In this document: one piece after another, positions 1-64,000 of the stretch
How positions within the stretch are numbered: position 1 is the first letter of the stretch
How the letters are laid out: the number at the start of each line of letters is the position of its first letter
Sequence record: OL964735.1
Length of the DNA: 64,000 nucleotides
DNA from: Escherichia phage T4
Reading direction: 5' to 3' (one strand)
The notes under the pieces: model-generated
What the model was told of the DNA's origin: nothing
What the model saw: only the letters and a program-made list of their open reading frames with translations
The model's database searches: none
Program-made: the position numbers and the translations under genes

Positions 1-15
1 TAAAGAGGATTAAAA

Positions 16-1995
16 ATGACTTTATTATCTCCGGGCATTGAGCTCAAAGAAACTACGGTTCAAAGCACCGTAGTTAATAACTCTACTGGTACAGCAGCTT
101 TGGCCGGTAAATTCCAGTGGGGTCCTGCTTTTCAGATTAAACAGGTTACAAATGAAGTAGATTTAGTTAATACTTTTGGTCAACCAACCGCTGAAACTGC
201 TGACTATTTTATGTCTGCGATGAATTTCTTGCAGTACGGAAATGACTTACGAGTAGTTCGTGCTGTTGATAGAGATACCGCTAAAAACTCATCGCCAATT
301 GCTGGTAATATTGAATACACAATTTCTACCCCAGGTAGTAGCTATGCGGTTGGAGATAAAATCACGGTCAAATATGTTTCAGATGATATTGAAACTGAAG
401 GTAAAATTACTGAAGTAGACGCAGATGGAAAAATTAAGAAAATTAATATTCCTACTGCAAAAATTATCGCTAAAGCGAAAGAAGTCGGTGAATATCCAAC
501 ACTAGGTTCTAACTGGACTGCGGAAATTTCTTCATCTTCCTCTGGTTTAGCTGCAGTAATAACTCTTGGAAAAATTATTACTGATTCTGGTATTTTATTA
601 GCTGAAATTGAAAATGCTGAAGCTGCTATGACAGCGGTTGACTTTCAAGCAAATCTTAAAAAATATGGAATTCCAGGAGTAGTAGCGCTTTATCCAGGCG
701 AATTAGGCGATAAAATTGAAATTGAAATCGTATCTAAAGCTGACTATGCAAAAGGAGCTTCTGCATTACTCCCAATTTATCCAGGTGGTGGTACTCGTGC
801 ATCTACTGCTAAAGCAGTGTTTGGATATGGACCGCAAACTGATTCACAGTACGCTATTATAGTTCGTCGTAATGATGCTATTGTTCAAAGCGTTGTTCTT
901 TCAACTAAGCGTGGTGAAAAAGATATTTACGATAGTAACATCTATATCGATGACTTTTTCGCAAAAGGTGGTTCAGAATATATTTTTGCAACTGCACAAA
1001 ACTGGCCAGAAGGCTTCTCTGGAATTTTAACTCTGTCTGGTGGATTATCATCAAATGCTGAAGTAACAGCAGGAGATTTGATGGAAGCTTGGGACTTCTT
1101 TGCTGACCGTGAATCTGTTGACGTTCAACTGTTTATTGCAGGTTCTTGTGCCGGTGAATCTTTAGAAACAGCATCTACTGTCCAAAAACACGTCGTTTCA
1201 ATTGGGGATGCTCGCCAAGATTGCTTAGTATTGTGCTCTCCTCCGCGTGAAACTGTAGTTGGAATTCCTGTAACCCGTGCTGTTGATAACTTAGTCAATT
1301 GGAGAACTGCGGCAGGTTCATACACTGATAATAACTTTAATATCAGTTCAACCTATGCAGCAATTGATGGTAACTATAAGTATCAGTATGACAAATATAA
1401 TGATGTGAATCGTTGGGTTCCATTAGCAGCTGATATTGCTGGTTTATGCGCAAGAACTGATAACGTATCTCAGACTTGGATGTCTCCAGCTGGTTATAAT
1501 CGTGGTCAGATTCTTAACGTTATTAAACTTGCTATTGAAACTCGCCAGGCTCAGCGCGACCGTTTATACCAAGAAGCTATCAACCCGGTAACCGGTACAG
1601 GTGGTGATGGTTACGTATTGTATGGTGATAAAACAGCTACTTCTGTTCCTTCTCCATTTGATCGTATTAACGTTCGTCGTCTGTTTAATATGTTGAAAAC
1701 GAATATCGGACGTAGTTCAAAATATCGTTTGTTCGAATTAAACAACGCGTTTACTCGTTCATCATTCCGCACAGAAACTGCCCAGTACTTACAGGGAATT
1801 AAAGCTCTCGGTGGAATTTATGAATATCGTGTAGTTTGCGATACAACAAATAACACTCCGTCAGTAATTGATAGAAATGAGTTTGTTGCAACATTCTACA
1901 TCCAACCGGCTAGAAGCATTAACTACATTACCTTAAACTTCGTAGCAACTGCTACTGGTGCAGATTTCGATGAGTTAACTGGTCTTGCTGGTTAA
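16..1995 (+). CDS. 18: tail sheath protein (T4 gp18)
   Basis: 659-aa ORF; sequence and length match recalled T4 gp18; GAGGA RBS at 5-9. Confidence 0.95.
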   Translation: MTLLSPGIELKETTVQSTVVNNSTGTAALAGKFQWGPAFQIKQVTNEVDLVNTFGQPTAETADYFMSAMNFLQYGNDLRVVRAVDRDTAKNSSPIAGNIEYTISTPGSSYAVGDKITVKYVSDDIETEGKITEVDADGKIKKINIPTAKIIAKAKEVGEYPTLGSNWTAEISSSSSGLAAVITLGKIITDSGILLAEIENAEAAMTAVDFQANLKKYGIPGVVALYPGELGDKIEIEIVSKADYAKGASALLPIYPGGGTRASTAKAVFGYGPQTDSQYAIIVRRNDAIVQSVVLSTKRGEKDIYDSNIYIDDFFAKGGSEYIFATAQNWPEGFSGILTLSGGLSSNAEVTAGDLMEAWDFFADRESVDVQLFIAGSCAGESLETASTVQKHVVSIGDARQDCLVLCSPPRETVVGIPVTRAVDNLVNWRTAAGSYTDNNFNISSTYAAIDGNYKYQYDKYNDVNRWVPLAADIAGLCARTDNVSQTWMSPAGYNRGQILNVIKLAIETRQAQRDRLYQEAINPVTGTGGDGYVLYGDKTATSVPSPFDRINVRRLFNMLKTNIGRSSKYRLFELNNAFTRSSFRTETAQYLQGIKALGGIYEYRVVCDTTNNTPSVIDRNEFVATFYIQPARSINYITLNFVATATGADFDELTGLAG

Positions 1996-2011
1996 TACGG
2001 TGCATTCTAAA

Positions 2012-2029
2012 GGCCTGTTTCGGCAGGCC
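2012..2029 (+). terminator. hairpin after gene 18 (GGCCTG/CAGGCC stem), no T-run
   Basis: 6-bp GC stem 17 nt after gene 18 stop; followed directly by late-promoter motif. Confidence 0.35.
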
Positions 2030-2030
2030 A

Positions 2031-2038
2031 TATAAATA
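2031..2038 (+). promoter_or_regulatory. late promoter motif TATAAATA
   Basis: exact TATAAATA between genes 18 and 19. Confidence 0.6.
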
Positions 2039-2089
2039 CACTATATCCTTAATTCTTTAATTCTATATGCCCTAGGTTAAACATAGGGA

Positions 2090-2097
2090 TATAAATA
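2090..2097 (+). promoter_or_regulatory. late promoter motif TATAAATA (gene 19 proximal)
   Basis: exact TATAAATA 15 nt upstream of gene 19 ATG. Confidence 0.65.
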
Positions 2098-2111
2098 CTA
2101 CAGAGGCTAAT

Positions 2112-2603
2112 ATGTTTGTAGATGATGTAACACGAGCGTTTGAATCTGGTGATTTTGCTCGACCTAACTTATTCCAAGTAGAAATTTCTTATCTTGGACA
2201 AAATTTTACGTTCCAATGTAAAGCTACTGCTCTACCAGCTGGTATTGTAGAAAAAATTCCAGTCGGATTTATGAACCGTAAAATTAACGTAGCAGGCGAT
2301 CGTACATTCGATGACTGGACTGTTACAGTAATGAACGATGAAGCTCATGATGCTCGTCAGAAGTTCGTTGATTGGCAAAGCATTGCTGCGGGGCAAGGAA
2401 ACGAAATTACTGGTGGAAAACCTGCAGAGTATAAAAAGAGCGCTATCGTTCGTCAATATGCTCGTGACGCTAAAACAGTAACAAAAGAAATTGAAATTAA
2501 AGGTCTGTGGCCTACTAACGTGGGTGAACTTCAATTAGATTGGGATTCAAACAATGAAATCCAAACTTTTGAAGTAACTCTTGCTCTCGATTATTGGGAA
2601 TAA
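2112..2603 (+). CDS. 19: tail tube protein (T4 gp19)
   Basis: 163-aa ORF matching recalled gp19 length and sequence. Confidence 0.95.
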   Translation: MFVDDVTRAFESGDFARPNLFQVEISYLGQNFTFQCKATALPAGIVEKIPVGFMNRKINVAGDRTFDDWTVTVMNDEAHDARQKFVDWQSIAAGQGNEITGGKPAEYKKSAIVRQYARDAKTVTKEIEIKGLWPTNVGELQLDWDSNNEIQTFEVTLALDYWE

Positions 2604-2610
2604 AATGAAT

Positions 2611-2624
2611 GGGGAGAAATCCCC
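2611..2624 (+). terminator. GAAA-tetraloop hairpin after gene 19
   Basis: GGGGA-GAAA-TCCCC; no T-run, weak terminator. Confidence 0.35.
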
Positions 2625-2635
2625 ATCCTGCTTAA

Positions 2636-4260
<1,625 letters not shown>

Positions 4261-4261
<1 letters not shown>

Positions 4262-4503
4262 TGGAAGGTTTAATTGAAGCTATTAAATCAAACGACCTCG
4301 TAGCCGCTCGTAAATTATTTGCTGAAGCCATGGCTGCAAGAACGATTGATTTAATTAAAGAAGAAAAAATCGCTATCGCTCGCAATTTCTTAATCGAAGG
4401 TGAAGAACCTGAAGACGAGGATGAAGATGAAGATGACGAAGATAGTGATGATAAAGACGACAAAAAAGACGAAGACTCTGACGAAGACGAGGATGATGAA
4501 TAA
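4261..4503 (+). CDS. 67: prohead core protein (T4 gp67) with poly-acidic C-terminus
   Basis: 80-aa ORF, ATGA-type overlap with gene 20 stop; D/E-rich tail. Confidence 0.85.
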
Positions 4504-4928
4504 TGCTTCTGATCCCTGAAACTCATGAATTAGTTCTCGAGAATGTCGAAGCACTTATTCCTGAAGCACAGGGTCGCTTTGACGAATTGTCTTCTGCTTT
4601 AAATAAAGACGATATAAATACAATTGTCGAGAATATGCTTGATGATGAAACTGATTTAGCGGTTGCATTAGCTTCTATTAATGAAAATATGCCGTTAAAT
4701 GAATTCATCGTTAAACATGTTTCTGCCCGTGGTGAAATTACTCGCACTAAAGACCGCAAAACGCGTGAACGAAATGCATTTCAAACCACTGGGCTGTCTA
4801 AAGCAAAACGTAGACAAATTGCTCGTAAAGCTACCAAAACGAAGATTGCCAATCCAGCAGGTCAATCTCGTGCTCAGCGTAAGCGTAAAAAAGCTCTTAA
4901 ACGCCGTAAAGCATTAGGATTAAGCTAA
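4503..4928 (+). CDS. 68: prohead core protein (T4 gp68), basic C-terminus
   Basis: 141-aa ORF, start overlaps gene 67 stop. Confidence 0.85.
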
Positions 4929-5566
4929 TGAATGAACCCCAATTACTAATTGAAACTTGGGGTCAACCTGGCGAAATTATTGATGGCGTACCAATGCTTG
5001 AATCTCATGATGGAAAAGACTTAGGTTTAAAACCGGGTTTATACATCGAAGGAATATTCATGCAAGCGGAAGTCGTCAATAGAAATAAACGTCTTTATCC
5101 AAAACGTATATTAGAAAAAGCGGTAAAAGACTATATTAATGAGCAAGTTTTAACTAAACAAGCTCTCGGAGAATTAAATCATCCTCCACGCGCTAATGTT
5201 GACCCGATGCAAGCCGCTATCATTATAGAAGATATGTGGTGGAAAGGAAATGACGTATACGGACGAGCTCGTGTTATTGAAGGTGACCATGGTCCTGGAG
5301 ATAAATTAGCAGCTAATATTCGTGCCGGATGGATTCCAGGAGTTTCTTCTCGTGGATTAGGTTCATTGACTGACACAAATAAAGGTTATCGTATCGTAAA
5401 CGAAGGATTCAAATTAACTGTAGGTGTTGATGCAGTATGGGGTCCAAGTGCTCCAGATGCATGGGTAACTCCTAAGGAAATTACCGAATCACAGACGGCG
5501 GAAGCCGATACAAGTGCCGATGACGCCTATATGGCTCTCGCAGAGGCCATGAAAAAAGCGTTATAA
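4928..5566 (+). CDS. 21: prohead core scaffold protein and protease (T4 gp21)
   Basis: 212-aa ORF, sequence recognised as gp21. Confidence 0.93.
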   Translation: MNEPQLLIETWGQPGEIIDGVPMLESHDGKDLGLKPGLYIEGIFMQAEVVNRNKRLYPKRILEKAVKDYINEQVLTKQALGELNHPPRANVDPMQAAIIIEDMWWKGNDVYGRARVIEGDHGPGDKLAANIRAGWIPGVSSRGLGSLTDTNKGYRIVNEGFKLTVGVDAVWGPSAPDAWVTPKEITESQTAEADTSADDAYMALAEAMKKAL

Positions 5567-5569
5567 ATA
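5562..5569 (+). promoter_or_regulatory. late promoter TATAAATA for gene 22
   Basis: motif overlaps gene 21 stop codon, 27 nt upstream of gene 22 ATG. Confidence 0.65.
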
Positions 5570-5596
5570 TTATTATCTAAACAACAGGACTACAAA

Positions 5597-6406
5597 ATGC
5601 TTAAAGAACAACTGATTGCCGAAGCGCAGAAAATTGATGCTTCCGTTGCTCTTGATAGTATTTTCGAATCAGTTAATATTTCTCCGGAAGCAAAAGAAAC
5701 TTTCGGCACTGTATTCGAAGCTACCGTCAAGCAGCACGCCGTTAAATTAGCTGAATCTCATATCGCTAAAATTGCTGAAAAAGCAGAAGAAGAAGTAGAA
5801 AAAAATAAAGAAGAAGCCGAAGAAAAAGCTGAGAAGAAAATCGCTGAGCAAGCTTCTAAATTCATTGACCATCTTGCAAAAGAATGGCTCGCTGAAAATA
5901 AATTAGCAGTTGATAAAGGCATCAAAGCCGAACTGTTTGAATCCATGCTTGGTGGATTAAAAGAGCTCTTTGTTGAACACAACGTTGTTGTTCCAGAAGA
6001 ATCAGTTGATGTTGTAGCTGAAATGGAAGAAGAGCTGCAAGAACATAAAGAAGAATCAGCTCGTCTGTTCGAAGAACTCAATATGCGCGACGCATATATC
6101 AATTATGTGCAGCGTGAAGTGGCATTGAGCGAAAGTACTAAAGATCTGACTGAGTCTCAAAAAGAAAAAGTCTCTGCTCTGGTCGAAGGTATGGATTATT
6201 CAGATGCATTCTCAAGTAAATTGAGTGCAATCGTAGAAATGGTGAAGAAATCTAATAAAGATGAAAGCACTATTACTGAGAGTATAAATACTCCTGATAC
6301 TGAAGCAGCCGGACTGAATTTCGTCACTGAAGCTGTAGAAGATAAAGCTGCACAGGGTGCAGAAGATATTGTAAGTGTATATGCGAAAGTCGCATCTCGT
6401 TTCTAA
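5597..6406 (+). CDS. 22: prohead core scaffold protein (T4 gp22)
   Basis: 269-aa E/K-rich coiled-coil-like ORF. Confidence 0.93.
   Translation: MLKEQLIAEAQKIDASVALDSIFESVNISPEAKETFGTVFEATVKQHAVKLAESHIAKIAEKAEEEVEKNKEEAEEKAEKKIAEQASKFIDHLAKEWLAENKLAVDKGIKAELFESMLGGLKELFVEHNVVVPEESVDVVAEMEEELQEHKEESARLFEELNMRDAYINYVQREVALSESTKDLTESQKEKVSALVEGMDYSDAFSSKLSAIVEMVKKSNKDESTITESINTPDTEAAGLNFVTEAVEDKAAQGAEDIVSVYAKVASRF
6283..6290 (+). promoter_or_regulatory. late promoter TATAAATA (P23) inside 3' end of gene 22
   Basis: exact motif about 135 nt upstream of gene 23 ATG, within gene 22 coding sequence. Confidence 0.7.
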
Positions 6407-6424
6407 TTTTAAAGGTTAACACAA

Positions 6425-7990
6425 ATGACTATCAAAACTAAAGCTGAACTTTTGAACAAATGGAAGCCATTACTGGAAGGTGAAGGTTTACCGGAAATTG
6501 CTAATAGCAAACAAGCGATTATCGCTAAAATCTTTGAAAACCAGGAAAAAGATTTCCAGACAGCTCCGGAATATAAAGACGAAAAAATTGCTCAGGCATT
6601 CGGTTCTTTCTTAACAGAAGCTGAAATCGGTGGTGACCACGGTTACAATGCTACCAACATCGCTGCAGGTCAGACTTCTGGCGCAGTAACTCAGATTGGC
6701 CCAGCTGTTATGGGTATGGTACGTCGTGCTATTCCTAACCTGATTGCTTTCGATATTTGTGGTGTTCAGCCGACGAACAGCCCGACTGGCCAGGTATTCG
6801 CACTGCGCGCAGTATATGGTAAAGACCCAGTGGCTGCCGGTGCTAAAGAAGCATTCCACCCAATGTATGGTCCAGATGCAATGTTCTCTGGTCAGGGTGC
6901 TGCTAAGAAATTCCCAGCTCTGGCTGCTAGCACACAAACCACAGTAGGTGATATCTATACTCACTTCTTCCAGGAAACTGGTACTGTATATCTGCAAGCT
7001 TCTGTTCAAGTAACAATCGATGCTGGTGCGACTGATGCTGCTAAATTAGATGCTGAAATTAAGAAACAAATGGAAGCTGGTGCACTGGTAGAAATCGCTG
7101 AAGGTATGGCTACTTCTATCGCTGAACTCCAGGAAGGTTTCAATGGTTCTACCGATAACCCATGGAATGAAATGGGCTTCCGTATCGATAAGCAAGTTAT
7201 CGAAGCTAAATCTCGTCAGCTGAAAGCTGCTTACTCTATTGAATTAGCACAAGACCTCCGCGCTGTTCACGGTATGGATGCTGATGCTGAACTGTCTGGT
7301 ATTCTGGCTACAGAAATTATGCTGGAAATCAACCGTGAAGTTGTTGATTGGATTAACTACTCAGCTCAGGTTGGTAAATCTGGTATGACCCTGACTCCGG
7401 GTTCTAAAGCTGGTGTATTTGACTTCCAGGACCCAATTGATATTCGTGGTGCTCGCTGGGCGGGTGAATCCTTTAAAGCTCTGTTGTTCCAGATTGACAA
7501 AGAAGCAGTTGAAATTGCTCGTCAGACCGGTCGTGGTGAAGGTAACTTCATTATCGCTTCCCGTAACGTAGTTAACGTTCTGGCTTCAGTTGATACCGGC
7601 ATTTCTTATGCTGCACAGGGTCTGGCTACCGGCTTTAACACTGATACTACCAAGTCAGTATTTGCTGGTGTTCTGGGTGGTAAATACCGCGTATATATCG
7701 ACCAGTATGCTAAACAGGATTATTTCACTGTAGGTTATAAAGGTCCGAACGAAATGGATGCTGGTATTTACTATGCTCCATATGTAGCTCTGACTCCGCT
7801 GCGTGGTTCCGATCCGAAGAACTTCCAACCGGTAATGGGATTCAAAACTCGTTACGGTATCGGTATCAACCCATTTGCAGAATCCGCTGCTCAGGCTCCG
7901 GCTTCTCGCATCCAGAGCGGTATGCCTTCTATTCTGAATAGCCTTGGTAAAAACGCTTACTTTAGACGTGTATATGTTAAAGGTATCTAA
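6425..7990 (+). CDS. 23: major capsid protein (T4 gp23)
   Basis: 521-aa ORF, recognised gp23 sequence; codon usage typical of highly expressed gene. Confidence 0.97.
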   Translation: MTIKTKAELLNKWKPLLEGEGLPEIANSKQAIIAKIFENQEKDFQTAPEYKDEKIAQAFGSFLTEAEIGGDHGYNATNIAAGQTSGAVTQIGPAVMGMVRRAIPNLIAFDICGVQPTNSPTGQVFALRAVYGKDPVAAGAKEAFHPMYGPDAMFSGQGAAKKFPALAASTQTTVGDIYTHFFQETGTVYLQASVQVTIDAGATDAAKLDAEIKKQMEAGALVEIAEGMATSIAELQEGFNGSTDNPWNEMGFRIDKQVIEAKSRQLKAAYSIELAQDLRAVHGMDADAELSGILATEIMLEINREVVDWINYSAQVGKSGMTLTPGSKAGVFDFQDPIDIRGARWAGESFKALLFQIDKEAVEIARQTGRGEGNFIIASRNVVNVLASVDTGISYAAQGLATGFNTDTTKSVFAGVLGGKYRVYIDQYAKQDYFTVGYKGPNEMDAGIYYAPYVALTPLRGSDPKNFQPVMGFKTRYGIGINPFAESAAQAPASRIQSGMPSILNSLGKNAYFRRVYVKGI

Positions 7991-8016
7991 TCTCTAACGA
8001 TAGAAACACAATTTTA

Positions 8017-8039
8017 GGGAACCTTCGGGTTCCCTTTTT
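8017..8039 (+). terminator. intrinsic terminator after gene 23
   Basis: GGGAACC-TTCG-GGTTCCC hairpin followed by TTTTT. Confidence 0.75.
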
Positions 8040-8714
8040 CTATTTTATACGATAGCAATCAGGCATATCATCCGCATTTATCCAATTGCGAATAGTTTTA
8101 GGACTAACTTTAAAATGCTCCGCTGCGTAATCAGGATTATCAAATTTAACGCCCTTTATACATATTGGAATAAATTTTTTAATACCACCAAGTTTTTCAG
8201 AAATAGCTTTACGATGTGAAATCGATATAGGTTTGTTTTTTCGTGGATGAACATGTGTTTTATAATATTCATTGCGCCCTTTAACTCGCTTCGCAATAGT
8301 TTCATCAGATTGCTTAACGCCTGTTTTTGCCTTTGATATTTTTCGTTTAGCTTCCACAGTCATTCCTTCTTTTGTTCGTATTGATAACATATTACGATAT
8401 GAAGGATCTTGCAAATGAACTATAACTGGATTTCCTCTGCCACCAATAGCAGCATTATAGGTATCAGTTCTCATAACGAATTCCTCATTAACTAGTAAAG
8501 CTTCCATTTTATACATCTCCTCAGATGAGGAGAAAGAATAAAGAATTTCTTTTTTAAAGTTATGAATACCATATTTTTTGATGGATTTTTTGATGTTTAC
8601 GCCAGAACCCATATAACCATCGTTTTCGTCAAGAGTAGCATGAGCTCCGATGTAAATTTTTCCATTGATGATATTAGTAATTTGATATATTAAATATTTC
8701 ATTTTAAACATCAC
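8040..8714 (-). CDS. segD: GIY-YIG homing endonuclease-like protein (SegD-like)
   Basis: 224-aa ORF with N-terminal YLIYQITN...NGKIYIGA GIY-YIG motif; sits between genes 23 and 24 on opposite strand. Confidence 0.8.
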   Translation of the reverse strand: MMFKMKYLIYQITNIINGKIYIGAHATLDENDGYMGSGVNIKKSIKKYGIHNFKKEILYSFSSSEEMYKMEALLVNEEFVMRTDTYNAAIGGRGNPVIVHLQDPSYRNMLSIRTKEGMTVEAKRKISKAKTGVKQSDETIAKRVKGRNEYYKTHVHPRKNKPISISHRKAISEKLGGIKKFIPICIKGVKFDNPDYAAEHFKVSPKTIRNWINADDMPDCYRIK

Positions 8715-8766
8715 TCCGTTTGTATATGATTATAATATCATATTACTTTGGTCTTGTAAATAACTT

Positions 8767-8774
8767 TATAAATA
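8767..8774 (+). promoter_or_regulatory. late promoter TATAAATA for gene 24
   Basis: exact motif 27 nt upstream of ATG 8802. Confidence 0.7.
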
Positions 8775-8801
8775 GTATTATATTTCAACAAGGAAAATAC
8801 A

Positions 8802-10085
8802 ATGGCTAAAATCAACGAACTTCTGCGCGAATCAACCACAACGAATAGCAACTCAATCGGTCGCCCAAATCTCGTTGCTTTGACTCGCGCTACCACTAAA
8901 TTAATATATTCTGACATTGTAGCAACGCAAAGAACTAATCAACCTGTTGCTGCTTTTTATGGTATCAAATACCTTAACCCAGACAACGAATTTACATTTA
9001 AAACTGGTGCTACTTACGCTGGCGAAGCTGGATATGTAGACCGAGAACAAATCACAGAATTAACAGAAGAGTCTAAATTAACTCTCAATAAAGGCGATTT
9101 ATTCAAATATAATAATATCGTTTATAAAGTATTAGAAGATACTCCATTTGCTACTATCGAAGAAAGTGATTTAGAATTAGCTCTTCAGATTGCAATCGTT
9201 CTTTTAAAGGTTCGTCTATTTTCTGACGCAGCGTCAACAAGCAAATTTGAAAGCTCTGATAGTGAAATTGCGGATGCTAGATTCCAGATTAATAAATGGC
9301 AAACTGCAGTTAAATCTCGTAAACTTAAAACTGGCATCACAGTTGAATTAGCGCAAGATTTAGAAGCAAATGGATTCGATGCTCCTAATTTCTTGGAAGA
9401 TTTGCTTGCAACTGAAATGGCAGATGAAATCAATAAAGACATTCTGCAGTCTTTGATTACAGTGTCAAAACGCTATAAAGTTACAGGAATTACTGATAGT
9501 GGATTCATCGATTTGAGTTATGCATCTGCTCCTGAAGCTGGTCGTTCATTATACCGAATGGTATGTGAAATGGTTTCGCATATCCAAAAAGAATCAACTT
9601 ATACAGCAACGTTCTGTGTTGCTTCAGCTCGTGCCGCTGCGATTCTTGCTGCATCAGGCTGGTTAAAACATAAACCAGAAGATGACAAATATCTTTCACA
9701 AAATGCCTACGGGTTCTTAGCTAATGGTTTACCGCTTTATTGCGATACTAACAGCCCATTAGATTATGTAATCGTTGGCGTAGTAGAAAATATCGGTGAA
9801 AAAGAAATTGTTGGATCAATTTTCTATGCTCCGTATACAGAAGGTCTCGACTTAGATGACCCTGAACATGTAGGTGCATTTAAAGTTGTTGTTGATCCAG
9901 AAAGCTTACAACCATCTATCGGTTTATTAGTTAGATATGCTTTATCAGCAAATCCTTATACTGTAGCAAAAGATGAAAAAGAAGCAAGAATAATTGACGG
10001 TGGAGACATGGATAAAATGGCAGGTCGTTCAGATTTGTCTGTTTTATTAGGTGTTAAGCTACCAAAAATTATCATTGATGAATAA
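8802..10085 (+). CDS. 24: capsid vertex protein (T4 gp24)
   Basis: 427-aa ORF, recognised gp24 sequence. Confidence 0.95.
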   Translation: MAKINELLRESTTTNSNSIGRPNLVALTRATTKLIYSDIVATQRTNQPVAAFYGIKYLNPDNEFTFKTGATYAGEAGYVDREQITELTEESKLTLNKGDLFKYNNIVYKVLEDTPFATIEESDLELALQIAIVLLKVRLFSDAASTSKFESSDSEIADARFQINKWQTAVKSRKLKTGITVELAQDLEANGFDAPNFLEDLLATEMADEINKDILQSLITVSKRYKVTGITDSGFIDLSYASAPEAGRSLYRMVCEMVSHIQKESTYTATFCVASARAAAILAASGWLKHKPEDDKYLSQNAYGFLANGLPLYCDTNSPLDYVIVGVVENIGEKEIVGSIFYAPYTEGLDLDDPEHVGAFKVVVDPESLQPSIGLLVRYALSANPYTVAKDEKEARIIDGGDMDKMAGRSDLSVLLGVKLPKIIIDE

Positions 10086-10090
10086 AACAA

Positions 10091-10112
10091 AGGGACCTTT
10101 CGGTCCCTTTTT
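10091..10112. terminator. bidirectional intrinsic terminator between gene 24 and rnlB
   Basis: AGGGACC-TTTC-GGTCCCT hairpin flanked by T-runs on both strands; convergent genes. Confidence 0.75.
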
Positions 10113-10114
10113 AT

Positions 10115-11119
10115 TTAACTTACCAACTCAATCCAAGCTGGACGAAGTACATCTTGTACCATTTTAACTAATTCCTTTTTAATCAAAGAAGGATTATCTG
10201 CTTGAGTTAGAGTAATACCTTCACGAGAAGTTTCTTCCAAAATATCTTGAACAGTTAGCCCCATCACCTTTCCAAAATCCTTTGGACCAATTTCGCCAAT
10301 TTTAGAAATAACGTTATTTACGCGGTTCAGTGTAACGTAACAAGCTAAAATTCCCACCAATTTGTTATCAGCTTCTGATAGCTCAACTTTAGCTTTAATA
10401 GGCTTATCAGACTTTTTCTTTTCACTAAATTTAGAGTTCTTGCATTTAATCGCTACACGATTTCCATTACGAAGCCAAGAAGGATAACAAGGTTTCAATA
10501 CATATCCTTCAGCAGTAAATACTTCGCCTTTTGCTTCGGCATTCCAAACGCATTTATTTGCATCAACTAATCCAGCATGGTCTACTGTAAAATTATAATC
10601 TTGGACGACAGAATCTAAATCATTTGGCAATTTAATAAGCTCTTCAAATTTACCGCGACCTAAAAGTGGAGCCATTTTAAATTTAAATGTATTACAGAAT
10701 GATTCCATCATATAATCATCTACATAAGTCACATCACCGCTTTCTGTAGTAACAATAATGTCAAATACATAAAAATCTTTATCACCATAATCAACATTCT
10801 TCTGAATGCCAGGTCCAGCGAATTCGCCAAAGACTTGATAAGATACAACCGCTGAGGTTTCCATAATATCTTGTACAGCTTTAATGGAATCAGCATAATT
10901 CTTCAAAATAATTTCATACCCAAAGAAATCTTCAGCAGGAAGAATCGGTCCAGTGCGTTTAGCGCAAGTCACTTTATCACGCTCAATAATCAATGAGAAA
11001 TTTGTGCCGTGAATCTTTTCACGAGCTACCCACTCCCCACCAGTCAATCCCAAGCTATAAAGTTTTTCAATAAATTTAGAGTTGTAATGATTTTCAAGAC
11101 TGCTATACTTTTTAAACAT
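10115..11119 (-). CDS. rnlB: RNA ligase 2
   Basis: 334-aa ORF; nucleotidyltransferase motif I lysine in EKIHGTNFS. Confidence 0.93.
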
Positions 11120-11128
11120 AATTAATCC

Positions 11129-11407
11129 TCAAAATGTAATTTCTAACCAATCACCATCACGCTGATCACTATTGACTTTAAAGCTGAATCCTTCTTTTCT
11201 CAGCCAATCACCAATTTCTTCTGTAATCAATTTATCACGAGCAATACAATAATAATTAAAATGTGTTTTACCTTGTTCAGCTGCTTTATTAGCAAGTTCT
11301 GAAAAATCTTTAATAAAACACTCTAGCTTAAACTGTTTACTTTTTAATGCTTTTTCGCGTAATTGATTAGCAAAAGATTCATTTTCATAAAGATCATACT
11401 GTTCCAT
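11129..11407 (-). CDS. hypothetical protein (T4 24.2 position)
   Basis: 92-aa ORF in conserved position. Confidence 0.7.
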   Translation of the reverse strand: MEQYDLYENESFANQLREKALKSKQFKLECFIKDFSELANKAAEQGKTHFNYYCIARDKLITEEIGDWLRKEGFSFKVNSDQRDGDWLEITF

Positions 11408-11609
11408 TTTTCACCTTTTTATTGATATGTCTTTTTCTATAGACAACTTTTTCTCGAGTTTCAAATTTATTCTTAGCAGTCATAGCTCGAGCCCATAATA
11501 CAGCCACTTCTTTTGCCTGTAAGTTTAATTCACGAGCAATTTCAATGAATGACTTTCCAGACTCATGAAGAGTAAACACCACAACCTCAGTTCTCATAAT
11601 CAATCTCAT
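11394..11609 (-). CDS. hypothetical small protein, possible HTH (T4 24.3 position)
   Basis: 71-aa ORF overlapping the next ORF by 14 nt. Confidence 0.65.
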   Translation of the reverse strand: MRLIMRTEVVVFTLHESGKSFIEIARELNLQAKEVAVLWARAMTAKNKFETREKVVYRKRHINKKVKNGTV

Positions 11610-11677
11610 GTTATCGAGTTGGTGCCATTATATACATCATTTTCTGATTGTGTTTTGTGTGCTTTCAAAATGAAGAA

Positions 11678-11693
11678 AGGGGCCGAAGCCCCT
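11678..11693 (-). terminator. intrinsic terminator after hoc
   Basis: GGGGC-TTCG-GCCCC hairpin on minus strand followed by TTTCTTCATTTT. Confidence 0.6.
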
Positions 11694-11698
11694 TATGA

Positions 11699-12829
11699 TT
11701 ATGGATAGGTATAGATGATACCAGTTTCTAAAGCAGTTTTATGAATGATGTATCCATTACGCGATTCTTGGACATCAACTTCTGGATAGTCTTTCATCAT
11801 CTTCTGGAGAGTGTAACGATGCAGGTAATATTTACTATCTGGGTCGTCAGTTTTCCAATCTTTACCTTCTTCGGTCATTTTTTGGATTTCATCCATAACC
11901 CACCAACCGCACCAGATGTAAGCTGAGCTACGGTGTGGAAGAGGATGAACATAAGGTAATTCACCTTCTGGTTCTGGAGCAACTTTAGCCGTGACTGTTA
12001 CATTACCAGTTTTGGTAACGGTTACAGGGTTATAATCTGCAGCAGTAACAGTTGCAGTAACTTCAATAGTTTGACTTCCAACAGATGAGGTATCGACAGT
12101 ATATACGTTAGTTGACCCTTCTACAGGAGAAGAATCTTTCTTCCATGAGTAAGTAATTTGTGCTTCTTCTGGAGCACCCGTAACATTAGCCGTAAATGTA
12201 GCCGAAGCATCTTGCTGAACATTAATAGAAGGAGGAGTCAATGTAACCTGTGGATTCATTGTCTTCTTATTAACCGTTAATGATACTTCATTAGAAGTAA
12301 CGCTTAGTGCATCATAATCTGTCGCGGTTACTTGGGCTACGCATTTAATTCTTTTTACTCCACTTGTAGTTGGAGTATAGCTAAATGTAGAGTTAGTTTC
12401 TCCACCAACTTGTGAATCATCTACATACCACTGATACGTAGCAGATGCTCCATCAGGTTGAGAAGCTAAGGCAGCAGTAAATTGAACTGGGGTTCCAATC
12501 ACTCCAGCCGCAGGACTAGCAGGAGTTACGGCTAAGGTAGTCGTCTGTGTCTTATTTTTAACTGTGATAGTTGTTGTCGCTTCAGCCGTTTCCGGGCCTC
12601 CTTCAGAAAGTGTATTTGTTGCAACTACTTTAATAGTCTTTTGACCGGCAGGTCCTTTTAGTACATAACTAAAAGTTGCTTCAGCTCCATCTTGTGGAAC
12701 ATTATCTACGCTCCAAGCATATGTAATAGTTCCGCCTCCAGTTTGACCACTGGGTGTAGCAGTAAACTGCTTAGTTTCATCAATAACCCCTGTAGGTGTT
12801 TTAGGAGTTATATCAACTGTAAAAGTCAT
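11699..12829 (-). CDS. hoc: highly antigenic outer capsid protein Hoc (Ig-like repeats)
   Basis: 376-aa ORF with repeated T/V-rich Ig-like segments. Confidence 0.93.
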   Translation of the reverse strand: MTFTVDITPKTPTGVIDETKQFTATPSGQTGGGTITYAWSVDNVPQDGAEATFSYVLKGPAGQKTIKVVATNTLSEGGPETAEATTTITVKNKTQTTTLAVTPASPAAGVIGTPVQFTAALASQPDGASATYQWYVDDSQVGGETNSTFSYTPTTSGVKRIKCVAQVTATDYDALSVTSNEVSLTVNKKTMNPQVTLTPPSINVQQDASATFTANVTGAPEEAQITYSWKKDSSPVEGSTNVYTVDTSSVGSQTIEVTATVTAADYNPVTVTKTGNVTVTAKVAPEPEGELPYVHPLPHRSSAYIWCGWWVMDEIQKMTEEGKDWKTDDPDSKYYLHRYTLQKMMKDYPEVDVQESRNGYIIHKTALETGIIYTYP

Positions 12830-12838
12830 AAGTTATCC

Positions 12839-13519
12839 TTATTTTAATGTTACGAAAGAAGAGTTGCGTGTTTCACGAATTAAAACTGATCCATCGCGAT
12901 TAATGTAATAAATTAAGCTAAATAAAGTTTGGTGTGCTGACGCATGTTCAAAACTAGTTGGGTGAGATTTCCAATCAGGAGTTTCAGCAATCCATTGATA
13001 AATCCACCAAGGAACAGTACAGAATCCTGGATTTTTTCCAATCAGTTGAAGATTCGGACTAAAGTTTTCCGGAAGAGTAAATACAGACGGCTTTTCAGAT
13101 TCAATAATCTCAGCTACAGCCTGTTCGAATTTTTCTTCAACAAAAGGAGTATCTTCAATCAAAACATCGGTATTTTCAGGAATTTTATCCGTTTCTACTA
13201 CTTCAATTTTAATGTCAGATTTAATCGGAGAATCAATCAGAAGTGCTGCTTCTGGATTGACTTCTTCATCGTCATATTTTAATCCCTCTGCGGCATCAGC
13301 AGCATCAATTAAGTCTTTAATAGATAACCCATCAGTCTCTGGCATAGGTTCACTAGCGAGCTTCTGGAGGGCTTCTTCAATATCAACAACGATATTATCA
13401 AAAGATTTATTCTTTTTGACCTTTATACCAAACTGTTCAGCATATTCAGCTAATTTAGCTTTAGCTTCTTTGTTATCATCAAGAGCCTTCAGCTCTGCAA
13501 TATAATCTTTATCTATCAT
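12839..13519 (-). CDS. inh: inhibitor of prohead protease (Inh)
   Basis: 226-aa ORF, recognised by position and sequence. Confidence 0.85.
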   Translation of the reverse strand: MIDKDYIAELKALDDNKEAKAKLAEYAEQFGIKVKKNKSFDNIVVDIEEALQKLASEPMPETDGLSIKDLIDAADAAEGLKYDDEEVNPEAALLIDSPIKSDIKIEVVETDKIPENTDVLIEDTPFVEEKFEQAVAEIIESEKPSVFTLPENFSPNLQLIGKNPGFCTVPWWIYQWIAETPDWKSHPTSFEHASAHQTLFSLIYYINRDGSVLIRETRNSSFVTLK

Positions 13520-13532
13520 AATATTTCCTCAG

Positions 13533-13540
13533 TATAAATA
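13533..13540 (+). promoter_or_regulatory. late promoter TATAAATA upstream of segE
   Basis: exact motif 28 nt upstream of segE ATG. Confidence 0.55.
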
Positions 13541-13568
13541 TAGATATATTTATTACTCGGAAAATAGT

Positions 13569-14186
13569 ATGTACCACTTTGTATATGAAACAACAAATCT
13601 AATAAATGGTAAAAAGTATATAGGAAAGCACTCTACTGATGACTTGAATGATGGTTACCTTGGTTCCGGTAAGGCAATTCAGCAGGCTATAAAGAAATAT
13701 GGTGAAAACAATTTCTCTAGAACAATACTAAAAGAGTTTAAAACTTCCGAAGAAGCGTACATGTATGAAGAAGAAATTATAACTCCTGAACTAATAAAAA
13801 GCAAAAATTATTATAATATGAAACCTGGTGGAATTGGTGGAATTGTTATGACTACAGATGTTATAGCAAAGATGAAAGAATCTTCCGCTAAAAGATTTGA
13901 AAACTCACCGGGCACGGTATTAGGTAAAACTTGTTATACTAATGGAACTAAAAATATTTTTATTAAACCTGGAGAACTTGTTCCAGAAGGATTTGTAAAA
14001 GGGATGGTTCATCCTAATAGAAAGTCCAGAAAAGGATGTAAAGTCAAACCGACTACCACAGGAACTTTTTGGGTCAATAATGGCGCAATAAATAAATTAA
14101 TACAACCAGACGGTATTATTCCCGACGGATTTATTAAAGGTCGTCTCATGAAAAGAGATTCTAAAGGCAAATTTAGTAAGGCATAA
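13569..14186 (+). CDS. segE: GIY-YIG homing endonuclease SegE
   Basis: 205-aa ORF; N-terminal MYHFVYETTNLINGKKYIGK GIY-YIG motif. Confidence 0.88.
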   Translation: MYHFVYETTNLINGKKYIGKHSTDDLNDGYLGSGKAIQQAIKKYGENNFSRTILKEFKTSEEAYMYEEEIITPELIKSKNYYNMKPGGIGGIVMTTDVIAKMKESSAKRFENSPGTVLGKTCYTNGTKNIFIKPGELVPEGFVKGMVHPNRKSRKGCKVKPTTTGTFWVNNGAINKLIQPDGIIPDGFIKGRLMKRDSKGKFSKA

Positions 14187-14188
14187 TT

Positions 14189-15697
14189 ATGGATATTAAA
14201 GTACATTTTCACGACTTCAGTCATGTACGCATCGATTGTGAAGAGAGCACGTTCCACGAATTAAGAGATTTCTTTTCGTTTGAGGCCGATGGATATAGAT
14301 TTAATCCTCGCTTCAGATATGGCAACTGGGATGGACGAATCCGTCTTTTAGATTATAATCGTCTTCTTCCATTCGGCTTAGTCGGGCAAATTAAAAAATT
14401 CTGTGATAATTTTGGCTATAAAGCCTGGATTGACCCACAAATTAACGAAAAAGAAGAATTATCAAGAAAAGATTTTGATGAATGGCTTTCTAAATTAGAA
14501 ATCTATTCAGGAAATAAAAGAATTGAACCGCACTGGTATCAAAAAGATGCAGTGTTCGAAGGATTAGTTAATCGTCGTAGAATTCTTAATCTTCCAACAT
14601 CTGCAGGTAAATCTTTAATTCAAGCTTTGCTTGCGCGATATTATTTGGAAAATTATGAAGGTAAAATTCTTATCATTGTTCCAACAACTGCTCTGACAAC
14701 TCAGATGGCTGATGACTTCGTCGACTATCGTTTATTCAGCCATGCAATGATAAAGAAAATTGGTGGCGGAGCATCAAAAGATGATAAATATAAAAATGAT
14801 GCACCAGTCGTTGTTGGTACATGGCAAACTGTAGTAAAACAACCGAAAGAATGGTTCTCACAGTTTGGAATGATGATGAATGATGAATGCCATCTTGCTA
14901 CAGGAAAAAGTATTTCATCTATCATATCAGGTTTAAATAACTGCATGTTCAAATTCGGTTTGTCTGGTTCATTACGTGATGGCAAAGCCAATATCATGCA
15001 GTATGTTGGAATGTTTGGTGAAATATTTAAACCAGTAACGACTTCTAAATTAATGGAAGATGGACAAGTAACTGAGCTAAAAATTAATAGTATTTTTCTT
15101 CGCTATCCCGATGAGTTCACTACTAAATTAAAGGGAAAAACTTACCAAGAAGAAATAAAAATTATTACTGGGCTTAGTAAAAGAAATAAATGGATCGCTA
15201 AATTAGCTATTAAGCTTGCGCAAAAAGATGAAAACGCTTTTGTCATGTTTAAACATGTATCGCATGGTAAAGCTATTTTCGATTTAATTAAAAATGAATA
15301 CGATAAAGTTTATTACGTATCAGGGGAAGTTGATACCGAAACCCGCAATATAATGAAAACCTTAGCTGAAAATGGTAAAGGAATAATTATAGTAGCTAGT
15401 TATGGTGTATTTTCTACTGGTATTTCAGTTAAAAATCTGCATCACGTTGTTTTAGCGCACGGTGTTAAATCAAAAATCATTGTATTACAAACAATCGGTC
15501 GTGTATTACGTAAGCATGGTTCTAAGACAATAGCAACAGTCTGGGACCTCATAGATGACGCAGGCGTCAAGCCAAAATCTGCTAATACGAAAAAGAAATA
15601 TGTTCATTTGAACTATCTTTTAAAACACGGCATTGATCGTATTCAGCGCTACGCAGATGAAAAATTTAATTACGTAATGAAAACAGTTAATTTATAA
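14189..15697 (+). CDS. uvsW: UvsW RNA-DNA and DNA helicase
   Basis: 502-aa ORF; Walker A PTSAGKS and DECH box. Confidence 0.93.
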   Translation: MDIKVHFHDFSHVRIDCEESTFHELRDFFSFEADGYRFNPRFRYGNWDGRIRLLDYNRLLPFGLVGQIKKFCDNFGYKAWIDPQINEKEELSRKDFDEWLSKLEIYSGNKRIEPHWYQKDAVFEGLVNRRRILNLPTSAGKSLIQALLARYYLENYEGKILIIVPTTALTTQMADDFVDYRLFSHAMIKKIGGGASKDDKYKNDAPVVVGTWQTVVKQPKEWFSQFGMMMNDECHLATGKSISSIISGLNNCMFKFGLSGSLRDGKANIMQYVGMFGEIFKPVTTSKLMEDGQVTELKINSIFLRYPDEFTTKLKGKTYQEEIKIITGLSKRNKWIAKLAIKLAQKDENAFVMFKHVSHGKAIFDLIKNEYDKVYYVSGEVDTETRNIMKTLAENGKGIIIVASYGVFSTGISVKNLHHVVLAHGVKSKIIVLQTIGRVLRKHGSKTIATVWDLIDDAGVKPKSANTKKKYVHLNYLLKHGIDRIQRYADEKFNYVMKTVNL

Positions 15698-15712
15698 GGG
15701 CTTCGGCCCTTT
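15697..15712 (+). terminator. UUCG-tetraloop hairpin at uvsW stop
   Basis: AGGGC-TTCG-GCCCT followed by TT; overlaps RBS region of next ORF. Confidence 0.5.
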
Positions 15713-15722
15713 GGAGAAAAAG

Positions 15723-15953
15723 ATGTTACTAGAATTTAAACAATTTCTTTATGAAGCTTCTATTGATGAATTTATGGGTAAAATTGCCTCTTGTCAAACA
15801 TTAGAAGGTTTAGAAGAACTTGAAGCTTATTATAAGAAAAGAGTCAAAGAAACTGAATTAAAAGATACTGATGACATCTCTGTGAGAGATGCTTTGGCAG
15901 GAAAAAGAGCTGAATTAGAAGATTCAGACGATGAAGTAGAAGAAAGCTTTTAA
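15723..15953 (+). CDS. hypothetical acidic protein (T4 uvsW.1 position)
   Basis: track starts at TTG 15711; ATG 15723 preceded by GGAG gives 76 aa. Confidence 0.75.
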   Translation: MLLEFKQFLYEASIDEFMGKIASCQTLEGLEELEAYYKKRVKETELKDTDDISVRDALAGKRAELEDSDDEVEESF

Positions 15954-16008
15954 ATTAAAAAAGGCCCAACCAAAAAGGAAGGGCCAAAACTATAGACTAA
16001 AGGTCACA

Positions 16009-16176
16009 CTATAGCAAAAGTTGTGTTTCATTTAATTGTTCTTCCGAACTTTCTGAAACTGGTAGTTCTTTAATGTAATTATAGCAAGGCCCAGGATGTA
16101 CAGGACCTTTGTCTGTTTCAACAACCAATGCAGAATCGATTGGAGTTTTACAGACAACACAAATCTTATCTGACAT
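16009..16176 (-). CDS. hypothetical 55-aa CxxC protein (T4 uvsY.-2 position)
   Basis: ORF below the track's 60-aa cutoff; GAGGAG RBS upstream of ATG; CVVC and PGPC motifs. Confidence 0.55.
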   Translation of the reverse strand: MSDKICVVCKTPIDSALVVETDKGPVHPGPCYNYIKELPVSESSEEQLNETQLLL

Positions 16177-16202
16177 GATTGTCTCCTCTGAATTATATCT
16201 AT

Positions 16203-16427
16203 TTATACAACTCTCATATGCATATCAATGCCCATATCTTTAGAATAAAAATATTCATCAAGATATCCGGCAAATTTTCCTTTAATATAAAGGACATCTT
16301 CACCACACGGGTGGTCGGCCAGGATACGAATATCCTGACGCTTAAGATTATGCTTTTTCATTAAGAATTGAATTTCCGTTTCAAATTCTTCTTCATAATT
16401 AAAAGCATCATCAATGCTATATCTCAT
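16203..16427 (-). CDS. hypothetical protein (T4 uvsY.-1 position)
   Basis: 74-aa ORF. Confidence 0.65.
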   Translation of the reverse strand: MRYSIDDAFNYEEEFETEIQFLMKKHNLKRQDIRILADHPCGEDVLYIKGKFAGYLDEYFYSKDMGIDMHMRVV

Positions 16428-16840
16428 TATTTTCCAGCCTCAAATGCTCGCATGTCTTGAATATGCTTAATAGCAAATCCACGTGATTTAATAGCATCAA
16501 GAGCTCCGCTACAGAAATCTAATAAAATCCCCCAATACTGCAACGAGGTATCAACCTTTAAAACATCCTTATCCGCTGATAGAACTGTCTTCATTTCTGA
16601 TTTCTCGTAACGATCCATACTAAATTCATCACCATCTCCTCGTCCCGAGTAGTAGTCTAATCTAGCTTTAAGAGCAACTTTTTTCTGTGCTTCAATTCTA
16701 AGCATTTCCTTTTTAATACTTGAATGCTTATTAAGCCATTTACTATATAACATCACATTATTAGCTGCTTCATACTGTAATTTAGTCGAATCTATAAACA
16801 CATCTTTCTTCAATTCTTCTTGAAGATCTTCTAATCTCAT
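16427..16840 (-). CDS. uvsY: recombination mediator UvsY
   Basis: 137-aa ORF, recognised sequence. Confidence 0.93.
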   Translation of the reverse strand: MRLEDLQEELKKDVFIDSTKLQYEAANNVMLYSKWLNKHSSIKKEMLRIEAQKKVALKARLDYYSGRGDGDEFSMDRYEKSEMKTVLSADKDVLKVDTSLQYWGILLDFCSGALDAIKSRGFAIKHIQDMRAFEAGK

Positions 16841-16888
16841 ATTGTTCTCTATTCAATTGTTATTGGTTGTTATTGGATGGACTTAGAT

Positions 16889-16918
16889 TCATTATACCAC
16901 GTTTTAACGTGAAGCATT
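16889..16918 (-). promoter_or_regulatory. middle (MotA-dependent) promoter for uvsY
   Basis: minus strand TGCTTCA MotA box, 13-nt spacer, TATAAT -10; about 50 nt upstream of uvsY ATG. Confidence 0.65.
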
Positions 16919-17315
16919 ATACTCTATTACTGGAAGCCAGCTGCAGTTTTATCTGCTCAATATCATCAGGATTATCGATGACCGAAAAGCGTATTTCTAC
17001 TATCAGAGTATAATCGTCATAAACGGGTATCACATTAACTGCTAATTTATCAATACGTGGCTCATAGTTTCTTACTGCGCTTTCGATATTGCGTTCAACC
17101 GTGTCAGCAGTAAGAGGAGTCATATTTTCAAAAAGCTGGTCTGATAAATCACATCCAAATTCAGGGTCAAACGGTCTTGAACCTTTTCTTGTTGTAATAA
17201 TTCCCAAAAGACTGTTTTTAATTGACCTTAATCCAAGCGATCTGGAAACGTCTTTGTTCCAATCCATTTTCATTTCCGGGTCAATATCAGAATAAAGCTT
17301 ATTAATATTTGCCAT
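16917..17315 (-). CDS. 25: baseplate wedge protein (T4 gp25)
   Basis: 132-aa ORF, recognised sequence. Confidence 0.93.
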   Translation of the reverse strand: MANINKLYSDIDPEMKMDWNKDVSRSLGLRSIKNSLLGIITTRKGSRPFDPEFGCDLSDQLFENMTPLTADTVERNIESAVRNYEPRIDKLAVNVIPVYDDYTLIVEIRFSVIDNPDDIEQIKLQLASSNRV

Positions 17316-17941
17316 TATAGTAACTCAAAGAACTCTTTGAGGCCTCTTATTACGTGAGCATGGGTTTTTCCACACTCTGGACACTTAATTGGAACAGCCA
17401 AATAAACGGTAGGCTTTAAAAGCATATCTTTTATAGCTACAATATCTGACTCTGTGATGATAGAATATAAATCTTCTAGTTCCTTTTCATTTAAGTCTTC
17501 AACTGGAATGCTTTCCCCGTTAGCATGAATCGTTTCTATACATGATACTATCATGTGGGCTATATTTTTATCATCAAAAATTTTAGGGTATCGGAATTTA
17601 ATTTTAATGTCACCTAGTGTATACCAGAGGTCTTCTGGTGCATCTATTTGTGTATGTAATAGATTTATATGGGTTGGTATTTCAGTTCCACAGGTGCACT
17701 TCCAGGAGTTTTCGTGATTAACTTCACCGAGAGAATGTGCCCATAAATGAATCAACAATAGTTCTGATTCTTGGCGGTTTAAATCTTTTGCATTTGTGCA
17801 GTCTTTGATTAGCTTTTTAACAATTACTTCTACGGAACCATTATTTTTGGCAGTAATAAGTTCTAGATATTCTTTAAGCGTGAATGCGCGACAATTGATT
17901 ATTTTAGAACCAACTCTCACATCAAATTTGTATTCATACAT
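17315..17941 (-). CDS. 26: baseplate hub protein (T4 gp26)
   Basis: 208-aa ORF; stop overlaps gene 25 start. Confidence 0.9.
17316..17347 (-). promoter_or_regulatory. structured translation initiation region of gene 25 (hairpin between SD and AUG)
   Basis: minus strand GAGG is about 27 nt from the AUG, with a 7-bp hairpin CTCAAAG-AGTT-CTTTGAG in between. Confidence 0.6.
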
Positions 17942-17962
17942 ATTTAGCTCCTTTATTTATCA

Positions 17963-17970
17963 TATTTATA
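17963..17970 (-). promoter_or_regulatory. late promoter TATAAATA for gene 26
   Basis: part of palindrome TATTTATAAATA at 17963-17974. Confidence 0.6.
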
Positions 17971-17974
17971 AATA
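17967..17974 (+). promoter_or_regulatory. late promoter TATAAATA for gene 51
   Basis: part of palindrome TATTTATAAATA; 17 nt upstream of gene 51 ATG. Confidence 0.65.
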
Positions 17975-17991
17975 GAATAAAAGGAGCATCT

Positions 17992-18741
17992 ATGGCAAAC
18001 ATTATTCGTTGTAAATTACCAGATGGTGTTCATCGTTTTAAACCATTTACGGTAGAAGATTATCGAGATTTTTTGTTAGTTCGAAACGATATAGAACATC
18101 GGTCACCACAAGAACAAAAAGAAATAATTACTGATTTAATTGATGATTATTTTGGAGACTATCCGAAGACTTGGCAACCATTTATATTTTTGCAGGTATT
18201 TGTAGGGTCAATAGGTAAAACTAAAGTACCGGTCACATTTATATGTCCAAAATGTAAAAAAGAAAAGACAGTTCCATTTGAAATATATCAAAAAGAATTA
18301 AAGGAACCTGTTTTTGATGTAGCTAATGTTAAAATTAAATTAAAGTTTCCTTCTGAGTTTTATGAAAATAAAGCAAAGATGATTACTGAAAATATTCATT
18401 CTGTTCAAGTAGATGAAATATGGTATGATTGGAAGGAAATTAGCGAGTCCAGTCAAATAGAACTAGTTGACGCCATCGAGATAGAAACATTAGAAAAAAT
18501 TCTCGATGCAATGAATCCTATTAATTTAACTCTACACATGTCATGCTGTAATAAGTACATTAAAAAATACACTGATATAGTAGACGTGTTTAAGCTATTA
18601 GTTAACCCAGATGAGATATTTACTTTTTATCAAATTAATCACACACTCGTAAAAAGTAATTATAGCTTAAATTCAATAATGAAAATGATTCCTGCCGAGC
18701 GCGGATTCGTATTAAAACTGATTGAGAAGGATAAACAATAA
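17992..18741 (+). CDS. 51: baseplate hub assembly catalyst (T4 gp51)
   Basis: 249-aa ORF. Confidence 0.9.
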
Positions 18742-19916
18742 TGAGTATGTTGCAACGCCCCGGATATCCAAATCTCAGCGTTAAATTATTTGATAGCTAC
18801 GACGCTTGGAGTAATAATAGATTTGTTGAATTAGCTGCTACTATTACCACATTAACTATGCGGGATTCTCTTTATGGCCGAAATGAAGGAATGCTGCAGT
18901 TTTATGATTCTAAAAACATCCATACAAAAATGGATGGAAATGAAATAATTCAGATTTCTGTAGCTAATGCAAATGATATTAATAATGTTAAAACACGAAT
19001 TTATGGATGTAAGCATTTTTCCGTGTCAGTAGATTCAAAAGGTGATAACATCATTGCTATTGAATTGGGAACTATTCATTCTATAGAAAATCTTAAATTT
19101 GGTAGACCATTTTTCCCTGATGCAGGTGAATCTATAAAAGAAATGCTTGGTGTCATTTATCAGGATCGCACATTATTAACTCCAGCAATAAATGCTATAA
19201 ATGCTTATGTTCCTGATATTCCATGGACTAGCACATTTGAAAACTATTTGTCATATGTAAGAGAAGTTGCTCTAGCTGTAGGAAGCGACAAATTTGTATT
19301 TGTATGGCAAGACATCATGGGCGTTAACATGATGGACTATGATATGATGATAAATCAAGAACCATATCCAATGATTGTCGGTGAGCCATCTTTAATAGGT
19401 CAATTCATCCAAGAATTAAAATATCCATTAGCATATGATTTCGTTTGGTTGACTAAATCGAATCCTCACAAACGTGACCCAATGAAAAACGCTACTATCT
19501 ATGCGCATTCATTTTTAGATTCTTCAATACCAATGATTACTACAGGAAAGGGTGAAAACTCTATTGTGGTGTCAAGGTCAGGTGCTTATTCTGAAATGAC
19601 TTATAGGAATGGATATGAAGAAGCTATTCGTCTTCAAACTATGGCACAATATGACGGCTATGCTAAATGTTCTACTATCGGTAATTTTAACTTGACTCCT
19701 GGTGTTAAAATTATTTTTAATGATAGTAAAAACCAATTTAAAACAGAATTTTACGTTGATGAAGTTATCCATGAATTATCCAATAATAATTCAGTAACTC
19801 ATCTATATATGTTCACTAATGCAACGAAACTGGAAACAATAGACCCAGTTAAGGTTAAAAATGAATTTAAATCTGATACTACCACTGAAGAAAGTAGTTC
19901 TTCCAATAAGCAATAA
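18741..19916 (+). CDS. 27: baseplate hub protein (T4 gp27)
   Basis: 391-aa ORF. Confidence 0.93.
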
Positions 19917-20394
19917 AGAAGTTTCTATTCCTAAAATGGGTCTTAAACATTATAACATTTTAAAAGATGTTAAAGGTCCTGATGAAAATTTAAAACTTCT
20001 CATTGATTCTATTTGTCCGAATTTATCACCGGCAGAAGTTGATTTCGTTTCTATTCATTTATTGGAATTTAATGGAAAGATTAAATCTCGTAAAGAAATA
20101 GATGGTTATACTTATGACATTAATGATGTTTATGTATGCCAAAGATTGGAATTTCAATACCAAGGAAATACATTTTATTTTAGACCTCCTGGAAAATTTG
20201 AACAATTTTTAACGGTGAGCGATATGTTATCTAAATGCTTACTTAGGGTCAACGATGAAGTTAAAGAAATTAATTTTCTTGAGATGCCAGCATTCGTTTT
20301 AAAATGGGCAAATGATATTTTTACAACTTTAGCAATTCCTGGCCCTAATGGTCCAATAACTGGAATTGGCAATATTATTGGATTATTTGAATGA
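19861..20394 (+). CDS. 28: baseplate hub distal protein (T4 gp28)
   Basis: 177-aa ORF overlapping gene 27 by 56 nt in another frame. Confidence 0.88.
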
Positions 20395-22163
20395 AAAAGC
20401 CACAAGAAATGCAAACGATGCGTAGAAAAGTTATTTCAGATAATAAACCAACACAGGAAGCGGCTAAATCCGCTTCTAATACTTTATCTGGGCTTAATGA
20501 CATATCTACGAAATTGGATGATGCTCAAGCTGCTTCTGAATTAATAGCTCAAACTGTCGAAGAAAAATCGAATGAAATAATTGGAGCAATTGACAATGTA
20601 GAAAGCGCAGTGAGTGATACTACTGCCGGTTCTGAGTTAATTGCTGAAACTGTCGAAATTGGCAACAATATTAATAAAGAAATCGGTGAATCGCTCGGAA
20701 GCAAATTAGATAAATTAACAAGTTTACTAGAGCAAAAAATCCAGACAGCTGGAATTCAACAGACTGGAACTAGTTTAGCTACGGTTGAAAGCGCTATTCC
20801 TGTTAAAGTCGTTGAGGATGATACTGCTGAATCTGTGGGTCCTTTATTACCAGCTCCTGAAGCAGTTAATAATGATCCTGACGCTGATTTTTTCCCTACC
20901 CCTCAGCCAGTTGAGCCAAAGCAAGAATCACCAGAAGAAAAACAGAAAAAAGAAGCATTTAACTTAAAATTATCTCAAGCTTTAGATAAATTAACGAAGA
21001 CTGTTGATTTTGGATTTAAAAAATCCATTTCAATTACTGATAAAATATCAAGCATGCTATTTAAGTACACCGTCAGTGCTGCTATTGAAGCTGCTAAAAT
21101 GACTGCAATGATATTGGCTGTTGTTGTTGGAATAGACCTTTTGATGATTCACTTTAAATACTGGTCAGATAAATTTTCAAAAGCCTGGGATTTGTTTAGT
21201 ACAGACTTTACCAAATTCTCTAGCGAAACCGGAACTTGGGGTCCTTTATTACAGAGCATCTTTGATTCTATTGATAAAATTAAACAACTTTGGGAAGCGG
21301 GAGATTGGGGTGGATTGACAGTAGCTATTGTTGAAGGGCTTGGAAAGGTTCTTTTTAATTTAGGTGAACTTATTCAATTAGGTATGGCTAAATTATCTGC
21401 AGCAATTCTTCGAGTCATTCCTGGTATGAAGGATACTGCTGATGAAGTAGAAGGAAGAGCATTAGAAAATTTCCAAAATTCTACTGGAGCATCTCTCAAT
21501 AAAGAAGACCAAGAAAAAGTAGCAAATTATCAAGATAAACGAATGAATGGAGACCTTGGCCCAATAGCAGAAGGACTAGACAAAATCTCTAACTGGAAAA
21601 CTCGTGCATCTAACTGGATTCGTGGTGTAGATAATAAAGAAGCGCTGACTACCGACGAAGAGCGTGCGGCAGAAGAAGAAAAATTAAAGCAACTTTCACC
21701 GGAAGAAAGAAAAAATGCTTTAATGAAGGCTAATGAAGCTCGTGCTGCGATGATTCGTTTTGAAAAATATGCCGATTCAGCTGATATGAGTAAAGACTCA
21801 ACGGTTAAATCAGTTGAAGCTGCCTATGAAGACCTTAAAAAACGGATGGATGACCCGGATTTAAATAATTCACCGGCAGTTAAAAAAGAACTTGCTGCTA
21901 GATTTTCTAAAATTGATGCTACTTATCAAGAGCTCAAGAAAAATCAGCCTAATGCCAAACCTGAAACTTCTGCTAAATCACCAGAAGCGAAACAAGTCCA
22001 GGTGATTGAAAAGAACAAAGCACAGCAAGCTCCTGTTCAACAAGCATCTCCTTCGATCAATAATACTAATAATGTTATTAAGAAAAATACTGTCGTTCAT
22101 AATATGACACCTGTAACGAGCACGACTGCTCCTGGTGTATTTGATGCGACTGGAGTTAATTAA
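20391..22163 (+). CDS. 29: baseplate hub / tail length determinator (T4 gp29)
   Basis: 590-aa ORF. Confidence 0.93.
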   Translation: MKKPQEMQTMRRKVISDNKPTQEAAKSASNTLSGLNDISTKLDDAQAASELIAQTVEEKSNEIIGAIDNVESAVSDTTAGSELIAETVEIGNNINKEIGESLGSKLDKLTSLLEQKIQTAGIQQTGTSLATVESAIPVKVVEDDTAESVGPLLPAPEAVNNDPDADFFPTPQPVEPKQESPEEKQKKEAFNLKLSQALDKLTKTVDFGFKKSISITDKISSMLFKYTVSAAIEAAKMTAMILAVVVGIDLLMIHFKYWSDKFSKAWDLFSTDFTKFSSETGTWGPLLQSIFDSIDKIKQLWEAGDWGGLTVAIVEGLGKVLFNLGELIQLGMAKLSAAILRVIPGMKDTADEVEGRALENFQNSTGASLNKEDQEKVANYQDKRMNGDLGPIAEGLDKISNWKTRASNWIRGVDNKEALTTDEERAAEEEKLKQLSPEERKNALMKANEARAAMIRFEKYADSADMSKDSTVKSVEAAYEDLKKRMDDPDLNNSPAVKKELAARFSKIDATYQELKKNQPNAKPETSAKSPEAKQVQVIEKNKAQQAPVQQASPSINNTNNVIKKNTVVHNMTPVTSTTAPGVFDATGVN

Positions 22164-22171
22164 GGAATAAT

Positions 22172-23266
22172 ATGGCAATTGTTAAAGAAATAACTGCTGA
22201 TTTAATTAAAAAGTCCGGTGAGAAAATTTCAGCCGGACAGAGTACTAAATCAGAAGTAGGAACTAAAACATACACAGCCCAGTTTCCAACTGGGCGTGCT
22301 AGTGGTAATGACACTACAGAGGACTTCCAGGTAACAGATCTATATAAGAATGGATTATTATTTACTGCATACAATATGTCATCTAGGGATTCTGGAAGTC
22401 TTAGATCGATGAGATCTAACTACTCTTCTTCATCTTCGAGTATTTTACGTACAGCTAGAAACACTATTAGTAGTACAGTATCAAAACTATCAAATGGATT
22501 AATATCAAATAATAATTCAGGAACAATAAGTAAATCTCCTATCGCAAACATTCTTTTACCGAGATCTAAATCTGATGTTGATACATCATCACATAGATTT
22601 AATGATGTTCAAGAAAGCCTTATCAGTAGAGGCGGAGGTACTGCTACTGGTGTGCTAAGTAATATTGCTTCAACCGCAGTATTTGGGGCACTGGAAAGTA
22701 TAACACAAGGTATAATGGCTGATAATAATGAACAGATTTATACGACAGCCAGAAGTATGTATGGTGGTGCTGAAAATAGAACTAAAGTGTTTACATGGGA
22801 TTTGACTCCACGTTCAACAGAAGATTTAATGGCTATTATTAATATCTATCAATATTTTAACTATTTTTCTTATGGTGAAACGGGTAAATCTCAATATGCT
22901 GCTGAAATAAAGGGGTATTTAGATGATTGGTATCGTTCTACGTTAATTGAACCTTTATCTCCGGAAGACGCAGCTAAAAATAAAACACTATTTGAGAAAA
23001 TGACATCGAGTTTAACTAACGTTCTAGTAGTTTCAAACCCGACAGTTTGGATGGTGAAAAACTTTGGCGCAACATCTAAGTTTGATGGAAAAACGGAAAT
23101 ATTTGGTCCATGTCAAATACAGAGCATTAGATTTGATAAAACACCTAATGGTAACTTTAACGGATTAGCTATTGCTCCAAACCTCCCTAGTACATTTACT
23201 CTCGAGATTACTATGAGAGAAATTATCACGTTAAACCGTGCTTCTTTATATGCGGGGACTTTTTAA
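22172..23266 (+). CDS. 48: baseplate tail tube cap (T4 gp48)
   Basis: 364-aa ORF. Confidence 0.92.
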   Translation: MAIVKEITADLIKKSGEKISAGQSTKSEVGTKTYTAQFPTGRASGNDTTEDFQVTDLYKNGLLFTAYNMSSRDSGSLRSMRSNYSSSSSSILRTARNTISSTVSKLSNGLISNNNSGTISKSPIANILLPRSKSDVDTSSHRFNDVQESLISRGGGTATGVLSNIASTAVFGALESITQGIMADNNEQIYTTARSMYGGAENRTKVFTWDLTPRSTEDLMAIINIYQYFNYFSYGETGKSQYAAEIKGYLDDWYRSTLIEPLSPEDAAKNKTLFEKMTSSLTNVLVVSNPTVWMVKNFGATSKFDGKTEIFGPCQIQSIRFDKTPNGNFNGLAIAPNLPSTFTLEITMREIITLNRASLYAGTF

Positions 23267-24231
23267 TGTATTCTTTAGAGGAATTTAATAATCAAGCAAT
23301 AAACGCAGATTTCCAACGTAATAATATGTTTAGCTGCGTTTTTGCGACAACTCCATCAACTAAAAGCTCTTCGTTGATAAGTTCAATTAGCAACTTTTCT
23401 TATAATAACTTGGGCCTAAATTCAGATTGGTTAGGATTAACTCAAGGTGATATTAATCAGGGAATTACCACGCTAATTACAGCTGGCACACAAAAACTGA
23501 TAAGAAAATCAGGAGTCAGTAAATATCTTATTGGTGCCATGAGTCAACGTACAGTTCAAAGTTTATTAGGCTCATTTACAGTTGGTACATATTTAATTGA
23601 CTTCTTTAACATGGCATATAACTCATCTGGATTGATGATATACTCTGTAAAAATGCCAGAGAATAGATTATCCTATGAAACTGACTGGAACTATAATTCT
23701 CCTAATATTCGTATAACCGGAAGAGAATTAGACCCTTTGGTTATTTCATTTAGAATGGATTCAGAAGCTTGTAACTATCGTGCAATGCAAGACTGGGTTA
23801 ACTCCGTTCAAGACCCAGTAACTGGACTGCGTGCTTTGCCACAAGATGTCGAGGCAGATATTCAGGTTAATCTTCATTCTCGCAATGGATTACCTCATAC
23901 TGCGGTGATGTTCACCGGATGCATTCCAATATCAGTGAGCGCTCCTGAGTTATCATATGATGGAGATAACCAAATAACTACATTTGATGTTACTTTTGCG
24001 TACAGAGTGATGCAGGCTGGAGCAGTTGATAGGCAAGCTGCGCTTGAATGGCTTGAATCTGCTGCTATAAATGGTATTCAAAGCGTTCTCGGAAATAGTG
24101 GAGGTGTTACTGGACTATCTAATTCGCTTTCACGACTTAGTAGATTAGGGGGAACTGCAGGAAGCATTTCAAACATTAATACTATGACAGGAATTGTCAA
24201 TTCGCAGAGTAAAATATTAGGAGCAATATAA
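23266..24231 (+). CDS. 54: baseplate tail tube initiator (T4 gp54)
   Basis: 321-aa ORF, TAATG overlap with gene 48. Confidence 0.92.
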   Translation: MYSLEEFNNQAINADFQRNNMFSCVFATTPSTKSSSLISSISNFSYNNLGLNSDWLGLTQGDINQGITTLITAGTQKLIRKSGVSKYLIGAMSQRTVQSLLGSFTVGTYLIDFFNMAYNSSGLMIYSVKMPENRLSYETDWNYNSPNIRITGRELDPLVISFRMDSEACNYRAMQDWVNSVQDPVTGLRALPQDVEADIQVNLHSRNGLPHTAVMFTGCIPISVSAPELSYDGDNQITTFDVTFAYRVMQAGAVDRQAALEWLESAAINGIQSVLGNSGGVTGLSNSLSRLSRLGGTAGSISNINTMTGIVNSQSKILGAI

Positions 24232-24235
24232 CAAT

Positions 24236-24260
24236 GGGGACCGAAAGGTCCCCATATTTT
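24236..24260 (+). terminator. intrinsic terminator after gene 54
   Basis: GGGGACC-GAAA-GGTCCCC hairpin followed by ATATTTTTATTT. Confidence 0.7.
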
Positions 24261-24550
24261 TATTTACGGAATGAAATGAAAGCAGCAACTGAAGCAACTA
24301 AACTGTCTTCAATATAAACTTCAATTTTTACAGGAGCTTCTGACTCAAATTTACCTGTTACTACACCCTGAAAAATACTTTCAGTCTGTTCTGGCTTTGA
24401 AAAATTTTCAGAAGGAAAAATTCCGAACTTTTTATCTGTTCCAAAAATTTTGATAAATTCATCGTAAACCGCTTCGTTAAAAGCATTATCAGCAGGAATA
24501 ACGCCTTCAACTACAAGTTCTTGACCTAAAAAGCGTAAAGAAGATTTCAT
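24260..24550 (-). CDS. hypothetical protein (T4 alt.-3 position)
   Basis: 96-aa ORF downstream of early promoter cassette. Confidence 0.7.
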   Translation of the reverse strand: MKSSLRFLGQELVVEGVIPADNAFNEAVYDEFIKIFGTDKKFGIFPSENFSKPEQTESIFQGVVTGKFESEAPVKIEVYIEDSLVASVAAFISFRK

Positions 24551-24557
24551 TTTGTGT

Positions 24558-24611
24558 TCCTCATGTTATGTTAGTAAGACTACTATAACACAACACGAGG
24601 GACTTGTAAAC
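24558..24611. repeat. 54-bp promoter/RBS cassette, copy 1 (pairs with 37700-37753)
   Basis: 53 of 54 identical to 37700-37753. Confidence 0.85.
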
Positions 24612-24612
24612 T
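24575..24612 (-). promoter_or_regulatory. early promoter (GTTTACA -35, 17-nt spacer, TGTTATAGT extended -10)
   Basis: minus strand motifs with sigma70-like spacing upstream of alt.-3 ORF. Confidence 0.6.
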
Positions 24613-24786
24613 ACATTTTGAACTTTTTAGTACGCGTAATAGGCATGCGTCGATTTTATACTGTTTCATTGTTTGAAGAGCAGTATCAAAAACAGCATTA
24701 ATGACACCAATTGGATTTCCACCCAAGTTTTTAAGCTTAACTAATGATAGTTTCTCATTAACACCTATCATTACGATATGCATCAT
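24583..24786 (-). CDS. Alt-like fragment ORF (T4 alt.-2 position), paralog of Alt residues ~65-125
   Basis: 67-aa ORF; MMHIV...QTMKQYKIDACLLRVLKS aligns to Alt MMHIV...QTMRQYKIDACMLRILKS. Confidence 0.6.
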   Translation of the reverse strand: MMHIVMIGVNEKLSLVKLKNLGGNPIGVINAVFDTALQTMKQYKIDACLLRVLKSSKCSLQVPRVVL

Positions 24787-24968
24787 TTTATCGCCTGGTT
24801 TAACGTTTTATTTGTATCACCGCCAGAGGTGTATGTACAAAATCTAAATCCAGGAAGTACACTTTCTTCACCGGCTTGAATAGCAAAAATTTGTGGTATT
24901 TTATGCTTAGGATTTAAGTTAACAACCGGCGCCGAAGCGCCGTCAAATAATTCTGTAATAAGTTCCAT
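24783..24968 (-). CDS. Alt-like fragment ORF (T4 alt.-1 position), paralog of Alt residues ~2-62
   Basis: 61-aa ORF; MELITELFD...KIPQIF...PGFRFCTYTSGGDTN aligns to Alt N-terminus. Confidence 0.6.
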   Translation of the reverse strand: MELITELFDGASAPVVNLNPKHKIPQIFAIQAGEESVLPGFRFCTYTSGGDTNKTLNQAIK

Positions 24969-24971
24969 GAT

Positions 24972-27020
24972 TTATCCTTGAACGAACTTGTAAGGCATGT
25001 TTGCAATATCTATGCAAGACGCAATAATTCCAAGAGATGATTCTACTTTCTGTTTAACATTTGATGAAACAAATGATGCAAAGTCAACTCTATCTTCTAT
25101 ATCACCTGTCATTGTAACCAATTCACCAGTTTCCATTAAATGGTCTCCGTCATAGATTACCGATTCGGTGAGTTCTTCTGTGGTCATAACTTCAGCTTGA
25201 ATAAGCTTGTTGTTAGTTTTAACTGTTCCATCATTGTAAGATGCATCGGTTATTTTATTAACTTTGACCATTAATCCACGTGGCAAAATGACTTCCATTT
25301 CATTTGAAGGCGCTAAACTTCCACCGGGTAAAACAACATTGACCTTATCAGCCCCAGTAATAACCCATCCAATTCCAACTAAATTATCGCTAGAATTTAC
25401 AAGTCCTTCATCAGTTTTATCAATAGAAACGCTTAAACGCTTTTCGTCTGGTAAAACACCTATAGATGAATCAGTCATCCAAGTACCAAAAATATTTGGA
25501 TATAATGATGTTGACACAAAGTTTCTAAAATAAAAAACTCGATTTTTTACCATTGCTTCGTATATTGAAGGTAACATTCGTTGTGAACGATACAAAGTAA
25601 TACCTTTTGGTAATCGTTCACCATTTTTAAAGGCTGAATCTAAATTATCAATAGCTTTTTCTATGTCAGATGCTGTCAAAATACTTGTACGCTCATCTGG
25701 ATTATATAATCCCAAAAGAGCATTATTTATGTCTACATATCCTGAACCTACGTATTCACGAATTCCGCGTTTTTGCGCTGGTGTGTATTTAGATGAATCT
25801 TTATTTTCGACTATAGGATGTAATGACCATCCAGCGGTAAGAGCATATCCACGTAATTCTCTTCGAATAATCTTTGTTTTTATTGCATTCCAAGAATTTT
25901 GTACTAACTCATTTGCAGCATCTTGGTTTAAATGCGAATGTTTGTTAATATTTCTTTCAAACCAAGCACCCTTATATTTTTCTAAAGTATCATCGACGAT
26001 AGAAGCAATAGTTTCTAAGGTTTTTATTGAAGTAATAGATTCTTTTCGTAATCTTTCTAAAGCTTTATTTTTTATTTCTGCGTTAATAATGGATTCTTTA
26101 TCTTCAGGAATTATAGAAGCTTCTCTGAATGCCATCCCAGCTGTAACACTGCTAAGAGCATTCTCTAGTGCAAATCCTGAAGTAGAAATTACCGTTAATT
26201 CATTAGAATCAGAAATTAAAGGCGCGTCCGCTGGTTTATTTAATTCGGCCGCTGAAGCCTCAAATTTTTGAAACATTGGTGTTTCAAATCTAGAAGATTC
26301 CAATGACTGACTTTGCGCAATTGCTCTACGGGAAATTTTAACTTTAACGATTACAGCTTGGTCAGAACGTTTATCATTTTCTTGCGCAATAGATGCTGCA
26401 ATTGCCTCATTTTTAGTTACTTGAGCCCCAGTATCTTTATTGATATAAACATCACCGACCTTCGATTCAACTTTAGTAAAGAGCTCGGTACTAATTTCCG
26501 GAACTCCTGGAATGTCTTCTAGTGATACATTTTTGCGATGTATAAGAATATATGCATACTTTTTATCGTAATCCCAGAGTTCCTTAAGAAGGACGTATCT
26601 ACCACCTGAACGACTACGGATAAGTCTATCAGCAATAACTTGAATTTGTCGAGCTTGGCCAGCAGTTTTAGACTTAAGAATACGGAGCATACAGGCATCA
26701 ATTTTATACTGGCGCATTGTTTGCATTGCAACAGTAAAAACTGAATTGATATAATTAATTGGGCTTGGACCAAGACCTTTTAATTTAGCAATTGAACCTT
26801 TAGCAGTTAATGTAAAAGGAACAATATGCATCATTTTATCGCCCATCTTTAAATCACGATTAGTATCACCTCCAGATGTATAGGTACATAAACGAAAGCC
26901 TGGTTGTTCAATTGCATCATCAACATGAACTGAAAAAATTTGCGGTATTTTCTTCTTTGGATATAAGTTTGTAATTGGAAGAGTAGTATCTTCGTCAAAT
27001 AATTCTGTAATAAGTTCCAT
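24972..27020 (-). CDS. alt: Alt ADP-ribosyltransferase (virion-packaged)
   Basis: track gives 683 aa from the first of two ATGs; GAGG RBS spacing favours the second ATG (682 aa). Confidence 0.93.
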   Translation of the reverse strand: MELITELFDEDTTLPITNLYPKKKIPQIFSVHVDDAIEQPGFRLCTYTSGGDTNRDLKMGDKMMHIVPFTLTAKGSIAKLKGLGPSPINYINSVFTVAMQTMRQYKIDACMLRILKSKTAGQARQIQVIADRLIRSRSGGRYVLLKELWDYDKKYAYILIHRKNVSLEDIPGVPEISTELFTKVESKVGDVYINKDTGAQVTKNEAIAASIAQENDKRSDQAVIVKVKISRRAIAQSQSLESSRFETPMFQKFEASAAELNKPADAPLISDSNELTVISTSGFALENALSSVTAGMAFREASIIPEDKESIINAEIKNKALERLRKESITSIKTLETIASIVDDTLEKYKGAWFERNINKHSHLNQDAANELVQNSWNAIKTKIIRRELRGYALTAGWSLHPIVENKDSSKYTPAQKRGIREYVGSGYVDINNALLGLYNPDERTSILTASDIEKAIDNLDSAFKNGERLPKGITLYRSQRMLPSIYEAMVKNRVFYFRNFVSTSLYPNIFGTWMTDSSIGVLPDEKRLSVSIDKTDEGLVNSSDNLVGIGWVITGADKVNVVLPGGSLAPSNEMEVILPRGLMVKVNKITDASYNDGTVKTNNKLIQAEVMTTEELTESVIYDGDHLMETGELVTMTGDIEDRVDFASFVSSNVKQKVESSLGIIASCIDIANMPYKFVQG

Positions 27021-27048
27021 CATATCCTCTCTAGTGTTTATTCTATTC

Positions 27049-27056
27049 TATTTATA
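27049..27056 (-). promoter_or_regulatory. late promoter TATAAATA upstream of alt
   Basis: minus strand exact motif about 29 nt upstream of alt ATG. Confidence 0.55.
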
Positions 27057-27077
27057 AAATTAAAGGCCCGAAGGCCT

Positions 27078-27266
27078 TTAATAATCTATTGGTAAGAGAG
27101 TACGATATATTTCAAACTTTGGACCTTTTTCATAAGCATCAAATGTTTCTGTGAATTTATTATAAGCATATGCATCTATAAATTCAATCATGATTTGTGA
27201 TACAGAAGTAGAAACATCTCCACCTTCTTTTTGAGCCACGACAATTGTTTCTAAGTAAGCTTTCAT
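27078..27266 (-). CDS. hypothetical protein (T4 alt.1 position)
   Basis: 62-aa ORF. Confidence 0.65.
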   Translation of the reverse strand: MKAYLETIVVAQKEGGDVSTSVSQIMIEFIDAYAYNKFTETFDAYEKGPKFEIYRTLLPIDY

Positions 27267-28726
27267 AGACCAGTTACCTCATGAAAATCACCAAATACAT
27301 CTTCGAATGTATTAGCTTTAGTTTTATCTTCACGTAAACGAATCGCAATCGGAAGAAATAATTTAACGTAATCAGTGCGGCCATCAGATTTTAACCAACC
27401 GTTGCATTCGCACTCTAGAATTTTTCCAATATAATAATTTTGGTTTTCCATAATGCGAGTACGGTCAAGTTCATGCGATTTTACACCGGCTTTATCTTTT
27501 AAGCCTGAACCAGCATTTACCTTAATTTTTCCACACTCTGACTCAAGAATAAATCCACCCGCTTTAGTAGGGTCTTTACGGTGAGGATAAATTCCTACAA
27601 TTTTTAAATCAACATCAATTACTTCTTTAAATTTATAAAGATTTTTTGAACGAGCATTTTCCCATAATCCATCGATATTTTTGAGAATAATACCTTCAAG
27701 ACCTTGGTCAATATACTTTTTATAAATTACCTTAGCTTCATCTAGGTTATTTACTACCTGGTTTTCAATTAAAATTACTTTATCATATCCAGATGTCATT
27801 TGTTCTAGTTTAGAAAAACGTACATCATATTTCAAACGAAATGCAGGAAGACTGTATATTTCTACCAACGGGACATAATCCCAGACCTGAAACTTCATGC
27901 ATTGTGCTTCTTTTTCAGAAATGGTTCCCTTTAAAGATTTATTGGCGATTCCATTAGAAGCAGTACGTGATTCAGCTACTTCGGCGAATTCTTTAGCTTT
28001 ACTGTTTTCAGGATAAGCATCAAAAAGAAAATCTAGGCCTTCTGGCTCCTTTTTAACTTGCTCATGGTATACCAATTCGCCATCAATCAACACACCTTCT
28101 GGATGAATCTGGCGGGCTTCAGCGGTCATTTTAATTAACTCTTCCTTAAGAAGATCTAATCCTAGATATTCATTACCAGCTCGTGATAAAAGACGAACAT
28201 CATCTAATTCATCACCTCTAACTTCAGCAAAACACCGAGCTCCATCAGCTTTTAACTGAGCAAAGGCTGGAAATTTGATATTCTTATTAATGCCTTTTTC
28301 ATCATAAGAACTTGCGAGCATTTGAGGTTGTTCAGGAATTAAACCTGGCCAAACTTTGTTTGCAATAGATACTGAAGCACCACATTCAAGGTCTCGCATC
28401 ATCACTCGACGCAAAACTTCAACATCATCTTTTTTACCATCGGTGATATATCCAGTTAATTCCTCAATTGCTGCATTTCCAGTCAATTTCCGAGTAGCTA
28501 ATGTGAATTCAATGAAGTCAAGCATATCGGTAAGAGTCAACATTCCAAAACTCTGGGTAGCAATACCAGGTTTAGGCCATTTCTTGATATAATACTGTAA
28601 CCCACGAGAATAAGTCAGACGATATACTCGTTTAAGCAATTCATTATCTTTATTCTTTTCAAGAATTGCTTGCTTCTGTTTAGTTGAACCAATAGATGCT
28701 ATTTCGTTCAGAATTTTAAGAATCAT
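27263..28726 (-). CDS. 30: ATP-dependent DNA ligase (T4 gp30)
   Basis: 487-aa ORF; KxDG adenylation motif in QLKADGARCF. Confidence 0.96.
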   Translation of the reverse strand: MILKILNEIASIGSTKQKQAILEKNKDNELLKRVYRLTYSRGLQYYIKKWPKPGIATQSFGMLTLTDMLDFIEFTLATRKLTGNAAIEELTGYITDGKKDDVEVLRRVMMRDLECGASVSIANKVWPGLIPEQPQMLASSYDEKGINKNIKFPAFAQLKADGARCFAEVRGDELDDVRLLSRAGNEYLGLDLLKEELIKMTAEARQIHPEGVLIDGELVYHEQVKKEPEGLDFLFDAYPENSKAKEFAEVAESRTASNGIANKSLKGTISEKEAQCMKFQVWDYVPLVEIYSLPAFRLKYDVRFSKLEQMTSGYDKVILIENQVVNNLDEAKVIYKKYIDQGLEGIILKNIDGLWENARSKNLYKFKEVIDVDLKIVGIYPHRKDPTKAGGFILESECGKIKVNAGSGLKDKAGVKSHELDRTRIMENQNYYIGKILECECNGWLKSDGRTDYVKLFLPIAIRLREDKTKANTFEDVFGDFHEVTGL

Positions 28727-28992
28727 TGTTCATCCTTTAGAGTTTGGTTTACAGCTCTATTATAAATCAATTCATCATTAAGCTCAGTCAAAGACCTGTG
28801 GTACGTGGTTCTAACTTTATTTCCTTGCATCCAGTGCTTGATATAAATGAAACCTTGCTCTACACATTTTTTAAAAATTCGTTCGTCTTTTTGAGCTCGG
28901 AATTCTGGATTGCATCTAAAAAATTGATTTACGTGACCGTAATCACGTGTAGTATTACCTTCATTTTCATAAATAGTGTGAACAACAAACAT
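28723..28992 (-). CDS. hypothetical protein (30.1 position)
   Basis: 89-aa ORF. Confidence 0.65.
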   Translation of the reverse strand: MFVVHTIYENEGNTTRDYGHVNQFFRCNPEFRAQKDERIFKKCVEQGFIYIKHWMQGNKVRTTYHRSLTELNDELIYNRAVNQTLKDEQ

Positions 28993-29828
28993 TAGAATGC
29001 TCCTTGGAAAATATTATCACCACAAGTAGGTCTATTATACAAATACTCTATACCGCCGGGCTTAATATAGTTCCATGTCTGAAACGGATGCGTCTGATAT
29101 GGATGATATGGATTATAAGGATTAAATCCAGGAGTTCTCCAGGTAGTGTTCCAAGGAAAAGAATCGTTTTTAATCATCTTTTCAATTACATCTTTTATAG
29201 CTTTTTCACTATCAAAACTTTCTTTATTTTCCTTTGGTGAAAAAAGCTTATTCTCTACATCGTTCCATGTATAAACTCGCTGAGCAGTTTTTGGAATATT
29301 GTCACGCTCTCCTCGAGCCATCCAATACACAGGAACACGTAATATTTCACTCGCGTGATCGCAGTGGTGAGCGAGATCGTCAATATAACAAATTACGTTA
29401 TATTTCTCTTTTGCTTTTTTGAACAACTCTTCTTTTGAAGAATCATGACTACACATCAGTACTTCTGAGAAAGCACCAGGAAAAAGAGCATTCAAATTAA
29501 ATTGACGATTTAATAGAGCGTCAATAGAATCACCCAATGCTGTAACAGCAACAAAATTATAATCTTCTTTTAATTTGTTAATTACACACAGAGCATCTTT
29601 ATATGGAGACAAGTAACGAATAAAATCCGAACGATTGTATTTTTCAATTAACTTGACGCCAAGTTCTTCATCACAGTTAAAGAGTTTACCAGGAGAAATA
29701 AATTTCTCATCTTGGATCATTTTTAAAATATGTTCTAACGGAAGATTATATTTCTGAGCAAAATAAGGAAGGCCTGATTGCCAGCTTAAACATACTCCAT
29801 CAATATCAGTTAAAATAGTAGGCTTCAT
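28992..29828 (-). CDS. HAD-superfamily hydrolase-like protein (30.2 position)
   Basis: 278-aa ORF; N-terminal TDIDGV (HAD motif I-like) and YIDD (motif IV-like). Confidence 0.7.
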   Translation of the reverse strand: MKPTILTDIDGVCLSWQSGLPYFAQKYNLPLEHILKMIQDEKFISPGKLFNCDEELGVKLIEKYNRSDFIRYLSPYKDALCVINKLKEDYNFVAVTALGDSIDALLNRQFNLNALFPGAFSEVLMCSHDSSKEELFKKAKEKYNVICYIDDLAHHCDHASEILRVPVYWMARGERDNIPKTAQRVYTWNDVENKLFSPKENKESFDSEKAIKDVIEKMIKNDSFPWNTTWRTPGFNPYNPYHPYQTHPFQTWNYIKPGGIEYLYNRPTCGDNIFQGAF

Positions 29829-30289
29829 AGAGAGTCTCTTAATAGGTTTAACACATCAATAAATTCAGCTTCGGTTAGTATTGTATCATCTTTTGTTAGA
29901 CCACTAGCAATGCTGTGCTTCAAAACTTTTCCTTTCGAGGCTTGTAATGCATCACGAAAGCCCTTGTTTTGAATCGCTGCTTCAAAATATGCATTTGTGT
30001 ATAATTCTTTCCACGCCGGGGAGTATCTTGAAAACGGAACTCCAAGCCAAAAGAGGGTCCCACGGTCCTGAGCTCTAGCATAAGACCTTCCAGCTTGTTG
30101 GGCGGCAAGCCCGGATAACCCAAATATACGACGTTGTTGTTCAACATTTTTCACCTTACACCCTTGGAGGAATCCTTCAAGACCTCCAAATTGAATACCA
30201 TCCATAACGAAAGGCCATTGGGCGAAATTACTTAATGCACATGATGGCCACCTAAAATTGCTTCTAATCTCTAACTCAGACATTTTCAA
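29825..30289 (-). CDS. NADAR/YbiA-like domain protein (30.3 position)
   Basis: 154-aa ORF with ALSNFAQWPF...DG and EGFLQGCK motifs resembling the NADAR family. Confidence 0.65.
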   Translation of the reverse strand: MKMSELEIRSNFRWPSCALSNFAQWPFVMDGIQFGGLEGFLQGCKVKNVEQQRRIFGLSGLAAQQAGRSYARAQDRGTLFWLGVPFSRYSPAWKELYTNAYFEAAIQNKGFRDALQASKGKVLKHSIASGLTKDDTILTEAEFIDVLNLLRDSL

Positions 30290-30482
30290 TGCTTATAATT
30301 TCAACATCAGCCCAATGACCATAGCAAGGAAGACGAAATTCAACTGGCCAGTTAGGGTCCTTTTCTAATATAATAGACTCAACTTGTGGTTCTTCGTGTT
30401 CATCAGTATACGGATTTTTATCTGTTACTTTATATGTGACCTTAATGTACTGAATTCCAAAAATCTTATTAATTATATTCAT
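30276..30482 (-). CDS. hypothetical protein (30.x region)
   Basis: 68-aa ORF. Confidence 0.55.
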   Translation of the reverse strand: MNIINKIFGIQYIKVTYKVTDKNPYTDEHEEPQVESIILEKDPNWPVEFRLPCYGHWADVEIISIENV

Positions 30483-30676
30483 ACTAATTCCTTTAATCCG
30501 TAGATAGGAGATAATTCATCACCCATACGAAGGTCTTCATTTCCATCTACCCAGGAAACAATATAAGCCTCTTTTATTTGAATACCACTCCATTTAAATG
30601 GAGGTAGAACCTTAGAAATTAATCCAGGTATACCAACTCCCTTTAATTCAACAGTTTGACCTAAAAAGAATTTCAT
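30479..30676 (-). CDS. hypothetical protein (30.x region)
   Basis: 65-aa ORF. Confidence 0.55.
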   Translation of the reverse strand: MKFFLGQTVELKGVGIPGLISKVLPPFKWSGIQIKEAYIVSWVDGNEDLRMGDELSPIYGLKELV

Positions 30677-30963
30677 TAGAACCTCATCTGAAAACCGTGC
30701 GATTTAACATTACCGCCGCCAATATCAGAAATGTTAATTTCACGCGCAATTGAAGGGTCAATGTCAATTTCACGATTGAGTTTAGTGATAGCTAAAGTAT
30801 CACGCCCATTTACAGTACGGAACTCTAAAGGACAAACCACATCAACGTAGTTTTTAATCGATTCGCTAGTAAGTTGCAAATGTGCAGGAAGGTCTTTAGG
30901 TGCCTTTGAGAAAACCACTTCACAGAAATTTTTGCGGGTATCAAAATAAGTAGTCATAAACAT
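30676..30963 (-). CDS. hypothetical protein (30.x region)
   Basis: 95-aa ORF with GAGGA RBS. Confidence 0.6.
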   Translation of the reverse strand: MFMTTYFDTRKNFCEVVFSKAPKDLPAHLQLTSESIKNYVDVVCPLEFRTVNGRDTLAITKLNREIDIDPSIAREINISDIGGGNVKSHGFQMRF

Positions 30964-31004
30964 AATATTTTCCTCAGTAAGGGGCTGAAGCCCCTCATTT
31001 TATT

Positions 31005-31370
31005 TTAAATATCAAATTCATTAAGAACTACATCAAAGATTGCTTCAAGATGCTCAGGTTTAGCTCTGTTACTCAGAATATGACGAATCCAAGTTTTAAC
31101 TAAGAGTTTACGATTAGCACCATTCCAGCAAGGATGAGTCCCTAAATCGCGTTGGCGGAAATCATCATCCAGAGCGATTTTGAAGTTGGAACCTTTCATC
31201 GTGATTGAAACCGTGATACCGTTTTCAAATCGCATATAAACGTAGTTAGGAGTCATATACTGTTCAATTTCGCATACTGATCCATTTTGATGTTTCCAGA
31301 GGCAAATAGTATCAATAGAACCTGCAATACCATTAGAAACATATTTACGTTCAAAGTTAATGTAGTTCAT
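31005..31370 (-). CDS. hypothetical protein (30.x region)
   Basis: 121-aa ORF. Confidence 0.6.
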   Translation of the reverse strand: MNYINFERKYVSNGIAGSIDTICLWKHQNGSVCEIEQYMTPNYVYMRFENGITVSITMKGSNFKIALDDDFRQRDLGTHPCWNGANRKLLVKTWIRHILSNRAKPEHLEAIFDVVLNEFDI

Positions 31371-31438
31371 TTTTATTCTCCGAGATGTTTAATTGCGGTA
31401 CAGGTATATAATATCATATCCTGTACCAAAGTAAACAA

Positions 31439-31771
31439 TTATTTTACTACTTTCCAATGCTGCATGTCAAGTTTACCAACTTTTTTCATCTTCTCAATTA
31501 AGCGTTCTGCACGTTGGCGAGCTGTAACATAATGCCATTCGCCTAATTCATTTTGTTCAATTTTTCCAACGATTACTGTATTCAATTCATAAATCCAACC
31601 AGTAAAGAAATTATGAACTTGAATTGTAAAGGTGAAATCTGTTCCCATACCTTCTGTTGTTTCTACTTCAATAATATCACCTTCAACTGCCATTAAGAAC
31701 CACATAGTTTCATCATATTTACCATTGAAGCATTTAGTTTTAACTGCAGCGTTCAGATTAATCGTTTTCAT
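31439..31771 (-). CDS. hypothetical protein (30.x region)
   Basis: 110-aa ORF. Confidence 0.6.
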   Translation of the reverse strand: MKTINLNAAVKTKCFNGKYDETMWFLMAVEGDIIEVETTEGMGTDFTFTIQVHNFFTGWIYELNTVIVGKIEQNELGEWHYVTARQRAERLIEKMKKVGKLDMQHWKVVK

Positions 31772-31845
31772 TTTATTCTCCTTTGTTTGTGTAAGATAAT
31801 ACTATCACAAAGGAACTATACTGTAAACAACTTTGTGCAATCTTT

Positions 31846-31876
31846 GGAAAATAAAAAAGGACTCCCGAAGGAGTCC
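31846..31876 (-). terminator. intrinsic terminator downstream of small basic ORF
   Basis: minus strand GGACTCC-TTCG-GGAGTCC hairpin followed by TTTTTTATTTTCC. Confidence 0.65.
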
Positions 31877-31881
31877 TCAAC

Positions 31882-32058
31882 TTATGCTTTCTGCTTACCA
31901 AAACGAGAAGCATCATCTCGAAGAACCGCACGTGCTCGGCGCATGATCTTCTCAACAGTTTGATTGATACGAGAGTTCGACCCACGCTTGTAGCCAGCGC
32001 GTTTAGAATCACCAACTTTCTTTTCAACTGCTTTCTTTGCTTTAGCTTGTTTTGCCAT
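31882..32058 (-). CDS. hypothetical small basic protein (58 aa, 30.9-like position)
   Basis: track ORF starts at non-ATG 32100; first in-frame ATG at 32058 gives 58 aa rich in K/R. Confidence 0.5.
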   Translation of the reverse strand: MAKQAKAKKAVEKKVGDSKRAGYKRGSNSRINQTVEKIMRRARAVLRDDASRFGKQKA

Positions 32059-32302
32059 TATAAATTCTCTTTTAAATGAAAATGCAGGACTTATTGGCAT
32101 TGCCTGCGCAAGCCCTCAAGGGGAACATAGGTTTTTGGATATTTAACGACCAGGATAACCATAAACCCGTCATCATTCACATTCAAGAGGTACACCGTAA
32201 AACTGTCGGGGTCTTAAAACTATAATGATTCGCAAATCATTAATCAGACAGTTCGACGGCTCCTCGATTTAGCTCACACTAAGGCAGTGAATCTCCAATA
32301 AA

Positions 32303-32551
32303 TTACTTCAGTGTTACCACAAAGTGACGAACTGCTTTTCGTGCAGCAGAAGCCAGAGGCTTAGCATATTTAAGTTCATCTTTTTCCTGAAGCTCAGCAG
32401 CTAATGCAGTTTGAGCAGGATTCAGATGTTTGAAATAACGCAGGATTTCAAGAGCTTCGGCTTCAACATCAATAGATGCGCCATAGTTTTCGTGACCATT
32501 ATTCCATGCGTTTCGTTGCAGTTCAAGAGCGTGTTGTAATTGTTTAATCAT
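32303..32551 (-). CDS. rIII: rIII lysis-inhibition accessory protein
   Basis: 82-aa ORF. Confidence 0.9.
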   Translation of the reverse strand: MIKQLQHALELQRNAWNNGHENYGASIDVEAEALEILRYFKHLNPAQTALAAELQEKDELKYAKPLASAARKAVRHFVVTLK

Positions 32552-32690
32552 TTAAAAATTCTCGTTAGAGATTAAAACTCGGTAGTCACGTTCTTCTGAA
32601 TTTCATCTTCTTTCGACAGATCTCTCAGTTGTAGACTACCACATAGAATTGTTCGGTTAACTTATTATTCCGACACCCAATTCATATTAT

Positions 32691-32698
32691 TATTTATA
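32691..32698 (-). promoter_or_regulatory. late promoter TATAAATA upstream of rIII
   Basis: minus strand exact motif adjacent to gene 31 stop; about 140-nt leader to rIII. Confidence 0.55.
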
Positions 32699-33034
32699 TC
32701 ACTTATAAAGACACGGAATAGCTTTATAGTGACAGGTAACGAATTTTTGTTTAATTTCTTTTGGCTGCTTAAGACCCAGAGCTACAAAAGGATGCGGAAC
32801 ATTTCGAATTTGACCAACTGGAAGAGAAGTCAAATCACCAACTTCGCAGAAACCTTCAGGAACATCAGGACCGACAGAGTGAACTACACACAGTTCAGGA
32901 ACTTCACCTTGAACACGTTTACCGATAATAAGTCCTGATTCTGTAACTTCTTCATCACCGGCTTGTGCAGGTTCAGAAACTAAAATAACATATTCACCGA
33001 CAGCACGAATTGGTAGCTGTTGTACTTCAGACAT
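32699..33034 (-). CDS. 31: head assembly co-chaperonin (T4 gp31, GroES-like)
   Basis: 111-aa ORF. Confidence 0.93.
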
Positions 33035-33061
33035 CGTTTTTCCTTTTTGTTAACAGATGAA

Positions 33062-33092
33062 TTAATAATAACAAATAGTTCTTAAAGCATTT
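33062..33092 (-). promoter_or_regulatory. middle promoter for gene 31 (MotA box TGCTTTA)
   Basis: minus strand TGCTTTA, 12-nt spacer, TATTAT; about 30 nt upstream of ATG. Confidence 0.55.
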
Positions 33093-33399
33093 ATTTACCA
33101 ATAAATTGAAGCAAATGCTCAACTTTCATACCATTAACGGAAATCAATTTGTCAATAGAAAAACCTCGCCACGCACCAAGCTCAACATCAAATACTGGAA
33201 TCATGTCAGTAGATTCTTTCCGAGTAGATTCAGTCAATTTGCCAGTTTGCATGGTTGGCATAAAGTCTGCATCACGAGTACCTTTCATAGTACGAATAGT
33301 ACCATCAGACTTTTCAAAAACTACGTTTGAAACACCCATGGACAATTTAGTTTTCAAAATTTCACGAATTGCTACTTTCTGCTCAGTTGTCAGTTTCAT
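33091..33399 (-). CDS. hypothetical protein (31.1 position)
   Basis: 102-aa ORF. Confidence 0.65.
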   Translation of the reverse strand: MKLTTEQKVAIREILKTKLSMGVSNVVFEKSDGTIRTMKGTRDADFMPTMQTGKLTESTRKESTDMIPVFDVELGAWRGFSIDKLISVNGMKVEHLLQFIGK

Positions 33400-33636
33400 T
33401 TATTTACCTATTACAGTTTTAATATGAGTTGTTCCACGTTCTTTAAGGGTGGAAAGTAATTTTTGGCATTTTTCTAAATCAGATTTCCAACTATATGGTC
33501 TATCAATACAAACCCAATTTGTCTTATAATACTGTTTCCATTTAGAGAAAAAATATTTCTTATACTCTACAGCAAATGAGATGTTCTCGTTAGAATAAGA
33601 ACTAATTGCTGTGAGTTTTACCAAACGAAATTTCAT
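33400..33636 (-). CDS. hypothetical protein (31.2 position)
   Basis: 78-aa ORF. Confidence 0.6.
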   Translation of the reverse strand: MKFRLVKLTAISSYSNENISFAVEYKKYFFSKWKQYYKTNWVCIDRPYSWKSDLEKCQKLLSTLKERGTTHIKTVIGK

Positions 33637-34217
33637 TATTCACCACAGAATTCGTTGATATTTTCCCAGTTTAACTTATTCAAGTTTTTCTTAGGAACAT
33701 TAAACACTTCAATACCTGCATTTCGCAGAATATCATCCCAACCGGGTTTATTTTTGTCGTATGTTTCACAATAAACCAGCTTTTTAATACCAGATTGAGC
33801 TATCGCTTTTGCGCAATCTGGACAAGGAGAAAGTGTTACATACATAGTAGCACCTTCAATAGAAGAACCATTTCGTGCAGCAAACAAAATTGCATTTAGT
33901 TCAGCATGAATTTCATTTTTAGATGACCATTCCGAGTGAGCACTACGATGTTCTTTCGCCAAAACAAAACGATCAGTTGAACCAAATGATACGCATTCAG
34001 GCTTATGACCTTGAATGATAGCATGTTTAGGCTTATTCAACAACCATCCTTGCTCAGCAGCATAATCACAACAGTTCACACCCCCTGCGGGTGAACCATT
34101 ATACCCAGTAGAAATAATACGTCCATTCTTTTCAATTACTGCTCCTACCTTCCAGGAGCAACATTTTGATTCCTGCGATACTAAATATGCAATTTGAAGT
34201 ACTGTACTCGCTTTCAT
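33636..34217 (-). CDS. cd: dCMP deaminase
   Basis: 193-aa ORF; HAE and PCPDC zinc-binding deaminase motifs. Confidence 0.95.
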   Translation of the reverse strand: MKASTVLQIAYLVSQESKCCSWKVGAVIEKNGRIISTGYNGSPAGGVNCCDYAAEQGWLLNKPKHAIIQGHKPECVSFGSTDRFVLAKEHRSAHSEWSSKNEIHAELNAILFAARNGSSIEGATMYVTLSPCPDCAKAIAQSGIKKLVYCETYDKNKPGWDDILRNAGIEVFNVPKKNLNKLNWENINEFCGE

Positions 34218-34552
34218 TTCATAATCACCAGATAAGCAGATTTAGCAGTTTCAACACGATAAATTTCGTGACGAAGTTTAGTTATACTTTTAATAACAGA
34301 ACTAATTATATTCTGCCCATCTTTAAAGCGGTTTTTCTTATCAATAAAAACTGCGCCAGTCATCTTTTTGTGAAGCTCAACTGGATACTTCGTCACAATA
34401 ATAGCATCATACACAGAAGGATGAATACTATTCACCAGAGTATCATTCATTAAAGTTATTCTAATGAACTGTGCTGTTTCAGAATCAAGCGCTCTATGAT
34501 CGCCAGTATCATTTTCAAGACAATTATCAATTATATCAGTTAAATTCATCAT
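34214..34552 (-). CDS. hypothetical protein (cd.1 position)
   Basis: 112-aa ORF. Confidence 0.6.
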   Translation of the reverse strand: MMNLTDIIDNCLENDTGDHRALDSETAQFIRITLMNDTLVNSIHPSVYDAIIVTKYPVELHKKMTGAVFIDKKNRFKDGQNIISSVIKSITKLRHEIYRVETAKSAYLVIMK

Positions 34553-34788
34553 AGTACGCCATACACCCTTTGTGCTTCAACTAATCCATCAAAATCCAGT
34601 TTAAGATGCGATATTTGATCGCCATCACCTGGATTCACAATTACTAATACTGAACGAGGAGTTTCGGTAATAACACGAACCGATGTTTCAGGAAATCGTT
34701 CAGAAACCTTATTTACTAATTCCTGCGCAAATAGTTTAACTTTTTCTTGGAATTCTTTAACAGTAATCGGTTTTTCACTTAGCAACAT
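34549..34788 (-). CDS. hypothetical protein (cd.2 position)
   Basis: 79-aa ORF. Confidence 0.6.
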   Translation of the reverse strand: MLLSEKPITVKEFQEKVKLFAQELVNKVSERFPETSVRVITETPRSVLVIVNPGDGDQISHLKLDFDGLVEAQRVYGVL

Positions 34789-34816
34789 TTTGTTTTCCTC
34801 ATTTGTTTTGGTAGAG

Positions 34817-35026
34817 CTATAATATCACAACTCTACCGTAAAGTAAACCATTAAATCGCTTTGAATTCCGCAGTTTGAGATTCAAATCTGGAAGCAAAGT
34901 GTTCAATACATGAGTCACTTGAGCATGGATTCGAAGCTCAGCTGCGTTATCAAGTTTTTCAAACATATTATTAGCGATAATTTGGCTAAACACTACTTCT
35001 ACGATTTTAGAGTAAGTCGGAAACAT
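34817..35026 (-). CDS. hypothetical protein (cd.3 position)
   Basis: 69-aa ORF. Confidence 0.55.
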   Translation of the reverse strand: MFPTYSKIVEVVFSQIIANNMFEKLDNAAELRIHAQVTHVLNTLLPDLNLKLRNSKRFNGLLYGRVVIL

Positions 35027-35028
35027 AT

Positions 35029-35221
35029 TTACCTCACATAATTTTCTTCAAGCCAATCAATAACATCCAACGCATTATCAAAAGTTGAACCATCTACTCT
35101 GTCTTCTGTTTCATAATCAAGAACATCTAGGCCTACTCTTCCGTCAACAATAGGCCATAGACAAAATAGATATTTCTTTTCTTTTTCAATTTTATCACAA
35201 AGACGATAAATCTTTTCTAGG

Positions 35222-35229
<8 letters not shown>
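35029..35229 (-). CDS. hypothetical protein (cd.4 position)
   Basis: 66-aa ORF. Confidence 0.55.
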
Positions 35230-36548
<1,319 letters not shown>

Positions 36549-36552
<4 letters not shown>

Positions 36553-36848
36553 TTACATTTATCCTCTTTTAGCTCTTGACGATAATAACATATCATAGTT
36601 TTCTGGTCATGTACATATCGTTTTACATCATTAAGCCAAATACGAAATTCCTGAGAATCTTCAAATGGCATACCGACCCAGGCTTTACCATCAATAACTT
36701 TAACTTGCCAAGATAGTTTAGCTTCATCATATGACTTTATTTGCACAGGCCAATTAGGATGAACTGTTTCTTTCTTTACTTCTAGAGGCTTTGTCGAACA
36801 ACCAACTAGAAGACCAATAGATAATATTACTGCTGATAGTTTAATCAT
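36549..36848 (-). CDS. putative lipoprotein (pseT.2 position)
   Basis: 99-aa ORF; signal peptide ending in lipobox-like LVGC. Confidence 0.6.
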
Positions 36849-37198
36849 TTAGAAAGGTCCTGGATGTCTTCTGCGAACTTGTTGAAGGAGTTGTTGATTT
36901 GTTTTTCAACCAATCCTGGCTTATGAGCCACCACATCCGCCTTCTTTGCATCTTTGCGCAGTTTTTCATTTTCACGCTCAATAGCAGCAATTGCCTCACG
37001 ATTTTTATTATTCATCGCATCAATATAATTATACTGAATTCGCAAATTATTTAATGCTAAGGCGTTTTCATTGGCCGTTTTTGTAATTTCAGTAACTGAT
37101 GTTTCTAATCTTTCTACCTTATGTTTTAAAATAATAGATGTTCCGCCAAATGCTATTACAAGTAATAGCAATCCAGCTGTAAAATTACTTACATGCAT
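36845..37198 (-). CDS. putative membrane-anchored protein (pseT.3 position)
   Basis: 117-aa ORF with N-terminal hydrophobic helix. Confidence 0.6.
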   Translation of the reverse strand: MHVSNFTAGLLLLVIAFGGTSIILKHKVERLETSVTEITKTANENALALNNLRIQYNYIDAMNNKNREAIAAIERENEKLRKDAKKADVVAHKPGLVEKQINNSFNKFAEDIQDLSK

Positions 37199-37695
37199 AA
37201 AGTTTTAATAACCTCTACAATATCGTCTTGAGAAAGACCGTTAATTAAAATATGATGTTCAGCTGGAGATTTAGAAATTTTAAAGCATGCCTCAACATCT
37301 TCTGCCATATCCGATGCACTACGATTTGGATTACTAATACCAAGGCGATGTTTTCCCGTCAAAGGATTAACGATGATATAGCATTTGCAGCTATTGATAT
37401 GAACATTGGGTTGAGTCTGATTAATGAACACTTCACAATCATACTTAGCAAGTTGATTTTCTAAAAAGACTTTCATCTCTTCAACCGCATCAGGAAGCAT
37501 ATCACGGGCTTGCTCAAGACGACGATTTCGATATTCTTTAATGGTCGTTTTCCGCTTGACTTGCTTAGCTAAATCTTTCTTAAGATCAGTGATATATCCA
37601 ACTCGACGATTTCCTTTGAATACAGAAATCCCATCTGTAGTATCACCGTATGCTTCAACGACCATTTCAGTAGTAATAAGTTGTAAATCCATCAT
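37189..37695 (-). CDS. alc: Alc, inhibitor of host transcription on cytosine DNA
   Basis: 168-aa ORF (two consecutive ATGs); downstream of early promoter cassette. Confidence 0.88.
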   Translation of the reverse strand: MMDLQLITTEMVVEAYGDTTDGISVFKGNRRVGYITDLKKDLAKQVKRKTTIKEYRNRRLEQARDMLPDAVEEMKVFLENQLAKYDCEVFINQTQPNVHINSCKCYIIVNPLTGKHRLGISNPNRSASDMAEDVEACFKISKSPAEHHILINGLSQDDIVEVIKTLCM

Positions 37696-37699
37696 AAAG

Positions 37700-37753
37700 T
37701 CCTCATGTTATGTCAGTAAGACTACTATAACACAACACGAGGGACTTGTAAAC
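37700..37753. repeat. 54-bp promoter/RBS cassette, copy 2 (pairs with 24558-24611)
   Basis: 53 of 54 identical to copy 1. Confidence 0.85.
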
Positions 37754-37754
37754 A
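37717..37754 (-). promoter_or_regulatory. early promoter for alc (GTTTACA -35, 17-nt spacer, TGTTATAGT)
   Basis: identical motifs to the promoter at 24575-24612. Confidence 0.6.
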
Positions 37755-37756
37755 AC

Positions 37757-39344
<1,588 letters not shown>

Positions 39345-39371
39345 AATAAAATGGGCCTTGCGGCCCACTCC

Positions 39372-39874
39372 TTAAAAGTATTTTTTAAAACTCATCATAA
39401 CTTTATCATCAACATCATTATCAATCTGTGCAACAAGGTAAGATGACAGTTCTACTTCTTGCGGCGCGGATTGAACATTATCAGAATTAAGATATTCACG
39501 AATCCAAGGATATGGATGTTTAACCGGAGCATCGGTAATTGGGCATGGAAGACCGCACTGTTTCATACGAGATACAGTTAAGTAATCAATAAAGCTCCAC
39601 ATGCTATTTGTATTTAATCCAGGAACATCACCATCTTTAAATAAATGAACTGCCCAGTCTTTTTCCTGGCGGTTAACTTCCATGAAAATATCAACTGCTT
39701 CTTGTTCACACTCTTGGGCAATTTTAACCCATTCATCACCATCAGTACCGGATTGAAGTTGACGAATAATATATTGGGTGCCTTTAAGGTGAAGCTGTTC
39801 ATCACGTGCAATGAACTTCATAATCTTGGCATTACCTTCCATGATTTCCATGTTCTTATGGAAGTTAAAGGTAC
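39372..39874 (-). CDS. nrdB: ribonucleotide reductase small subunit NrdB, exon 2
   Basis: exon boundary inferred from frame, intron ending in G, and restoration of conserved YVSFACTFNF...MEGNAK sequence. Confidence 0.88.
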
Positions 39875-40472
39875 CGTATGTTCGATTGAGCTCGCTAATT
39901 CTCAACCCGTTCTCTTATGAACTGCTGCATGTTACCATGCAGTCCAGACTATATCACAATCCCGGAGGGATTCTCCCCATTTCGAGTCGCTTGACCCTAC
40001 GTCCGAAGACTAGTCGTTGAACCTTGTTTTGCAATTGTCGCCGTGCCATCGTTTATATGTTGATGGTGATAAATCTTTCTTATCACAATATGGACAATTC
40101 AATTGAATTCTATTTGGATTTAATTTACATCTGTCATTATGTTTTAGATAAAATCCAGGACCTTTACCAATGTGACCACAGAAATCACATGTGATTTCTT
40201 TTTGTGCAGGATGGGTCCCGTTCTTAACCATTTCTAATGTTTTTGCTGATGTTCTTTTCTTATGTTCTTCCATCAGAATCTTTAGGTATAGGTCCGTTAG
40301 CATCTATCCAAATTTTTCTATAGTTCAATTGTGCATCCTCTTAAAAGTATAATCATATTTATATTATACTAATTAAAGGTGCAAGCAAAACCTTGGCTGC
40401 TAGTTTTCCATAAAGGACTTTCCAGCAATTAAAGGAGTTTTCGATAAACGTTACCGTTTAAAGGCGCATTTT
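39875..40472 (-). mobile_element. group I intron in nrdB (598 nt) with degenerate homing endonuclease ORF
   Basis: in-frame stop directly after exon 1 U; core shared with td intron (TTTCGAGTC.CTTGACCCTAC); intron ends in G. Confidence 0.85.
40010..40303 (-). CDS. truncated intron-encoded endonuclease (I-TevIII remnant)
   Basis: 97-aa ORF inside intron with CxxC/HxxC zinc-finger-like motifs only; no catalytic domain. Confidence 0.75.
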   Translation of the reverse strand: MLTDLYLKILMEEHKKRTSAKTLEMVKNGTHPAQKEITCDFCGHIGKGPGFYLKHNDRCKLNPNRIQLNCPYCDKKDLSPSTYKRWHGDNCKTRFND

Positions 40473-41136
40473 ACGCAAAAGATACATAAAAACGAATAGC
40501 TTCTAAGGCATTAATAACGTGCAAACAGAGGTAAAGAGATTTCATCAGATCTCGTTTAGCTCTTTGCTCAACGTCTTTATCAGCTAGAATTAGACCTTGG
40601 TCTTTATAATATTCAACCATGTCTTTAGCATTTTCCCATTCACGGGTTTTAACCAAGACATCATCGTAATATCGCCCAATGGACTCAGCACGTTTCATAA
40701 TAGCTTCATCTAATACAATCTCATCAAACACCTTCGATGGATCAGTATAAAGATTTCGCATGATATGAGTATATGAACGACTGTGAATAGTTTCACTAAA
40801 AGTCCATGTAGCAACCCATGTATCAAGGCTTGGGTCTGAAATTAATGACATAAGTACAGCAGATGGCGCACGACCCTGAATGCTATCCAAAAGTGATTGA
40901 TACTTCAGGTTGTTAGTAAAAATATTTTGCTGATACTGAGGAAGCTTATTAAATTGCGCAGCATCCATCATTAAGTTTACTTCTTCAGGACGCCAAAAAA
41001 AACTGATCTGCCGCTCAATGAGTTCTTCAAATACTCGATGTCGTTGAATATCATATCGAGCTAAACCTAATCCAGAACCAAAGAACATCGGTTCATTCAA
41101 AACATCAACTGGATTTGTATTAAAAACTGTACTCAT
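40473..41136 (-). CDS. nrdB: ribonucleotide reductase small subunit NrdB, exon 1
   Basis: exon 1 plus exon 2 total 1167 nt = 388 aa plus stop. Confidence 0.88.
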
Positions 41137-41831
41137 TTAGAATCCTTAAATTTACATTTATCATAATGCCATCTTAAAGCATTGCCTTTATTAACTTTCT
41201 TACCACAGTGCGGGCAAGGTGGATACTCTGCTCCTTGTTTAGTTCTCAAAGAAATCAAATCACGGGTTTCTTTAGTATGAGGAACATCTCTTGTCGGAGA
41301 AATTGTACCATACATCGGATTAAGCACGCCGACTTTAGCAGCAGCTATATTCTTTTTAGCTTCTTCAGTTTTAGGCTTTCTCATCTTTTTCTTAGTTTCT
41401 TCGCTTTTAGCCCTTCCTTTGGTTGCCGCCGATATTTTGTGTTTGGTTTCTTCTGTTAAACGCAGACCTGTTTTCGCTTTTGACATTTTCAGTCTCGTTT
41501 CTTCAGAAATGACCGTACCTTTGCGAAATTGCGAATTTAACTTCTTTGCATGGGCATATATTTTAGAATGAACTTTATAATGACGTTTCTTAGTTCCTTT
41601 CATATTGCACATCATGAAAAATGCGAATATAACAGATTTTACCGGATAAATCTTTGATAAAATAGCATGCGCTATAAAATGCTCTCTAGCTGTTAATTCA
41701 ACTAAATTTTCTTTATCATCAGAACCTCCCATGCATCTAGGGATTATATGATGTGTCTCTTTATATTCGGATAAAGGTTCCCGAGCCTGAGCTCGGGAAA
41801 TTAGGTCGTTATAGATTTTTTGATAATTCAT
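41133..41831 (-). CDS. mobE: HNH homing endonuclease-like protein MobE
   Basis: 232-aa ORF; HHIIPRCMGGSDDKENLVELTAREH HNH motif; wedged between nrdA and nrdB with overlapping start/stop. Confidence 0.85.
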   Translation of the reverse strand: MNYQKIYNDLISRAQAREPLSEYKETHHIIPRCMGGSDDKENLVELTAREHFIAHAILSKIYPVKSVIFAFFMMCNMKGTKKRHYKVHSKIYAHAKKLNSQFRKGTVISEETRLKMSKAKTGLRLTEETKHKISAATKGRAKSEETKKKMRKPKTEEAKKNIAAAKVGVLNPMYGTISPTRDVPHTKETRDLISLRTKQGAEYPPCPHCGKKVNKGNALRWHYDKCKFKDSK

Positions 41832-44095
41832 TACAATTTACACGCTGCACAATCATCGGCTTTAGGAGTTTCTATTTCATAATCATCAGTACCAGAACCA
41901 TCACGGGTATTATGATAATAGAAATTTTTAATGCCATAATACCATCCGTATAGCATGTCATCAATCATTATTGACATTGGAACCTTTCCTTTTGGAAAAA
42001 TCTGCGGGTCATAATATGTATTCGCTGAAGCTGATTGACATACCCATTTCAGCATAATAGCTACCTGCGTAAGATAAGGTTTATTACCTTTCTTAGCTAA
42101 TTTCCATGTATAATCATAGAGGTCTATGTTATGCTCAATATTGGGCACGACTTGATTAAAGGAACCCTCTTTTGATTCTTTAACACTTACCGGTCCACGT
42201 GGAGGCTCGATGCCGTTTGTACTGTTAGAAACTTGGGAAGATGACTCACATGGCATAAGTGCTGATAATGTGCTATTACGGATGCCAAATAGCTTAAGGT
42301 CTTCCCGCAGCGCCGACCAGTCACAAACGTATTTTGGAGCTGCGATTTGGTCAATCTTTTTATTGTACCAGTCGATAGGTAATTCGCCTCGAGACCAACG
42401 AGTGTCTGAATAATATTCGCAAGGTCCTTTTTCTTTGGCGAGCTTAATGGATGCTTTAATGAGTCCATACTGTAATCTCTCAAATAGTTCATGTGTTAAA
42501 TCGTTAGCATCTTCATAAGAAGCAAAGTTACTTGCCAGCCAAGCTGCATAGTTGGTAACACCTACACCGAGGTTACGACGCTTTTTAGCTTTTTCTGCTT
42601 CAGGAACCGGATATCCTTGGTAATCCAACAGATTATCAAGAGCACGAACTTGAACTTCTGCCAATTCATTAATTTTATCTTGGTCTTGCCAGTCAAAATT
42701 ATCTAATACGAATGCAGAGAGAGTACACAATCCAATTTCAGCATCAGGGCTATTCACATCATTTGTTGGAATAGCAATTTCACAGCACAAGTTACTCTGA
42801 CGAATAGGTGCCTTTTCACGAATAAACGGAGTATAGTTATTCGTATTATCAATGAACTGCACATAAATCCTTGCTGTTCCTGAACGTTCAGTCATGAGCA
42901 ATTCAAATAGTTCACGGGCTTTAATACGCTTTTTACGAATATTAGGGTCTTTTTCTGCTGCTTCGTATAATTCACGGAAACGGTCTTGGTCTTTAAAATA
43001 AGAATAATAAAGCTCGCCACCCATTTCATGCGGACTGAACAAAGTAATGTAATCGTTTTTTCCAAAACGTTCCATCATCAAATCATTCAGTTGAACACCA
43101 TAATCCATATGACGAATGCGGTTTTCTTCTACGCCTTTGTTATTTTTCAAAACGAGAAGATTTTCAACTTCCAAATGCCAAATAGGATAATAAGCAGTAG
43201 CAGCGCCGCCACGAATTCCACCCTGTGAACATGATTTAACTGCAGTCTGAAAATGTTTCCAAAAAGGAATAACACCAGTATGGCGTACTTCACCCATGCC
43301 AATCTTAGAACCTTCGGCACGAATCATACCAACGTTAATACCAATTCCAGCGCGTTTAGAGATATATTCAACAATTGAAGCAGAAGCCTTATTGATAGAC
43401 TTCAATGAATCTCCTGCCTCAATAACAACACATGAACTAAACTGTCGAGTCGGAGTACGACAACCAGCCATAATAGGAGTTGGCAATGAAATCTGTCGAG
43501 TAGATACTGCTTCATAAAAACGGATAACATGTTTTAATCTATCAACAGGTTCATCTTGATGCAGTGCCATTCCAATAGTCATAAATGCAAACTGTGGAGT
43601 TTCATAAATTTGACCAGTGGTTTTATCTTTAACTAGATATTTTTCTTTTAATTGCATTGCCCCGGAATAAGTAAATTCCATATCCCGTTCGTGCTTAATT
43701 TTTGATTCTAAAAATGTAATTTCTTCTGCTGAATATTTTGACAATAATTCAGGGTCGTATTTACCTGCATTTACACAATAAGAAATATGGTCAATAAATG
43801 AACGTGGTTCATACTGCCCATAAACATGCTTACGAAGAGCAAACATTAAACAGCGTGCAGCTACATATTGATAATCAGGTTCTTCAACCGAAATAGAATT
43901 CGCAGCAGCCTTAATGACAATAGTCTGAATATCATCAGTTGTCATTCCATCACGGAGATAAGATTTAATATTTTCATATAATTCATAAGGATCTACTGAT
44001 GTTCCTTCAGCTGCCCAAGATAAAACTTTAATAATTTTTTGTGGGTCAAAGCTCTGAGAAACACCACTACTTTTGATAACATTAATTAATTGCAT
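41831..44095 (-). CDS. nrdA: ribonucleotide reductase large subunit NrdA
   Basis: 754-aa ORF. Confidence 0.96.
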   Translation of the reverse strand: MQLINVIKSSGVSQSFDPQKIIKVLSWAAEGTSVDPYELYENIKSYLRDGMTTDDIQTIVIKAAANSISVEEPDYQYVAARCLMFALRKHVYGQYEPRSFIDHISYCVNAGKYDPELLSKYSAEEITFLESKIKHERDMEFTYSGAMQLKEKYLVKDKTTGQIYETPQFAFMTIGMALHQDEPVDRLKHVIRFYEAVSTRQISLPTPIMAGCRTPTRQFSSCVVIEAGDSLKSINKASASIVEYISKRAGIGINVGMIRAEGSKIGMGEVRHTGVIPFWKHFQTAVKSCSQGGIRGGAATAYYPIWHLEVENLLVLKNNKGVEENRIRHMDYGVQLNDLMMERFGKNDYITLFSPHEMGGELYYSYFKDQDRFRELYEAAEKDPNIRKKRIKARELFELLMTERSGTARIYVQFIDNTNNYTPFIREKAPIRQSNLCCEIAIPTNDVNSPDAEIGLCTLSAFVLDNFDWQDQDKINELAEVQVRALDNLLDYQGYPVPEAEKAKKRRNLGVGVTNYAAWLASNFASYEDANDLTHELFERLQYGLIKASIKLAKEKGPCEYYSDTRWSRGELPIDWYNKKIDQIAAPKYVCDWSALREDLKLFGIRNSTLSALMPCESSSQVSNSTNGIEPPRGPVSVKESKEGSFNQVVPNIEHNIDLYDYTWKLAKKGNKPYLTQVAIMLKWVCQSASANTYYDPQIFPKGKVPMSIMIDDMLYGWYYGIKNFYYHNTRDGSGTDDYEIETPKADDCAACKL

Positions 44096-44412
44096 AAGTC
44101 CTCAACTTGAAAATCGTCTTTAAACAATCGGTTAACTATATGAGCTATTATATCACCATGACACGGCTTTGGTTTACATGTGCATCCTAGCCTCATTCCA
44201 CGTAAAGGCTCTAAATGTGCTTTAGTTATTTCTCCGGATTTAATTCGACGTATAAAATCTTTTTTGAATAATTCAATGGCAGCCTCCCGGCTGCCAGCAT
44301 CTTTACCGACGTAATTTCCCCAAAATGTACCGCGGTGAATATTAACATCAAAGTCGGATTTATATTTATTCACTACCCGGCATAGACGGCCCACGCTGGA
44401 ATAATTCGTCAT
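44086..44412 (-). CDS. hypothetical protein (nrdA.1 position)
   Basis: 108-aa ORF overlapping nrdA start by 10 nt. Confidence 0.6.
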
Positions 44413-44641
44413 ATTGTTTTTCCGTTAAAACAGTAATATCGTAGTAACAGTCAGAAGAAGTTTTAACTGTGGAAATTTTATTATCAAAATACTCACGAGT
44501 CATTTTATGAGTATAGTATTTTTTACCATAAATGGTAATAGGCTGTTCTGGTCCTGGAACTTCTAACTCGCTTGGGTTAGGAAGTGTAAAAAGAACTACA
44601 CCAGAAGTATCTTTAAATCGTAAAATCATATATCCTCGCAA
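44366..44641 (-). CDS. hypothetical protein (nrdA.2 position)
   Basis: 91-aa ORF. Confidence 0.6.
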
Positions 44642-44649
44642 TAATAAAA

Positions 44650-44961
44650 TTACACCGCCATCTTTCCTTTAATAGGAGGGTGTGATACATAGTTGTTAAG
44701 AACGAAATCTTTAGGCCTAAGTTTAAGAACATATTTTAATTGTTCTTTAGTAGAAAGATATCGGAATTTATAAGGTAGACCACTTATTACCAGCTCACAA
44801 AGCTCTTTAGGTTCACGCCTCAAAATTTCTTTACATTGTTCTACGTGATTCATATAGATATGAGTATTACCACCAGAAAATATCAAATCCCCTGGAATAA
44901 GATTACACATCTTAGCTACAATATGAACTAACGTAGCATATGACGCAATATTAAACGGTAG
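44650..44961 (-). CDS. td: thymidylate synthase, exon 2
   Basis: exon starts at Leu codon after intron terminal G (44962); junction VDVFLG|LPFNIASYA. Confidence 0.93.
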
Positions 44962-45977
44962 CATTATGTTCAGATAAGGTCGTTAATCTTACCCCGGAAT
45001 TATATCCAGCTGCATGTCACCATGCAGAGCAGACTATATCTCCAACTTGTTAAAGCAAGTTGTCTATCGTTTCGAGTCACTTGACCCTACTCCCCAAAGG
45101 GATAGTCGTTAGGCATTTATGTAGAACCAATTCCATTTATCAGATTTTACACGATAAGTAACTAATCCAGACGAAATTTTAAAATGTCTAGCTGCATCTG
45201 CTGCACAATCAAAAATAACCCCATCACATGAAATCTTTTTAATATTACTAGGCTTTTTACCTTTCATCTTTTCTGATATTTTAGATTTAGTTATGTCTGA
45301 ATGCTTATGATTAAAGAATGAATTATTTTCACCTGAACGATTTCTGCATTTACTACAAGTATAAGCAGAAGTTTGTATGCGAACACCGCACTTACAAAAC
45401 TTATGGGTTTCTGGATTCCAACGCCCGTTTTTACTTCCGGGTTTACTGTAAAGAGCTTTCCGACCATCAGGTCCAAGTTTAAGCATCTTAGCTTTAACAG
45501 TTTCAGAACGTTTCTTAATAATTTCTTCTTTTAATGGATGCGTAGAACATGTATCACCAAACGTTGCATCAGCAATATTGTATCCATTAATTTTAGAATT
45601 AAGCTCTTTAATCCAAAAATTTTCTCGTTCAATAATCAAATCTTTCTCATATGGAATTTCTTCCAAAATAGAACATTCAAACACATTACCATGTTTGTTA
45701 AAAGACCTCTGAAGTTTTATAGAAGAATGGCATCCTTTTTCTAAATCTTTAAAATGCCTCTTCCATCTCTTTTCAAAATCTTTAGCACTTCCTACATATA
45801 CTTTATTGTTTAAAGTATTTTTAATCTGATAAATTCCGCTTTTCATAAATACCTCTTTAAATATAGAAGTATTTATTAAAGGGCAGTCCTACAATTTAGC
45901 ACGGGATTGTCTACTAGAGAGGTTCCCCGTTTAGATAGATTACAAGTATAAGTCACCTTATACTCAGGCCTCAATTA
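44962..45977 (-). mobile_element. group I intron in td (1016 nt) carrying I-TevI
   Basis: intron begins UAAUUGAGGCCUGAG immediately after exon 1 GGU and ends in G; contains GIY-YIG ORF. Confidence 0.93.
45109..45846 (-). CDS. intron-encoded GIY-YIG homing endonuclease I-TevI
   Basis: 245-aa ORF starting MKSGIYQIKN...KVYVGSA. Confidence 0.95.
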   Translation of the reverse strand: MKSGIYQIKNTLNNKVYVGSAKDFEKRWKRHFKDLEKGCHSSIKLQRSFNKHGNVFECSILEEIPYEKDLIIERENFWIKELNSKINGYNIADATFGDTCSTHPLKEEIIKKRSETVKAKMLKLGPDGRKALYSKPGSKNGRWNPETHKFCKCGVRIQTSAYTCSKCRNRSGENNSFFNHKHSDITKSKISEKMKGKKPSNIKKISCDGVIFDCAADAARHFKISSGLVTYRVKSDKWNWFYINA

Positions 45978-47119
<1,142 letters not shown>

Positions 47120-47175
47120 TTAATTGAAAACGAATGCTTACTTGGATAATTTCAATGACATACATAATATTTTCC

Positions 47176-47418
47176 TCAAACAGACTTTTTCACAATTTTC
47201 CAATCAGCTTTAAACTGCTCGACGTCAGAATGGTAAATCCAAAATCCTGCGCTTTCTCCGTCTTCATAAAGAGGACATCCATCGCATTCATCTTCCCATC
47301 CCATATCACGTAAAAGATGTTCAGCTTTTTCAACAAGTTCAGAATCTTTACCGATGATATTAAAATACCATTTACCTCTAACTTCTGAATCTTTGATGCT
47401 CTGGCGTTGTAATCTCAT
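47176..47418 (-). CDS. hypothetical protein (frd.1 position)
   Basis: 80-aa ORF. Confidence 0.6.
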   Translation of the reverse strand: MRLQRQSIKDSEVRGKWYFNIIGKDSELVEKAEHLLRDMGWEDECDGCPLYEDGESAGFWIYHSDVEQFKADWKIVKKSV

Positions 47419-47524
47419 TTTATTCTCCTTAGCAAGCTTTAATCAAAAGATATAAACAGACCAACATAACTGCTGCCATAATATAAGGTGCGAACATTTT
47501 CTTTTCTCCATTAGTTTTGATAGG

Positions 47525-47558
47525 GTAATAGTATCACACTACTACCCTGATGTAAACT
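47525..47558 (-). promoter_or_regulatory. early promoter (GTTTACA, 17-nt spacer, TACTAT)
   Basis: minus strand motifs overlapping the frd.2-position ORF stop. Confidence 0.45.
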
Positions 47559-47958
47559 ACTTTTTGAAAGTTTTTCGCAAAAGTTCAATGATTTCATCTA
47601 CATTGTTTTCGTCAACAATGCAGTGAATTTTTGTTACGCCAGAAACCTTGTCTTTGACTTCATCTTCTTCAGAAGTCGGTTCTTTATATTCGCGGAAACA
47701 ATAAAACTCTTCTTCACTAAGTTCAAAATAATCATCACCCATACCATCATCATTATAGATTTCACCATTAGCACAAATGATTTCGGTTACATAATCAAAG
47801 CCATCTAAACTTGATATTGATTTAACTTCAAACCAACCGCCATTTTCTTGAATGATGCCGACCATACTAGCATTTGATGAACTAATATCAATGAAAGATT
47901 TAATACGATGTGGATTTAACTCGTATTTTTTGCCGATTTCCATTTTGATTTTCCTCAT
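47557..47958 (-). CDS. hypothetical protein (frd.2 position)
   Basis: 133-aa ORF. Confidence 0.6.
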   Translation of the reverse strand: MRKIKMEIGKKYELNPHRIKSFIDISSSNASMVGIIQENGGWFEVKSISSLDGFDYVTEIICANGEIYNDDGMGDDYFELSEEEFYCFREYKEPTSEEDEVKDKVSGVTKIHCIVDENNVDEIIELLRKTFKK

Positions 47959-47988
47959 TTTAATAGGGGCTTGATAGCCCCTTGATAA

Positions 47989-48216
47989 TTATTGTTCAAT
48001 CAGTCCCATGTAAAATTCTGCGTCTTCAGAATCCATGCCATCACAATATTCATTAGCCATAAAGCGGGTGAGGTCTTCAAGAGGACCTTCAATAACGATT
48101 TGAATACTCCAAAACTTAGAATCTTGCACGCTTGTGATACTAAGTTCAGGATAACGATTACGAATAATCTCTTCAATATATTCAAAATCAACGATGTCAA
48201 TATCAACTTTAGCCAT
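47989..48216 (-). CDS. hypothetical protein (frd.3 position)
   Basis: 75-aa ORF. Confidence 0.55.
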
Positions 48217-48254
48217 ATTATTTTCCTCTTTAATTATTAGCAGTATTGCCGATA

Positions 48255-48291
48255 GTTGTATAGTACCATAAAGCTTTATGCTTGTAAACCG
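48255..48291 (-). promoter_or_regulatory. early promoter (GTTTACA, 17-nt spacer, TACTAT)
   Basis: minus strand motifs about 40 nt upstream of the frd.3-position ORF. Confidence 0.5.
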
Positions 48292-48310
48292 TTTTGTGAA
48301 AAAATTTTTA

Positions 48311-48339
48311 AAATAAAAAAGGGGACCTCTAGGGTCCCC
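48311..48339 (-). terminator. intrinsic terminator after gene 32
   Basis: minus strand GGGGACC-CTAGA-GGTCCCC hairpin followed by TTTTTTATTTT. Confidence 0.75.
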
Positions 48340-48361
48340 AATTAATTAGTAATATAATCTA

Positions 48362-49267
48362 TTAAAGGTCATTCAAAAGGTCATCCAGGTCCGTGTCATC
48401 AGCACTAGATGAACTACCAGAGCTTGAGCTCATAAAATCATCTTCAGTTTTTGTATTGAAGTCATCAACATTGAATGCATCCAAATCATCAGCAACTTTA
48501 TCAGCTTTCTTAGCAGCAGTTGCAGCAGCACCGCCCATCACAGCAGTTCCCATAACTTGACCGAATTTAGTATTAAGTTCTTCAAACGATTTGAATTTAT
48601 CTTTAGAAGTCATTTCAGAAAGGTCAACCATTTGTTCGAACAGTTCTTTCTGGAAAGATTCATCGTCAATGTTTGGAATCGCAGATTGATTCAGGAATTT
48701 AGATTCATCGTAGTTACTAAATCCAGAAACTTGTTTAACTTTCAGTACAAAGTTAGCACCTTCCCACGGACAAGTTACATCAACTGGAGTTTCACCCATT
48801 TCAACATCAACCGCAATCATTGCATTGATTTTATCCCAGATTTTCTTACCGAAACGGTATTTAAATACTTTACCTTCGTTTTCTGGAGCAGCTGGGTCTT
48901 TTACTACAAGAATGTTAGCCCAGTAAGAAGTTTTACGTTTAACAAGACTGTACTCTTTATTGTCAGTGTTGTATAGATCATTTTTACTGATGTATTGACA
49001 TACTGGGCAAGAATCGTAATCACCATGGGTAGATGAACATGTTTCAATATACCATTTACCATTTTTCTTGAAACCGTGATTTACAAGAATTGCGAATGGT
49101 GCTTGTTCATCATTTTTAGACGGAAGAAAACGAATTACTGCTTGACCGTTACCCGCATTATCGAGTTTCAGTTTCCACTCGCCTTTATCTTCAGAAGAAA
49201 AACCTTTATTGCCATTCAGTTTAGCCATTTGTGCAGCGAGTTCAGCAGTAGATTTACGTTTAAACAT
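48362..49267 (-). CDS. 32: single-stranded DNA-binding protein (T4 gp32)
   Basis: 301-aa ORF; zinc site H...CPVC; acidic C-terminal tail. Confidence 0.96.
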
Positions 49268-49337
49268 TTTTATTTCCTTTTTAATTTAATTTAATTAACA
49301 GTTGGTGCTATGACACTTTACCTCATAGCTGGCATAA
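49268..49337 (-). promoter_or_regulatory. gene 32 autoregulatory translational operator (AU-rich tract plus upstream pseudoknot-forming hairpin)
   Basis: mRNA-sense leader GCUAUGAGGUAAAGUGUCAUAGC then UUAAUUAAAUUAAAUUAAAAAGGAAAUAAAAAUG. Confidence 0.7.
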
Positions 49338-49955
49338 TTCGCAATACTCTGGGTCTTCGAGAGGTATCCAACCTGAGTTGAAATACTTTACCATCGATTT
49401 AGCAGTTGTATCAGTTATATTTATATTACCTTTAACTCTTCGCCATCCAGGAGTTTTACCGTACAGATTAGAGGATAATAATAACACATAATTCTCGTAA
49501 GCAATATGAGATAATTTCCAAGACTCTATATTAGCTCGTGATGTTTTCCAAGGTCTAAAATCGTCACGGTTCATATAATTAGCCAATCTCATATGCTCTC
49601 TAACTTCCGGGTCTTTGGCTGGATGAGTTTCACCACTCACACCAAATCCACCACCAGCATATACCAGATTAAAATAGTCTGGATTATCTCTGGCATTTAC
49701 TTCAAGTTGGTATTTTCGTTCTGCTTCAATAACATCCAAGTCATCATCAATTTGAATTATTTTAACGCTCGGTTTTTGAAGCATTAGCGCATTCAAAAAT
49801 CTTTTTTGTTTACATGAGCTCCAGTATTCCTTTCCGGAAGAGTCATATATTATTCCGTTCTCAAATGAGCAATTTAATTTACTACCGATATAGTAGTATG
49901 GCGGAGTCTTATTTTTGACACGGTCTTCAAATGTAAACCAATATACTATATTCAT
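49323..49955 (-). CDS. segG: GIY-YIG-like homing endonuclease (SegG-like)
   Basis: 210-aa ORF; N-terminal IVYWFTF...PPYYYIGSK; inserted between genes 32 and 59. Confidence 0.8.
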   Translation of the reverse strand: MNIVYWFTFEDRVKNKTPPYYYIGSKLNCSFENGIIYDSSGKEYWSSCKQKRFLNALMLQKPSVKIIQIDDDLDVIEAERKYQLEVNARDNPDYFNLVYAGGGFGVSGETHPAKDPEVREHMRLANYMNRDDFRPWKTSRANIESWKLSHIAYENYVLLLSSNLYGKTPGWRRVKGNINITDTTAKSMVKYFNSGWIPLEDPEYCELCQL

Positions 49956-49956
49956 A

Positions 49957-50610
49957 TCAATACTTGCAAGATTTCACAGTTTCAATGAAAACATTTTTAG
50001 CTTTCTGTGAATCAATATTTAAAATTTTTCTATAAGCCTTTAACTTTATAGAATAATTATTCCAGACTAAATTATCAGTCTGTTCATCATGTTTATCAAT
50101 TATATTTAAAAACGAATCAAGCAAGATAAACGTCTCAAACGAAATTATGTTCGATTGCAGAAGTTTAAAAATATAACTTGATTGAACTTTTGGATTATAC
50201 TCAAAAATTTCTTTAAAAGCAGAAACTTCAACTTTTTTACTAAAATAATAAATGTTGCGAATATCTTCTTCAAACTTAAATTTAATTTGCTTTAAGCGTC
50301 CGATATATTCACGATAAAACACAAGTGCATCAGCGTCAGAGATGTCACCAATCCAAGCATCTTGGTTAGCAACCAAATTGCTTATAAAGATTAAAGCAAG
50401 TTCCTTTAATTTATATTTTTCTGATAACTTCTGGAAAAAATACTTATCCCTTCGCTTTTGATAAGCGGCATCAGACACCCGCATGCACCAATTATACTTA
50501 ATTACATCATACTTTCCATTCATATGTTGTTTTATCATTAAGTATAATTTATAAACTGATTTACCATCAATGTATCTTTCACCACCAGCAGGCATGCGGA
50601 GTTTAATCAT
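49957..50610 (-). CDS. 59: helicase loader (T4 gp59)
   Basis: 217-aa ORF. Confidence 0.92.
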   Translation of the reverse strand: MIKLRMPAGGERYIDGKSVYKLYLMIKQHMNGKYDVIKYNWCMRVSDAAYQKRRDKYFFQKLSEKYKLKELALIFISNLVANQDAWIGDISDADALVFYREYIGRLKQIKFKFEEDIRNIYYFSKKVEVSAFKEIFEYNPKVQSSYIFKLLQSNIISFETFILLDSFLNIIDKHDEQTDNLVWNNYSIKLKAYRKILNIDSQKAKNVFIETVKSCKY

Positions 50611-50945
50611 AGTAGAAAATCTAATGTATTAGTTTTTTCACAACGAACAACAGAAGGACGTAAAAGATTTTCGTCAATAGCTTCTGACTGAATTTTTTCA
50701 ATTATACCCGAAGGAATAAATTTAGCAAATTGAGTTTCAGGAATAGAATTTTCTTCTAAGAATGCTGTTGTAGCTTCAAGATAACTCATTCCAAACTCTT
50801 CTACCATTTTTTCAATAATAAATCCATTTTCTTGGCGGTCAAGAAGCTTTGCTATTTCATCCTTTTCTTTCTTAATTGAAAGTTCTTTTTCTGAAAGACC
50901 GGTCTCATCGACCGGACGAATATCATTTAGAGAAAACTGTGTCAT
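50607..50945 (-). CDS. 33: late transcription co-activator (T4 gp33)
   Basis: track starts at TTG 50954; ATG 50945 gives 112 aa. Confidence 0.88.
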   Translation of the reverse strand: MTQFSLNDIRPVDETGLSEKELSIKKEKDEIAKLLDRQENGFIIEKMVEEFGMSYLEATTAFLEENSIPETQFAKFIPSGIIEKIQSEAIDENLLRPSVVRCEKTNTLDFLL

Positions 50946-51192
50946 AAAGTTCAACTACCTCTTCAGTTTCAGCTTCAAACACATCACGGTTATCTTTATG
51001 ATACAAAGCTAATAGACGATTAAACATCTTACCATCAACGCCAAGTTCATCTTTAGCACGAATTCGAATATCTTTAATCAGTTCATTATAACCGGAAATT
51101 TTCAGTTTATGATCAGATGCTTCTTTAATAAATTTAGCCAAGTCTTCGCCATGGATAGCTTCATCAAATTCAACCATTTCTTTTTTAGCCAT
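50923..51192 (-). CDS. dsbA: dsDNA-binding late transcription protein DsbA
   Basis: 89-aa ORF overlapping gene 33 start by 23 nt. Confidence 0.88.
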   Translation of the reverse strand: MAKKEMVEFDEAIHGEDLAKFIKEASDHKLKISGYNELIKDIRIRAKDELGVDGKMFNRLLALYHKDNRDVFEAETEEVVELYDTVFSK

Positions 51193-51200
51193 TATTCACC

Positions 51201-52118
51201 TCAAAATTCATTAATGCTATTAGTTAATTTAGAAAGACCCGCTTTTACAAAATATGAATAAATTTTGCCACGCGGTGGTAATTTATATGAATTATAGTAA
51301 TTCACAATGTTTGAAGCAATATTATCAGGAATATAATCAAAATCAATTAGAACTAAATTTTCTTTATAACGATTATATTCAGATTCAGTGAGAAGCACCT
51401 TAGCTTGCTCACGGTCATTAGCAATAGCTTCAACGATTGAAGTTTTCATTGAAGGAGTTCGTTCACCTTCAACTCTGGTAAACCAAAAGTCAGATCGTAC
51501 TTTAACTGAAGCAACGTTATCCTTTTTGTCGCCTTTAAGGATTTTAGTCATACAGTCAATTTCAGCAGAACCGCTTTTAATTTTAACCCATTTCTTATGC
51601 ATCGGAGACCATTGCTTAACATTTGGATATTTGTGAAGCTGAGTAAAGTCACCATCTGACGAAATGATTAAAATCTTATGTCCTTCTAAAGAGAACTTTT
51701 TAACAAGAACAGCAATGTGGTCATCTGCTTCATACTTATCAATATCCATAACAATGTATGGCATATAAGCTTTCAATTCATCTATAACTTTATGGCTGGA
51801 TTCAAAATAACCTTCCCAGTCCCAAGTAGATTCTTCTCGTGCTTTTCCACGGTTTTTCTTATAATAATAAGCGAAATCACGACGCCAATATCCAGATTTC
51901 GCGTTATCAATACACAGTACAATTTTAGTGTATCCAAGCGTTTTTGCTTTTTTGACATTAAACTTAATTGAGTTCAATATCAAATGACGAACCATTGATA
52001 AATTAATTTTTTCTTTATCTGGGAAGTTTACCAAAGCAGTTGAAAGCGCAATTTGACTAAAGTCAATTAAGCAGATTCCTTCTTTGTAATCTTCATCCAA
52101 CATCATTTCTAAATCCAT
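51201..52118 (-). CDS. rnh: RNase H (5'-3' exonuclease, FEN family)
   Basis: track starts at TTG 52133; ATG 52118 gives 305 aa. Confidence 0.93.
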   Translation of the reverse strand: MDLEMMLDEDYKEGICLIDFSQIALSTALVNFPDKEKINLSMVRHLILNSIKFNVKKAKTLGYTKIVLCIDNAKSGYWRRDFAYYYKKNRGKAREESTWDWEGYFESSHKVIDELKAYMPYIVMDIDKYEADDHIAVLVKKFSLEGHKILIISSDGDFTQLHKYPNVKQWSPMHKKWVKIKSGSAEIDCMTKILKGDKKDNVASVKVRSDFWFTRVEGERTPSMKTSIVEAIANDREQAKVLLTESEYNRYKENLVLIDFDYIPDNIASNIVNYYNSYKLPPRGKIYSYFVKAGLSKLTNSINEF

Positions 52119-52180
52119 ATGAACCTCGTTCAATTAGTGAGATTTCTATTATATACCATCCAAATCTTAAAGTAAACAAG

Positions 52181-52188
52181 TATAAATA
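52181..52188 (+). promoter_or_regulatory. late promoter TATAAATA for gene 34
   Basis: exact motif 34 nt upstream of ATG 52223. Confidence 0.7.
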
Positions 52189-52222
52189 CTTATTATTGAA
52201 AACACAATAGGAGCCCGGGAGA

Positions 52223-55200
52223 ATGGCCGAGATTAAAAGAAAGTTCAGAGCAGAAGATGGTCTGGACGCAGGTGGTGATAAAATAATCAACGTAGCTTTA
52301 GCTGATCGTACCGTAGGAACTGACGGTGTTAACGTTGATTACTTAATTCAAGAAAACACAGTTCAACAGTATGATCCAACTCGTGGATATTTAAAAGATT
52401 TTGTAATCATTTATGATAACCGCTTTTGGGCTGCTATAAATGATATTCCAAAACCAGCAGGAGCTTTTAATAGCGGACGCTGGAGAGCATTACGTACCGA
52501 TGCTAACTGGATTACGGTTTCATCTGGTTCATATCAATTAAAATCTGGTGAAGCAATTTCGGTTAACACCGCAGCTGGAAATGACATCACGTTTACTTTA
52601 CCATCTTCTCCAATTGATGGTGATACTATCGTTCTCCAAGATATTGGAGGAAAACCTGGAGTTAACCAAGTTTTAATTGTAGCTCCAGTACAAAGTATTG
52701 TAAACTTTAGAGGTGAACAGGTACGTTCAGTACTAATGACTCATCCAAAGTCACAGCTAGTTTTAATTTTTAGTAATCGTCTGTGGCAAATGTATGTTGC
52801 TGATTATAGTAGAGAAGCTATAGTTGTAACACCAGCGAATACTTATCAAGCGCAATCCAACGATTTTATCGTACGTAGATTTACTTCTGCTGCACCAATT
52901 AATGTCAAACTTCCAAGATTTGCTAATCATGGCGATATTATTAATTTCGTCGATTTAGATAAACTAAATCCGCTTTATCATACAATTGTTACTACATACG
53001 ATGAAACGACTTCAGTACAAGAAGTTGGAACTCATTCCATTGAAGGCCGTACATCGATTGACGGTTTCTTGATGTTTGATGATAATGAGAAATTATGGAG
53101 ACTGTTTGACGGGGATAGTAAAGCGCGTTTACGTATCATAACGACTAATTCAAACATTCGTCCAAATGAAGAAGTTATGGTATTTGGTGCGAATAACGGA
53201 ACAACTCAAACAATTGAGCTTAAGCTTCCAACTAATATTTCTGTTGGTGATACTGTTAAAATTTCCATGAATTACATGAGAAAAGGACAAACAGTTAAAA
53301 TCAAAGCTGCTGATGAAGATAAAATTGCTTCTTCAGTTCAATTGCTGCAATTCCCAAAACGCTCAGAATATCCACCTGAAGCTGAATGGGTTACAGTTCA
53401 AGAATTAGTTTTTAACGGTGAAACTAATTATGTTCCAGTTTTGGAGCTTGCTTACATAGAAGATTCTGATGGAAAATATTGGGTTGTACAGCAAAACGTT
53501 CCAACTGTAGAAAGAGTAGATTCTTTAAATGATTCTACTAGAGCAAGATTAGGCGTAATTGCTTTAGCTACACAAGCTCAAGCTAATGTCGATTTAGAAA
53601 ATTCTCCACAAAAAGAATTAGCAATTACTCCAGAAACGTTAGCTAATCGTACTGCTACAGAAACTCGCAGAGGTATTGCAAGAATAGCAACTACTGCTCA
53701 AGTGAATCAGAACACCACATTCTCTTTTGCTGATGATATTATCATCACTCCTAAAAAGCTGAATGAAAGAACTGCTACAGAAACTCGTAGAGGTGTCGCA
53801 GAAATTGCTACGCAGCAAGAAACTAATGCAGGAACCGATGATACTACAATCATCACTCCTAAAAAGCTTCAAGCTCGTCAAGGTTCTGAATCATTATCTG
53901 GTATTGTAACCTTTGTATCTACTGCAGGTGCTACTCCAGCTTCTAGCCGTGAATTAAATGGTACGAATGTTTATAATAAAAACACTGATAATTTAGTTGT
54001 TTCACCTAAAGCTTTGGATCAGTATAAAGCTACTCCAACACAGCAAGGTGCAGTAATTTTAGCAGTTGAAAGTGAAGTAATTGCTGGACAAAGTCAGCAA
54101 GGATGGGCAAATGCTGTTGTAACGCCAGAAACGTTACATAAAAAGACATCAACTGATGGAAGAATTGGTTTAATTGAAATTGCTACGCAAAGTGAAGTTA
54201 ATACAGGAACTGATTATACTCGTGCAGTCACTCCTAAAACTTTAAATGACCGTAGAGCAACTGAAAGTTTAAGTGGTATAGCTGAAATTGCTACACAAGT
54301 TGAATTCGACGCAGGCGTCGACGATACTCGTATCTCTACACCATTAAAAATTAAAACCAGATTTAATAGTACTGATCGTACTTCTGTTGTTGCTCTATCT
54401 GGATTAGTTGAATCAGGAACTCTCTGGGACCATTATACACTTAATATTCTTGAAGCAAATGAGACACAACGTGGTACACTTCGTGTAGCTACGCAGGTCG
54501 AAGCTGCTGCGGGAACATTAGATAATGTTTTAATAACTCCTAAAAAGCTTTTAGGTACTAAATCTACTGAAGCGCAAGAGGGTGTTATTAAAGTTGCAAC
54601 TCAGTCTGAAACTGTGACTGGAACGTCAGCAAATACTGCTGTATCTCCAAAAAATTTAAAATGGATTGCGCAGAGTGAACCTACTTGGGCAGCTACTACT
54701 GCAATAAGAGGTTTTGTTAAAACTTCATCTGGTTCAATTACATTCGTTGGTAATGATACAGTCGGTTCTACCCAAGATTTAGAACTGTATGAGAAAAATA
54801 GCTATGCGGTATCACCATATGAATTAAACCGTGTATTAGCAAATTATTTGCCACTAAAAGCAAAAGCTGCTGATACAAATTTATTGGATGGTCTAGATTC
54901 ATCTCAGTTCATTCGTAGGGATATTGCACAGACGGTTAATGGTTCACTAACCTTAACCCAACAAACGAATCTGAGTGCCCCTCTTGTATCATCTAGTACT
55001 GGTGAATTTGGTGGTTCATTGGCCGCTAATAGAACATTTACCATCCGTAATACAGGAGCCCCGACTAGTATCGTTTTCGAAAAAGGTCCTGCATCCGGGG
55101 CAAATCCTGCACAGTCAATGAGTATTCGTGTATGGGGTAACCAATTTGGCGGCGGTAGTGATACGACCCGTTCGACAGTGTTTGAAGTTGGCGATGACAC

Positions 55201-56092
55201 ATCTCATCACTTTTATTCTCAACGTAATAAAGACGGTAATATAGCGTTTAACATTAATGGTACTGTAATGCCAATAAACATTAATGCTTCCGGTTTGATG
55301 AATGTGAATGGCACTGCAACATTCGGTCGTTCAGTTACAGCCAATGGTGAATTCATCAGCAAGTCTGCAAATGCTTTTAGAGCAATAAACGGTGATTACG
55401 GATTCTTTATTCGTAATGATGCCTCTAATACCTATTTTTTGCTCACTGCAGCCGGTGATCAGACTGGTGGTTTTAATGGATTACGCCCATTATTAATTAA
55501 TAATCAATCCGGTCAGATTACAATTGGTGAAGGCTTAATCATTGCCAAAGGTGTTACTATAAATTCAGGCGGTTTAACTGTTAACTCGAGAATTCGTTCT
55601 CAGGGTACTAAAACATCTGATTTATATACCCGTGCGCCAACATCTGATACTGTAGGATTCTGGTCAATCGATATTAATGATTCAGCCACTTATAACCAGT
55701 TCCCGGGTTATTTTAAAATGGTTGAAAAAACTAATGAAGTGACTGGGCTTCCATACTTAGAACGTGGCGAAGAAGTTAAATCTCCTGGTACACTGACTCA
55801 GTTTGGTAACACACTTGATTCGCTTTACCAAGATTGGATTACTTATCCAACGACGCCAGAAGCGCGTACCACTCGCTGGACACGTACATGGCAGAAAACC
55901 AAAAACTCTTGGTCAAGTTTTGTTCAGGTATTTGACGGAGGTAACCCTCCTCAACCATCTGATATCGGTGCTTTACCATCTGATAATGCTACAATGGGGA
56001 ATCTTACTATTCGTGATTTCTTGCGAATTGGTAATGTTCGCATTGTTCCTGACCCAGTGAATAAAACGGTTAAATTTGAATGGGTTGAATAA
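52223..56092 (+). CDS. 34: long tail fibre proximal subunit (T4 gp34)
   Basis: 1289-aa ORF with internal ATETRRG...TPKKL repeats. Confidence 0.96.
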   Translation: MAEIKRKFRAEDGLDAGGDKIINVALADRTVGTDGVNVDYLIQENTVQQYDPTRGYLKDFVIIYDNRFWAAINDIPKPAGAFNSGRWRALRTDANWITVSSGSYQLKSGEAISVNTAAGNDITFTLPSSPIDGDTIVLQDIGGKPGVNQVLIVAPVQSIVNFRGEQVRSVLMTHPKSQLVLIFSNRLWQMYVADYSREAIVVTPANTYQAQSNDFIVRRFTSAAPINVKLPRFANHGDIINFVDLDKLNPLYHTIVTTYDETTSVQEVGTHSIEGRTSIDGFLMFDDNEKLWRLFDGDSKARLRIITTNSNIRPNEEVMVFGANNGTTQTIELKLPTNISVGDTVKISMNYMRKGQTVKIKAADEDKIASSVQLLQFPKRSEYPPEAEWVTVQELVFNGETNYVPVLELAYIEDSDGKYWVVQQNVPTVERVDSLNDSTRARLGVIALATQAQANVDLENSPQKELAITPETLANRTATETRRGIARIATTAQVNQNTTFSFADDIIITPKKLNERTATETRRGVAEIATQQETNAGTDDTTIITPKKLQARQGSESLSGIVTFVSTAGATPASSRELNGTNVYNKNTDNLVVSPKALDQYKATPTQQGAVILAVESEVIAGQSQQGWANAVVTPETLHKKTSTDGRIGLIEIATQSEVNTGTDYTRAVTPKTLNDRRATESLSGIAEIATQVEFDAGVDDTRISTPLKIKTRFNSTDRTSVVALSGLVESGTLWDHYTLNILEANETQRGTLRVATQVEAAAGTLDNVLITPKKLLGTKSTEAQEGVIKVATQSETVTGTSANTAVSPKNLKWIAQSEPTWAATTAIRGFVKTSSGSITFVGNDTVGSTQDLELYEKNSYAVSPYELNRVLANYLPLKAKAADTNLLDGLDSSQFIRRDIAQTVNGSLTLTQQTNLSAPLVSSSTGEFGGSLAANRTFTIRNTGAPTSIVFEKGPASGANPAQSMSIRVWGNQFGGGSDTTRSTVFEVGDDTSHHFYSQRNKDGNIAFNINGTVMPININASGLMNVNGTATFGRSVTANGEFISKSANAFRAINGDYGFFIRNDASNTYFLLTAAGDQTGGFNGLRPLLINNQSGQITIGEGLIIAKGVTINSGGLTVNSRIRSQGTKTSDLYTRAPTSDTVGFWSIDINDSATYNQFPGYFKMVEKTNEVTGLPYLERGEEVKSPGTLTQFGNTLDSLYQDWITYPTTPEARTTRWTRTWQKTKNSWSSFVQVFDGGNPPQPSDIGALPSDNATMGNLTIRDFLRIGNVRIVPDPVNKTVKFEWVE

Positions 56093-56100
56093 GAGGTATT

Positions 56101-57219
56101 ATGGAAAAATTTATGGCAGAGTTTGGACAAGGATATGTCCAAACGCCATTTTTATCGGAAAGTAATTCAGTAAGATATAAAATAAGTATAGCGGGTTCTT
56201 GCCCGCTTTCTACAGCAGGACCATCATATGTTAAATTTCAGGATAATCCTGTAGGAAGTCAAACATTTAGCGCAGGCCTTCATTTAAGAGTTTTTGACCC
56301 TTCCACCGGAGCATTAGTTGATAGTAAGTCATATGCTTTTTCGACTTCAAATGATACTACATCAGCTGCTTTTGTTAGTTTCATGAATTCTTTGACGAAT
56401 AATCGAATTGTTGCTATATTAACTAGTGGAAAGGTTAATTTTCCTCCTGAAGTAGTATCTTGGTTAAGAACCGCCGGAACGTCTGCCTTTCCATCTGATT
56501 CTATATTGTCAAGATTTGACGTATCATATGCTGCTTTTTATACTTCTTCTAAAAGAGCTATCGCATTAGAGCATGTTAAACTGAGTAATAGAAAAAGCAC
56601 AGATGATTATCAAACTATTTTAGATGTTGTATTTGACAGTTTAGAAGATGTAGGAGCTACCGGGTTTCCAAGAAGAACGTATGAAAGTGTTGAGCAATTC
56701 ATGTCGGCAGTTGGTGGAACTAATAACGAAATTGCGAGATTGCCAACTTCAGCTGCTATAAGTAAATTATCTGATTATAATTTAATTCCTGGAGATGTTC
56801 TTTATCTTAAAGCTCAGTTATATGCTGATGCTGATTTACTTGCTCTTGGAACTACAAATATATCTATCCGTTTTTATAATGCATCTAACGGATATATTTC
56901 TTCAACACAAGCTGAATTTACTGGGCAAGCTGGGTCATGGGAATTAAAGGAAGATTATGTAGTTGTTCCAGAAAACGCAGTAGGATTTACGATATACGCA
57001 CAGAGAACTGCACAAGCTGGCCAAGGTGGCATGAGAAATTTAAGCTTTTCTGAAGTATCAAGAAATGGCGGCATTTCGAAACCTGCTGAATTTGGCGTCA
57101 ATGGTATTCGTGTTAATTATATCTGCGAATCCGCTTCACCTCCGGATATAATGGTACTTCCTACGCAAGCATCGTCTAAAACTGGTAAAGTGTTTGGGCA
57201 AGAATTTAGAGAAGTTTAA
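56101..57219 (+). CDS. 35: long tail fibre hinge protein (T4 gp35)
   Basis: 372-aa ORF. Confidence 0.93.
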   Translation: MEKFMAEFGQGYVQTPFLSESNSVRYKISIAGSCPLSTAGPSYVKFQDNPVGSQTFSAGLHLRVFDPSTGALVDSKSYAFSTSNDTTSAAFVSFMNSLTNNRIVAILTSGKVNFPPEVVSWLRTAGTSAFPSDSILSRFDVSYAAFYTSSKRAIALEHVKLSNRKSTDDYQTILDVVFDSLEDVGATGFPRRTYESVEQFMSAVGGTNNEIARLPTSAAISKLSDYNLIPGDVLYLKAQLYADADLLALGTTNISIRFYNASNGYISSTQAEFTGQAGSWELKEDYVVVPENAVGFTIYAQRTAQAGQGGMRNLSFSEVSRNGGISKPAEFGVNGIRVNYICESASPPDIMVLPTQASSKTGKVFGQEFREV

Positions 57220-57224
57220 ATTGA

Positions 57225-57247
57225 GGGAGCCTTCGGGTTCCCTTTTT
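57225..57247 (+). terminator. intrinsic terminator after gene 35
   Basis: GGGAGCC-TTCG-GGTTCCC hairpin (one GU pair) followed by TTTTTCTT. Confidence 0.75.
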
Positions 57248-57250
57248 CTT

Positions 57251-57258
57251 TATAAATA
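57251..57258 (+). promoter_or_regulatory. late promoter TATAAATA for gene 36
   Basis: exact motif 23 nt upstream of ATG 57282. Confidence 0.7.
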
Positions 57259-57281
57259 CTATTAAAATAAAGGGGCATACA

Positions 57282-57947
57282 ATGGCTGATTTAAAAGTAG
57301 GTTCAACAACTGGAGGCTCTGTCATTTGGCATCAAGGAAATTTTCCATTGAATCCAGCCGGTGACGATGTACTCTATAAATCATTTAAAATATATTCAGA
57401 ATATAACAAACCACAAGCTGCTGATAACGATTTCGTTTCTAAAGCTAATGGTGGTACTTATGCATCAAAGGTAACATTTAACGCTGGCATTCAAGTCCCA
57501 TATGCTCCAAACATCATGAGCCCATGCGGGATTTATGGGGGTAACGGTGATGGTGCTACTTTTGATAAAGCAAATATCGATATTGTTTCATGGTATGGCG
57601 TAGGATTTAAATCGTCATTTGGTTCAACAGGCCGAACTGTTGTAATTAATACACGCAATGGTGATATTAACACAAAAGGTGTTGTGTCGGCAGCTGGTCA
57701 AGTAAGAAGTGGTGCGGCTGCTCCTATAGCAGCGAATGACCTTACTAGAAAGGACTATGTTGATGGAGCAATAAATACTGTTACTGCAAATGCAAACTCT
57801 AGGGTGCTACGGTCTGGTGACACCATGACAGGTAATTTAACAGCGCCAAACTTTTTCTCGCAGAATCCTGCATCTCAACCCTCACACGTTCCACGATTTG
57901 ACCAAATCGTAATTAAGGATTCTGTTCAAGATTTCGGCTATTATTAA
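57282..57947 (+). CDS. 36: long tail fibre distal connector (T4 gp36)
   Basis: 221-aa ORF. Confidence 0.93.
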
Positions 57948-57955
57948 GAGGACTT

Positions 57956-60900
57956 ATGGCTACTTTAAAACAAATACAATTTAAAAGAAGCAAAATCGCA
58001 GGAACACGTCCTGCTGCTTCAGTATTAGCCGAAGGTGAATTGGCTATAAACTTAAAAGATAGAACAATTTTTACTAAAGATGATTCAGGAAATATCATCG
58101 ATCTAGGTTTTGCTAAAGGCGGGCAAGTTGATGGCAACGTTACTATTAACGGACTTTTGAGATTAAATGGCGATTATGTACAAACAGGTGGAATGACTGT
58201 AAACGGACCCATTGGTTCTACTGATGGCGTCACTGCAAAAATTTTCAGATCTACACAGGGTTCATTTTATGCAAGAGCAACAAACGATACTTCAAATGCC
58301 CATTTATGGTTTGAAAATGCCGATGGCACTGAACGTGGCGTTATATATGCTCGCCCTCAAACTACAACTGACGGTGAAATACGCCTTAGGGTTAGACAAG
58401 GAACAGGAAGCACTGCCAACAGTGAATTCTATTTCCGCTCTATAAATGGAGGCGAATTTCAGGCTAACCGTATTTTAGCATCAGATTCGTTAGTAACAAA
58501 ACGCATTGCGGTTGATACCGTTATTCATGATGCCAAAGCATTTGGACAATATGATTCTCACTCTTTGGTTAATTATGTTTATCCTGGAACCGGTGAAACA
58601 AATGGTGTAAACTATCTTCGTAAAGTTCGCGCTAAGTCCGGTGGTACAATTTATCATGAAATTGTTACTGCACAAACAGGCCTGGCTGATGAAGTTTCTT
58701 GGTGGTCTGGTGATACACCAGTATTTAAACTATACGGTATTCGTGACGATGGCAGAATGATTATCCGTAATAGCCTTGCATTAGGTACATTCACTACAAA
58801 TTTCCCGTCTAGTGATTATGGCAACGTCGGTGTAATGGGCGATAAGTATCTTGTTCTCGGCGACACTGTAACTGGCTTGTCATACAAAAAAACTGGTGTA
58901 TTTGATCTAGTTGGCGGTGGATATTCTGTTGCTTCTATTACTCCTGACAGTTTCCGTAGTACTCGTAAAGGTATATTTGGTCGTTCTGAGGACCAAGGCG
59001 CAACTTGGATAATGCCTGGTACAAATGCTGCTCTCTTGTCTGTTCAAACACAAGCTGATAATAACAATGCTGGAGACGGACAAACCCATATCGGGTACAA
59101 TGCTGGCGGTAAAATGAACCACTATTTCCGTGGTACAGGTCAGATGAATATCAATACCCAACAAGGTATGGAAATTAACCCGGGTATTTTGAAATTGGTA
59201 ACTGGCTCTAATAATGTACAATTTTACGCTGACGGAACTATTTCTTCCATTCAACCTATTAAATTAGATAACGAGATATTTTTAACTAAATCTAATAATA
59301 CTGCGGGTCTTAAATTTGGAGCTCCTAGCCAAGTTGATGGCACAAGGACTATCCAATGGAACGGTGGTACTCGCGAAGGACAGAATAAAAACTATGTGAT
59401 TATTAAAGCATGGGGTAACTCATTTAATGCCACTGGTGATAGATCTCGCGAAACGGTTTTCCAAGTATCAGATAGTCAAGGATATTATTTTTATGCTCAT
59501 CGTAAAGCTCCAACCGGCGACGAAACTATTGGACGTATTGAAGCTCAATTTGCTGGGGATGTTTATGCTAAAGGTATTATTGCCAACGGAAATTTTAGAG
59601 TTGTTGGATCAAGCGCTTTAGCCGGCAATGTTACTATGTCTAACGGTTTGTTTGTCCAAGGTGGTTCTTCTATTACTGGACAAGTTAAAATTGGCGGAAC
59701 AGCAAACGCACTGAGAATTTGGAACGCTGAATATGGTGCTATTTTCCGTCGTTCGGAAAGTAACTTTTATATTATTCCAACCAATCAAAATGAAGGAGAA
59801 AGTGGAGACATTCACAGCTCTTTGAGACCTGTGAGAATAGGATTAAACGATGGCATGGTTGGGTTAGGAAGAGATTCTTTTATAGTAGATCAAAATAATG
59901 CTTTAACTACGATAAACAGTAACTCTCGCATTAATGCCAACTTTAGAATGCAATTGGGGCAGTCGGCATACATTGATGCAGAATGTACTGATGCTGTTCG
60001 CCCGGCGGGTGCAGGTTCATTTGCTTCCCAGAATAATGAAGACGTCCGTGCGCCGTTCTATATGAATATTGATAGAACTGATGCTAGTGCATATGTTCCT
60101 ATTTTGAAACAACGTTATGTTCAAGGCAATGGCTGCTATTCATTAGGGACTTTAATTAATAATGGTAATTTCCGAGTTCATTACCATGGCGGCGGAGATA
60201 ACGGTTCTACAGGTCCACAGACTGCTGATTTTGGATGGGAATTTATTAAAAACGGTGATTTTATTTCACCTCGCGATTTAATAGCAGGCAAAGTCAGATT
60301 TGATAGAACTGGTAATATCACTGGTGGTTCTGGTAATTTTGCTAACTTAAACAGTACAATTGAATCACTTAAAACTGATATCATGTCGAGTTACCCAATT
60401 GGTGCTCCGATTCCTTGGCCGAGTGATTCAGTTCCTGCTGGATTTGCTTTGATGGAAGGTCAGACCTTTGATAAGTCCGCATATCCAAAGTTAGCTGTTG
60501 CATATCCTAGCGGTGTTATTCCAGATATGCGCGGGCAAACTATCAAGGGTAAACCAAGTGGTCGTGCTGTTTTGAGCGCTGAGGCAGATGGTGTTAAGGC
60601 TCATAGCCATAGTGCATCGGCTTCAAGTACTGACTTAGGTACTAAAACCACATCAAGCTTTGACTATGGTACGAAGGGAACTAACAGTACGGGTGGACAC
60701 ACTCACTCTGGTAGTGGTTCTACTAGCACAAATGGTGAGCACAGCCACTACATCGAGGCATGGAATGGTACTGGTGTAGGTGGTAATAAGATGTCATCAT
60801 ATGCCATATCATACAGGGCGGGTGGGAGTAACACTAATGCAGCAGGGAACCACAGTCACACTTTCTCTTTTGGGACTAGCAGTGCTGGCGACCATTCCCA

Positions 60901-61036
60901 CTCTGTAGGTATTGGTGCTCATACCCACACGGTAGCAATTGGATCACATGGTCATACTATCACTGTAAATAGTACAGGTAATACAGAAAACACGGTTAAA
61001 AACATTGCTTTTAACTATATCGTTCGTTTAGCATAA
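57956..61036 (+). CDS. 37: long tail fibre distal subunit, receptor-binding (T4 gp37)
   Basis: 1026-aa ORF; C-terminal HxH repeat region. Confidence 0.96.
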
Positions 61037-61063
61037 GGAGAGGGGCTTCGGCCCCTTCTAAAT
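61036..61063 (+). promoter_or_regulatory. structured translation initiation region of gene 38 (hairpin between SD and AUG)
   Basis: AAGGAG at 61036-61041 is 22 nt from ATG 61064; AGGGGC-TTCG-GCCCCT hairpin at 61041-61056 lies between. Confidence 0.6.
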
Positions 61064-61615
61064 ATGAAAATATATCATTATTATTTTGACACTAAAGAAT
61101 TTTACAAAGAAGAAAATTACAAACCGGTTAAAGGCCTCGGTCTTCCTGCTCATTCAACAATTAAAAAACCTTTAGAACCTAAAGAAGGATACGCGGTTGT
61201 ATTTGATGAACGTACTCAGGATTGGATTTATGAAGAAGACCATCGCGGAAAACGCGCATGGACTTTTAATAAAGAAGAAATTTTTATAAGTGACATTGGA
61301 AGCCCGGTTGGTATAACTTTCGATGAGCCCGGCGAATTTGATATATGGACTGATGACGGTTGGAAAGAAGACGAAACATATAAGCGAGTTTTAATTCGTA
61401 ATAGAAAAATTGAAGAATTATATAAAGAGTTCCAAGTTTTAAATAATATGATTGAAGCTTCTGTCGCCAATAAAAAGGAAAAATTCTATTATAAAAACCT
61501 TAAGCGGTTCTTTGCTCTTTTAGAAAAGCATGAGCATTTAGGTGGTGAATTCCCTTCATGGCCTGAAAAAGAACAGAAGCCTTGGTATAAGCGTTTATTC
61601 AAGCATTACGTATAA
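61064..61615 (+). CDS. 38: tail fibre assembly chaperone / adhesin (T4 gp38)
   Basis: 183-aa ORF. Confidence 0.93.
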   Translation: MKIYHYYFDTKEFYKEENYKPVKGLGLPAHSTIKKPLEPKEGYAVVFDERTQDWIYEEDHRGKRAWTFNKEEIFISDIGSPVGITFDEPGEFDIWTDDGWKEDETYKRVLIRNRKIEELYKEFQVLNNMIEASVANKKEKFYYKNLKRFFALLEKHEHLGGEFPSWPEKEQKPWYKRLFKHYV

Positions 61616-61618
61616 ATA
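61611..61618 (+). promoter_or_regulatory. late promoter TATAAATA for holin gene t
   Basis: exact motif overlapping gene 38 stop, 17 nt upstream of t ATG. Confidence 0.65.
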
Positions 61619-61635
61619 TCTTAAAAGGAGGGTCT

Positions 61636-62292
61636 ATGGCAGCACCTAGAATATCATTTTCACCCTCTGATATTCTATTTGGTGTTCTAGATCGCTTGTT
61701 CAAAGATAACGCTACCGGGAAGGTTCTTGCTTCCCGGGTAGCTGTCGTAATTCTTTTGTTTATAATGGCGATTGTTTGGTATAGGGGAGATAGTTTCTTT
61801 GAGTACTATAAGCAATCAAAGTATGAAACATACAGTGAAAATATTGAAAAGGAAAGAACTGCACGCTTTGAATCTGTCGCCCTGGAACAACTCCAGATAG
61901 TTCATATATCATCTGAGGCAGACTTTAGTGCGGTGTATTCTTTCCGCCCTAAAAACTTAAACTATTTTGTTGATATTATAGCATACGAAGGAAAATTACC
62001 TTCAACAATAAGTGAAAAATCACTTGGAGGATATCCTGTTGATAAAACTATGGATGAATATACAGTTCATTTAAATGGACGTCATTATTATTCCAACTCA
62101 AAATTTGCTTTTTTACCAACTAAAAAGCCTACTCCCGAAATAAACTACATGTACAGTTGTCCATATTTTAATTTGGATAATATCTATGCTGGAACGATAA
62201 CCATGTACTGGTATAGAAATGATCATATAAGTAATGACCGCCTTGAATCAATATGTGCTCAGGCGGCCAGAATATTAGGAAGGGCTAAATAA
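61636..62292 (+). CDS. t: holin T (lysis timing, lysis inhibition)
   Basis: 218-aa ORF with single TM helix VAVVILLFIMAIVWY and large C-terminal domain. Confidence 0.93.
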   Translation: MAAPRISFSPSDILFGVLDRLFKDNATGKVLASRVAVVILLFIMAIVWYRGDSFFEYYKQSKYETYSENIEKERTARFESVALEQLQIVHISSEADFSAVYSFRPKNLNYFVDIIAYEGKLPSTISEKSLGGYPVDKTMDEYTVHLNGRHYYSNSKFAFLPTKKPTPEINYMYSCPYFNLDNIYAGTITMYWYRNDHISNDRLESICAQAARILGRAK

Positions 62293-62565
62293 TTATTTGT
62301 TCGTATACATCTCTAGATATCGATATACACCCTCAAAACCCTCGTTGAATTCGTCGATGAGGGTTTTCTTATCTTCTTGAGTTAATTCAGAAACAATTTT
62401 ACGGAATGAATTTTGATTTAACTTTCTACCTTCATGCGTTACTCCAATCTCATTTAGAAATGCAATAAAATTAGCACGATTCTCAACAATATCTTCTCTG
62501 GAAAATTTAATCAAAATAGATGCAACAGTAATAATTTCACGAACTGTATCAATGTTTTTATTCAT
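62293..62565 (-). CDS. asiA: anti-sigma70 factor AsiA
   Basis: 90-aa ORF, recognised sequence. Confidence 0.93.
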   Translation of the reverse strand: MNKNIDTVREIITVASILIKFSREDIVENRANFIAFLNEIGVTHEGRKLNQNSFRKIVSELTQEDKKTLIDEFNEGFEGVYRYLEMYTNK

Positions 62566-62577
62566 TAACTATACCAC

Positions 62578-62730
62578 TCAATTAGTTGACTTTGTTATAA
62601 TATCATCAGACGCTTGATTTGTAAACTGGTCTGTGTAATTTTCTTCAAAAATTTTTTCTACGAATTCCTTGAACGATTCACGTTCCTGAGCTACATTATG
62701 CTCGATTACCTTTTCAAGATTATGACTCAT
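62578..62730 (-). CDS. hypothetical small protein (50 aa) between asiA and arn
   Basis: ORF below track cutoff; ATG overlaps arn stop (ATGA); acidic. Confidence 0.4.
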   Translation of the reverse strand: MSHNLEKVIEHNVAQERESFKEFVEKIFEENYTDQFTNQASDDIITKSTN

Positions 62731-63005
62731 TCGAAATAATCTTCAATTTCATAATCATGGACATAAATCATTATAGTTTTTAATACATCATCAATATTTT
62801 TTCCTGGAGCTGGAATTACGTAAAAATACCCTGCTTTTGAGAGGTCTTTATAAGTTCCAATCAAGAAATCATTATTCTCAAGATGTAACTCTTCAACTAA
62901 TTCATTGACAATTGAATGGTATAGGTTTGGCAGAAACTTATATAGCTTTTCTAGAATATCAATTTTGAATGTATATTGAACCACGGACTGAGAATCAATA
63001 ATCAT
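62727..63005 (-). CDS. arn: Arn, anti-restriction (McrBC inhibitor)
   Basis: 92-aa acidic ORF. Confidence 0.88.
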   Translation of the reverse strand: MIIDSQSVVQYTFKIDILEKLYKFLPNLYHSIVNELVEELHLENNDFLIGTYKDLSKAGYFYVIPAPGKNIDDVLKTIMIYVHDYEIEDYFE

Positions 63006-63088
63006 AGACCTTCCCCTTATGTTTCTGTTTGCGATTAGATTCTTTAAACGCTTTCTTCTTATCCTTATGAACAGAAGCTTTATTAAAA

Positions 63089-63307
63089 TTATGCTTTGCG
63101 ACTAAATTGTTCATAGTGCTGAATTACCTCTCTTAAACATTTGCATGTGAATGAAAACTTTTTAGCTACACCACATTCAAATATATGTTCTCTTAAATCG
63201 CGTGTATCGGTATATCCCATCTCAACAATAAAATGCCGTATTAGATTTTTATCTTTATCGTTTAGAGAATTAAAATAATCAGATTTTGAATTAATTTCCC
63301 TGGCCAA
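63089..63307 (-). CDS. hypothetical protein (arn.x / motA-proximal region)
   Basis: 72-aa ORF. Confidence 0.55.
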   Translation of the reverse strand: MAREINSKSDYFNSLNDKDKNLIRHFIVEMGYTDTRDLREHIFECGVAKKFSFTCKCLREVIQHYEQFSRKA

Positions 63308-63486
63308 ATTGAATCACCTTCAGTTGACGTTTTAACTCTTTTATCATCTCTTCGTTCATCGCAATATAAAGATCGCGTAGAGCAGGTTTTAGCATTCCAT
63401 TTACTGGAGAACTAAATGGACATACATAATCTTTTCCTACTGGATTTGATTCATAATTCCATCAATTTGAAACTTTTTAATATTCA

Positions 63487-63945
63487 TTAGTAAAGGTCCT
63501 CAGAGTAAAGTTCTTTTTCACTACCACGTTCAATACTTACTTGTCCAGCGTAAGTTGCAATAATCATTGCTTCTTCACGTGTCCAATAATTACTATATTG
63601 GTCAATAAACCCTTGGTCATCATCACAAACTTGCTGAGTAACTAATTGAGGTTTAACTACATCTAAAACTTCTGCCATATCTTTAGAATAATGACGAGCA
63701 CCTGGAATAATAAGAGTTCGTCCATCTTTTAATTTAAAACGGTTGGCTGCGCAAACAATTCGTCGTTGATACTTTTGGTTTTCATCCCAGTACGCAGTCT
63801 GCCAACAGATTTCAGGAACTTCTTTCAGAATATCTTCTTCTGTGCATTTATAACCATGCGCTTTAAATTTTTCAACAAGACTTTCTGGAGTTTCACGAGA
63901 TAAAGGAACATTCAGCATTTTTAAACGATTGATAAATGGGTTCAT
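63487..63945 (-). CDS. hypothetical protein (arn.x / motA-proximal region)
   Basis: 152-aa ORF. Confidence 0.6.
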
Positions 63946-64000
63946 TTAAACCATCCTTTAATACGCTGCCACAAAGTTTTCTGTTGAGCTTTGTTGACGC

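What the first reader, a model, noticed from the sequence alone, without database searches (positions are those of the whole stretch)
24558..24611. 54-bp early promoter plus RBS cassette duplicated 13 kb apart (alt.-3 ORF and alc)
The segment TCCTCATGTTATGT(T/C)AGTAAGACTACTATAACACAACACGAGGGACTTGTAAAC occurs at 24558-24611 and 37700-37753 with one mismatch. On the minus strand it reads GTTTACA, 17-nt spacer, TGTTATAGT, then a leader ending in a GAGG Shine-Dalgarno. Each copy sits directly upstream of a different early ORF. Conservation of leader and RBS as well as the promoter suggests a co-regulated cassette or recent promoter transfer. The direct repeats could also mediate deletion of the intervening 13 kb.
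Basis: seen in the sequence. Interest (0 to 1): 0.55.

Follow-up and report, generated by a model that had tools for sequence, protein, structure and literature searches.

The report
Duplicated T4 early promoter-hairpin-RBS cassette
Phage T4 carries two almost identical 54-base "promoter plus ribosome-binding-site" cassettes in front of the early genes alt.-3 and alc, and each cassette also folds into a hairpin that probably lets the gene be translated only from the cassette's own transcripts; this is a tidy example of known T4 regulatory devices, not a new kind of element.

Summary
The repeat is real. Window 24558-24611 and 37700-37753 match at 53/54 positions. The next most similar pair of early promoters in the window matches at 40/54. 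The window is phage T4, and the copies sit directly upstream of alt.-3 and alc on the minus strand.

Each copy has TTTACA, a 17-nt spacer, TGnTATAGT, a short leader and GAGGA, ending 7 nt before the start codon. Published omics data class both genes as early in RNA and protein.

The promoter spacer pairs with the leader and Shine-Dalgarno sequence, giving -23 and -27 kcal/mol (z -5.3 and -4.0). The -10 box lies at the hairpin apex. Transcripts from the cassette's own promoter therefore lack the 5' arm and are unstructured, while read-through transcripts would bury the ribosome-binding site.

Six other T4-like genera have the same design upstream of alc, with different but mutually complementary arms. 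This is strong covariation.

Exact duplication onto alt.-3 is seen only in Tequatrovirus. Deleting the 13 kb between the copies would remove essential genes 30 and 31.

The closest known kinds are PeSL cassettes and the T4 e/soc/49/I-TevI hairpins. I class this as a new member of known kinds, of moderate interest.

The parts
24558..24611 (-). Cassette copy 1 (upstream of alt.-3). Cassette position 1 is the G of GTTTAC at window 24611; position 54 is the A of GAGGA at 24558.
24605..24610 (-). Copy 1 -35 hexamer TTTACA
24587..24600 (-). Copy 1 5' arm of the hairpin (cassette positions 12-25, CCUCGUGUUGUGUU). It lies in the promoter spacer and is therefore upstream of any start site used by this promoter.
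24582..24590 (-). Copy 1 extended -10, TGTTATAGT, in the apical part of the hairpin. The TAG stop codon of alt.-2 (24583-24585) lies inside it.
24575..24575 (-). Copy 1 predicted transcription start (A, 7 nt after the -10; T4 coordinate about 123057). Inferred, not mapped.
   Evidence: inference
24559..24572 (-). Copy 1 3' arm (cassette positions 40-53, AACAUAACAUGAGG), which includes the SD; GAGGA is at 24558-24562.
24260..24550 (-). alt.-3 CDS (96 aa, Pfam DUF5498), early gene served by copy 1
27049..27056 (-). Late-promoter consensus TATAAATA just upstream of alt. It is a likely source of late transcripts that read through alt, alt.-1 and alt.-2 into copy 1; no minus-strand terminator-like site lies between them.
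37700..37753 (-). Cassette copy 2. It fills 54 of the 64 nt of the rnlA-alc intergenic space.
37747..37752 (-). Copy 2 -35 hexamer TTTACA
37729..37742 (-). Copy 2 5' arm of the hairpin (promoter spacer)
37724..37732 (-). Copy 2 extended -10, TGTTATAGT
37717..37717 (-). Copy 2 predicted transcription start (A; T4 coordinate about 136300). Inferred, not mapped.
   Evidence: inference
37701..37714 (-). Copy 2 3' arm, which includes the SD; GAGGA is at 37700-37704.
37189..37692 (-). alc CDS (167 aa, Pfam ALC), early gene served by copy 2
37757..38881 (-). rnlA (gene 63), the upstream gene whose transcripts would read into copy 2

Best explanation
The two repeats are copies of one phage T4 early-expression cassette, read on the minus strand. 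The cassette holds a sigma-70-type T4 early promoter (TTTACA, 17 nt, TGnTATAGT), a leader of about 25 nt and a GAGGA ribosome-binding site 7 nt before the start codon. One copy drives alc and the other drives alt.-3. Both genes are therefore switched on immediately after infection.

The cassette is also a hairpin. The promoter spacer is complementary to the leader plus Shine-Dalgarno sequence, and the -10 box and start site sit at the apex. RNA started at the cassette's own promoter begins inside the loop. It lacks the 5' arm and has a free ribosome-binding site. RNA arriving from upstream promoters (through rnlA, or through the late gene alt) contains both arms and buries the ribosome-binding site.

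The cassette thus provides its own early promoter and also blocks translation of its gene from read-through transcripts.

The alc version of this design is old, being shared by at least seven genera. In the ancestor of Tequatrovirus, the unit from -35 to SD was copied precisely onto alt.-3, probably by ectopic recombination or gene conversion.

Shown here: the repeat, its anatomy, the predicted fold, the covariation, the phylogenetic distribution and the early expression class. Inferred: the transcription start sites, the translational gating and the direction of copying.
For: Identity and anatomy are covered.

Folding. 86-nt RNAs spanning each copy fold at -23.3 kcal/mol (z -5.33) and -26.9 kcal/mol (z -4.02). 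None of 200 shuffles folds as well, and GAGG pairs with CCUC of the spacer. RNAs starting at the predicted +1 fold at only -1.0 and -1.8 kcal/mol (z about 0). Because the 5' arm lies between -35 and -10, it is upstream of any start site this promoter can use.

Covariation. Dhaka-, Roskilde-, Karam-, Jiaoda-, Gelderland- and Bragavirus have different arm sequences upstream of alc, each complementary within its own genome. Examples are UCUCCAUUUG/CAAAUGGAGA and AUCCUCAUCAG/CUGAUGAGGAU. The SD lies in the stem and z-scores run from -3.8 to -5.4. Matched spacer:leader duplexes average -19.3 kcal/mol against -9.95 for mismatched genus pairs. Only 6 of 20000 permutations reach the observed value, which is about the frequency of the identity permutation.

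Variation within Tequatrovirus (13 variants). 97.9% of cells are paired. Six of the seven changes in the basal stem keep or improve pairing: C11U, C15U, G16A seen twice, G40A and C42U. Most other variation falls in the apex. The three PST substitutions raise stability to -25.7 kcal/mol.

Strand. G-U pairs make the sense strand 4.6 to 10 kcal/mol more stable than the antisense strand in Tequatrovirus, which points to an RNA-level structure.

Context and precedent. alt.-3 and alc are early in RNA and protein, while upstream alt is late. A late-promoter consensus lies upstream of alt, with no terminator-like site before the cassette. In T4 genes e, soc, 49 and I-TevI, the SD is sequestered in long transcripts and freed in transcripts that start inside the hairpin (PMC3014915).

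Direction of copying. The promoters upstream of alt.-3 in Dhaka-, Marfa- and Karamvirus and in F2 are of a different, spacer-only hairpin type.
Against: No transcription start site or translation measurement was available, so the gating rests on predicted folds. In Tegunavirus and Kanagawavirus the hairpin spans the -10 but ends 4-5 nt before the SD. Mosigvirus alc has only a small hairpin within the spacer. Other T4 early promoters in the window (at 31436, 34848 and 47557) also sit in hairpins that span the -10 but do not include the SD, so the general role of such hairpins may be something other than SD occlusion. There is no obvious physiological reason why late translation of Alc would be harmful. 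rnlA RNA is itself classed early, so the gate would discriminate by transcript origin, not simply by time. Cassette sequence identity to other genera (62-74%) does not separate alc-type from alt.-3-type ancestors, so the direction of copying rests on architecture alone. In T4 itself, the alt.-2 reading frame ends inside the hairpin; a ribosome translating alt.-2 could open the stem, although no alt.-2 protein was detected.
Confidence: 0.6

Rival explanations
1. The hairpin acts on the upstream transcript and does not affect translation. It would be a PeSL-style attenuator or insulator of read-through transcription, or a protective or processing hairpin that defines and stabilises the 3' ends of rnlA and alt messages. 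On this view the SD lies in the stem only because intergenic space is short.
For: The stem-loop of a PeSL (PeSL211/210) from the phi1/RB49 pair reduced lacZ expression about as much as a strong terminator (PMC2839356). Several other T4 early promoters, and the alc promoters of Teguna- and Kanagawavirus, have hairpins spanning the -10 that do not include the SD.
Against: Neither copy is followed by a U-run, and the terminator scan does not call them. In all seven genera the 3' flank is A-rich. In seven genera the stem extends exactly over the SD.
Confidence: 0.2
2. The palindrome works at the DNA level. It could be a binding site for a dimeric protein, a cruciform that affects promoter opening, or a recombination hot spot that makes the cassette mobile.
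For: In the other genera the arms are perfect Watson-Crick palindromes, equally stable on both strands. The PeSL authors speculated that a stem-loop-binding recombination protein might exist.
Against: In Tequatrovirus the stem holds 2-3 G-U pairs, which become A-C mismatches on the other strand. The sense strand is 4.6-10 kcal/mol more stable, and the PST changes create further G-U pairs. The arm sequence differs completely between genera, which does not fit a conserved protein-binding site.
Confidence: 0.08
3. The duplication has no function beyond supplying a promoter. One ectopic gene-conversion event copied the alc cassette, and the copies are still alike only because Tequatrovirus genomes are closely related. 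The hairpin matters at alc, if anywhere.
For: Divergence between the two copies within one genome (0-6 differences) is similar to divergence of the same copy between genomes, and KAW1E185 shows no homogenisation. Tequatrovirus genomes are 95-99% identical in these regions.
Against: The alt.-3 copy keeps its stem. Its basal-stem substitutions preserve pairing, and in PST they adapt the stem to the alt.-3-specific 3' flank, raising stability to -25.7 kcal/mol.
Confidence: 0.1
4. One reading: the direct repeats matter mainly as substrates for deletion or duplication of the 13 kb between them.
For: T4 recombination needs only about 50 bp of homology (Singer et al. 1982, as cited in PMC2839356). 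PeSL pairs do generate excised mini-circles in RB49 and phi1.
Against: The interval contains genes 30 and 31, which are essential, plus rIII, cd and pseT. Every T4 record found, including strains with shortened genomes, keeps both copies.
Confidence: 0.02

Closest known systems
PeSL (promoter-early stem-loop) regulatory cassettes of T4-type phages (Arbiol et al. 2010, PMC2839356; Comeau et al. 2014, PMC4122927)
   Same: Both are intergenic composite units made of an upstream stop codon, a sigma-70-like early promoter, a stem-loop, an SD and a start codon. PeSLs are repeated within a genome and are thought to move by recombination. One described PeSL subclass has the stem-loop overlapping the -10 box. 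The consensus given for the T4/PST pair, TTTACW-N17-TAYWAT, fits this cassette.
   Different: PeSLs were defined as loosely similar motifs clustered in hyperplastic regions, and their stem-loop was interpreted as a terminator or attenuator. Here there are two near-identical copies 13 kb apart. One of them is in a conserved locus (rnlA-alc). There is no U-tract after the stem. The 3' arm is the ribosome-binding site itself. For PST/T4, the published stem-loops are described as lying upstream of the promoter.
Transcript-specific RBS-occluding hairpins of T4 genes e, soc, 49 and I-TevI (reviewed in PMC3014915)
   Same: In both, the SD or AUG is buried in a helix in long read-through transcripts. 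A promoter placed within the hairpin region yields a shorter transcript that lacks the 5' arm and can be translated.
   Different: In the known cases the internal promoter is a late promoter, so translation is confined to late times. Here the internal promoter is an early promoter whose own spacer is the anti-SD arm. None of the gating has been tested experimentally for alc or alt.-3.
Conserved early-promoter/leader elements at the T-even internal-protein (ip) loci (Repoila et al. 1994, as described in PMC2839356)
   Same: Both are repeated elements based on T4 early promoters and are linked to exchange of the downstream gene.
   Different: The ip elements flank highly variable genes and are associated with gene shuffling. 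Here the downstream genes are fixed, and the cassette is what was copied. That paper could not be read here.

Membership tests
T4 early (Pe) promoter | GTTTAC/TTTACA at -35, spacer of about 17 nt, extended -10 TGnTAtaaT | tested here: met
   TTTACA-17-TATAGT with an upstream TG at both copies, 10/12 consensus matches
T4 early (Pe) promoter | A/T-rich UP-like region upstream of -35 | tested here: inconclusive
   The upstream flanks lie outside the repeat and are unrelated (20/60 identical). Both are A/T-rich, with A-tracts, but they were not scored against a UP-element model.
T4 early (Pe) promoter | Downstream gene is expressed immediately after infection | tested here: met
   Published time-resolved data class alt.-3 and alc as early RNA and early protein, while upstream alt is late (PMC9697503, supplementary files 4 and 6, and main text).
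T4 early (Pe) promoter | Mapped transcription start about 7 nt after the -10 | not testable with these tools
   The dRNA-seq TSS table of bioRxiv 10.1101/2024.04.04.588121 is not held as text. Miller et al. 2003 is not held.
PeSL cassette | Composite of stop codon, early promoter, stem-loop, SD and start codon in an intergenic space | tested here: met
   The rnlA stop codon lies just upstream of the -35. The alt-paralogue stop overlaps the G of GTTTAC in RB33 and SH7. The hairpin spans the -10, and the SD and ATG follow.
PeSL cassette | Family of repeated copies within one genome | tested here: met
   There are two near-identical copies. Further hairpin-bearing early promoters in the window are 30-40/54 identical.
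PeSL cassette | Located in hyperplastic regions next to variable ORFs or indels | tested here: inconclusive
   The alt.-3 copy abuts the variable alt-paralogue region: only 90 of 499 records cover at least 80% of that locus. The alc copy lies in a conserved locus, covered in 496 of 499 records.
PeSL cassette | Stem-loop acts as a terminator or attenuator | not testable with these tools
   Function was not measured. The sequence lacks a U-tract and is not called by the terminator scan.
PeSL cassette | Copies recombine, giving mini-circles and gene shuffling | not testable with these tools
   The only indirect evidence is the precise -35-to-SD borders of the duplication and its restriction to Tequatrovirus.
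T4 RBS-occluding hairpin with internal promoter (e/soc/49/I-TevI type) | SD and/or AUG is base-paired in the longer transcript | tested here: met
   By prediction: GAGG pairs with CCUC, at -23.3 and -26.9 kcal/mol with z -5.3 and -4.0. Covariation across 7 genera supports it.
T4 RBS-occluding hairpin with internal promoter (e/soc/49/I-TevI type) | The promoter's own transcript starts inside the hairpin and lacks the 5' arm | tested here: met
   This follows from geometry. The 5' arm lies between -35 and -10, so it is upstream of any start site. The short transcripts fold at -1.0 and -1.8 kcal/mol. The start site itself is unmapped.
T4 RBS-occluding hairpin with internal promoter (e/soc/49/I-TevI type) | The internal promoter is a late promoter (TATAAATA) | tested here: not met
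   The internal promoter is of the early type. The cassette therefore works like this family but with reversed temporal logic.
T4 RBS-occluding hairpin with internal promoter (e/soc/49/I-TevI type) | Demonstrated difference in translation between long and short transcripts | not testable with these tools
   This needs reporter, toeprint or ribosome-profiling experiments.
Intrinsic (Rho-independent) terminator | G+C-rich hairpin followed by a U-run | tested here: not met
   The terminator scan of 23500-40500 lists neither copy. The 3' flanks are ACACAAAAUG and CUUUAUGAUG.

The most novel reading that the evidence does not exclude
The cassette represents a class of self-insulating early expression modules in T4-like phages. 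On this reading, promoter spacer sequences are selected for complementarity to the downstream ribosome-binding site, and RNA polymerase contacts do not explain their conservation. A gene would then be translated only from its own promoter's transcripts. The modules would be exchanged as precise -35-to-SD units between loci. The alc and alt.-3 loci would have swapped cassette types at least twice: alc type onto alt.-3 in Tequatrovirus, and alt.-3 type onto alc in Mosigvirus.
Probability: 0.3. Interest if true: 0.6.

Novelty: new member of a known kind. Interest (0 to 1): 0.38.

Why it matters
If the gating is real, it explains why an apparently neutral promoter spacer and a leader are conserved together. 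It shows how T4-like phages can place an immediate-early gene directly downstream of late or long transcription units without leaky translation. It also gives a clean natural example of a regulatory unit, from -35 to SD, being copied between loci as one piece. In practice the 54-nt cassette could serve as a compact, self-insulated early expression module for phage engineering. The biology still lies within two concepts already described for T4-type phages, PeSL cassettes and RBS-occluding hairpins with internal promoters, and T4 itself is exhaustively annotated.

Tried and rejected
- **Third or diverged copies.** I scanned for copies with up to 18-20 of 54 mismatches in the window and in 12 related loci; none was found.
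- **Intrinsic terminator.** Rejected, because there is no U-run.
- **Known RNA family.** Rfam at gathering thresholds finds nothing in the whole window.
- **Concerted evolution of the two copies.** Not supported. KAW1E185 has about 6 differences between its copies, PST has 3, and other genomes have 0. This is comparable with divergence of orthologous copies between genomes.
- **Within-genus covariation.** Variation is too low. There are no double-sided changes, and the shuffle control is uninformative.
- **One cross-genus column alignment for pair counting.** MAFFT did not keep the 3' arms in register. I used a matched-versus-mismatched duplex permutation test instead.
- **Donor locus from sequence identity.** Uninformative; all comparisons fall at 62-74%.
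- **Published start sites.** Miller et al. 2003 is not held. The dRNA-seq TSS table is not held as text. The Comeau et al. 2014 supplements are not held. Literature searches for a prior description of the alc/alt.-3 pair or an alc hairpin found nothing specific.
- **IMG/VR and metagenome scans.** These yielded only a handful of T4-like contigs.
- **First attempt to fetch the MX01 alc locus.** It missed the gene and was repeated.

Full report
**Observation.** The stated segment exists. Window 24558-24611 and 37700-37753 are identical at 53 of 54 positions, or 55 of 57 if extended by three bases. Each half of the cassette, searched with up to three mismatches, finds only these two sites, against zero expected in shuffled sequence. 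The window has ten GTTTAC-N17-19-TAnnnT promoters on the minus strand. Over 54 nt from the -35, this pair scores 53/54. The next most similar pair scores 40/54, and the other pairs average 24/54. The 60 nt on either side of the repeat are only 20/60 and 21/60 identical. The duplication therefore has sharp borders, running exactly from the -35 element to the Shine-Dalgarno sequence.

**Where it is.** The window is bacteriophage T4, at 100% identity to several T4 records. In the reference annotation all genes here are on the minus strand. Copy 1 lies between alt.-2 and alt.-3. The alt.-2 stop codon TAG falls inside the -10 box, and the alt.-3 ATG lies 7 nt after GAGGA. Copy 2 fills 54 of the 64 nt between the rnlA (gene 63) stop codon and alc, again with 7 nt from GAGGA to the annotated ATG. 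T4 genomes hold exactly two copies at megablast sensitivity.

**Promoter reading.** Both copies score as TTTACA, 17-nt spacer, TATAGT with an upstream TG, which fits the extended T4 early-promoter pattern reviewed by Hinton (PMC2988021). I could not obtain a mapped start site. Miller et al. 2003 is not held, and the dRNA-seq start-site table of a recent T4 preprint is not held as text. Indirect experimental support comes from the time-resolved transcriptome and proteome of Wolfram-Schauerte et al. (PMC9697503). There, alt.-3 and alc are both classed as early RNA and early protein. The gene upstream of alt.-3, alt, is late. alt.-1 and alt.-2 are classed as middle RNA with no protein class assigned. 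rnlA is early RNA and late protein. An early gene lying directly downstream of a late gene needs its own early promoter, and the cassette is the only candidate.

In the sense orientation the cassette is an imperfect palindrome. Numbering the G of GTTTAC as position 1, positions 12-25 (CCUCGUGUUGUGUU, the promoter spacer) pair with positions 40-53 (G/A-ACAUAACAUGAGG, the leader plus SD). The -10 hexamer (25-30) and the predicted start site (A37) sit in the apical part.
- The 86-nt RNAs spanning each copy fold at -23.3 kcal/mol (z -5.33) and -26.9 kcal/mol (z -4.02). No shuffle out of 200 folds as well.
- RNAs that begin at the predicted start fold at only -1.0 and -1.8 kcal/mol, indistinguishable from shuffles.
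[quoted passage not shown] Any transcript arriving from upstream must contain it.
- A late-promoter consensus TATAAATA sits just upstream of alt (27049-27056, minus strand). No minus-strand terminator-like site lies between it and copy 1, or between the upstream genes and copy 2. Read-through RNA is therefore expected.

**Is the hairpin selected? Evidence across genera.** I looked upstream of alc in other genera of T4-like phages, using an Alc tblastn search and loci.
- Dhakavirus, Roskildevirus, Karamvirus, Jiaodavirus, Gelderlandvirus and Bragavirus all have GTTTACA followed at once by a spacer that is complementary to the leader and SD. The arm sequences differ between genera: UCUCCUCAU/AUGAGGAGA, UCUCCUCAG/CUGAGGAGA, UCUCCAUUUG/CAAAUGGAGA, AUCCUCAUCAG/CUGAUGAGGAU, UCUCCGUUUAGUU/AACUAAACGGAGA and AACCUCUCAUUUU/AAAAUGAGAGGUU.
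- Each folds with z between -3.8 and -5.4, with 0 of 200 shuffles as stable.
- In a matched-versus-mismatched test, each genus's spacer pairs far better with its own leader (mean -19.3 kcal/mol) than with the leaders of other genera (mean -9.95). Only 6 of 20000 random reassignments reach the observed mean, which is roughly the frequency of the identity permutation. This is covariation across the promoter.
- There are exceptions. In Tegunavirus and Kanagawavirus the hairpin spans the -10 but stops 4-5 nt short of the SD. Mosigvirus alc has only a small hairpin inside the spacer. Gaprivervirus has another gene upstream and no such element.

**Is the hairpin selected? Evidence within Tequatrovirus.** I collected 13 distinct cassette variants from 25 loci.
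- 97.9% of pair cells are standard pairs. There are no double-sided changes, so this test has little power on its own.
- Of the seven changes in the basal stem, six keep or improve pairing: C11U, C15U, G16A in two contexts, G40A and C42U. One, G40U, breaks a terminal pair.
- Positions 27, 29, 32, 33 and 34 at the apex vary freely. G29A converts TATAGT to TATAAT.
- The three substitutions in the alt.-3 copy of phage PST remove the bulge and raise stability to -25.7 kcal/mol, z -5.7.
- The Tequatrovirus stem contains G-U pairs, so the sense strand is 4.6-10 kcal/mol more stable than the antisense strand. This favours an RNA-level structure over a purely DNA-level palindrome.

**Mechanism proposed.** The cassette is an early promoter with a built-in translational insulator. 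Its own transcripts have a free ribosome-binding site, while read-through transcripts bury it. This is the logic established for T4 genes e, soc, 49 and I-TevI, where long transcripts sequester the SD or AUG and a promoter inside the hairpin region yields a translatable RNA (PMC3014915). In those cases the internal promoter is late; here it is early. The gating is inferred, not shown. Four points argue for caution.
- Four other early promoters in the window (31436, 31828, 34848, 47557) also sit in hairpins that span the -10. Only the promoter at 31828, upstream of 30.8, includes its SD in the stem. Such hairpins may therefore have a more general role.
- Arbiol et al. interpreted PeSL stem-loops as terminators or attenuators (PMC2839356). 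These cassettes, however, lack a U-run and are followed by A-rich sequence.
- rnlA RNA is itself classed early, so the gate would separate transcripts by origin and not strictly by time.
- No cost of late Alc synthesis is known.

**Origin of the duplication.** Both copies sit at the same two loci throughout Tequatrovirus: 409 records and 633 places. In many relatives (RB33, several metagenomic contigs) the two copies are 54/54 identical, with G at position 40. The A at position 40 of the T4 alt.-3 copy is a derived change confined to the T4 clade; 21 records match at 99% or better. In relatives such as RB33 and SH7, the cassette upstream of alt.-3 abuts the stop codon of a full-length second Alt paralogue. 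T4 retains only the remnants alt.-1 and alt.-2.

Outside Tequatrovirus the alt.-3 promoter is of another type, with a short hairpin wholly inside the spacer: Dhakavirus MX01, Marfavirus VAC36, Karamvirus KMB17 and phage F2. In MX01 the two types occur in the same genome. The simplest reading is that the alc-type unit was copied precisely onto alt.-3 in the Tequatrovirus ancestor. This rests on architecture only, because sequence identities (62-74%) do not discriminate.

In Mosigvirus Shf125875 and in F2, the alc and alt.-3 cassettes also resemble each other, at about 75-80% with indels, but both are of the spacer-hairpin type. That suggests a transfer in the opposite direction there. I found no sign of ongoing homogenisation: KAW1E185 has about six differences between its copies.

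**The deletion idea.** The 13 kb between the copies includes gene 30 (DNA ligase), gene 31 (GroES-like co-chaperonin), rIII, cd and pseT. Genes 30 and 31 are essential by classical T4 genetics, so a deletion between the repeats would not be viable. Every T4 record found, including shortened laboratory strains, keeps both copies. Recombination between 54-bp repeats is mechanistically plausible, since T4 needs about 50 bp of homology (as cited), but it would be a dead end.

**Comparison with known systems.** The closest described entities are the PeSL cassettes of T4-type phages, with composition stop codon, early promoter, stem-loop, SD and start codon. A stem-loop overlapping the -10 is a described subclass, and the T4/PST consensus is TTTACW-N17-TAYWAT. 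The other close match is the group of T4 RBS-occluding hairpins with internal promoters. The cassette meets the compositional definition of a PeSL. It does not look like a terminator. It works like the e/soc/49/I-TevI hairpins but fails their "late promoter" feature. Rfam has no matching family. I found no paper in the held library that describes this particular pair or an alc hairpin, but the older T4 literature is mostly not held, so prior description cannot be excluded.

**Verdict.** The element is a new member of known kinds in the best-studied phage. The cross-genus covariation between a promoter spacer and a ribosome-binding site is the most interesting result and is directly testable. 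Interest is moderate (0.38).

Noticed in passing
window 34886/34887 (inside cd.3): The window lacks 100 bp that every deposited T4 genome has (AF158101 133370-133469). All best database hits to the junction match in two pieces spanning 220 bp. This is either a strain-specific deletion that truncates cd.3 or an artefact of how the window was made.
   Followed up: partly
window 24941-24971 and 26993-27023: A 31-nt repeat (30/31 identical) marks the 5' ends of alt.-1 and alt. This is the known partial duplication of alt. Relatives (RB33, SH7, MLP2) carry a full-length second Alt paralogue of about 685 aa where T4 has only alt.-1 and alt.-2, so T4 has an internal deletion of that paralogue.
   Followed up: partly
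window 31799-31828, 31408-31436, 34819-34848, 47528-47557 (minus strand): Four other T4 early promoters in the window also sit in stable hairpins with the -10 box at the apex. The promoter at 31828 (upstream of 30.8) also has its SD in the stem. The promoters at 34848 and 47557 are 40/54 identical to each other.
   Followed up: partly
L015/L025 (Shigella phage Shf125875) and L022/L026 (phage F2): In these Mosigvirus-type genomes the alc and alt.-3 promoter cassettes also resemble each other (about 75-80% with small indels). Both belong to a different type, with the hairpin inside the spacer only. This hints at a second, independent exchange between the same two loci.
   Followed up: partly
window 24545-24564 and 37689-37706 (minus strand): The AUG inside the 3' arm (CAUGAGGA) opens a mini-ORF of 4-5 codons. 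Its UGA overlaps the alt.-3 and alc start codons (AUGA) in both copies, even though the sequence after GAGGA differs between them.
   Followed up: no
window 8010-8041 and 57218-57249: Two near-identical (91%) hairpins, GGGAACC-UUCG-GGUUCCC, each followed by a T-run. They are probably intrinsic terminators of one repeated type.
   Followed up: no
window 24234-24255: A perfect 9-bp GC-rich hairpin lies between the convergent genes alt.-3 and 54 and is called terminator-like on both strands. It is a likely bidirectional terminator and the end of the alt.-3 transcripts.
   Followed up: no
window 53624-54549 (+ strand): Several families of diverged direct repeats (45-68 nt, 62-87% identity) lie within a long + strand coding region. 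By synteny with the PST annotation this is probably the tail-fibre gene 34.
   Followed up: no
L031 (Acinetobacter phage Henu6), upstream of alc: Here the GTTTACA element is followed by a perfect 11-bp hairpin and a T-run (AACCCAUUAUG...CAUAAUGGGUU UAUUCUUUUU). In this distant relative the promoter-hairpin unit therefore looks like a true intrinsic terminator.
   Followed up: no

Follow-up and report, generated by a model that had tools for sequence, protein, structure and literature searches.

Gene 30.3 of Escherichia phage T4 is adfN (anti-DarT factor NADAR), and its product is, with near certainty, a stand-alone DNA ADP-ribosylglycohydrolase of the NADAR fold. The stretch of DNA analysed, 64,000 nt at its full length and referred to below as the window, is 100% identical to the T4 records at the 30.3 region in a DNA comparison, and its 30.3 CDS is that of NP_049816.1, with no DNA difference. 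The function is already known for exactly this gene, which confirms what had been inferred earlier from the letters and open reading frames without database searches (the sequence-only reading). In the published order of events, phage NADARs and the gp30.3 clade were recognised by bioinformatics, the in vitro activity was reported in 2024, the genetics and the name followed in 2025, and a transposon screen appeared in late 2025. The gene and its functional positions are located in the window as follows:

29825..30283, minus strand: gene 30.3 (adfN), 152 aa, stop codon within the coordinates; assigned from the NC_000866 annotation and sequence identity, PF08010, the NADAR fold and the published function.
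30176..30178, minus strand: codon of Glu36 (E36), the catalytic Glu of LEGFLQGCK.
30155..30157, minus strand: codon of Lys43 (K43), the conserved Lys of LEGFLQGCK.
29915..29917, minus strand: codon of His123 (H123), in the last beta-strand (LKHSI), marker of the phage gp30.3 clade.
29831..29872, minus strand: C-terminal helix of the model, residues 138–151, on which full activity depends; lost in RB69 by a frameshift.

The NADAR candidate ORF was found on the minus strand where the sequence-only reading had placed it. The length of 154 aa given there holds when the count starts at a TTG at 30289, two codons 5' of the annotated ATG; counted from the annotated T4 start, however, an ATG at 30283, the protein has 152 aa. 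An in-frame stop three codons upstream of this ATG limits the protein to at most 154 aa. Published gp30.3 (AdfN, PF08010) and the ORF are the same protein and differ only in the TTG start of the earlier reading.

Both NADAR-like motifs that had been noticed are real: CALSNFAQWPFVMDGIQFGG spans residues 15–34 and LEGFLQGCK residues 35–43 (152-aa numbering), and in a comparison of the gp30.3 family profile with PDB sequences they align with the equivalent segment of YbiA, DFSNFAAWPIKVDGKTWPTSEHYFQAQKF. The protein matches the Pfam family PF08010 (Phage_30_3) from end to end (E = 4.8e-71, 237.4 bits, against a gathering cut-off of 36 bits). A search with T4 gp30.3 alone gave no match to the Pfam NADAR family PF08719 at E <= 1, nothing in NCBIfam and only chance-level matches among PDB sequences, so the assignment to NADAR rests on family profiles and fold. 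At the level of the gp30.3 family, rather than of the single T4 sequence, kinship to NADAR was found: 20 of the 38 gp30.3 homologues match PF08719 (best E = 4.8e-7), and the family profile retrieves YbiA (2b3w) with E = 0.0016 across the SNF...E..F.Q..K motifs.

The AlphaFold model of gp30.3 (pLDDT 93.3) consists of strands alternating with helices, and the top three Foldseek matches are YbiA, a NADAR of P. nicotianae and one of G. lovleyi, the rest being noise. The HMM and fold matches to NADAR predicted by the sequence-only reading were thus both obtained. The Glu and Lys of the E-x-[FY]-x-Q-x-x-K pattern conserved in NADARs are present in gp30.3, with E36 aligned to the Glu of YbiA. All 38 homologues have E36 and H123, and K43 is kept in at least 90%; the assignment to NADAR-type enzymes is therefore borne out by profiles, structure and conserved residues together. 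H123 lies within the strand 120–123 of the model. A His at this position marks the phage gp30.3 clade, YbiA having Glu and DarT-linked NADARs having Asp at the same place (PMC11125620). The protein has both features of this clade, a PF08010 match above the gathering score and the last-strand His; we infer a role for H123, as we do the exact chemistry of AdfN. T4 gp30.3 had no match in PADLOC; of the 38 relatives, 26 match PDC-M42C, a candidate defence protein without a name.

Purified gp30.3 strips guanine-linked ADP-ribose off DNA (Cihlova 2024), and NP_049816.1 hydrolyses the guanine adduct on DNA and leaves the thymine adduct intact (PMC11125620), so that the suggested reversal of guanine ADP-ribosylation is published for the same protein. 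Purified AdfN also removes ADP-ribose from DarT1-modified DNA (PMC11825919). T4 without adfN is DarTG1-sensitive, and 30.3 was renamed adfN on publication of this result (Johannesman 2025; PMC11825919). Ectopic adfN alone fully complements the adfN deletion and also rescues RB69 on DarTG1 hosts (PMC11825919); the RB69 30.3 allele, checked directly in sequence, carries a single T insertion that causes a frameshift and a stop after ...ILT. E36A, K43A and C-terminal truncation impair AdfN, with partial rescue remaining in the E36A and K43A mutants (PMC11825919). The deletion experiment on a DarTG host that the sequence-only reading had called for was therefore already in print with the outcome it predicted, and its proposal of counter-defence against DarTG-type systems is carried by the loss of DarTG1 resistance upon deletion, the complementation and the catalytic mutants (PMC11825919).

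The anti-DarTG1 role of 30.3 was confirmed independently by the transposon screen of T4 published in late 2025. On DarTG1, the mean number of reads per site in 30.3 fell from 261.0 to 0.7 (log2FC -7.25, adjusted p 0), compared with a log2FC of +0.03 on DarTG2. The gene is non-essential on plain K-12 without DarTG1, insertions being tolerated at 27 of 28 sites, and showed no phenotype in the other screen conditions read. Only two genes genome-wide were significant on DarTG1, namely 30.3 and 30.4.

The mechanism starts from the DarT1 toxin of the host DarTG1 defence, which ADP-ribosylates guanines of the phage DNA and thereby blocks replication. AdfN cleaves the bond between ADP-ribose and guanine, restoring unmodified DNA and allowing replication to proceed, and the phage in effect carries an orphan copy of a host-type antitoxin. 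Catalysis depends on Glu36 and Lys43 of LEGFLQGCK, and full activity on the C-terminal helix; the specificity is for guanine adducts, and the thymine-modifying DarT2 is not countered. According to the published data, uninfected E. coli is not protected from DarT1 by AdfN, and the rescue of T5 and Bas25 is only weak; in vivo, simple enzymatic reversal thus explains only part of the effect. AdfN requires some T-even context there, and the adfN paper proposes an additional T-even factor (PMC11825919).

The gene directly upstream of adfN bears on this point:

30276..30482, minus strand: gene 30.4, 68 aa, its stop overlapping the 30.3 start by 8 nt (ATGTCTGA); from the ORF and the junction.

Insertions in 30.4 are depleted on DarTG1 (log2FC -1.79, adjusted p 0.014) and neutral on DarTG2 (log2FC -0.03). 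This depletion is probably a polar effect. The ATG of 30.3 overlaps the end of 30.4 by the 8 nt given above and has no clear Shine-Dalgarno sequence, so insertions in 30.4 are expected to uncouple the two genes and reduce translation of AdfN; the depletion is also partial, as fits a lower dosage of AdfN. The other reading, to which we assign a small but real chance, is that gp30.4 is a genuine helper required by AdfN, the missing T-even factor, and that 30.4 and 30.3 form a two-gene counter-defence cassette; the need for this helper would then account for the full activity of AdfN being limited to T-even infection. In favour of a helper, 30.4 is the sole other significant gene on DarTG1, insertions further upstream (30.6, 30.7) had no effect, and the authors of the screen call polar effects rare. 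RB69, in which ectopic adfN works, keeps an intact 30.4. Homologues of 30.4 were detected solely directly upstream of T-even-type 30.3 genes and at none of the 32 loci collected for 30.2 that lack a nearby 30.3, unlike homologues of 30.1, 30.5 and 30.7, which do occur in such loci. This phyletic pattern is, however, confounded, since a fast-evolving protein of 68 aa may be undetectable in distant phages. Also against a helper, distant AdfN-family genes have no conserved neighbour. Gene 30.4 is not mentioned in the main text of either the adfN paper or the screen paper; it is an unremarked item in public data that bears on why T4 AdfN works only in T-even infections.

Neighbours of distant gp30.3 homologues were sought by all-against-all clustering of the ORFs of 80 loci. 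Besides 30.3 itself, the large clusters consisted of opposite-strand or other-frame ORFs overlapping 30.3, which are taken to be by-products of its conserved sequence. Genes of T4-like synteny (ligase, 30.2, dCMP deaminase and gp31) were each found in at most eight of the non-T-even loci, and no ADP-ribosyltransferase, macrodomain or NAD-salvage gene stood out in the 16 largest clusters, as judged from their sequences.

From genomic context, phage NADARs have been proposed to act on soluble molecules derived from ADP-ribose, for example immune signals or RNA-repair by-products, and it is very improbable that these are the main substrate of AdfN: its activity on ADP-ribosylated DNA is directly demonstrated, its phenotype, a strong one, is DarTG1-specific, and the other screen conditions read showed none. 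AdfN may nonetheless have a second substrate.

The sequence-only reading had also paired 30.3 with the adjacent 278-aa ORF as a possible nucleotide/ADP-ribose processing module, on account of HAD-like motifs in the latter:

28992..29828, minus strand: gene 30.2, 278 aa, its start overlapping the 30.3 stop (ATGA); described from HAD motifs, profile, model and Foldseek.
29880..29905, minus strand: middle promoter PM30.2, inside the 3' end of 30.3, the gene's own transcription start; GenBank X53848 feature with converted coordinates.

The HAD-like call itself was upheld by the conserved motifs, a profile match to 2jao and the fold search. The DxDG motif corresponds to D8, D10 and G11, and YIDD contains D150 and D151. 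Across 34 gp30.2 homologues D8, D10, G11 and K132 are invariant, and T96, D150 and D151 are kept in at least 90%, which gives the full set of HAD motifs I–IV (DxDx[TV]; S/T; K; DD). In the model, residues 1–200 form a phosphatase-like, Rossmann-type HAD core with a cap; they have block-mean pLDDT values of 85–98, almost all above 90, and are followed by a tail of about 75 residues that is predicted to be mostly disordered, is rich in aromatic residues and Pro, and contains a conserved IEYL..QPT motif. Foldseek returned 102 PDB matches at E <= 0.001; nearly all of the 50 listed are proteins of the HAD superfamily or engineered enzymes; the best target-normalised TM-scores among the matches listed are those of the deoxyribonucleotidase-like 3bwv (0.71) and of 4yih and 2jao (0.64–0.67). 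The match of the family profile to 2jao is marginal (0.024), and that of gp30.2 to the PHROG polynucleotide kinase family is weak (0.0033). Nothing was found for gp30.2 in Pfam or NCBIfam at E <= 1, no curated HAD family model matched, a single-sequence search of PDB sequences gave chance-level matches only, and a literature search for gp30.2 retrieved nothing relevant. Motifs and predicted fold thus place gp30.2 in the HAD superfamily, apparently outside any named family. With the 5'(3')-deoxyribonucleotidases (2jao, 2i7d, 3bwv), which provide its best profile match and are among its best structural matches, it has HAD motifs I–IV and the fold in common; it differs from them in matching no Pfam or NCBIfam model and in its disordered tail.

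A module in which the NADAR enzyme frees ADP-ribose and the HAD phosphatase processes the product, or is otherwise required, is nevertheless largely refuted as far as DarTG1 is concerned, and we give it next to no probability. The two genes do overlap at ATGA, gp30.2 truly has a HAD fold resembling that of deoxyribonucleotidases, and all 13 T-even-type loci whose sequence continues beyond the gene have the two side by side, as do several other T4-like lineages. Yet the 71 transposon sites in 30.2 are undepleted (log2FC -0.12, p 0.61 on DarTG1; 0.00 on DarTG2), and the adfN deletion needs nothing besides ectopic adfN for full complementation. Adjacency is conserved in neither family: a 30.2 homologue lies within 6 kb at 19 of the 80 loci with a 30.3 homologue, 30.3 is nearby at 28 of the 60 loci with 30.2, and in at least four T4-like genomes a distance of more than 45 kb separates the two, as it apparently does in Citrobacter phage Moon, provided that locus L107 represents this phage. 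Gene 30.2 also has the middle promoter listed above, at which a TACAAT -10 element is visible. No HAD phosphatase is known to cleave ADP-ribose. Both families occur in about 1,450–1,500 phage records with similar host distributions, but co-occurrence was rejected as functional evidence: the record counts (1,439 and 1,510 for 30.2 and 30.3) come close to each other since T4-like phages commonly carry both genes, and they say nothing on function.

The Alt ADP-ribosyltransferase gene, which had been described as belonging to the same early cluster, is located as follows:

24972..27020, minus strand: alt, Alt ADP-ribosyltransferase; from the annotation.

It lies 2.8 kb downstream of 30.3 on the same strand, with alt.1, the ligase gene 30, 30.1 and 30.2 in between, so that the physical statement is true. 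Alt is a capsid-packaged protein, and early co-expression with 30.3 should therefore not be assumed. That AdfN protects the phage from stray modification by Alt, ModA or ModB, or is a housekeeping N-glycosidase of the YbiA kind with riboflavin intermediates as substrates, would suit the proximity of alt and the YbiA-like fold and motifs, but is extremely unlikely: 30.3 is dispensable on K-12 without DarTG1 (the 27 of 28 tolerant sites), against the self-protection alternative of the sequence-only reading; the DarTG1 screen revealed no interaction for alt, modA or modB; AdfN is guanine-specific, whereas the T4 ADP-ribosyltransferases act on proteins; and gp30.3 has a His in place of the YbiA-family Glu. 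With a log2FC of -0.01 for its insertions on DarTG1, alt is not functionally tied to adfN in that screen.

One further ORF is annotated within 30.3:

29920..30147, minus strand: ORF 30.3', 75 aa, internal and out of frame; from the annotation.

It was rejected as a real gene, the ATG of its first codon being missing in 9 of 13 related loci and a stop being present in 1 of 13, with no drop in synonymous variation within the overlap; 30.3' is probably not a conserved gene. Between 24.8 and 33.2 kb, promoter-like sites (34 observed, 30.3 expected) and terminator-like sites (6 observed, 4.8 expected) are not above chance.

Overall, AdfN represents an enzyme type of the host's antitoxins that has been adopted by a phage and erases the modification that a defence toxin places on DNA. 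Few enzymatic counter-defences are known besides it, and through it a large branch of the NADAR superfamily gains a function. What is added here is a right call made from raw sequence, the closing off of the partnership with gp30.2 and the flagging of 30.4.

Among known systems, E. coli YbiA (2b3w) is the best profile match and one of the top structural matches of gp30.3, with the SNF...P...DG and E..F.Q..K motifs in common, and it likewise hydrolyses guanine-linked ADP-ribose in vitro (published). The two proteins are only about 20% identical, and the last strand of YbiA carries Glu; YbiA-type enzymes, unlike AdfN, have a housekeeping role in riboflavin metabolism, and the ybiA gene belongs to a LexA-controlled host operon (both published). 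AdfM (T4 Tk.4), encoded outside the window, is like AdfN an orphan antitoxin-like hydrolase of the same phage that is predicted to reverse DarT modification, but it has a macrodomain fold and counters the thymine-modifying DarT2. Published work places the DarT-linked NADARs closest to the phage clade, and NADAR antitoxins of the DarG1 type (e.g., Geobacter lovleyi, 8bat) share with AdfN the conserved Glu and Lys and the removal of guanine-linked ADP-ribose on DNA. AdfN differs from them in having His123 in place of the last-strand Asp and in being unable, according to the literature, to substitute for DarG1 in uninfected cells. Its gene is flanked by 30.4 and 30.2, with no DarT1 gene adjoining, and the sole ADP-ribosyltransferase gene of the region is alt, annotated as an RNA polymerase ADP-ribosyltransferase and not as DarT; AdfN is therefore an orphan that acts like an antitoxin outside any toxin–antitoxin system.

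Several phage T4 records match the 1.6 kb around the open reading frame (ORF) with 100% identity, and the reference NC_000866, in whose annotation the ORF is named gene 30.3 (NP_049816.1), does so with 99.9%; the coding sequence of the ORF in the window is the same as the reference CDS at every base. The gene (29825–30283, minus strand) belongs to a tightly packed minus-strand series in the order 30.9 to 30.4, 30.3, 30.2, 30.1, 30 (DNA ligase), alt.1 and alt, with the following junctions:

30.4 stop / 30.3 start, minus strand: 8-nt overlap (ATGTCTGA)
30.3 stop / 30.2 start, minus strand: overlap ATGA
30.2 / 30.1, minus strand: TAATG
30.1 / 30, minus strand: ATGA

The annotated ATG at 30283 gives a product of 152 aa; the length of 154 aa proposed in the sequence-only reading holds if counting starts from the TTG at 30289, and a stop in frame three codons upstream of the ATG limits the product to 154 aa at most. 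The methods of PMC11125620 describe the T4 gp30.3 construct as "residues 1-208", against 152 aa, or a maximum of 154 aa, for this ORF. Since the accession cited there, NP_049816.1, is this ORF, the higher figure probably reflects a misprint or the inclusion of residues from a tag.

Searched as a single sequence, T4 gp30.3 matches only the Pfam model PF08010 "Phage_30_3" (4.8e-71); neither PF08719, the NADAR model, nor NCBIfam nor the PDB sequences gave a match. The NADAR relationship is visible at the family level: PF08719 is matched by 20 of 38 diverse gp30.3 homologues (37–86% identity; best E-value 4.8e-7), and the family profile recovers Escherichia coli YbiA (2b3w) among PDB sequences (E = 0.0016), in an alignment spanning both motifs on which NADAR membership had been proposed, SNF..P...DG and E..F.Q..K. 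The AlphaFold model on the homologue alignment is of high confidence (pLDDT 93.3, pTM 0.88) and has as its top three Foldseek matches in the PDB YbiA, a Phytophthora NADAR with bound ADP-ribose (8bau) and the DarT-linked NADAR of Geobacter lovleyi (8bat), beyond which the search returned only noise. Across the 38 homologues E36 and H123 never vary, and K43 hardly does. The model places H123 in the final beta-strand. The corresponding residue is Glu in YbiA-type proteins, Asp in DarT-linked NADARs and His in phage gp30.3 proteins (PMC11125620). Family profiles, fold and conservation of E36, K43 and H123 thus back the assignment to NADAR-type enzymes. The PADLOC candidate defence protein PDC-M42C is matched by 26 of the 38 aligned family members (E-values down to 1e-7), with no match for T4 gp30.3 itself, which hints at a NADAR component in some uncharacterised candidate defence system.

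A 2022 survey described the NADAR genes of T4-like phages as early genes found alongside ARTs (PMC9503650). Purified NP_049816.1 strips ADP-ribose from guanine, not thymine, in DNA, and gp30.3 gives E. coli no rescue from DarT1 (Cihlova et al., 2024; PMC11125620). The resistance of T-even phages to DarTG1 was mapped to 30.3, renamed adfN, by Johannesman et al. (2025; PMC11825919): deletion sensitises T4 to DarTG1, adfN alone is sufficient for complementation, ectopic expression rescues RB69, the E36A, K43A and C-terminally truncated proteins are all impaired, and purified AdfN de-ADP-ribosylates DarT1-modified DNA. In a T4 transposon screen, 30.3 insertions fell on the DarTG1 host from a mean of 261.0 to 0.7 (log2FC -7.25, adjusted p 0), had no effect on DarTG2 (+0.03) and were tolerated on plain K-12, where 30.3 is not required (bioRxiv 10.1101/2025.11.20.689424). 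The checks proposed for this ORF, namely an HMM or fold match, hydrolysis in vitro and deletion tested on a DarTG host, have therefore all been made, with the outcomes predicted; enzymology, deletion phenotype and screen agree with counter-defence against DarTG1 by removal of guanine-linked ADP-ribose.

Full AdfN activity is seen only in T-even infection, and a second T-even protein is possibly needed; adfN works poorly in T5, Bas25 and uninfected cells (PMC11825919). The DarTG1 table header in the screen supplement reports two significant genes (bioRxiv 10.1101/2025.11.20.689424), which the whole table identifies as 30.3 and 30.4; gene 30.4 is absent from the main text of both the screen and the adfN papers. 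Insertions in 30.4 fell from 375.9 to 108.0 on DarTG1 (log2FC -1.79, adjusted p 0.014) and were neutral on DarTG2 (-0.03), while those in 30.6 and 30.7, further upstream, had no DarTG1 effect (bioRxiv 10.1101/2025.11.20.689424). The start codon of 30.3 lies inside the 3' end of 30.4, without an obvious ribosome-binding site, so halted translation of 30.4 should reduce AdfN synthesis. The simple explanation of the depletion is probably polarity through translational coupling. That gp30.4 is a real helper of AdfN is unlikely, even though 30.4 is intact in RB69, where ectopic adfN functions, and, being T-even-restricted, would not be expected in T5, Bas25 or uninfected cells. Its homologues were found, among the loci examined, solely directly upstream of T-even-type 30.3, and at 0 of 32 gp30.2 loci without a nearby 30.3, where 30.1, 30.5 and 30.7 homologues do occur. 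However, a protein of 68 aa diverges rapidly, which confounds this distribution, and the effect is partial, as would fit polarity.

The neighbouring gp30.2 had been read as HAD-like, and this is upheld. HAD motifs I–IV are kept across 34 homologues, with D8, D10, G11 and K132 unchanged throughout and T96, D150 and D151 nearly invariant; the best PDB match of the family profile is the 5'(3')-deoxyribonucleotidase 2jao (E = 0.024), while gp30.2 itself matches none of the curated models of Pfam and NCBIfam. The model is confident over core residues 1–200 and gives 102 Foldseek matches at E <= 0.001. Nearly all of the 50 that are listed belong to the HAD superfamily or are engineered enzymes, with deoxyribonucleotidase-like structures reaching the best target-normalised TM-scores among them. 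The last ~55 residues (~226–278; 28992–29150, minus strand) are predicted to be disordered, are rich in Pro, Tyr, Trp and Asn, and are missing or very different in many homologues. Nevertheless, the short motif IEYL..(Q/R)PT, ~15 residues before the C-terminus, is shared by T4 and 15 of the 57 homologues with a length of 240 aa or more, and it may serve as a docking peptide.

The further proposal, that 30.3 and 30.2 form a processing module, is rejected; their adjacency is inherited T4-like synteny. Linkage is partial: a gp30.2 homologue lies within 6 kb at 19 of 80 viral loci with gp30.3, and a gp30.3 homologue at 28 of 60 loci with gp30.2, upstream and on the same strand in all 28. In four T4-like genomes the genes are separated by >45 kb; Citrobacter phage Moon carries its NADAR gene at ~69 kb, in a tRNA and internal-head-protein region, and a 30.2 locus (L107) lies at ~129 kb on a contig of equal length (170,341 bp), taken as the same genome. 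The annotated middle promoter inside 30.3 means that 30.2 can be transcribed independently:

29880–29905, minus strand: PM30.2, T4 middle promoter (GenBank X53848), inside the 3' end of 30.3

Moreover, 71 insertion sites in 30.2 were neutral on DarTG1 (log2FC -0.12, p 0.61) and on DarTG2 (bioRxiv 10.1101/2025.11.20.689424), and adfN complements alone.

Other features of the cluster are:

29920–30147, minus strand: ORF 30.3', annotated out of frame inside 30.3, apparently not conserved
31857–31878, minus strand: strong terminator-like hairpin (9-bp stem, 5 GC, then a T-run) between 30.9 and 30.8
31441–31470, minus strand: near-consensus sigma-70-like promoter (TTGACA, 18-nt spacer, TAAAAT; 11/12 matches) just upstream of 30.7

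ORF 30.3' does not look conserved: its first ATG is absent in 9 of 13 related loci (8 of the 9 have ATG one codon on), a stop interrupts it in one of the 13, and the encoded peptide is freely variable. In the 30.3 frame, codons with synonymous-only variation are no less frequent within the overlap (35/75) than outside (38/77). The hairpin and sigma-70-like site may mark the 5' limit of a 30.7-to-30 transcription unit, the overall count of promoter- and terminator-like sites being not above chance.

In RB69, one extra T in 30.3 (locus L144, 8268–8681) causes a frameshift and a stop after ...ILT, so that the 15 C-terminal residues, which make up helix 138–151 in the T4 AdfN model, are lost. In many T4-like phages 30.3 is shortened or has a product with a further Pfam domain (PF11097, PF06919 or PF06019), perhaps through fusion to an adjacent gene; homologues P0007, P0013–P0018, P0022 and P0092 are of these kinds. 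Together with the RB69 frameshift, these genes suggest repeated decay of adfN where DarTG1 pressure is absent. Nothing in the window points away from the published picture of adfN, whose fold, activity and counter-defence role are already characterised and named in the literature.

Follow-up and report, generated by a model that had tools for sequence, protein, structure and literature searches.

Why should phage T4 keep 244 bp without an annotated gene between rIII and 30.9, when neighbouring spacers span 41–147 bp? In the stretch of T4 DNA analysed here (64,000 nucleotides of OL964735.1, hereafter the window), this locally largest spacer occupies 32059–32302 on the minus strand, bounded by the rIII stop codon (32303–32305) and the 30.9 start codon (32056–32058), both on the minus strand. 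Over the 801 bp compared, the sequence shows 100% identity to phage T4. The spacer corresponds to positions 130,541–130,784 of NC_000866, whose feature table carries no annotation across it. The original prediction had drawn the limits of this gap exactly, and its description of the largest non-coding stretch is true within the neighbourhood. It had offered three candidates for the content of the spacer: a terminator for rIII, a processing site or a small structured RNA. Our results point to the last of these, in the form of a modular array that reads, in rIII sense, as module A, unit I and modules D, E and F; a processing site may also be present but is a candidate only. Comparison among relatives establishes that the predicted folds are non-coding, highly conserved and confined to one strand, and that their modular spread covers four families of virulent enterobacterial phages. 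The same comparisons demonstrate that the modules, as modelled, are selected for pairing and horizontally exchanged among such phages.

The setting of the spacer bears on whether it is transcribed. Upstream lie the essential co-chaperonin gene, gp31 (32699–33034, minus strand), and the rIII coding sequence (32303–32551, minus strand). Downstream is 30.9 (31882–32058, minus strand), which encodes a 58-aa basic protein assigned to phrog_1427 ('unknown function') and whose translation start region (32056–32073, minus strand) reads AAAAGAGAAUUUAUA-AUG. A strong intrinsic terminator follows 30.9 at 31857–31878 (minus strand; a 9-bp stem with 5 G–C pairs, then UUUUAUUUUC), and this is likely where rIII–30.9 transcripts end. 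Within the spacer itself, a promoter scan found no sigma-70-type promoter and a terminator scan called no terminator. Because early, middle and late promoters all serve rIII (PMC9409239), RNA from the spacer would be made throughout infection; with no promoter or strong terminator in between, this supports transcription of the spacer, presumably as an intercistronic part of 31–rIII–30.9 RNA. As the spacer has no sigma-70-type promoter, 30.9 would be reached by read-through from the 31 and rIII promoters.

Several sequence elements in the spacer resemble regulatory sites. A late-promoter-like TATAAATT on the plus strand (32059–32066), with one mismatch to the T4 consensus TATAAATA, would direct transcription antisense through the spacer; Mosigvirus does not conserve it, and it shares sequence with the 30.9 start region, so that it is probably fortuitous. 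We also rejected a MotA middle promoter composed of GCTT in module E and AATAAG in the loop of module F, as the −10 element lacks the essential A2 and T6 and the position of E relative to F shifts between genera. A RegB site at UUGGAGAUU was set aside because its GGAG becomes GGUG in other genera.

Unit I, an 88-nt rod of four helices, P1 to P4 (32181–32268, minus strand), is strongly supported by comparative evidence as a conserved structured RNA. P1 (GAGG/CCUC plus two outer pairs) leads through a conserved AG/UGUA internal loop to P2 (CCGU/ACGG), which is followed by a conserved UCGAA/UUUUA segment, P3 (CUGUC/GACAG), a large and conserved asymmetric loop (UGAU/UAGUUUUAAGACCCC) and, at the tip, an 8-bp P4. 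The alignment takes in four phage families, with 19 distinct sequences; pairs form in 97.8% of its cells, and both sides have changed in 13 of the 25 pairs; not one of 500 shuffles matched these values, and slid partners paired in 24–64%. RNAalifold recovered the same helices without guidance, and the T4 sequence, folded singly, arrives at this structure too, with −26.5 kcal/mol (z = −3.5). G·U combinations outnumber C·A by 23:3, which marks the rIII-sense strand as the functional one, and in each of the four families unit I points the same way as the genes or tRNAs beside it. Searched with a covariance model of unit I, the 64-kb window yields one copy, which scores 116 bits; a second match, at 44587–44670 on the minus strand (13 bits, E = 0.7), is almost certainly noise. 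A K-turn in the AG/UGUA loop was considered and rejected by inspection, as the bulged strand lacks the required NNN-GA.

P4 (32223–32242, minus strand; UUAAUGAUU-UGCG-AAUCAUUA) is the 8-bp hairpin with which the original prediction began. The inverted repeat it reported, TAATGATT-CGCA-AATCATTA, proves to be an exact match, and the minus-strand T-run said to follow is there (UAUAGUUUU). Taken alone, this hairpin could be a product of chance: perfect 8-bp hairpins whose loops measure 3–8 nt number 29 in the window, against about 12 in Markov simulations, and the isolated, A/U-rich stem folds at −4.7 kcal/mol (z = −1.25). Its reality follows from conservation and covariation in relatives, in which every cell of P4 is paired and four of the eight pairs show compensatory changes. 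The suggestion of a small structured RNA is therefore strongly supported by covariation, but the structure is far larger, at 88 nt, than the hairpin that prompted it. The tip formed by P4 seems to be dispensable and the least essential part of unit I, since 44-nt variants in three related loci (L033, L072 and L073) lack both P3 and P4 and keep P1, P2 and the internal loops.

Downstream of unit I, module D (32126–32177, minus strand) matches the description of an H-type pseudoknot, as modelled from aligned relatives, with both helices covarying and with an S2 of only 4 bp in T4. In the model, S1 pairs 32166–32171 with 32148–32154, and S2 pairs 32157–32160 (GGUU) with 32130–32133 (AACC), such that the hairpin loop pairs with a strand 3' of a conserved A-rich linker, CGUUAAAUAUCCAAAA. 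The registers were parsed by a custom script in 26 sequences because MAFFT misaligned a variable A-run. Across these sequences S1 pairing stands at 90%, against 70% in shuffles (0 of 1,000 as good), with swaps between AU, UA and GC at 3–4 positions; S2 is built as 7–9 bp from unrelated sequences in four lineages (L018, L020, L022, L023 and L026). The count of double changes in D is not above that of shuffles. The module also behaves as a clean 60-nt indel, present in phage A5-4 and absent from W70, and a comparison of these two revealed neither terminal inverted repeats nor target-site duplications around it. We take its layout, in which a hairpin and an A-rich linker are followed by a 3' strand that enters the loop, to recall the pistol ribozyme and the preQ1-I riboswitch. 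Unlike pistol, module D has no equivalents of P2 and P3 in fixed position, and its linker is 15–16 nt long. Identity with pistol, preQ1-I or HDV-like RNAs was rejected, as a 281-nt region gave no Rfam match to any of them at E ≤ 10.

Thermodynamic support in T4 is weak for the remaining modules of the array, A, E and F. Module A (32269–32296, minus strand; GGAGAUUCACUGCCUUAGUGUGAGCUAA), upstream of unit I, is a small hairpin with a conserved loop, weakly supported as a structure and with a weak thermodynamic signal. It is kept in Tequatrovirus, in Mosigvirus/Dhakavirus and in Klebsiella-type T4-like phages, with a stem that varies among CAC/GUG, CGC/GCG and UGC/GCA; in a comparison with the T4 spacer, Mosigvirus had it missing or different. 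Module E (32109–32126, minus strand), the mini-hairpin GUUCCCCUUGAGGGCUUG, occurs in the spacers of nearly all genera at variable positions, with stems of CCC/GGG, CCUC/GAGG or CCU/AGG. Module F (32074–32107, minus strand) contains a weak terminator-like hairpin, GCAGG/CCUGC at 32084–32107, with a 14-nt loop, CAAUGCCAAUAAGU, and a tail of AUUUUCAUUU. Its stem of 5–7 bp covaries between CAGG/CCUG and CUGG/CCAG and its loop is conserved. With the 5-bp stem and tail of T4, module F is no more stable than shuffles and falls below the criteria of the terminator scan, whereas relatives have stronger hairpins and U-tracts at the same position. It is the sole terminator-like feature of the spacer, and a weak one. 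A pairing of the F loop (CCAAUAAG) with UUAUUGG at the start of the spacer, seen in the minimum-free-energy fold, was discarded, as it is not conserved in Mosigvirus.

Two sister modules were encountered in related spacers. Module G, an RNA of about 135 nt with multiple branches, lies between unit I and D in more than 400 Straboviridae records and is absent from the T4 window; RNAalifold assigns it 44 pairs, and compensatory changes occur in 17. It is found at about nt 100–235 of the L013 spacer and also in L014, L016, L020, L022, L024–L032, L038 and L075, has no Rfam match, and is either unannotated or covered by spurious 'hypothetical proteins'. Module X is an insert of about 50 nt with the hairpin GUCAGAAAAAGGUUAUCUGUC, present in L004 (1749 plus about 125–175), L006, L009–L019 and L021. 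The stem reads CAGA/UCUG, but in L009 and L021 it has become CAGC/GCUG; the L021 copy is nested within a terminator hairpin.

How far the array is conserved was assessed with rIII–30.9 spacers taken from several GenBank phages and 40 related viral contigs. Nearly every T4-like genus has such a spacer, 120–422 nt long and built as a mosaic of recurring modules, which differ from genus to genus in their order and in how far they lie from the 30.9 start. Between T4 and the Mosig- and Dhakaviruses, identity reaches 92–98% in unit I, 98% in D and 92–94% in E–F, against 80% in gp31, 85% in rIII and 77% in 30.9. Such identity of modules between genera could in part reflect recent recombination rather than selection.

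The modules also extend beyond T4-like phages. The original prediction had proposed conservation across relatives as a check, and what emerged is recurrence both among T4-like genera and in three other phage families; on present alignments, two modules, unit I and D, are also found in three unrelated families. In phi92-like phages (Justusliebigvirus), the whole T4 array is present at 96–99% identity in all 17 records inspected, phi92 among them (arall, L001, 2495–2848; L042; L043; phi92, FR775895, 53316–53957). Here it lies between tRNA-Gly and tRNA-Gln, on the strand of the tRNAs, in a circularly permuted form flanked by a 13-nt direct repeat, TTTATTGGAGATT, and with the 30.9 start codon fused to the last 27 codons of rIII. 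This permutation and the repeat suggest integration of a circular intermediate. The resulting 28-codon ORF, made of the 30.9 ATG and the rIII C terminus, is annotated as a 'lysis inhibition accessory protein' (gp113). An origin of module A as part of tRNA-Gln was dismissed, as the 8-nt identity with the 5' end of the arall tRNA-Gln stops after TGGAGATT. Four records named as 'Campylobacter phage' (A150, A145, C3 and A110a), with genomes of 146 kb, are 95.8% identical to phi92-like coliphages over the whole 641-bp query.

In the Vequintavirinae W70 and A5-4, unit I retains 83% identity, including a compensatory change of GAGG/CCUC to GGGG/CCCC, and immediately precedes a tRNA-like sequence, tRNA-Met and a clear homologue of T4 rnaD; no terminator follows unit I in either phage. 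The tRNA-like sequence is aberrant, with an intact acceptor and T-arm and an odd middle, and is not called by ARAGORN. This sequence and the rnaD homologue after tRNA-Met belong to a region at about 2495–2215 on the minus strand of L044 and at 1200–1482 of L069. The third family is represented by Kuravirus, in which a stop codon precedes unit I and the terminator ahead of terL follows it; P4 is fully compensated in these copies. Its carriers are two phages, 172-1 and XT18, together with five contigs from metagenomes and a 'MAG' contig that was mis-binned. The last of these (L128, JAEZZQ010000010.1, 'Bacillota bacterium') is a 3.3-kb Kuravirus fragment with unit I and terL, a binning contaminant. 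It was also the sole match of the covariance model in GTDB genomes, and 5,426 E. coli genomes contained no homologue of the array. We rejected host mimicry or a prophage origin, given the lack of an E. coli match and given that 53 GTDB pattern matches are chance occurrences except for the mis-binned Kuravirus contig. Two further pattern matches were dropped because they fall within coding sequence.

Do these modules belong to a class already described? Our literature search found no description of an RNA array between rIII and 30.9; an article by Driukas and Nivinskas (Biologija, 2003), which reportedly deals with the expression of rIII and 30.9, lay beyond its scope. Among the 4,227 families of Rfam 15, searched with permissive thresholds and short inputs, none matched any module at its gathering threshold. 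The best match in the spacer, DUF2815 RNA in the E–F region, scores 14.5 bits against a threshold of 41.2 bits (E = 5), and was rejected because neither L033 nor L018 reproduces it. Atu_C8 (31 bits) matched only the terminator after 30.9. A group I intron remnant found no backing in Rfam, and ARAGORN detected no tRNA or tmRNA at 31700–32700.

The classic small stable RNAs of T4 are its tRNAs together with RNAC and RNAD. The latter two are species 1 and 2 of the T4 tRNA cluster, with a role given as unknown in a 2010 review of post-transcriptional control, which also states that no riboswitch or trans-acting small RNA had been characterised in T4 (PMC3014915). Like RNAC and RNAD, the array is phage-encoded, non-coding and structured, and it shares their setting in other phages: in Vequintavirinae unit I, with or without D, clusters with tRNA-Met and the rnaD homologue, and in phi92-like phages the array stands between two tRNA genes. 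Unlike them, the T4 array lies between protein genes, outside the tRNA cluster, has no tRNA-like 3' end or CCA, and is a putative stable RNA predicted from sequence. Homology with rnaC or rnaD was rejected, as no similarity is visible by eye and the unit I covariance model returned nothing on the T4 tRNA region (L045).

A second point of comparison is the PeSL cassette, which combines a terminator stem-loop with an early promoter, occurs in many copies per genome and shuffles T4-type genomes (PMC4122927). With PeSLs the modules share their nature as short intergenic stem-loops exchanged between phages in hyperplastic T4-like regions, and the permuted phi92-like copy would fit integration of a circular intermediate. 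The array differs in being single-copy, in its RNA-level covariation and pseudoknot, and in having no early promoter. The arrangement expected of a PeSL, a repeated stem-loop at a fixed distance from TTTACW-N17-TAYWAT, does not occur in the spacer, which has no promoter-like site. A classic PeSL-type unit does adjoin 30.9, in the 30.9–30.8 spacer (31799–31878, minus strand), where the terminator GAGGACUCC-UUCG-GGAGUCCUU and its U-tract are followed by an early-type promoter, TTTACA-17-TAGTAT, with TG. In being conserved, intergenic and covariation-supported, the modules resemble the motifs of a catalogue of phage csRNAs (10,006 entries; PMC10690425); our comparison covered Rfam 15, whose motifs they do not match.

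Given these findings, which readings of the spacer are still plausible? The simplest, that the hairpin and T-run are the intrinsic terminator of rIII and the remaining spacer is inert, we judge to be essentially excluded, and with it the corresponding suggestion in the original prediction. It has in its favour that UAUAGUUUU follows the hairpin on the coding strand and that one GenBank record carries a predicted terminator in an enlarged version of the spacer. Yet an intrinsic terminator should have a G+C-rich stem with an immediate U-tract, and here one pair of eight is G–C and four U's come after a 4-nt spacer; the isolated fold has the weak energy given above, and the terminator scan does not call it. 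Nor is it a free-standing conserved hairpin, as it is nested in P3 and enclosed by covarying P1–P3, and it is deleted, with its flanks kept, in the three relatives that carry the 44-nt variants. A 'spacer' more conserved than its flanking genes also argues against inert sequence. We give still less credence, to the point of essential exclusion, to the reading that the spacer encodes one or more small proteins, such as a 49-aa ORF on the plus strand (32076–32225) or 34-aa ORFs on the minus strand. Mechanical ORFs of 34–49 aa do exist on both strands, and several GenBank records call 'hypothetical proteins' here, but these ORFs are frameshifted or truncated in four relatives (L007, L004, L009 and L015) and absent from L033, and modules of the T4 group differ from one another by 1–2-nt indels. 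The single-base indels and frameshifts exclude a protein gene. Moreover, the phi92-like copy of the 49-aa ORF differs by three substitutions, each of them non-synonymous, this ORF has no Shine–Dalgarno sequence, and Pfam and PHROG searches with the spacer ORFs yielded no match. The term 'ORF-free' in the original prediction thus stands only in the sense that the gap holds no real gene; the conserved coding frame in relatives that had been named as the observation to count against it is absent.

Two further readings accept the modules as real and differ over what is selected. That they are selfish or recombinogenic elements acting at the level of DNA, akin to MITEs or PeSLs, with palindromes that serve mobility and an identity that reflects recent horizontal spread, would account for the discrete indels (D between A5-4 and W70, modules G and X, and the unit I tip in L033 and L072) and is in keeping with the shuffling attributed to PeSL cassettes; the permuted phi92-like copy and its direct repeat are what a circular intermediate would be expected to leave. 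We nonetheless find a purely DNA-level mobile element improbable in view of the pseudoknot, the asymmetry between strands and the occurrence as one copy. Compensatory changes preserve pairing and not sequence, the strong excess of G·U relative to C·A indicates a single transcribed strand, and pseudoknot pairing would be meaningless in duplex DNA; D has no terminal inverted repeats or target-site duplications, each genome has one copy, and the early promoter, a defining part of a PeSL, is missing. A serious rival, which we rate as possible though rather unlikely, is a generic cis element: a barrier to 3'–5' or 5'–3' decay that stabilizes rIII/30.9 mRNA, an attenuator or antiterminator governing how much transcription continues into 30.9, terL or tRNAs, or a leader for 30.9 translation. 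The array always runs along the direction of transcription, follows a stop codon directly in T4, Mosigvirus and Kuravirus, and leaves 30.9 without a promoter in the spacer; most T4-like genera place a hairpin and U-tract before the 30.9 ribosome-binding site, and in Kuravirus unit I is followed at once by an intrinsic terminator, which transcription has to get past to reach terL. The settings in T4 and Kuravirus, as a 3' untranslated region or 5' leader, are equally compatible with such a role. It is harder to reconcile with downstream genes that are wholly different (30.9, tRNA-Gln, a tRNA-like sequence with tRNA-Met, and terL), with the lack of a terminator after unit I in W70 and A5-4, and with a module order and distance to the 30.9 start that differ by genus. 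Simple decay barriers, furthermore, need neither invariant internal loops nor a pseudoknot with a conserved linker.

On balance we think it probable that the spacer is an autonomous, selectively maintained array of RNAs of the stable-RNA type, carried in 31–rIII–30.9 transcripts. Autonomous RNAs recognised by a factor are the most likely explanation because the modules have unrelated neighbours, occur in two tRNA/stable-RNA clusters and contain invariant unpaired nucleotides. They would act as RNA, independently of rIII and 30.9, with the invariant nucleotides of the internal loops and linker most likely serving as recognition surfaces for a protein or RNA partner. By analogy with RNAC and RNAD, the modules are most likely released or stabilized as discrete stable RNAs, and a gene-specific regulation of 30.9 appears less likely than such a role. 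An abundant additional stable RNA, however, might perhaps have been noticed already in T4, and tRNA clusters may be no more than places that readily tolerate insertions. More tentatively, unit I and modules D, G and X could be members of a hitherto unrecognised repertoire of horizontally exchanged, trans-acting phage RNAs, or 'accessory stable RNAs', an extension of the autonomous-array reading that we hold to be possible but doubtful. Were this true, accessory RNAs might bind or decoy a factor of host or phage, for instance RNA polymerase, an RNase, ribosomal protein S1 or a defence nuclease that targets tRNAs, a new ribozyme or ligand-binding fold might even be present among these RNAs, and the rIII–30.9 spacer would be a dedicated RNA-gene locus of the Tevenvirinae.

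The analysis resolves, in models at the level of base pairs, at least two RNA folds that lack annotation in T4, the best-studied virulent phage. These predicted folds outdo the neighbouring essential co-chaperonin gene in conservation, and three other phage families appear to have captured them independently, twice beside tRNAs. They make it testable whether virulent phages carry functional stable RNAs other than tRNAs, and what such RNAs would bind; coordinates are defined and natural variants with and without each module exist. The array also corrects the many GenBank records that place spurious 'hypothetical proteins' across this non-coding spacer. In a separate annotation problem, many T4-like records mislabel either 30.9 or the spacer as '1,4-alpha-glucan branching enzyme, GH-13-type'.

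Follow-up and report, generated by a model that had tools for sequence, protein, structure and literature searches.

In group I introns, an exogenous guanosine docks at the P7 helix, and a two-step attack then ligates the exons. Gott et al. 1986 and Sjoberg et al. 1986 reportedly demonstrated autocatalytic, guanosine-initiated splicing of the phage T4 nrdB intron in vitro. The closest described relatives of this intron lie in the same phage and in its near kin. The T4 td (I-TevI) and nrdD/sunY (I-TevII) introns have a homologous IA2-type core with P7.1 and P7.2, in which P7, P7.2, and P9 are near-identical to those of nrdB; the open reading frame (ORF) is looped out of P6a in td, as in nrdB, but follows P9.1 in nrdD. 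These two introns (1016 nt for td; 1033 nt, with a 7-bp P1, for nrdD) encode intact GIY-YIG endonucleases and are autonomously mobile (PMC1865063). The nrdB intron of phage RB3 (KM606994, AY262130; Robbins et al. 2007, PMC1865063) sits at the same insertion site as that of T4, with a core about 98% identical, the same ORF start, and the same C-terminal zinc-finger domain. The RB3 intron, however, is 1091 nt long and carries an intact 269-aa HNH endonuclease ORF, whereas the T4 intron is 598 nt long, deleted, and frame-shifted. In RB3 I-TevIII, the zinc fingers bind zinc and DNA, region 194-241 serves in dimerization, and the C-terminal region binds the homing site (PMC1865063). The RB3 nrdB intron is mobile and depends on I-TevIII for this mobility, whereas the nrdB intron of T4 is not autonomously mobile (PMC1865063).

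Here we consider how the nrdB locus of Escherichia phage T4 (OL964735.1) compares with these systems, as seen in a window of 64,000 nt, which is the whole stretch of DNA analyzed. Over the 1.9 kb around the intron, nrdB included, the window is 100% identical to T4 genome OZ209023.1, and hundreds of other Tequatrovirus genomes match the same 1.9 kb at 90-95% identity. Compared over 6 kb, NC_000866 shows few differences from the window and none within the intron (window position = NC_000866 position - 98,583). The nrdB intron of NC_000866 and AF158101 (Eddy & Gold 1991) is the same element, with an identical intron sequence. Both records give the nrdB CDS as a two-piece join, which in NC_000866 spans 137955..139719 (window 39372..41136), and both annotate I-TevIII over the identical 294 nt, labeled [quoted passage not shown] The nrdB intron with its defective I-TevIII is already known from the annotation of NC_000866 and from the literature (Eddy & Gold 1991; Robbins 2007; Wilson & Edgell 2009; Edgell et al. 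2010). We hold it to be virtually certain that 40472..39875 (minus strand) is this phage T4 nrdB group I intron with a broken I-TevIII. On the minus strand, the gene order is nrdA (44095..41831), mobE, the interrupted nrdB, denA (39368..38934), and rnlA. A sigma-70 promoter scan of 39300..41900, the scope of which does not extend to T4 middle and late promoters, gave 9 candidates against 9.8 expected in shuffles, and a terminator scan of the same interval gave none. The features of the locus are as follows.

41831..41133, minus strand: mobE, a free-standing HNH/NUMOD3 homing endonuclease of 232 aa (Pfam; PMC2790892)
41136..40473, minus strand: nrdB exon 1, 664 nt, with ATG at 41136 and the 3' end ...UUUGCGU, whose final U is base 1 of a split Cys codon
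40472..39875, minus strand: nrdB intron, group I (subgroup IA2-type), 598 nt, from AAAAUGCGCC... to ...GAACAUACG, with the terminal G at 39875
39874..39372, minus strand: nrdB exon 2, 503 nt including the stop, starting GU ACC UUU AAC

The mobE gene is one 232-aa ORF in the window, whereas the older reference, with two extra bases, has it divided into mobE and nrdB.1.

The nrdB frame that begins at 41136 (minus strand) stops directly past ...TCTTTTGCG TAA. Exon 1 has the 3' end ...TCTTTTGCGT at 40473, the intervening sequence starts with AAAATGCGCC at 40472 and finishes with ...GAACATACG at 39875, and exon 2 opens with GTACCTTTAAC at 39874. When the exons are joined, the frame stays open for 1167 nt (388 aa and a stop); its joint codon T|GT encodes Cys, and the protein reads ...RFYVSFACTFNFHKNMEIMEGNAK... 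and ...EAIRFYVSFACTFNFHKNMEIMEGNAKIMKF... (FYVSFA-C-TFNF...MEGNAK). The intronless nrdB of phage T2 has ...TCTTTTGCATGTACCTTTAAC..., that is, GCA TGT ACC at the junction point; the 23-residue motif is identical in T2 and spliced T4, and the only difference is a synonymous GCG/GCA. The E. coli R2 protein (PDB 1PIY and others) aligns over residues 3-384 (E=1.5e-127), is gapless across the junction, and has the junction Cys as well (FYVSFACSF). The spliced product matches Pfam Ribonuc_red_sm PF00268 (4.5e-37; 128 bits against a cut-off of 33.6), and it is a full-length ferritin-like R2 sequence with iron-ligand motifs.

The case for a group I ribozyme rests on three lines: a partial Rfam match, a covariation-supported core, and the NC_000866 annotation. 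With respect to the first of these, a permissive Rfam scan of 951 nt placed Intron_gpI (RF00028) at 39925..40165, in the 3' half of the intron, and the Rfam group I consensus stretches GUUCAACGACUA and GAUAUAGUCU are matched in the T4 intron. A covariance model search, which the initial annotation had proposed as a check, thus detects the intron (E=3e-7), albeit at 35.7 bits, below the gathering score of 50. The threshold is missed because a 352-nt ORF-bearing insert in P6a splits the core, which the model is unable to span. Run over the whole window at the gathering threshold, Rfam returned no matches and overlooked the td intron in the window (45977..44962, 1016 nt) too; the practical lesson is that this threshold misses both of the window's group I introns because ORF inserts break the model. 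The permissive scan also listed rseX and emrB-Lactobacillus, which, with E values of 4-9, we attribute to chance.

With respect to covariation, blastn with the 3' 158 nt of the intron found related cores in 728 phage records, from phages of Escherichia, Staphylococcus, Bacillus, Pseudomonas, Vibrio, and others. A MAFFT alignment of cores was built from T4 nrdB minus its ORF, the T4 td and nrdD cores, and nine other phage introns. RNAalifold alone finds P7, P7.1, P7.2, P8, P9, P9.1, and P9.2 in this alignment, with 21 of 38 pairs compensatory; P3 (which forms a pseudoknot with P7), P4, P5, P6, and P6a were placed in the model by inspection. In the full P3-P9.2 model of 13 helices, 94.3% of the cells are paired, compared with 36-42% in controls with the 3' partners displaced by 1-3 columns, and 35 of the 61 pairs show two-sided (compensatory) changes. 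On four of five measures, none of 500 shuffles reached the observed values; on the fifth (further standard pair types), 6 of 500 did. In the MAFFT alignment, P3 and P6a of td and nrdD are shifted by one column, and the Staphylococcus phage introns are mis-registered in P4/P5; because of this misalignment, the counts for P3, P4/P5, and P6a are underestimates. Closely related nrdB introns contribute further compensatory changes in P2, P7.2, P9, and P9.2. The elements of the fold, with intron numbering where stated, are listed below.

40476..40464, minus strand: P1, exon GCGU (40476..40473) with guide GCGC (intron 6-9, 40467..40464); U.G at the splice site, loop AAAAU
40460..40445, minus strand: P2 hairpin, intron 13-18 with 23-28, GUAA loop
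40437..40432, minus strand: P3 5' strand CUCCUU (intron 36-41), whose partner is GGGGAG at 39978..39973 (intron 495-500); pseudoknot with P7
40428..40397, minus strand: P4 (intron 45-51 with 70-76) around P5 (56-58 with 64-66), with covariation
40396..40385, minus strand: P6 and P6a 5' strands, CC at intron 77-78 and GUUUUGC at 82-88
40032..40022, minus strand: P6/P6a 3' partners across the ORF-containing loop, GCAAAAC at intron 441-447 and GG at 450-451
40015..39947, minus strand: P7, the guanosine-binding helix GACUA/UAGUC, intron 458-462 with 522-526
Enclosed by P7 (intron numbering), minus strand: P7.1 at 463-472, P7.2 at 476-489, P3' at 495-500, P8 at 501-515
39942..39884, minus strand: P9 (intron 531-548, GUAA loop), P9.1 (551-564), and P9.2 (566-589), with covariation

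Several of these helices carry their own comparative evidence. P7 is invariant in all 12 aligned introns and is present together with the flanking J6/7 and J8/7 segments, and P7.1, P7.2, and P8 show many compensatory changes. Since both P7.1 and P7.2 are present, the intron belongs to the IA2-type phage group, in agreement with its designation as "group 1A" in the T4 record. P3 has equivalents in td (UCUAUC/GAUAGA) and nrdD (UCUGCC/GGCAGA), and compensatory changes are found in four of six P4 pairs. In the nrdB introns of S16 and DCP80, the P2 strands AAACG/CGUUU are replaced by AAGUG/CGCUU or AAGUG/CACUU. The P6/P6a helix that in T4 spans the ORF is closed directly in ORF-less relatives (SPG24, Vibrio D181, and Staphylococcus phages). 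A local hairpin, AAGGU...ACCUU (intron 79-99), was considered as P6 and set aside, CC/GG plus GUUUUGC/GCAAAAC being preferred as the pairing that fits the ORF-less relatives and the Rfam model. At the splice sites, the last intron base is the G at 39875 (...CAUACG|GU), and the U at -1 is predicted to pair with G6 of the internal guide. P1 (4 bp) and P10 (about 2 bp) are both without covariation in the sequences compared. The predicted P1 pairing, as read from the sequence, is unchanged in all 8 intron-plus alleles compared, with G at -2, where intronless T2 has A. In total, the initial view that the nrdB interruption is a group I intron is well supported by the three lines of evidence named above.

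Could the interruption of nrdB nonetheless mean something other than splicing? One reading is that the gene is truly split or broken, such that two polypeptides (221 aa and about 160-177 aa) form R2, or that it is a pseudogene with an unremoved mobile-element remnant. Automatic annotation of one T4 genome does give two separate CDSs, and split RNR genes assembled posttranslationally occur in T4-like phages, Aeh1 nrdA being an example (PMC3045599). Yet the end of exon 1 interrupts a conserved helix midway, 10 residues past an iron-ligand glutamate, and exon 2 lacks both a start codon and a ribosome-binding site at the position that conservation indicates; for this exon, the ORF finder resorted to an upstream TTG inside the intron. 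Moreover, the curated T4 record gives a join, and the insert contains a complete, covarying group I core with boundaries that restore the T2 and E. coli sequences exactly. Published work has already reported one 45-kDa polypeptide for NrdB or its spliced mRNA. We therefore see next to no chance that nrdB is split or broken. Even more improbable is that the 598 nt are skipped in translation, by ribosomal bypassing, or removed from the protein as an intein. Bypassing has a precedent in T4 itself, where the ribosome makes a 50-nt hop in gene 60, but the nrdB insert is 12 times the length of the gene 60 gap and has a group I core instead of take-off and landing codons. RNR genes are frequent hosts of inteins (PMC3045599), but the insert cannot be one because 598 is not a multiple of 3 and the exon frame runs at once into a stop (TAA at 40472..40470).

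A narrower doubt is whether the intron is genuine but its junction is displaced from 40472/39875 by a few bases or codons. An exhaustive scan of exon-1 ends against exon-2 starts gives 21,289 junction pairs with an open frame, of which 1,294 have an exon 1 that ends in T (U in the RNA) and an intron that ends in G, and with a P1 of 4 bp the guide alone defines the site weakly. However, just one pair in the entire scan, 40472..39875, restores the T2 motif and, with it, matches both the intronless allele and E. coli R2 in sequence; the next best pairs drop or add residues in the conserved FYVSFAC motif. Since the U/G rules leave 1,294 pairs, the uniqueness of the junction comes from the homologue comparison. 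The junction cannot slide because the boundary bases differ (A at the start of the intron versus G at the start of exon 2, and T at the end of exon 1 versus G at the end of the intron). The length of 598 nt is based on both the sequence and the NC_000866 join, whose span of 1765 nt is consistent with a 388-aa product after removal of 598 nt. A displaced junction is accordingly about as hard to credit as a split gene, and the intron boundaries 40472..39875 are confirmed to the base. Thus, the minus-strand intron of 598 nt proposed in the initial annotation was exact, and its restored Cys codon (UGU) agrees with the spliced frame, T2, E. coli R2, and the junction scan; its further statement that no other junction meets all constraints holds with the homologue motif but not on the U/G rules. 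Given the length of the insert, the in-frame stop, the complete core, the unique junction, and the annotated join, these alternatives to a spliced group I intron at 40472..39875 are excluded for practical purposes.

We turn now to the coding content of the intron, for which the relevant features are as follows.

40383..40332, minus strand: predicted Shine-Dalgarno-sequestering hairpin upstream of the ORF, -14.9 kcal/mol, z = -4.2
40328..40260, minus strand: remnant of the native I-TevIII N terminus, with a UUG start at 40328 and 22 codons (MNYRKIWIDANGPIPKDSDGRT), then a stop
40303..40010, minus strand: the "defective I-TevIII" ORF of 97 aa, with an internal AUG start in a frame that differs from the native one
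40270..40263, minus strand: deletion junction, within GAAGAACA

The 97-aa ORF, whose sequence includes MLTDLYLKILMEEHKK... and TSAKTLEMVK..., is 96% identical over residues 9-97 to residues 181-269 of RB3 I-TevIII. Homology to I-TevIII starts at about residue 12, and the roughly 11 leading codons are the old N terminus read out of frame. Residues 12 (approximately) to 97 are the C-terminal DNA-binding and dimerization domain of I-TevIII with its two zinc fingers, both of which conform to the motif CX2CX12-13HX3C (CDFCGHIGKGPGFYLKHNDRC and CPYCDKKDLSPSTYKRWHGDNC; motif definition from PMC1865063). Pfam finds HNH_3 at residues 4-48 of RB3 I-TevIII (E=1.9e-11) but no HNH domain in the T4 97-aa ORF. 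The T4 ORF is thus a remnant of the I-TevIII gene rather than a functional member of the HNH homing endonucleases. This comparison bears out the initial description of an ORF that retains only zinc-finger motifs and lacks a catalytic domain, and the alignment to full-length I-TevIII suggested at that stage gives the same picture; the accompanying expectation that the intron is not mobile by itself agrees with experiments (PMC1865063, PMC2790892).

The anatomy of the loss can be read by comparison with RB3. Relative to RB3, 491 nt are absent from T4, between two copies of GAAGA[A/C]CA in the RB3 sequence, and the missing segment coded for the HNH domain together with the central region (RB3 residues ~23-185). 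As the missing length does not divide by three, the native start now yields only 22 aa, closed by a stop at 40262..40260 that was created at the deletion junction. A deletion bounded by repeats in this way is the signature of slippage or illegitimate recombination. At the other end of the 97-aa ORF, the UAG stop falls inside P7/P7.1, such that the last codons double as ribozyme core. The Shine-Dalgarno sequence of the endonuclease ORF, GAGG at 40340..40337, is paired in the predicted hairpin, and a T4 late-promoter motif, TATAAATA, is located in the hairpin loop at 40363..40356; such an arrangement of hairpin and late promoter has been described for I-TevIII and the T4 intron endonucleases (PMC2988022). 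The RB3 ORF starts with UUG, 8 nt past GAGG. Substitutions in the zinc-finger remnant are few and may predate the deletions, and the point differences between the T4 and RB3 introns are likewise few, among them one compensatory change in P9, from G-C to A-U.

The intron is present in roughly 117 phage genomes. Those of the other Tevenvirinae phages PD112, DCP80, F26, Lv5cm, and AV109 share the insertion site and core of the T4 intron and have also had the nuclease domain deleted, but the endpoints differ. The F26 and Lv5cm introns (592 and 595 nt) have their junction in the same repeat as T4, resolved differently. In AV109 (592 nt), another junction, in frame, leaves a 101-aa fusion of the native N terminus and the zinc fingers behind the native start with its regulatory hairpin. 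In PD112 and DCP80 (304 and 309 nt), the whole ORF is gone between ACAATTG repeats. In all forms examined, the deletion junctions lie in short direct repeats, which makes microhomology hot-spots the simplest explanation. The number of independent deletions in which the nuclease was lost and the zinc-finger domain kept is two at minimum and may be three (T4, AV109, and F26/Lv5cm); the F26/Lv5cm junction may or may not share its origin with that of T4. Does the retained zinc-finger module have some residual function, as opposed to being mere debris? We consider this quite unlikely. If it were true, the nuclease-less module could exert repression at the promoter/operator of the intron itself, or it could counter the full-length I-TevIII of co-infecting phages, either as a dominant-negative partner or by blocking the site. 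Any such function in T4 would need translation from the internal AUG at 40303, upstream of which a GGA is weak and badly spaced.

We posit a mechanism that builds on the junction, the exon product, the covarying conserved core, and the deletion anatomy observed in the present analysis. The nrdB pre-mRNA would fold into a P1-P9.2 core with a P3/P7 pseudoknot and an IA2-type P7.1/P7.2 extension. In this model, with the self-splicing chemistry taken from the literature, an exogenous guanosine bound at P7 would attack the phosphodiester that follows the U in the U.G pair of P1 (...GCGU on guide GCGC), and the 3'-OH of exon 1, once free, would attack past the terminal G at 39875. Ligation of U to GU would then form the Cys codon of FYVSFACTF and thereby the 388-aa R2 subunit. 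The P6a loop carries the remains of the I-TevIII homing endonuclease gene. A 491-nt deletion between short direct repeats took out its HNH nuclease domain and caused a frameshift, so that an N-terminal stub of 22 codons remains together with an ORF of 97 codons that contains the two-zinc-finger DNA-binding and dimerization domain.

How, then, might such an intron spread? The inactivity of T4 I-TevIII and MobE-dependent trans-homing are both known from the literature. In T4 x T2 crosses, transmission of the nonfunctional I-TevIII along with its intron requires intact mobE; T2 nrdB receives a nick from MobE in its 5' part, and the intron is co-converted by the repair tract, a process termed "trans homing" (PMC2790892). 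In the proposed mechanism, self-homing would be impossible, and a MobE nick in the nrdB of intronless genomes would lead to co-conversion of the intron. The T4 intron is thus not stranded but is mobilized in trans by MobE, which is encoded directly upstream (PMC2790892).

This element was studied experimentally from 1986 to 2009, and nothing new on T4 follows from the present analysis. That the exact boundaries of a classic intron and its defunct endonuclease could be recovered from sequence alone is a check on the pipeline. For the biology of the family, the nrdB intron illustrates the textbook life cycle of a homing endonuclease: invasion, fixation, and degeneration, followed by rescue in trans through a neighboring endonuclease.

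The I-TevIII gene is carried by the same intron in other Tevenvirinae, where it has also been eroded, and the alleles of F26, Lv5cm, AV109, PD112 and DCP80, compared with window positions 40010..40328, are deletion derivatives that differ from one another. Every one of these deletions is flanked by short direct repeats. The AV109 deletion is in frame, and translation from the native start would yield a predicted protein of 101 aa that retains only the zinc-finger part; in PD112 and DCP80, the ORF is wholly gone, leaving an intron of about 305 nt. Side by side, these alleles show the decay of the endonuclease in graded steps. Upstream of the dead gene in the window lies the following element:

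40332..40383, minus strand, stable hairpin (-14.9 kcal/mol, z -4.2)

Here the ribosome-binding site (GAGG) that served the defunct endonuclease gene is base-paired, and the loop carries the late-promoter TATAAATA. The expression-control module is still intact, though the ORF that it controls now codes for only 22 residues.

In all eight intron-containing alleles examined, the splice site is preceded by the Ala codon GCG, whose last G (exon position -2, window 40474) pairs with a C of the guide. The intronless nrdB of phage T2 has GCA instead, with a predicted mispair. Two explanations fit this pattern: homing may have co-converted flanking exon sequence, or selection may have favored pairing in P1.

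The window also holds the second classic group I intron of T4, that of td, with its intact endonuclease gene:

44962..45977, minus strand, td group I intron (1,016 nt)
45109..45846, minus strand, I-TevI ORF within the td intron (intact, 245 aa, GIY-YIG)

The td and nrdB intron cores are clearly homologous, and GATATAGTCTG is common to both. The free-standing homing endonuclease gene next to nrdB reads as follows:

41133..41831, minus strand, mobE (one ORF, 232 aa, HNH and NUMOD3)

In the older T4 reference (NC_000866/AF158101), this stretch contains two additional bases, with differences near 41394 and 41477, and is annotated as a pair of genes: mobE, of 141 aa, and nrdB.1, of 83 aa. Because RB3 and more recent T4 records also have one ORF, the split looks like a sequencing artefact.

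An Rfam scan of the entire 64-kb window at the gathering threshold returned no families, and so both genuine group I introns (39875..40472, nrdB; 44962..45977, td) were missed. On the nrdB intron, RF00028 scores 35.7 bits versus a gathering threshold of 50 bits, because of ORF inserts in P6a; introns that carry ORFs are thus systematically missed at this threshold. A blastn search with the 3' core of the nrdB intron (39875..40032) found recognizable relatives, at 70 to 80% identity, in 728 phage records. The hosts of these phages are very distant, and the phages include Prevotella phage Lak-B6 (a Lak megaphage), Bacillus phage SPG24 and Vibrio phage D181. Many of the matches carry no intron annotation (“none” or “hypothetical protein” at the matched stretch), and group I introns therefore appear to be widely under-annotated in phage genomes.

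What the first reader, a model, noticed from the sequence alone, without database searches (positions are those of the whole stretch)
39923..40016. The two introns share conserved catalytic-core blocks (paralogous ribozymes)
Blocks GCTGCATGT.ACCATGCAG..CAGACTATATC and TTTCGAGTC.CTTGACCCTAC...AGTCGTT are near-identical between 39923-40016 (nrdB intron) and 45003-45110 (td intron). Surrounding sequence and the endonuclease ORFs are unrelated. This supports a shared ribozyme scaffold with independently acquired or lost endonuclease cargo, and gives two homologous stretches that could recombine.
Basis: seen in the sequence. Interest (0 to 1): 0.4.

Follow-up and report, generated by a model that had tools for sequence, protein, structure and literature searches.

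The report
T4 td and nrdB intron homology
The two similar stretches are the 3' ribozyme halves of the textbook self-splicing group I introns in the td and nrdB genes of phage T4; their homology, their unrelated endonuclease genes and their ability to recombine were described in 1988-1991, so the finding is real but ordinary.

Summary
The window is bacteriophage T4, 100% identical to resequenced T4 records. The two regions lie in the nrdB intron (window 39875-40472, minus strand, 598 nt) and the td intron (44962-45977, minus strand, 1016 nt).

**Observation: confirmed.** The 3' halves align over about 145 nt. The score is 64, against 15.6 ± 2.2 for shuffles (z about 22). They share six collinear exact words of 8-11 nt. 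Similarity is confined to the 3' half: the 5' halves, ORF regions and exons show none (z about 0).

**What the blocks are.** They map to J6/7-P7, the P7.2 hairpin, J8/7-P7' and the P9 hairpin. The divergent stretches between them (P7.1, P3', P8, P9.2) keep their helices through compensatory changes.

**Cargo.** The ORFs are unrelated: I-TevI is GIY-YIG, and I-TevIII is an HNH enzyme that has lost 491 nt in T4.

**Family context.** T4's third intron (nrdD) has the same blocks. At least 120 IMG/VR contigs carry the same P7.2 signature. Within that subfamily td and nrdB are only average relatives (68% identity; family median 61%), whereas td and nrdD are close (87%). This fits old co-resident homologues, not a recent duplication.

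**Recombination.** Recombination between these introns was published by Hall, Liu and Shub (1989).

**Verdict:** already known.

The parts
39875..40472 (-). nrdB group I intron, 598 nt. 5' splice site after U40473; terminal G at 39875.
   Evidence: Removing it joins the exons into a full 388-aa NrdB. RF00028 matches: 35.7 bits over the whole intron and 19.6 bits for the 5' half. Annotated as a two-piece (joined) nrdB coding sequence in T4 record AF158101.
44962..45977 (-). td group I intron, 1016 nt. 5' splice site after U45978; terminal G at 44962.
   Evidence: Removing it gives a full 286-aa thymidylate synthase. RF00028 matches: 3' half 27 bits, 5' half 15.2 bits. Annotated as a two-piece (joined) td coding sequence.
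40011..40018 (-). nrdB J6/7 plus P7 5' strand, AACGACUA. The I-TevIII stop codon UAG (40010-40012) overlaps it.
   Evidence: Exact word shared with td. P7 is 5/5 bp. At least 80% conserved across the subfamily.
45103..45110 (-). td J6/7 plus P7 5' strand, AACGACUA. The I-TevI stop codon UAA (45109-45111) overlaps J6/7.
40001..40010 (-). nrdB P7.1 hairpin, GUC-UUCG-GAC. Differs in sequence from td P7.1.
   Evidence: Compensatory changes against td and nrdD at 2 pairs.
45091..45102 (-). td P7.1 hairpin, UCCC-UUUG-GGGA.
39980..40000 (-). nrdB P7.2 block, GUAGGGUCAAGCGACUCGAAA. The hairpin is GGGUC/GACUC and includes a G.U pair.
   Evidence: 20 of 21 nt identical to td. 5/5 bp. Subfamily signature found in at least 120 IMG/VR stretches, but in 0 of 129 group I cores sampled without using it.
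45070..45090 (-). td P7.2 block, GUAGGGUCAAGUGACUCGAAA.
39958..39978 (-). nrdB P3' (GGGGAG, pairs with CUCCUU at 40432-40437) plus the P8 hairpin (AAUCCC/GGGAUU). Sequence unlike td.
   Evidence: P3 is 6/6 bp and P8 6/6 bp. P8 pairs are compensatory against td.
45043..45068 (-). td P3' (GAUAGA, pairs with UCUAUC at 45934-45939) plus the P8 hairpin (CAACUUG/CAAGUUG).
39945..39955 (-). nrdB J8/7 plus P7 3' strand, GAUAUAGUCUG.
   Evidence: Identical in td and nrdD. At least 95% conserved at most positions in the family.
45030..45040 (-). td J8/7 plus P7 3' strand, GAUAUAGUCUG.
39925..39942 (-). nrdB P9 hairpin, CUGCAUG-GUAA-CAUGCAG.
   Evidence: 7/7 bp. 17 of 18 nt identical to td and nrdD, yet this sequence occurs in only 6 of 115 distinct family rows.
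45010..45027 (-). td P9 hairpin, CUGCAUG-GUGA-CAUGCAG.
39875..39924 (-). nrdB post-P9 tail: P9.2 (GGUUGAG/CUCAAUC) and GAACAUACG up to the 3' splice site.
   Evidence: Weaker but significant similarity to the td tail (z = 4.9). P9.2 is 7/7 bp.
44962..45009 (-). td post-P9 tail: P9.2 (GGUAAG/CUUAUC) and GAACAUAAUG up to the 3' splice site.
45109..45846 (-). I-TevI ORF (245 aa) in the P6a loop of the td intron.
   Evidence: Pfam GIY-YIG 2e-18, I-TevI_ZnF 1e-20, I-TevI_DNA-bd 3e-32.
40010..40328 (-). Decayed I-TevIII gene in the P6a loop of the nrdB intron. It consists of a 22-codon N-terminal remnant (40260-40328) and a 97-aa C-terminal ORF (40010-40303). The 491-nt deletion junction lies at 40265/40264.
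   Evidence: Alignment with the 1091-nt RB3 intron: 98.8% identity outside the gap. RB3 I-TevIII has HNH_3 at residues 4-48. The T4 97-aa ORF has no Pfam hit.

Best explanation
The two stretches are the 3' domains (P7 to P9, continuing to the 3' splice site) of two homologous self-splicing group I introns of phage T4. Both are transcribed from the minus strand.

**How each part works in the RNA**
- AACGACUA and GAUAUAGUCUG pair to form P7. With J6/7 and J8/7 they form the guanosine-binding and substrate-docking core.
- GGGUC-AAGY-GACUC is the P7.2 hairpin, which with P7.1 is typical of phage IA-type introns.
- CUGCAUG-GURA-CAUGCAG is the P9 hairpin, closed by a GNRA tetraloop.
- The divergent spacers form P7.1, P3' (which pairs with the 5' half to give the P3/P7 pseudoknot), P8 and P9.2. 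Different sequences give the same helices.

**Splicing (established knowledge for these introns, not tested here).** Splicing goes through the standard two transesterifications: attack by an exogenous guanosine after the U.G pair in P1, then exon ligation after the terminal G.

**Cargo.** Each intron carries a different homing-endonuclease gene looped out of P6a. td carries GIY-YIG I-TevI. nrdB carries HNH I-TevIII, which is internally deleted in T4. T4's third intron (nrdD) has the same blocks, but its ORF lies after P9. So ribozyme and cargo have separate histories.

**Recombination.** As direct repeats 5.09 kb apart, the blocks are substrates for homologous recombination. A crossover would delete nrdB exon 1, mobE, nrdA, nrdA.1, nrdA.2 and td exon 2, and leave a hybrid intron.

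**Shown here:** identity with T4, intron boundaries, significance of the similarity, the helices and their covariation, the ORF families and the family context.
**Taken from the literature:** self-splicing chemistry and actual recombination.
**Inferred:** which crossovers would give functional hybrids.
For: - **Identity with T4:** 100% over 7.2 kb to several T4 records, with td, nrdA, mobE, nrdB, I-TevI and I-TevIII annotated.
- **Boundaries:** removing 598 and 1016 nt restores full NrdB and thymidylate synthase.
- **Similarity:** z = 22 and z = 20.5 for the 3' halves only.
- **Rfam:** RF00028 aligns J6/7-P7, P3', P8, J8/7-P7' and P9 onto exactly these blocks in nrdB and td. The 5' halves match the model's 5' half.
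- **Third intron:** the uninterrupted core of T4 nrdD carries the same blocks and scores 105.3 bits against a gathering score of 50.
- **Structure in the three T4 introns:** RNAalifold on a plain MAFFT alignment predicts P7, P7.1, P7.2, P8 and P9. The 27 hand-assigned pairs are 100% paired with 6 compensatory pairs, against 28-40% paired when partners are slid. The td MFE fold alone reproduces the same helices.
- **Long-range and distal helices:** P3 and P9.2 are fully paired in each intron with different sequences.
- **Family covariation:** a model of the T4 3' core finds 150 matches in 98 IMG/VR loci and only td and nrdB in the window. There, 97.7% of cells pair and 24 of 27 pairs show double changes, against 25-49% paired when slid.
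- **Strand:** G.U pairs in P7.2, P3 and P9.2 fit only the minus-strand RNA.
- **Cargo:**
- **Literature:** Shub et al. [quoted passage not shown]' (reference list). [quoted passage not shown] PMC1865063 describes the three T4 introns and the T4 I-TevIII deletion.
Against: - Neither intron reaches the Rfam gathering score in the intact window: there were no hits at gathering level, and the best scores were 35.7 bits for nrdB and 27 + 15 bits for the td halves. This is explained by the 340-760-nt ORF loops in P6a, but ORF-deleted constructs could not be scored with the tools available.
- The nrdB 3' domain alone has an MFE fold that differs from the consensus, and its z-score is only -1.6.
- The family alignment used for covariation was fitted to the model and sampled through the P7.2 pattern, so it leans towards the structure.
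- Splicing and recombination were not tested here.
Confidence: 0.97

Rival explanations
1. Strict paralogy: one intron arose from the other by a recent duplication or transposition within the T4 genome, and the endonuclease gene was then swapped.
For: - Both introns sit in one genome, 5 kb apart, in nucleotide-metabolism genes.
- They share the P7.2 subfamily signature.
- Their P9 hairpin is 17/18 identical, and that sequence is found in only 6 of 115 family rows.
Against: - Over 99 core columns td and nrdB are 68% identical, against a family median of 61%. From td, 51 introns from unrelated viral contigs are closer than nrdB is.
- The 5' halves have no detectable sequence similarity (z = 0.1).
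- Apart from P9, nrdB shares the conserved blocks equally well with typical family members.
- Co-resident introns in other contigs are no more alike than non-co-resident ones (0.589 against 0.589).
Confidence: 0.07
2. The shared P9 hairpin, and possibly the neighbouring blocks, are kept alike by gene conversion between co-resident T4 introns. This would be concerted evolution on top of old homology.
For: - All three T4 introns carry CUGCAUG-GURA-CAUGCAG although P9 covaries freely in the family.
- nrdB introns exist as two P9 haplotypes. The T4 type has the td-like stem, and the RB3/ELT1 type reads CUGCAUA-GUAA-UAUGUAG.
- 4 of the 7 T4-RB3 differences cluster in or next to P9.
- Recombination between these introns is documented.
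Against: - The T4-type nrdB P9 keeps its own GUAA loop between the td-like stem arms. A single continuous conversion tract from td (GUGA) does not fit.
- Two of the four clustered changes are one compensatory pair, which ordinary stem evolution explains.
- The same P9 occurs in a few unrelated contigs.
Confidence: 0.12
3. Convergence: the blocks are alike only because any group I ribozyme needs these sequences, with no common ancestry beyond the class as a whole.
For: J6/7-P7 and J8/7-P7' are near-universal in the sampled introns.
Against: - The longest shared block, P7.2, is not universal. It was found in 0 of 129 distinct group I cores sampled through the J6/7 and J8/7 motifs alone.
- The similarity continues through the spacing, P9 and the post-P9 tail.
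Confidence: 0.02
4. Chance, or a DNA-level signal such as a promoter or endonuclease site, rather than an RNA structure.
For: None beyond the AT-rich background, which gives many 8-10-nt chance words elsewhere in the introns.
Against: - z = 22, and no shuffle or other window tile comes near the observed score.
- Covariation and strand-specific G.U pairs point to RNA.
- The Rfam alignments match these blocks.
Confidence: 0.005

Closest known systems
Phage T4 td intron (with I-TevI) and T4 nrdB intron (with defective I-TevIII)
   Same: Identical sequence: the window is 100% identical to T4 records. Intron lengths are 1016 and 598 nt, and the ORFs are as annotated.
   Different: Nothing. The window differs from the older AF158101 entry by 3 nt in 7.2 kb, outside the introns (mobE region).
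Phage T4 nrdD (sunY) intron with I-TevII
   Same: - It has the same blocks: AACGACUA, GUAGGGUCAAGCGACCCGAAA, GAUAUAGUCUG and an identical P9.
- 87% identical to td and 73% to nrdB over the 3' core.
- Its 5' half is also similar to that of td (z = 14.5).
   Different: - The ORF lies downstream of P9 rather than in P6a, so the core is uninterrupted and scores 105 bits on RF00028.
- It lies outside this window.
Rfam RF00028 (group I catalytic intron); by my recollection, subgroup IA2 of Michel and Westhof
   Same: P1-P9 architecture, the J6/7-P7 and J8/7 consensus, and the terminal G.
   Different: - Below the gathering score in situ because of the ORF loops.
- The P7.1/P7.2 insertion is treated as an insert by the Rfam model.
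Other phage group I introns (Staphylococcus Twort, Bacillus, Pectobacterium, Yersinia, Pseudomonas phages; IMG/VR contigs)
   Same: - The nrdB 3' domain finds 831 phage records by blastn.
- At least 120 viral contigs carry the exact P7.2 block.
- The helices covary across 115 distinct sequences.
- ORF-less members pass the Rfam gathering score.
   Different: Different host genes, different or no endonuclease cargo, and typically 44-74% core identity.

Membership tests
Group I self-splicing intron (RF00028) | Covariance-model score at or above the curated gathering score (50 bits) | tested here: not met
   - Nothing in the window reaches gathering level.
- nrdB scores 35.7 bits (E 2e-6). The td halves score 27 (E 2e-5) and 15.2 bits.
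- The shortfall comes from the ORF loops in P6a. T4 nrdD, which has the same blocks and an uninterrupted core, scores 105.3 bits, and ORF-less subfamily members score 63-83 bits.
- ORF-deleted td and nrdB could not be scored with the tools available.
Group I self-splicing intron (RF00028) | P3-P9 core helices including the P3/P7 pseudoknot, supported by covariation | tested here: met
   - P3, P4, P6a, P7, P8 and P9 are fully paired in td, nrdB and nrdD with differing sequences.
- There are 6 compensatory pairs among the three T4 introns.
- 24 of 27 pairs covary in 115 relatives.
Group I self-splicing intron (RF00028) | U.G pair at the 5' splice site in P1 and a terminal G at the 3' splice site, with removal restoring the host ORF | tested here: met
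   - Exon 1 ends in U in both introns (U45978, U40473). That U pairs with a G of the internal guide sequence.
- The introns end in G (44962, 39875).
- The spliced ORFs encode full-length thymidylate synthase and NrdB.
Group I self-splicing intron (RF00028) | Guanosine-initiated self-splicing in vitro | not testable with these tools
   Established experimentally for the T4 introns, as described in PMC1865063 and PMC2988022. Not tested here.
Phage IA-type subgroup (IA2) | Extra P7.1 and P7.2 hairpins between the P7 5' strand and P3' | tested here: met
   Both hairpins are present in td, nrdB and nrdD, and both covary in the family (helices 2 and 3). The IA2 label itself rests on my memory and on the 'group 1A intron' notes in AF158101.
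GIY-YIG homing endonuclease (I-TevI) | GIY-YIG catalytic domain plus the I-TevI zinc finger and DNA-binding domain | tested here: met
   Pfam: PF01541 2.1e-18, PF22635 1.3e-20, PF20987 3.3e-32. All are above their cut-offs.
HNH homing endonuclease (I-TevIII) | HNH catalytic motif | tested here: not met
   - The T4 97-aa ORF has no Pfam hit.
- The full-length RB3 orthologue has HNH_3 at residues 4-48.
- T4 lacks the 491 nt that encode this region. The T4 copy is therefore a remnant, not a functional member.

The most novel reading that the evidence does not exclude
The three co-resident T4 introns exchange short sequence patches, giving concerted evolution of the P9 hairpin. More broadly, members of this phage intron subfamily may be mosaics whose 5' and 3' ribozyme halves have different histories.

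The hints are these:
- All three T4 introns share a P9 sequence that is rare in the family (6 of 115 rows).
- There are two nrdB-intron P9 haplotypes, and the T4-RB3 differences cluster there.
- A few pairs have discordant similarity between the 5' and 3' halves (for example td and L063_a, or L100_b and L100_d).

Domain shuffling between T4 introns was already shown in the laboratory, so only its natural extent would be new.
Probability: 0.1. Interest if true: 0.3.

Novelty: already known. Interest (0 to 1): 0.06.

Why it matters
It matters mainly as a check on the scan, because the biology is textbook.

- Historically, the T4 td/nrdB/nrdD trio underpinned three ideas. Ribozyme cores and homing-endonuclease genes are separate evolutionary modules. 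Introns can mediate exon and domain shuffling. Phage introns form one widespread mobile family.
- One practical lesson: a default Rfam gathering-score scan of this window returns nothing, because the ORFs inserted in P6a split the model. ORF-bearing group I introns are therefore easily missed by routine annotation.

Tried and rejected
1. **Rfam at gathering threshold on the whole window:** no hit. This is a sensitivity failure caused by the ORF loops, not evidence of absence.
2. **Sequence similarity between the 5' ribozyme halves, the ORF loops and the exons of td and nrdB:** none found (z = 0.1, -0.4 and about -1). I considered reading the dissimilar 5' halves as a sign that nrdB is a chimera. 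I rejected that because most subfamily pairs with comparable 3' similarity also lack detectable 5' similarity.
3. **Whether the shared blocks mark a special td-nrdB relationship:** except for P9 they do not. nrdB shares them equally with typical subfamily members. That sample was chosen through P7.2, so I drew a second sample without it. This showed P7.2 to be a subfamily signature and not a universal element.
4. **Whether co-resident introns are generally more alike than others:** they are not.
5. **A natural or deposited td/nrdB hybrid intron in 50,697 phage records:** none found. The only near-full-length hits are other introns at 77-81% identity.
6. **nrdB-type introns in IMG/VR, searched with a 21-nt nrdB-specific pattern:** no match.
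7. **Literature:** Shub et al. 1988, Quirk et al. 1989 and the T4 genome review are not held in the library. Bryk and Belfort 1990 ('Spontaneous shuffling of domains between introns of phage T4', Nature) could not be found and is cited from memory only.
8. **Weak Rfam hits (L20 leader, snoRNAs, lncRNA fragments):** these are chance matches.

Full report
**Source and anatomy**

The 7.2-kb stretch around the finding is 100% identical to several phage T4 records and 99.9% identical to AF158101. The annotated genes, all on the minus strand, are denA, nrdB (two-piece (joined) coding sequence), I-TevIII, mobE, nrdA, nrdA.1, nrdA.2, td (two-piece (joined) coding sequence), I-TevI and frd.

I placed the splice sites from the sequence:
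- The nrdB intron is window 40472 to 39875 (598 nt).
- The td intron is window 45977 to 44962 (1016 nt).

Removing them yields uninterrupted 388-aa NrdB and 286-aa thymidylate synthase. The finding's two spans (39923-40016 and 45003-45110) are the P7-to-P9 parts of the two introns, read on the antisense strand.

Yes.
- The repeat finder lists the pairs as direct repeats: 41 nt at 83% identity and 28 nt at 86%, spaced 5085 and 5090 nt apart.
- A gapped local alignment of the 3' domains runs from AACGACUA almost to the 3' splice site and scores 64. In 2000 dinucleotide shuffles the mean was 15.6 ± 2.2 and the maximum 31. No other tile of the 64-kb window exceeds 30.
- Six exact words of 8-11 nt are collinear.
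- The similarity is restricted to the 3' halves (z = 20.5), with a weaker continuation after P9 (z = 4.9). The 5' ribozyme halves, the ORF-bearing loops and the exons show none.

**What the blocks are**

RF00028 aligns to both regions and assigns the blocks to J6/7-P7, P3', P8, J8/7-P7' and P9. The 5' halves match the model's P1-P6 part.

In RNA sense the elements are:

| Element | Sequence | nrdB (window) | td (window) |
|---|---|---|---|
| J6/7 + P7 5' strand | AACGACUA | 40018-40011 | 45110-45103 |
| P7.1 | differs between introns | 40010-40001 | 45102-45091 |
| P7.2 block (hairpin GGGUC/GACUC) | GUAGGGUCAAGYGACUCGAAA | 40000-39980 | 45090-45070 |
| J8/7 + P7 3' strand | GAUAUAGUCUG | 39955-39945 | 45040-45030 |
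| P9 | CUGCAUG-GURA-CAUGCAG | 39942-39925 | 45027-45010 |

The non-conserved spacers still form the same helices:

| Helix | td | nrdB |
|---|---|---|
| P7.1 | UCCC/GGGA | GUC/GAC |
| P3 | UCUAUC/GAUAGA | CUCCUU/GGGGAG |
| P8 | CAACUUG/CAAGUUG | AAUCCC/GGGAUU |
| P9.2 | GGUAAG/CUUAUC | GGUUGAG/CUCAAUC |

All of these are fully paired.

Further support for the structure:
- RNAalifold, run on a plain MAFFT alignment of the three T4 introns, independently predicts P7, P7.1, P7.2, P8 and P9.
- My 27 assigned pairs are 100% paired with 6 compensatory pairs, against 28-40% paired when the partners are slid.
- The td domain's single-sequence MFE fold is exactly this structure. The nrdB domain's MFE is an alternative fold, and its centroid keeps P7, P7.2 and P9.
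- G.U pairs in P7.2, P3 and P9.2 show that the minus-strand RNA is the functional strand.

The longest block (P7.2) and P9 are peripheral elements.

**The third T4 intron and the wider family**

T4 nrdD (sunY) was fetched from AF158101. It carries the same blocks, but its ORF (I-TevII) lies after P9. Its uninterrupted core scores 105.3 bits on RF00028. This explains why td and nrdB, split by ORFs in P6a, fail the gathering score.

- The exact P7.2 block occurs in at least 120 IMG/VR stretches.
- A covariance model built from the three T4 3' cores finds 150 matches in those loci, and only td and nrdB in the window.
- On that alignment, which is fitted to the model, 97.7% of cells pair and 24 of 27 pairs show double changes.
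- blastn with the nrdB 3' domain reaches 831 phage records, including Staphylococcus, Bacillus, Pseudomonas, Yersinia and Pectobacterium phages.
- A second sample, drawn through the J6/7 and J8/7 motifs alone, contains the P7.2 block in 0 of 129 distinct cores. P7.2 therefore marks a subfamily to which all three T4 introns belong.

**How close are td and nrdB?**

| Pair | Identity over 99 core columns |
|---|---|
| td - nrdD | 87% (mutual nearest neighbours) |
| nrdB - nrdD | 73% |
| td - nrdB | 68% |
| Subfamily median | 61% |

- 51 of 149 other introns are closer to td than nrdB is.
- Taken block by block, nrdB matches typical subfamily members as well as it matches td in J6/7-P7, P7.2 and J8/7-P7'. 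Only P9 is unusually alike: 94% identity, reached by 7% of other rows. That P9 sequence occurs in 6 of 115 rows.
- Lack of similarity in the 5' halves is normal for subfamily pairs at this distance.

The introns are therefore old homologues of one mobile subfamily. They are not a recent duplication within T4.

**Cargo**

- I-TevI has GIY-YIG, zinc-finger and DNA-binding domains.
- The T4 I-TevIII ORF (97 aa) has no domain hit and no similarity to I-TevI (E = 1.3).
- Compared with the 1091-nt RB3 intron, T4 lacks 491 nt after intron position 208 and is 98.8% identical elsewhere. The lost segment encodes the HNH_3 domain. This agrees with PMC1865063 and with Eddy and Gold 1991, as cited there.
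- Both ORFs sit in the P6a loop, and both run into the core. The I-TevIII stop codon lies inside the P7 5' strand, and the I-TevI stop codon lies in J6/7.

**Recombination**

The blocks are direct repeats. A crossover would delete 5,085-5,092 bp and create a hybrid intron of about 1,011-1,018 nt.
- Crossovers 3' of P8 keep td's own P3 (6/6 bp).
- Crossovers 5' of P3' give a 4/6 P3 and probably impair splicing. This is my inference.
- The ligated td-exon1/nrdB-exon2 message would be out of frame.
- No deposited phage genome carries such a junction.

That these two introns do recombine is the subject of Hall, Liu and Shub, Nature 340:574 (1989); I saw its title in a reference list. Their homology is the subject of Shub et al., PNAS 85:1151 (1988). 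From memory I also recall Bryk and Belfort, Nature 1990, on spontaneous domain shuffling between T4 introns. I could not retrieve that paper.

**Verdict**

The feature is already known, so interest is low.

Noticed in passing
window 41133-41831 (-): In this window mobE is one intact 232-aa ORF with HNH and NUMOD3 domains. The older T4 entry AF158101.6 splits the region into nrdB.1 plus a shorter mobE. The window matches resequenced T4 records at 100% and AF158101 at 99.9% (7201 against 7204 nt).
   Followed up: partly
window 40260-40328 and 40010-40303 (-); junction at 40265/40264: The T4 nrdB intron holds a decayed I-TevIII gene. A 22-codon N-terminal remnant with a TTG start is followed, in another frame, by the 97-aa zinc-finger C-terminus. 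A 491-nt deletion relative to phage RB3 removed the HNH domain.
   Followed up: yes
window 40010-40012 and 45109-45111 (-): Both endonuclease ORFs end inside conserved ribozyme sequence. The I-TevIII stop codon UAG overlaps the P7 5' strand, and the I-TevI stop codon UAA lies in J6/7. The last codons and the ribozyme core therefore constrain each other.
   Followed up: partly
window 39925-39943 (-), compared with L243 (RB3) and L244 (ELT1): nrdB introns come in two P9 haplotypes. T4, GBLB0003, SHFML-26 and HY03 have CUGCAUG-GUAA-CAUGCAG, with the td-like stem. RB3 and ELT1 have CUGCAUA-GUAA-UAUGUAG. Four of the seven T4-RB3 differences in 598 nt cluster here, and one pair is compensatory. This could reflect stem co-evolution or a short conversion patch.
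   Followed up: partly
L100 2789-4020; L063 333-908; also L154, L090, L096: Some IMG/VR viral contigs carry several small ORF-less group I introns of this subfamily packed head to tail. L100 has four RF00028 matches of 63-83 bits within 1.2 kb, leaving apparent exons of only about 50-100 nt. These look like heavily intron-riddled genes, but the host genes were not identified.
   Followed up: partly
whole window: The default Rfam gathering-score scan finds no RNA family in the 64-kb window, although it contains two classical group I introns. The ORF inserts in P6a defeat the model.
   Followed up: yes
window 39337-39463 (-): A sub-threshold 'L20 leader' Rfam match (21.9 bits, E 0.85) covers the GC-rich hairpin GGGCCGCAAGGCCC just downstream of nrdB and before denA. 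It is probably a terminator-like stem and a chance match to that family.
   Followed up: no
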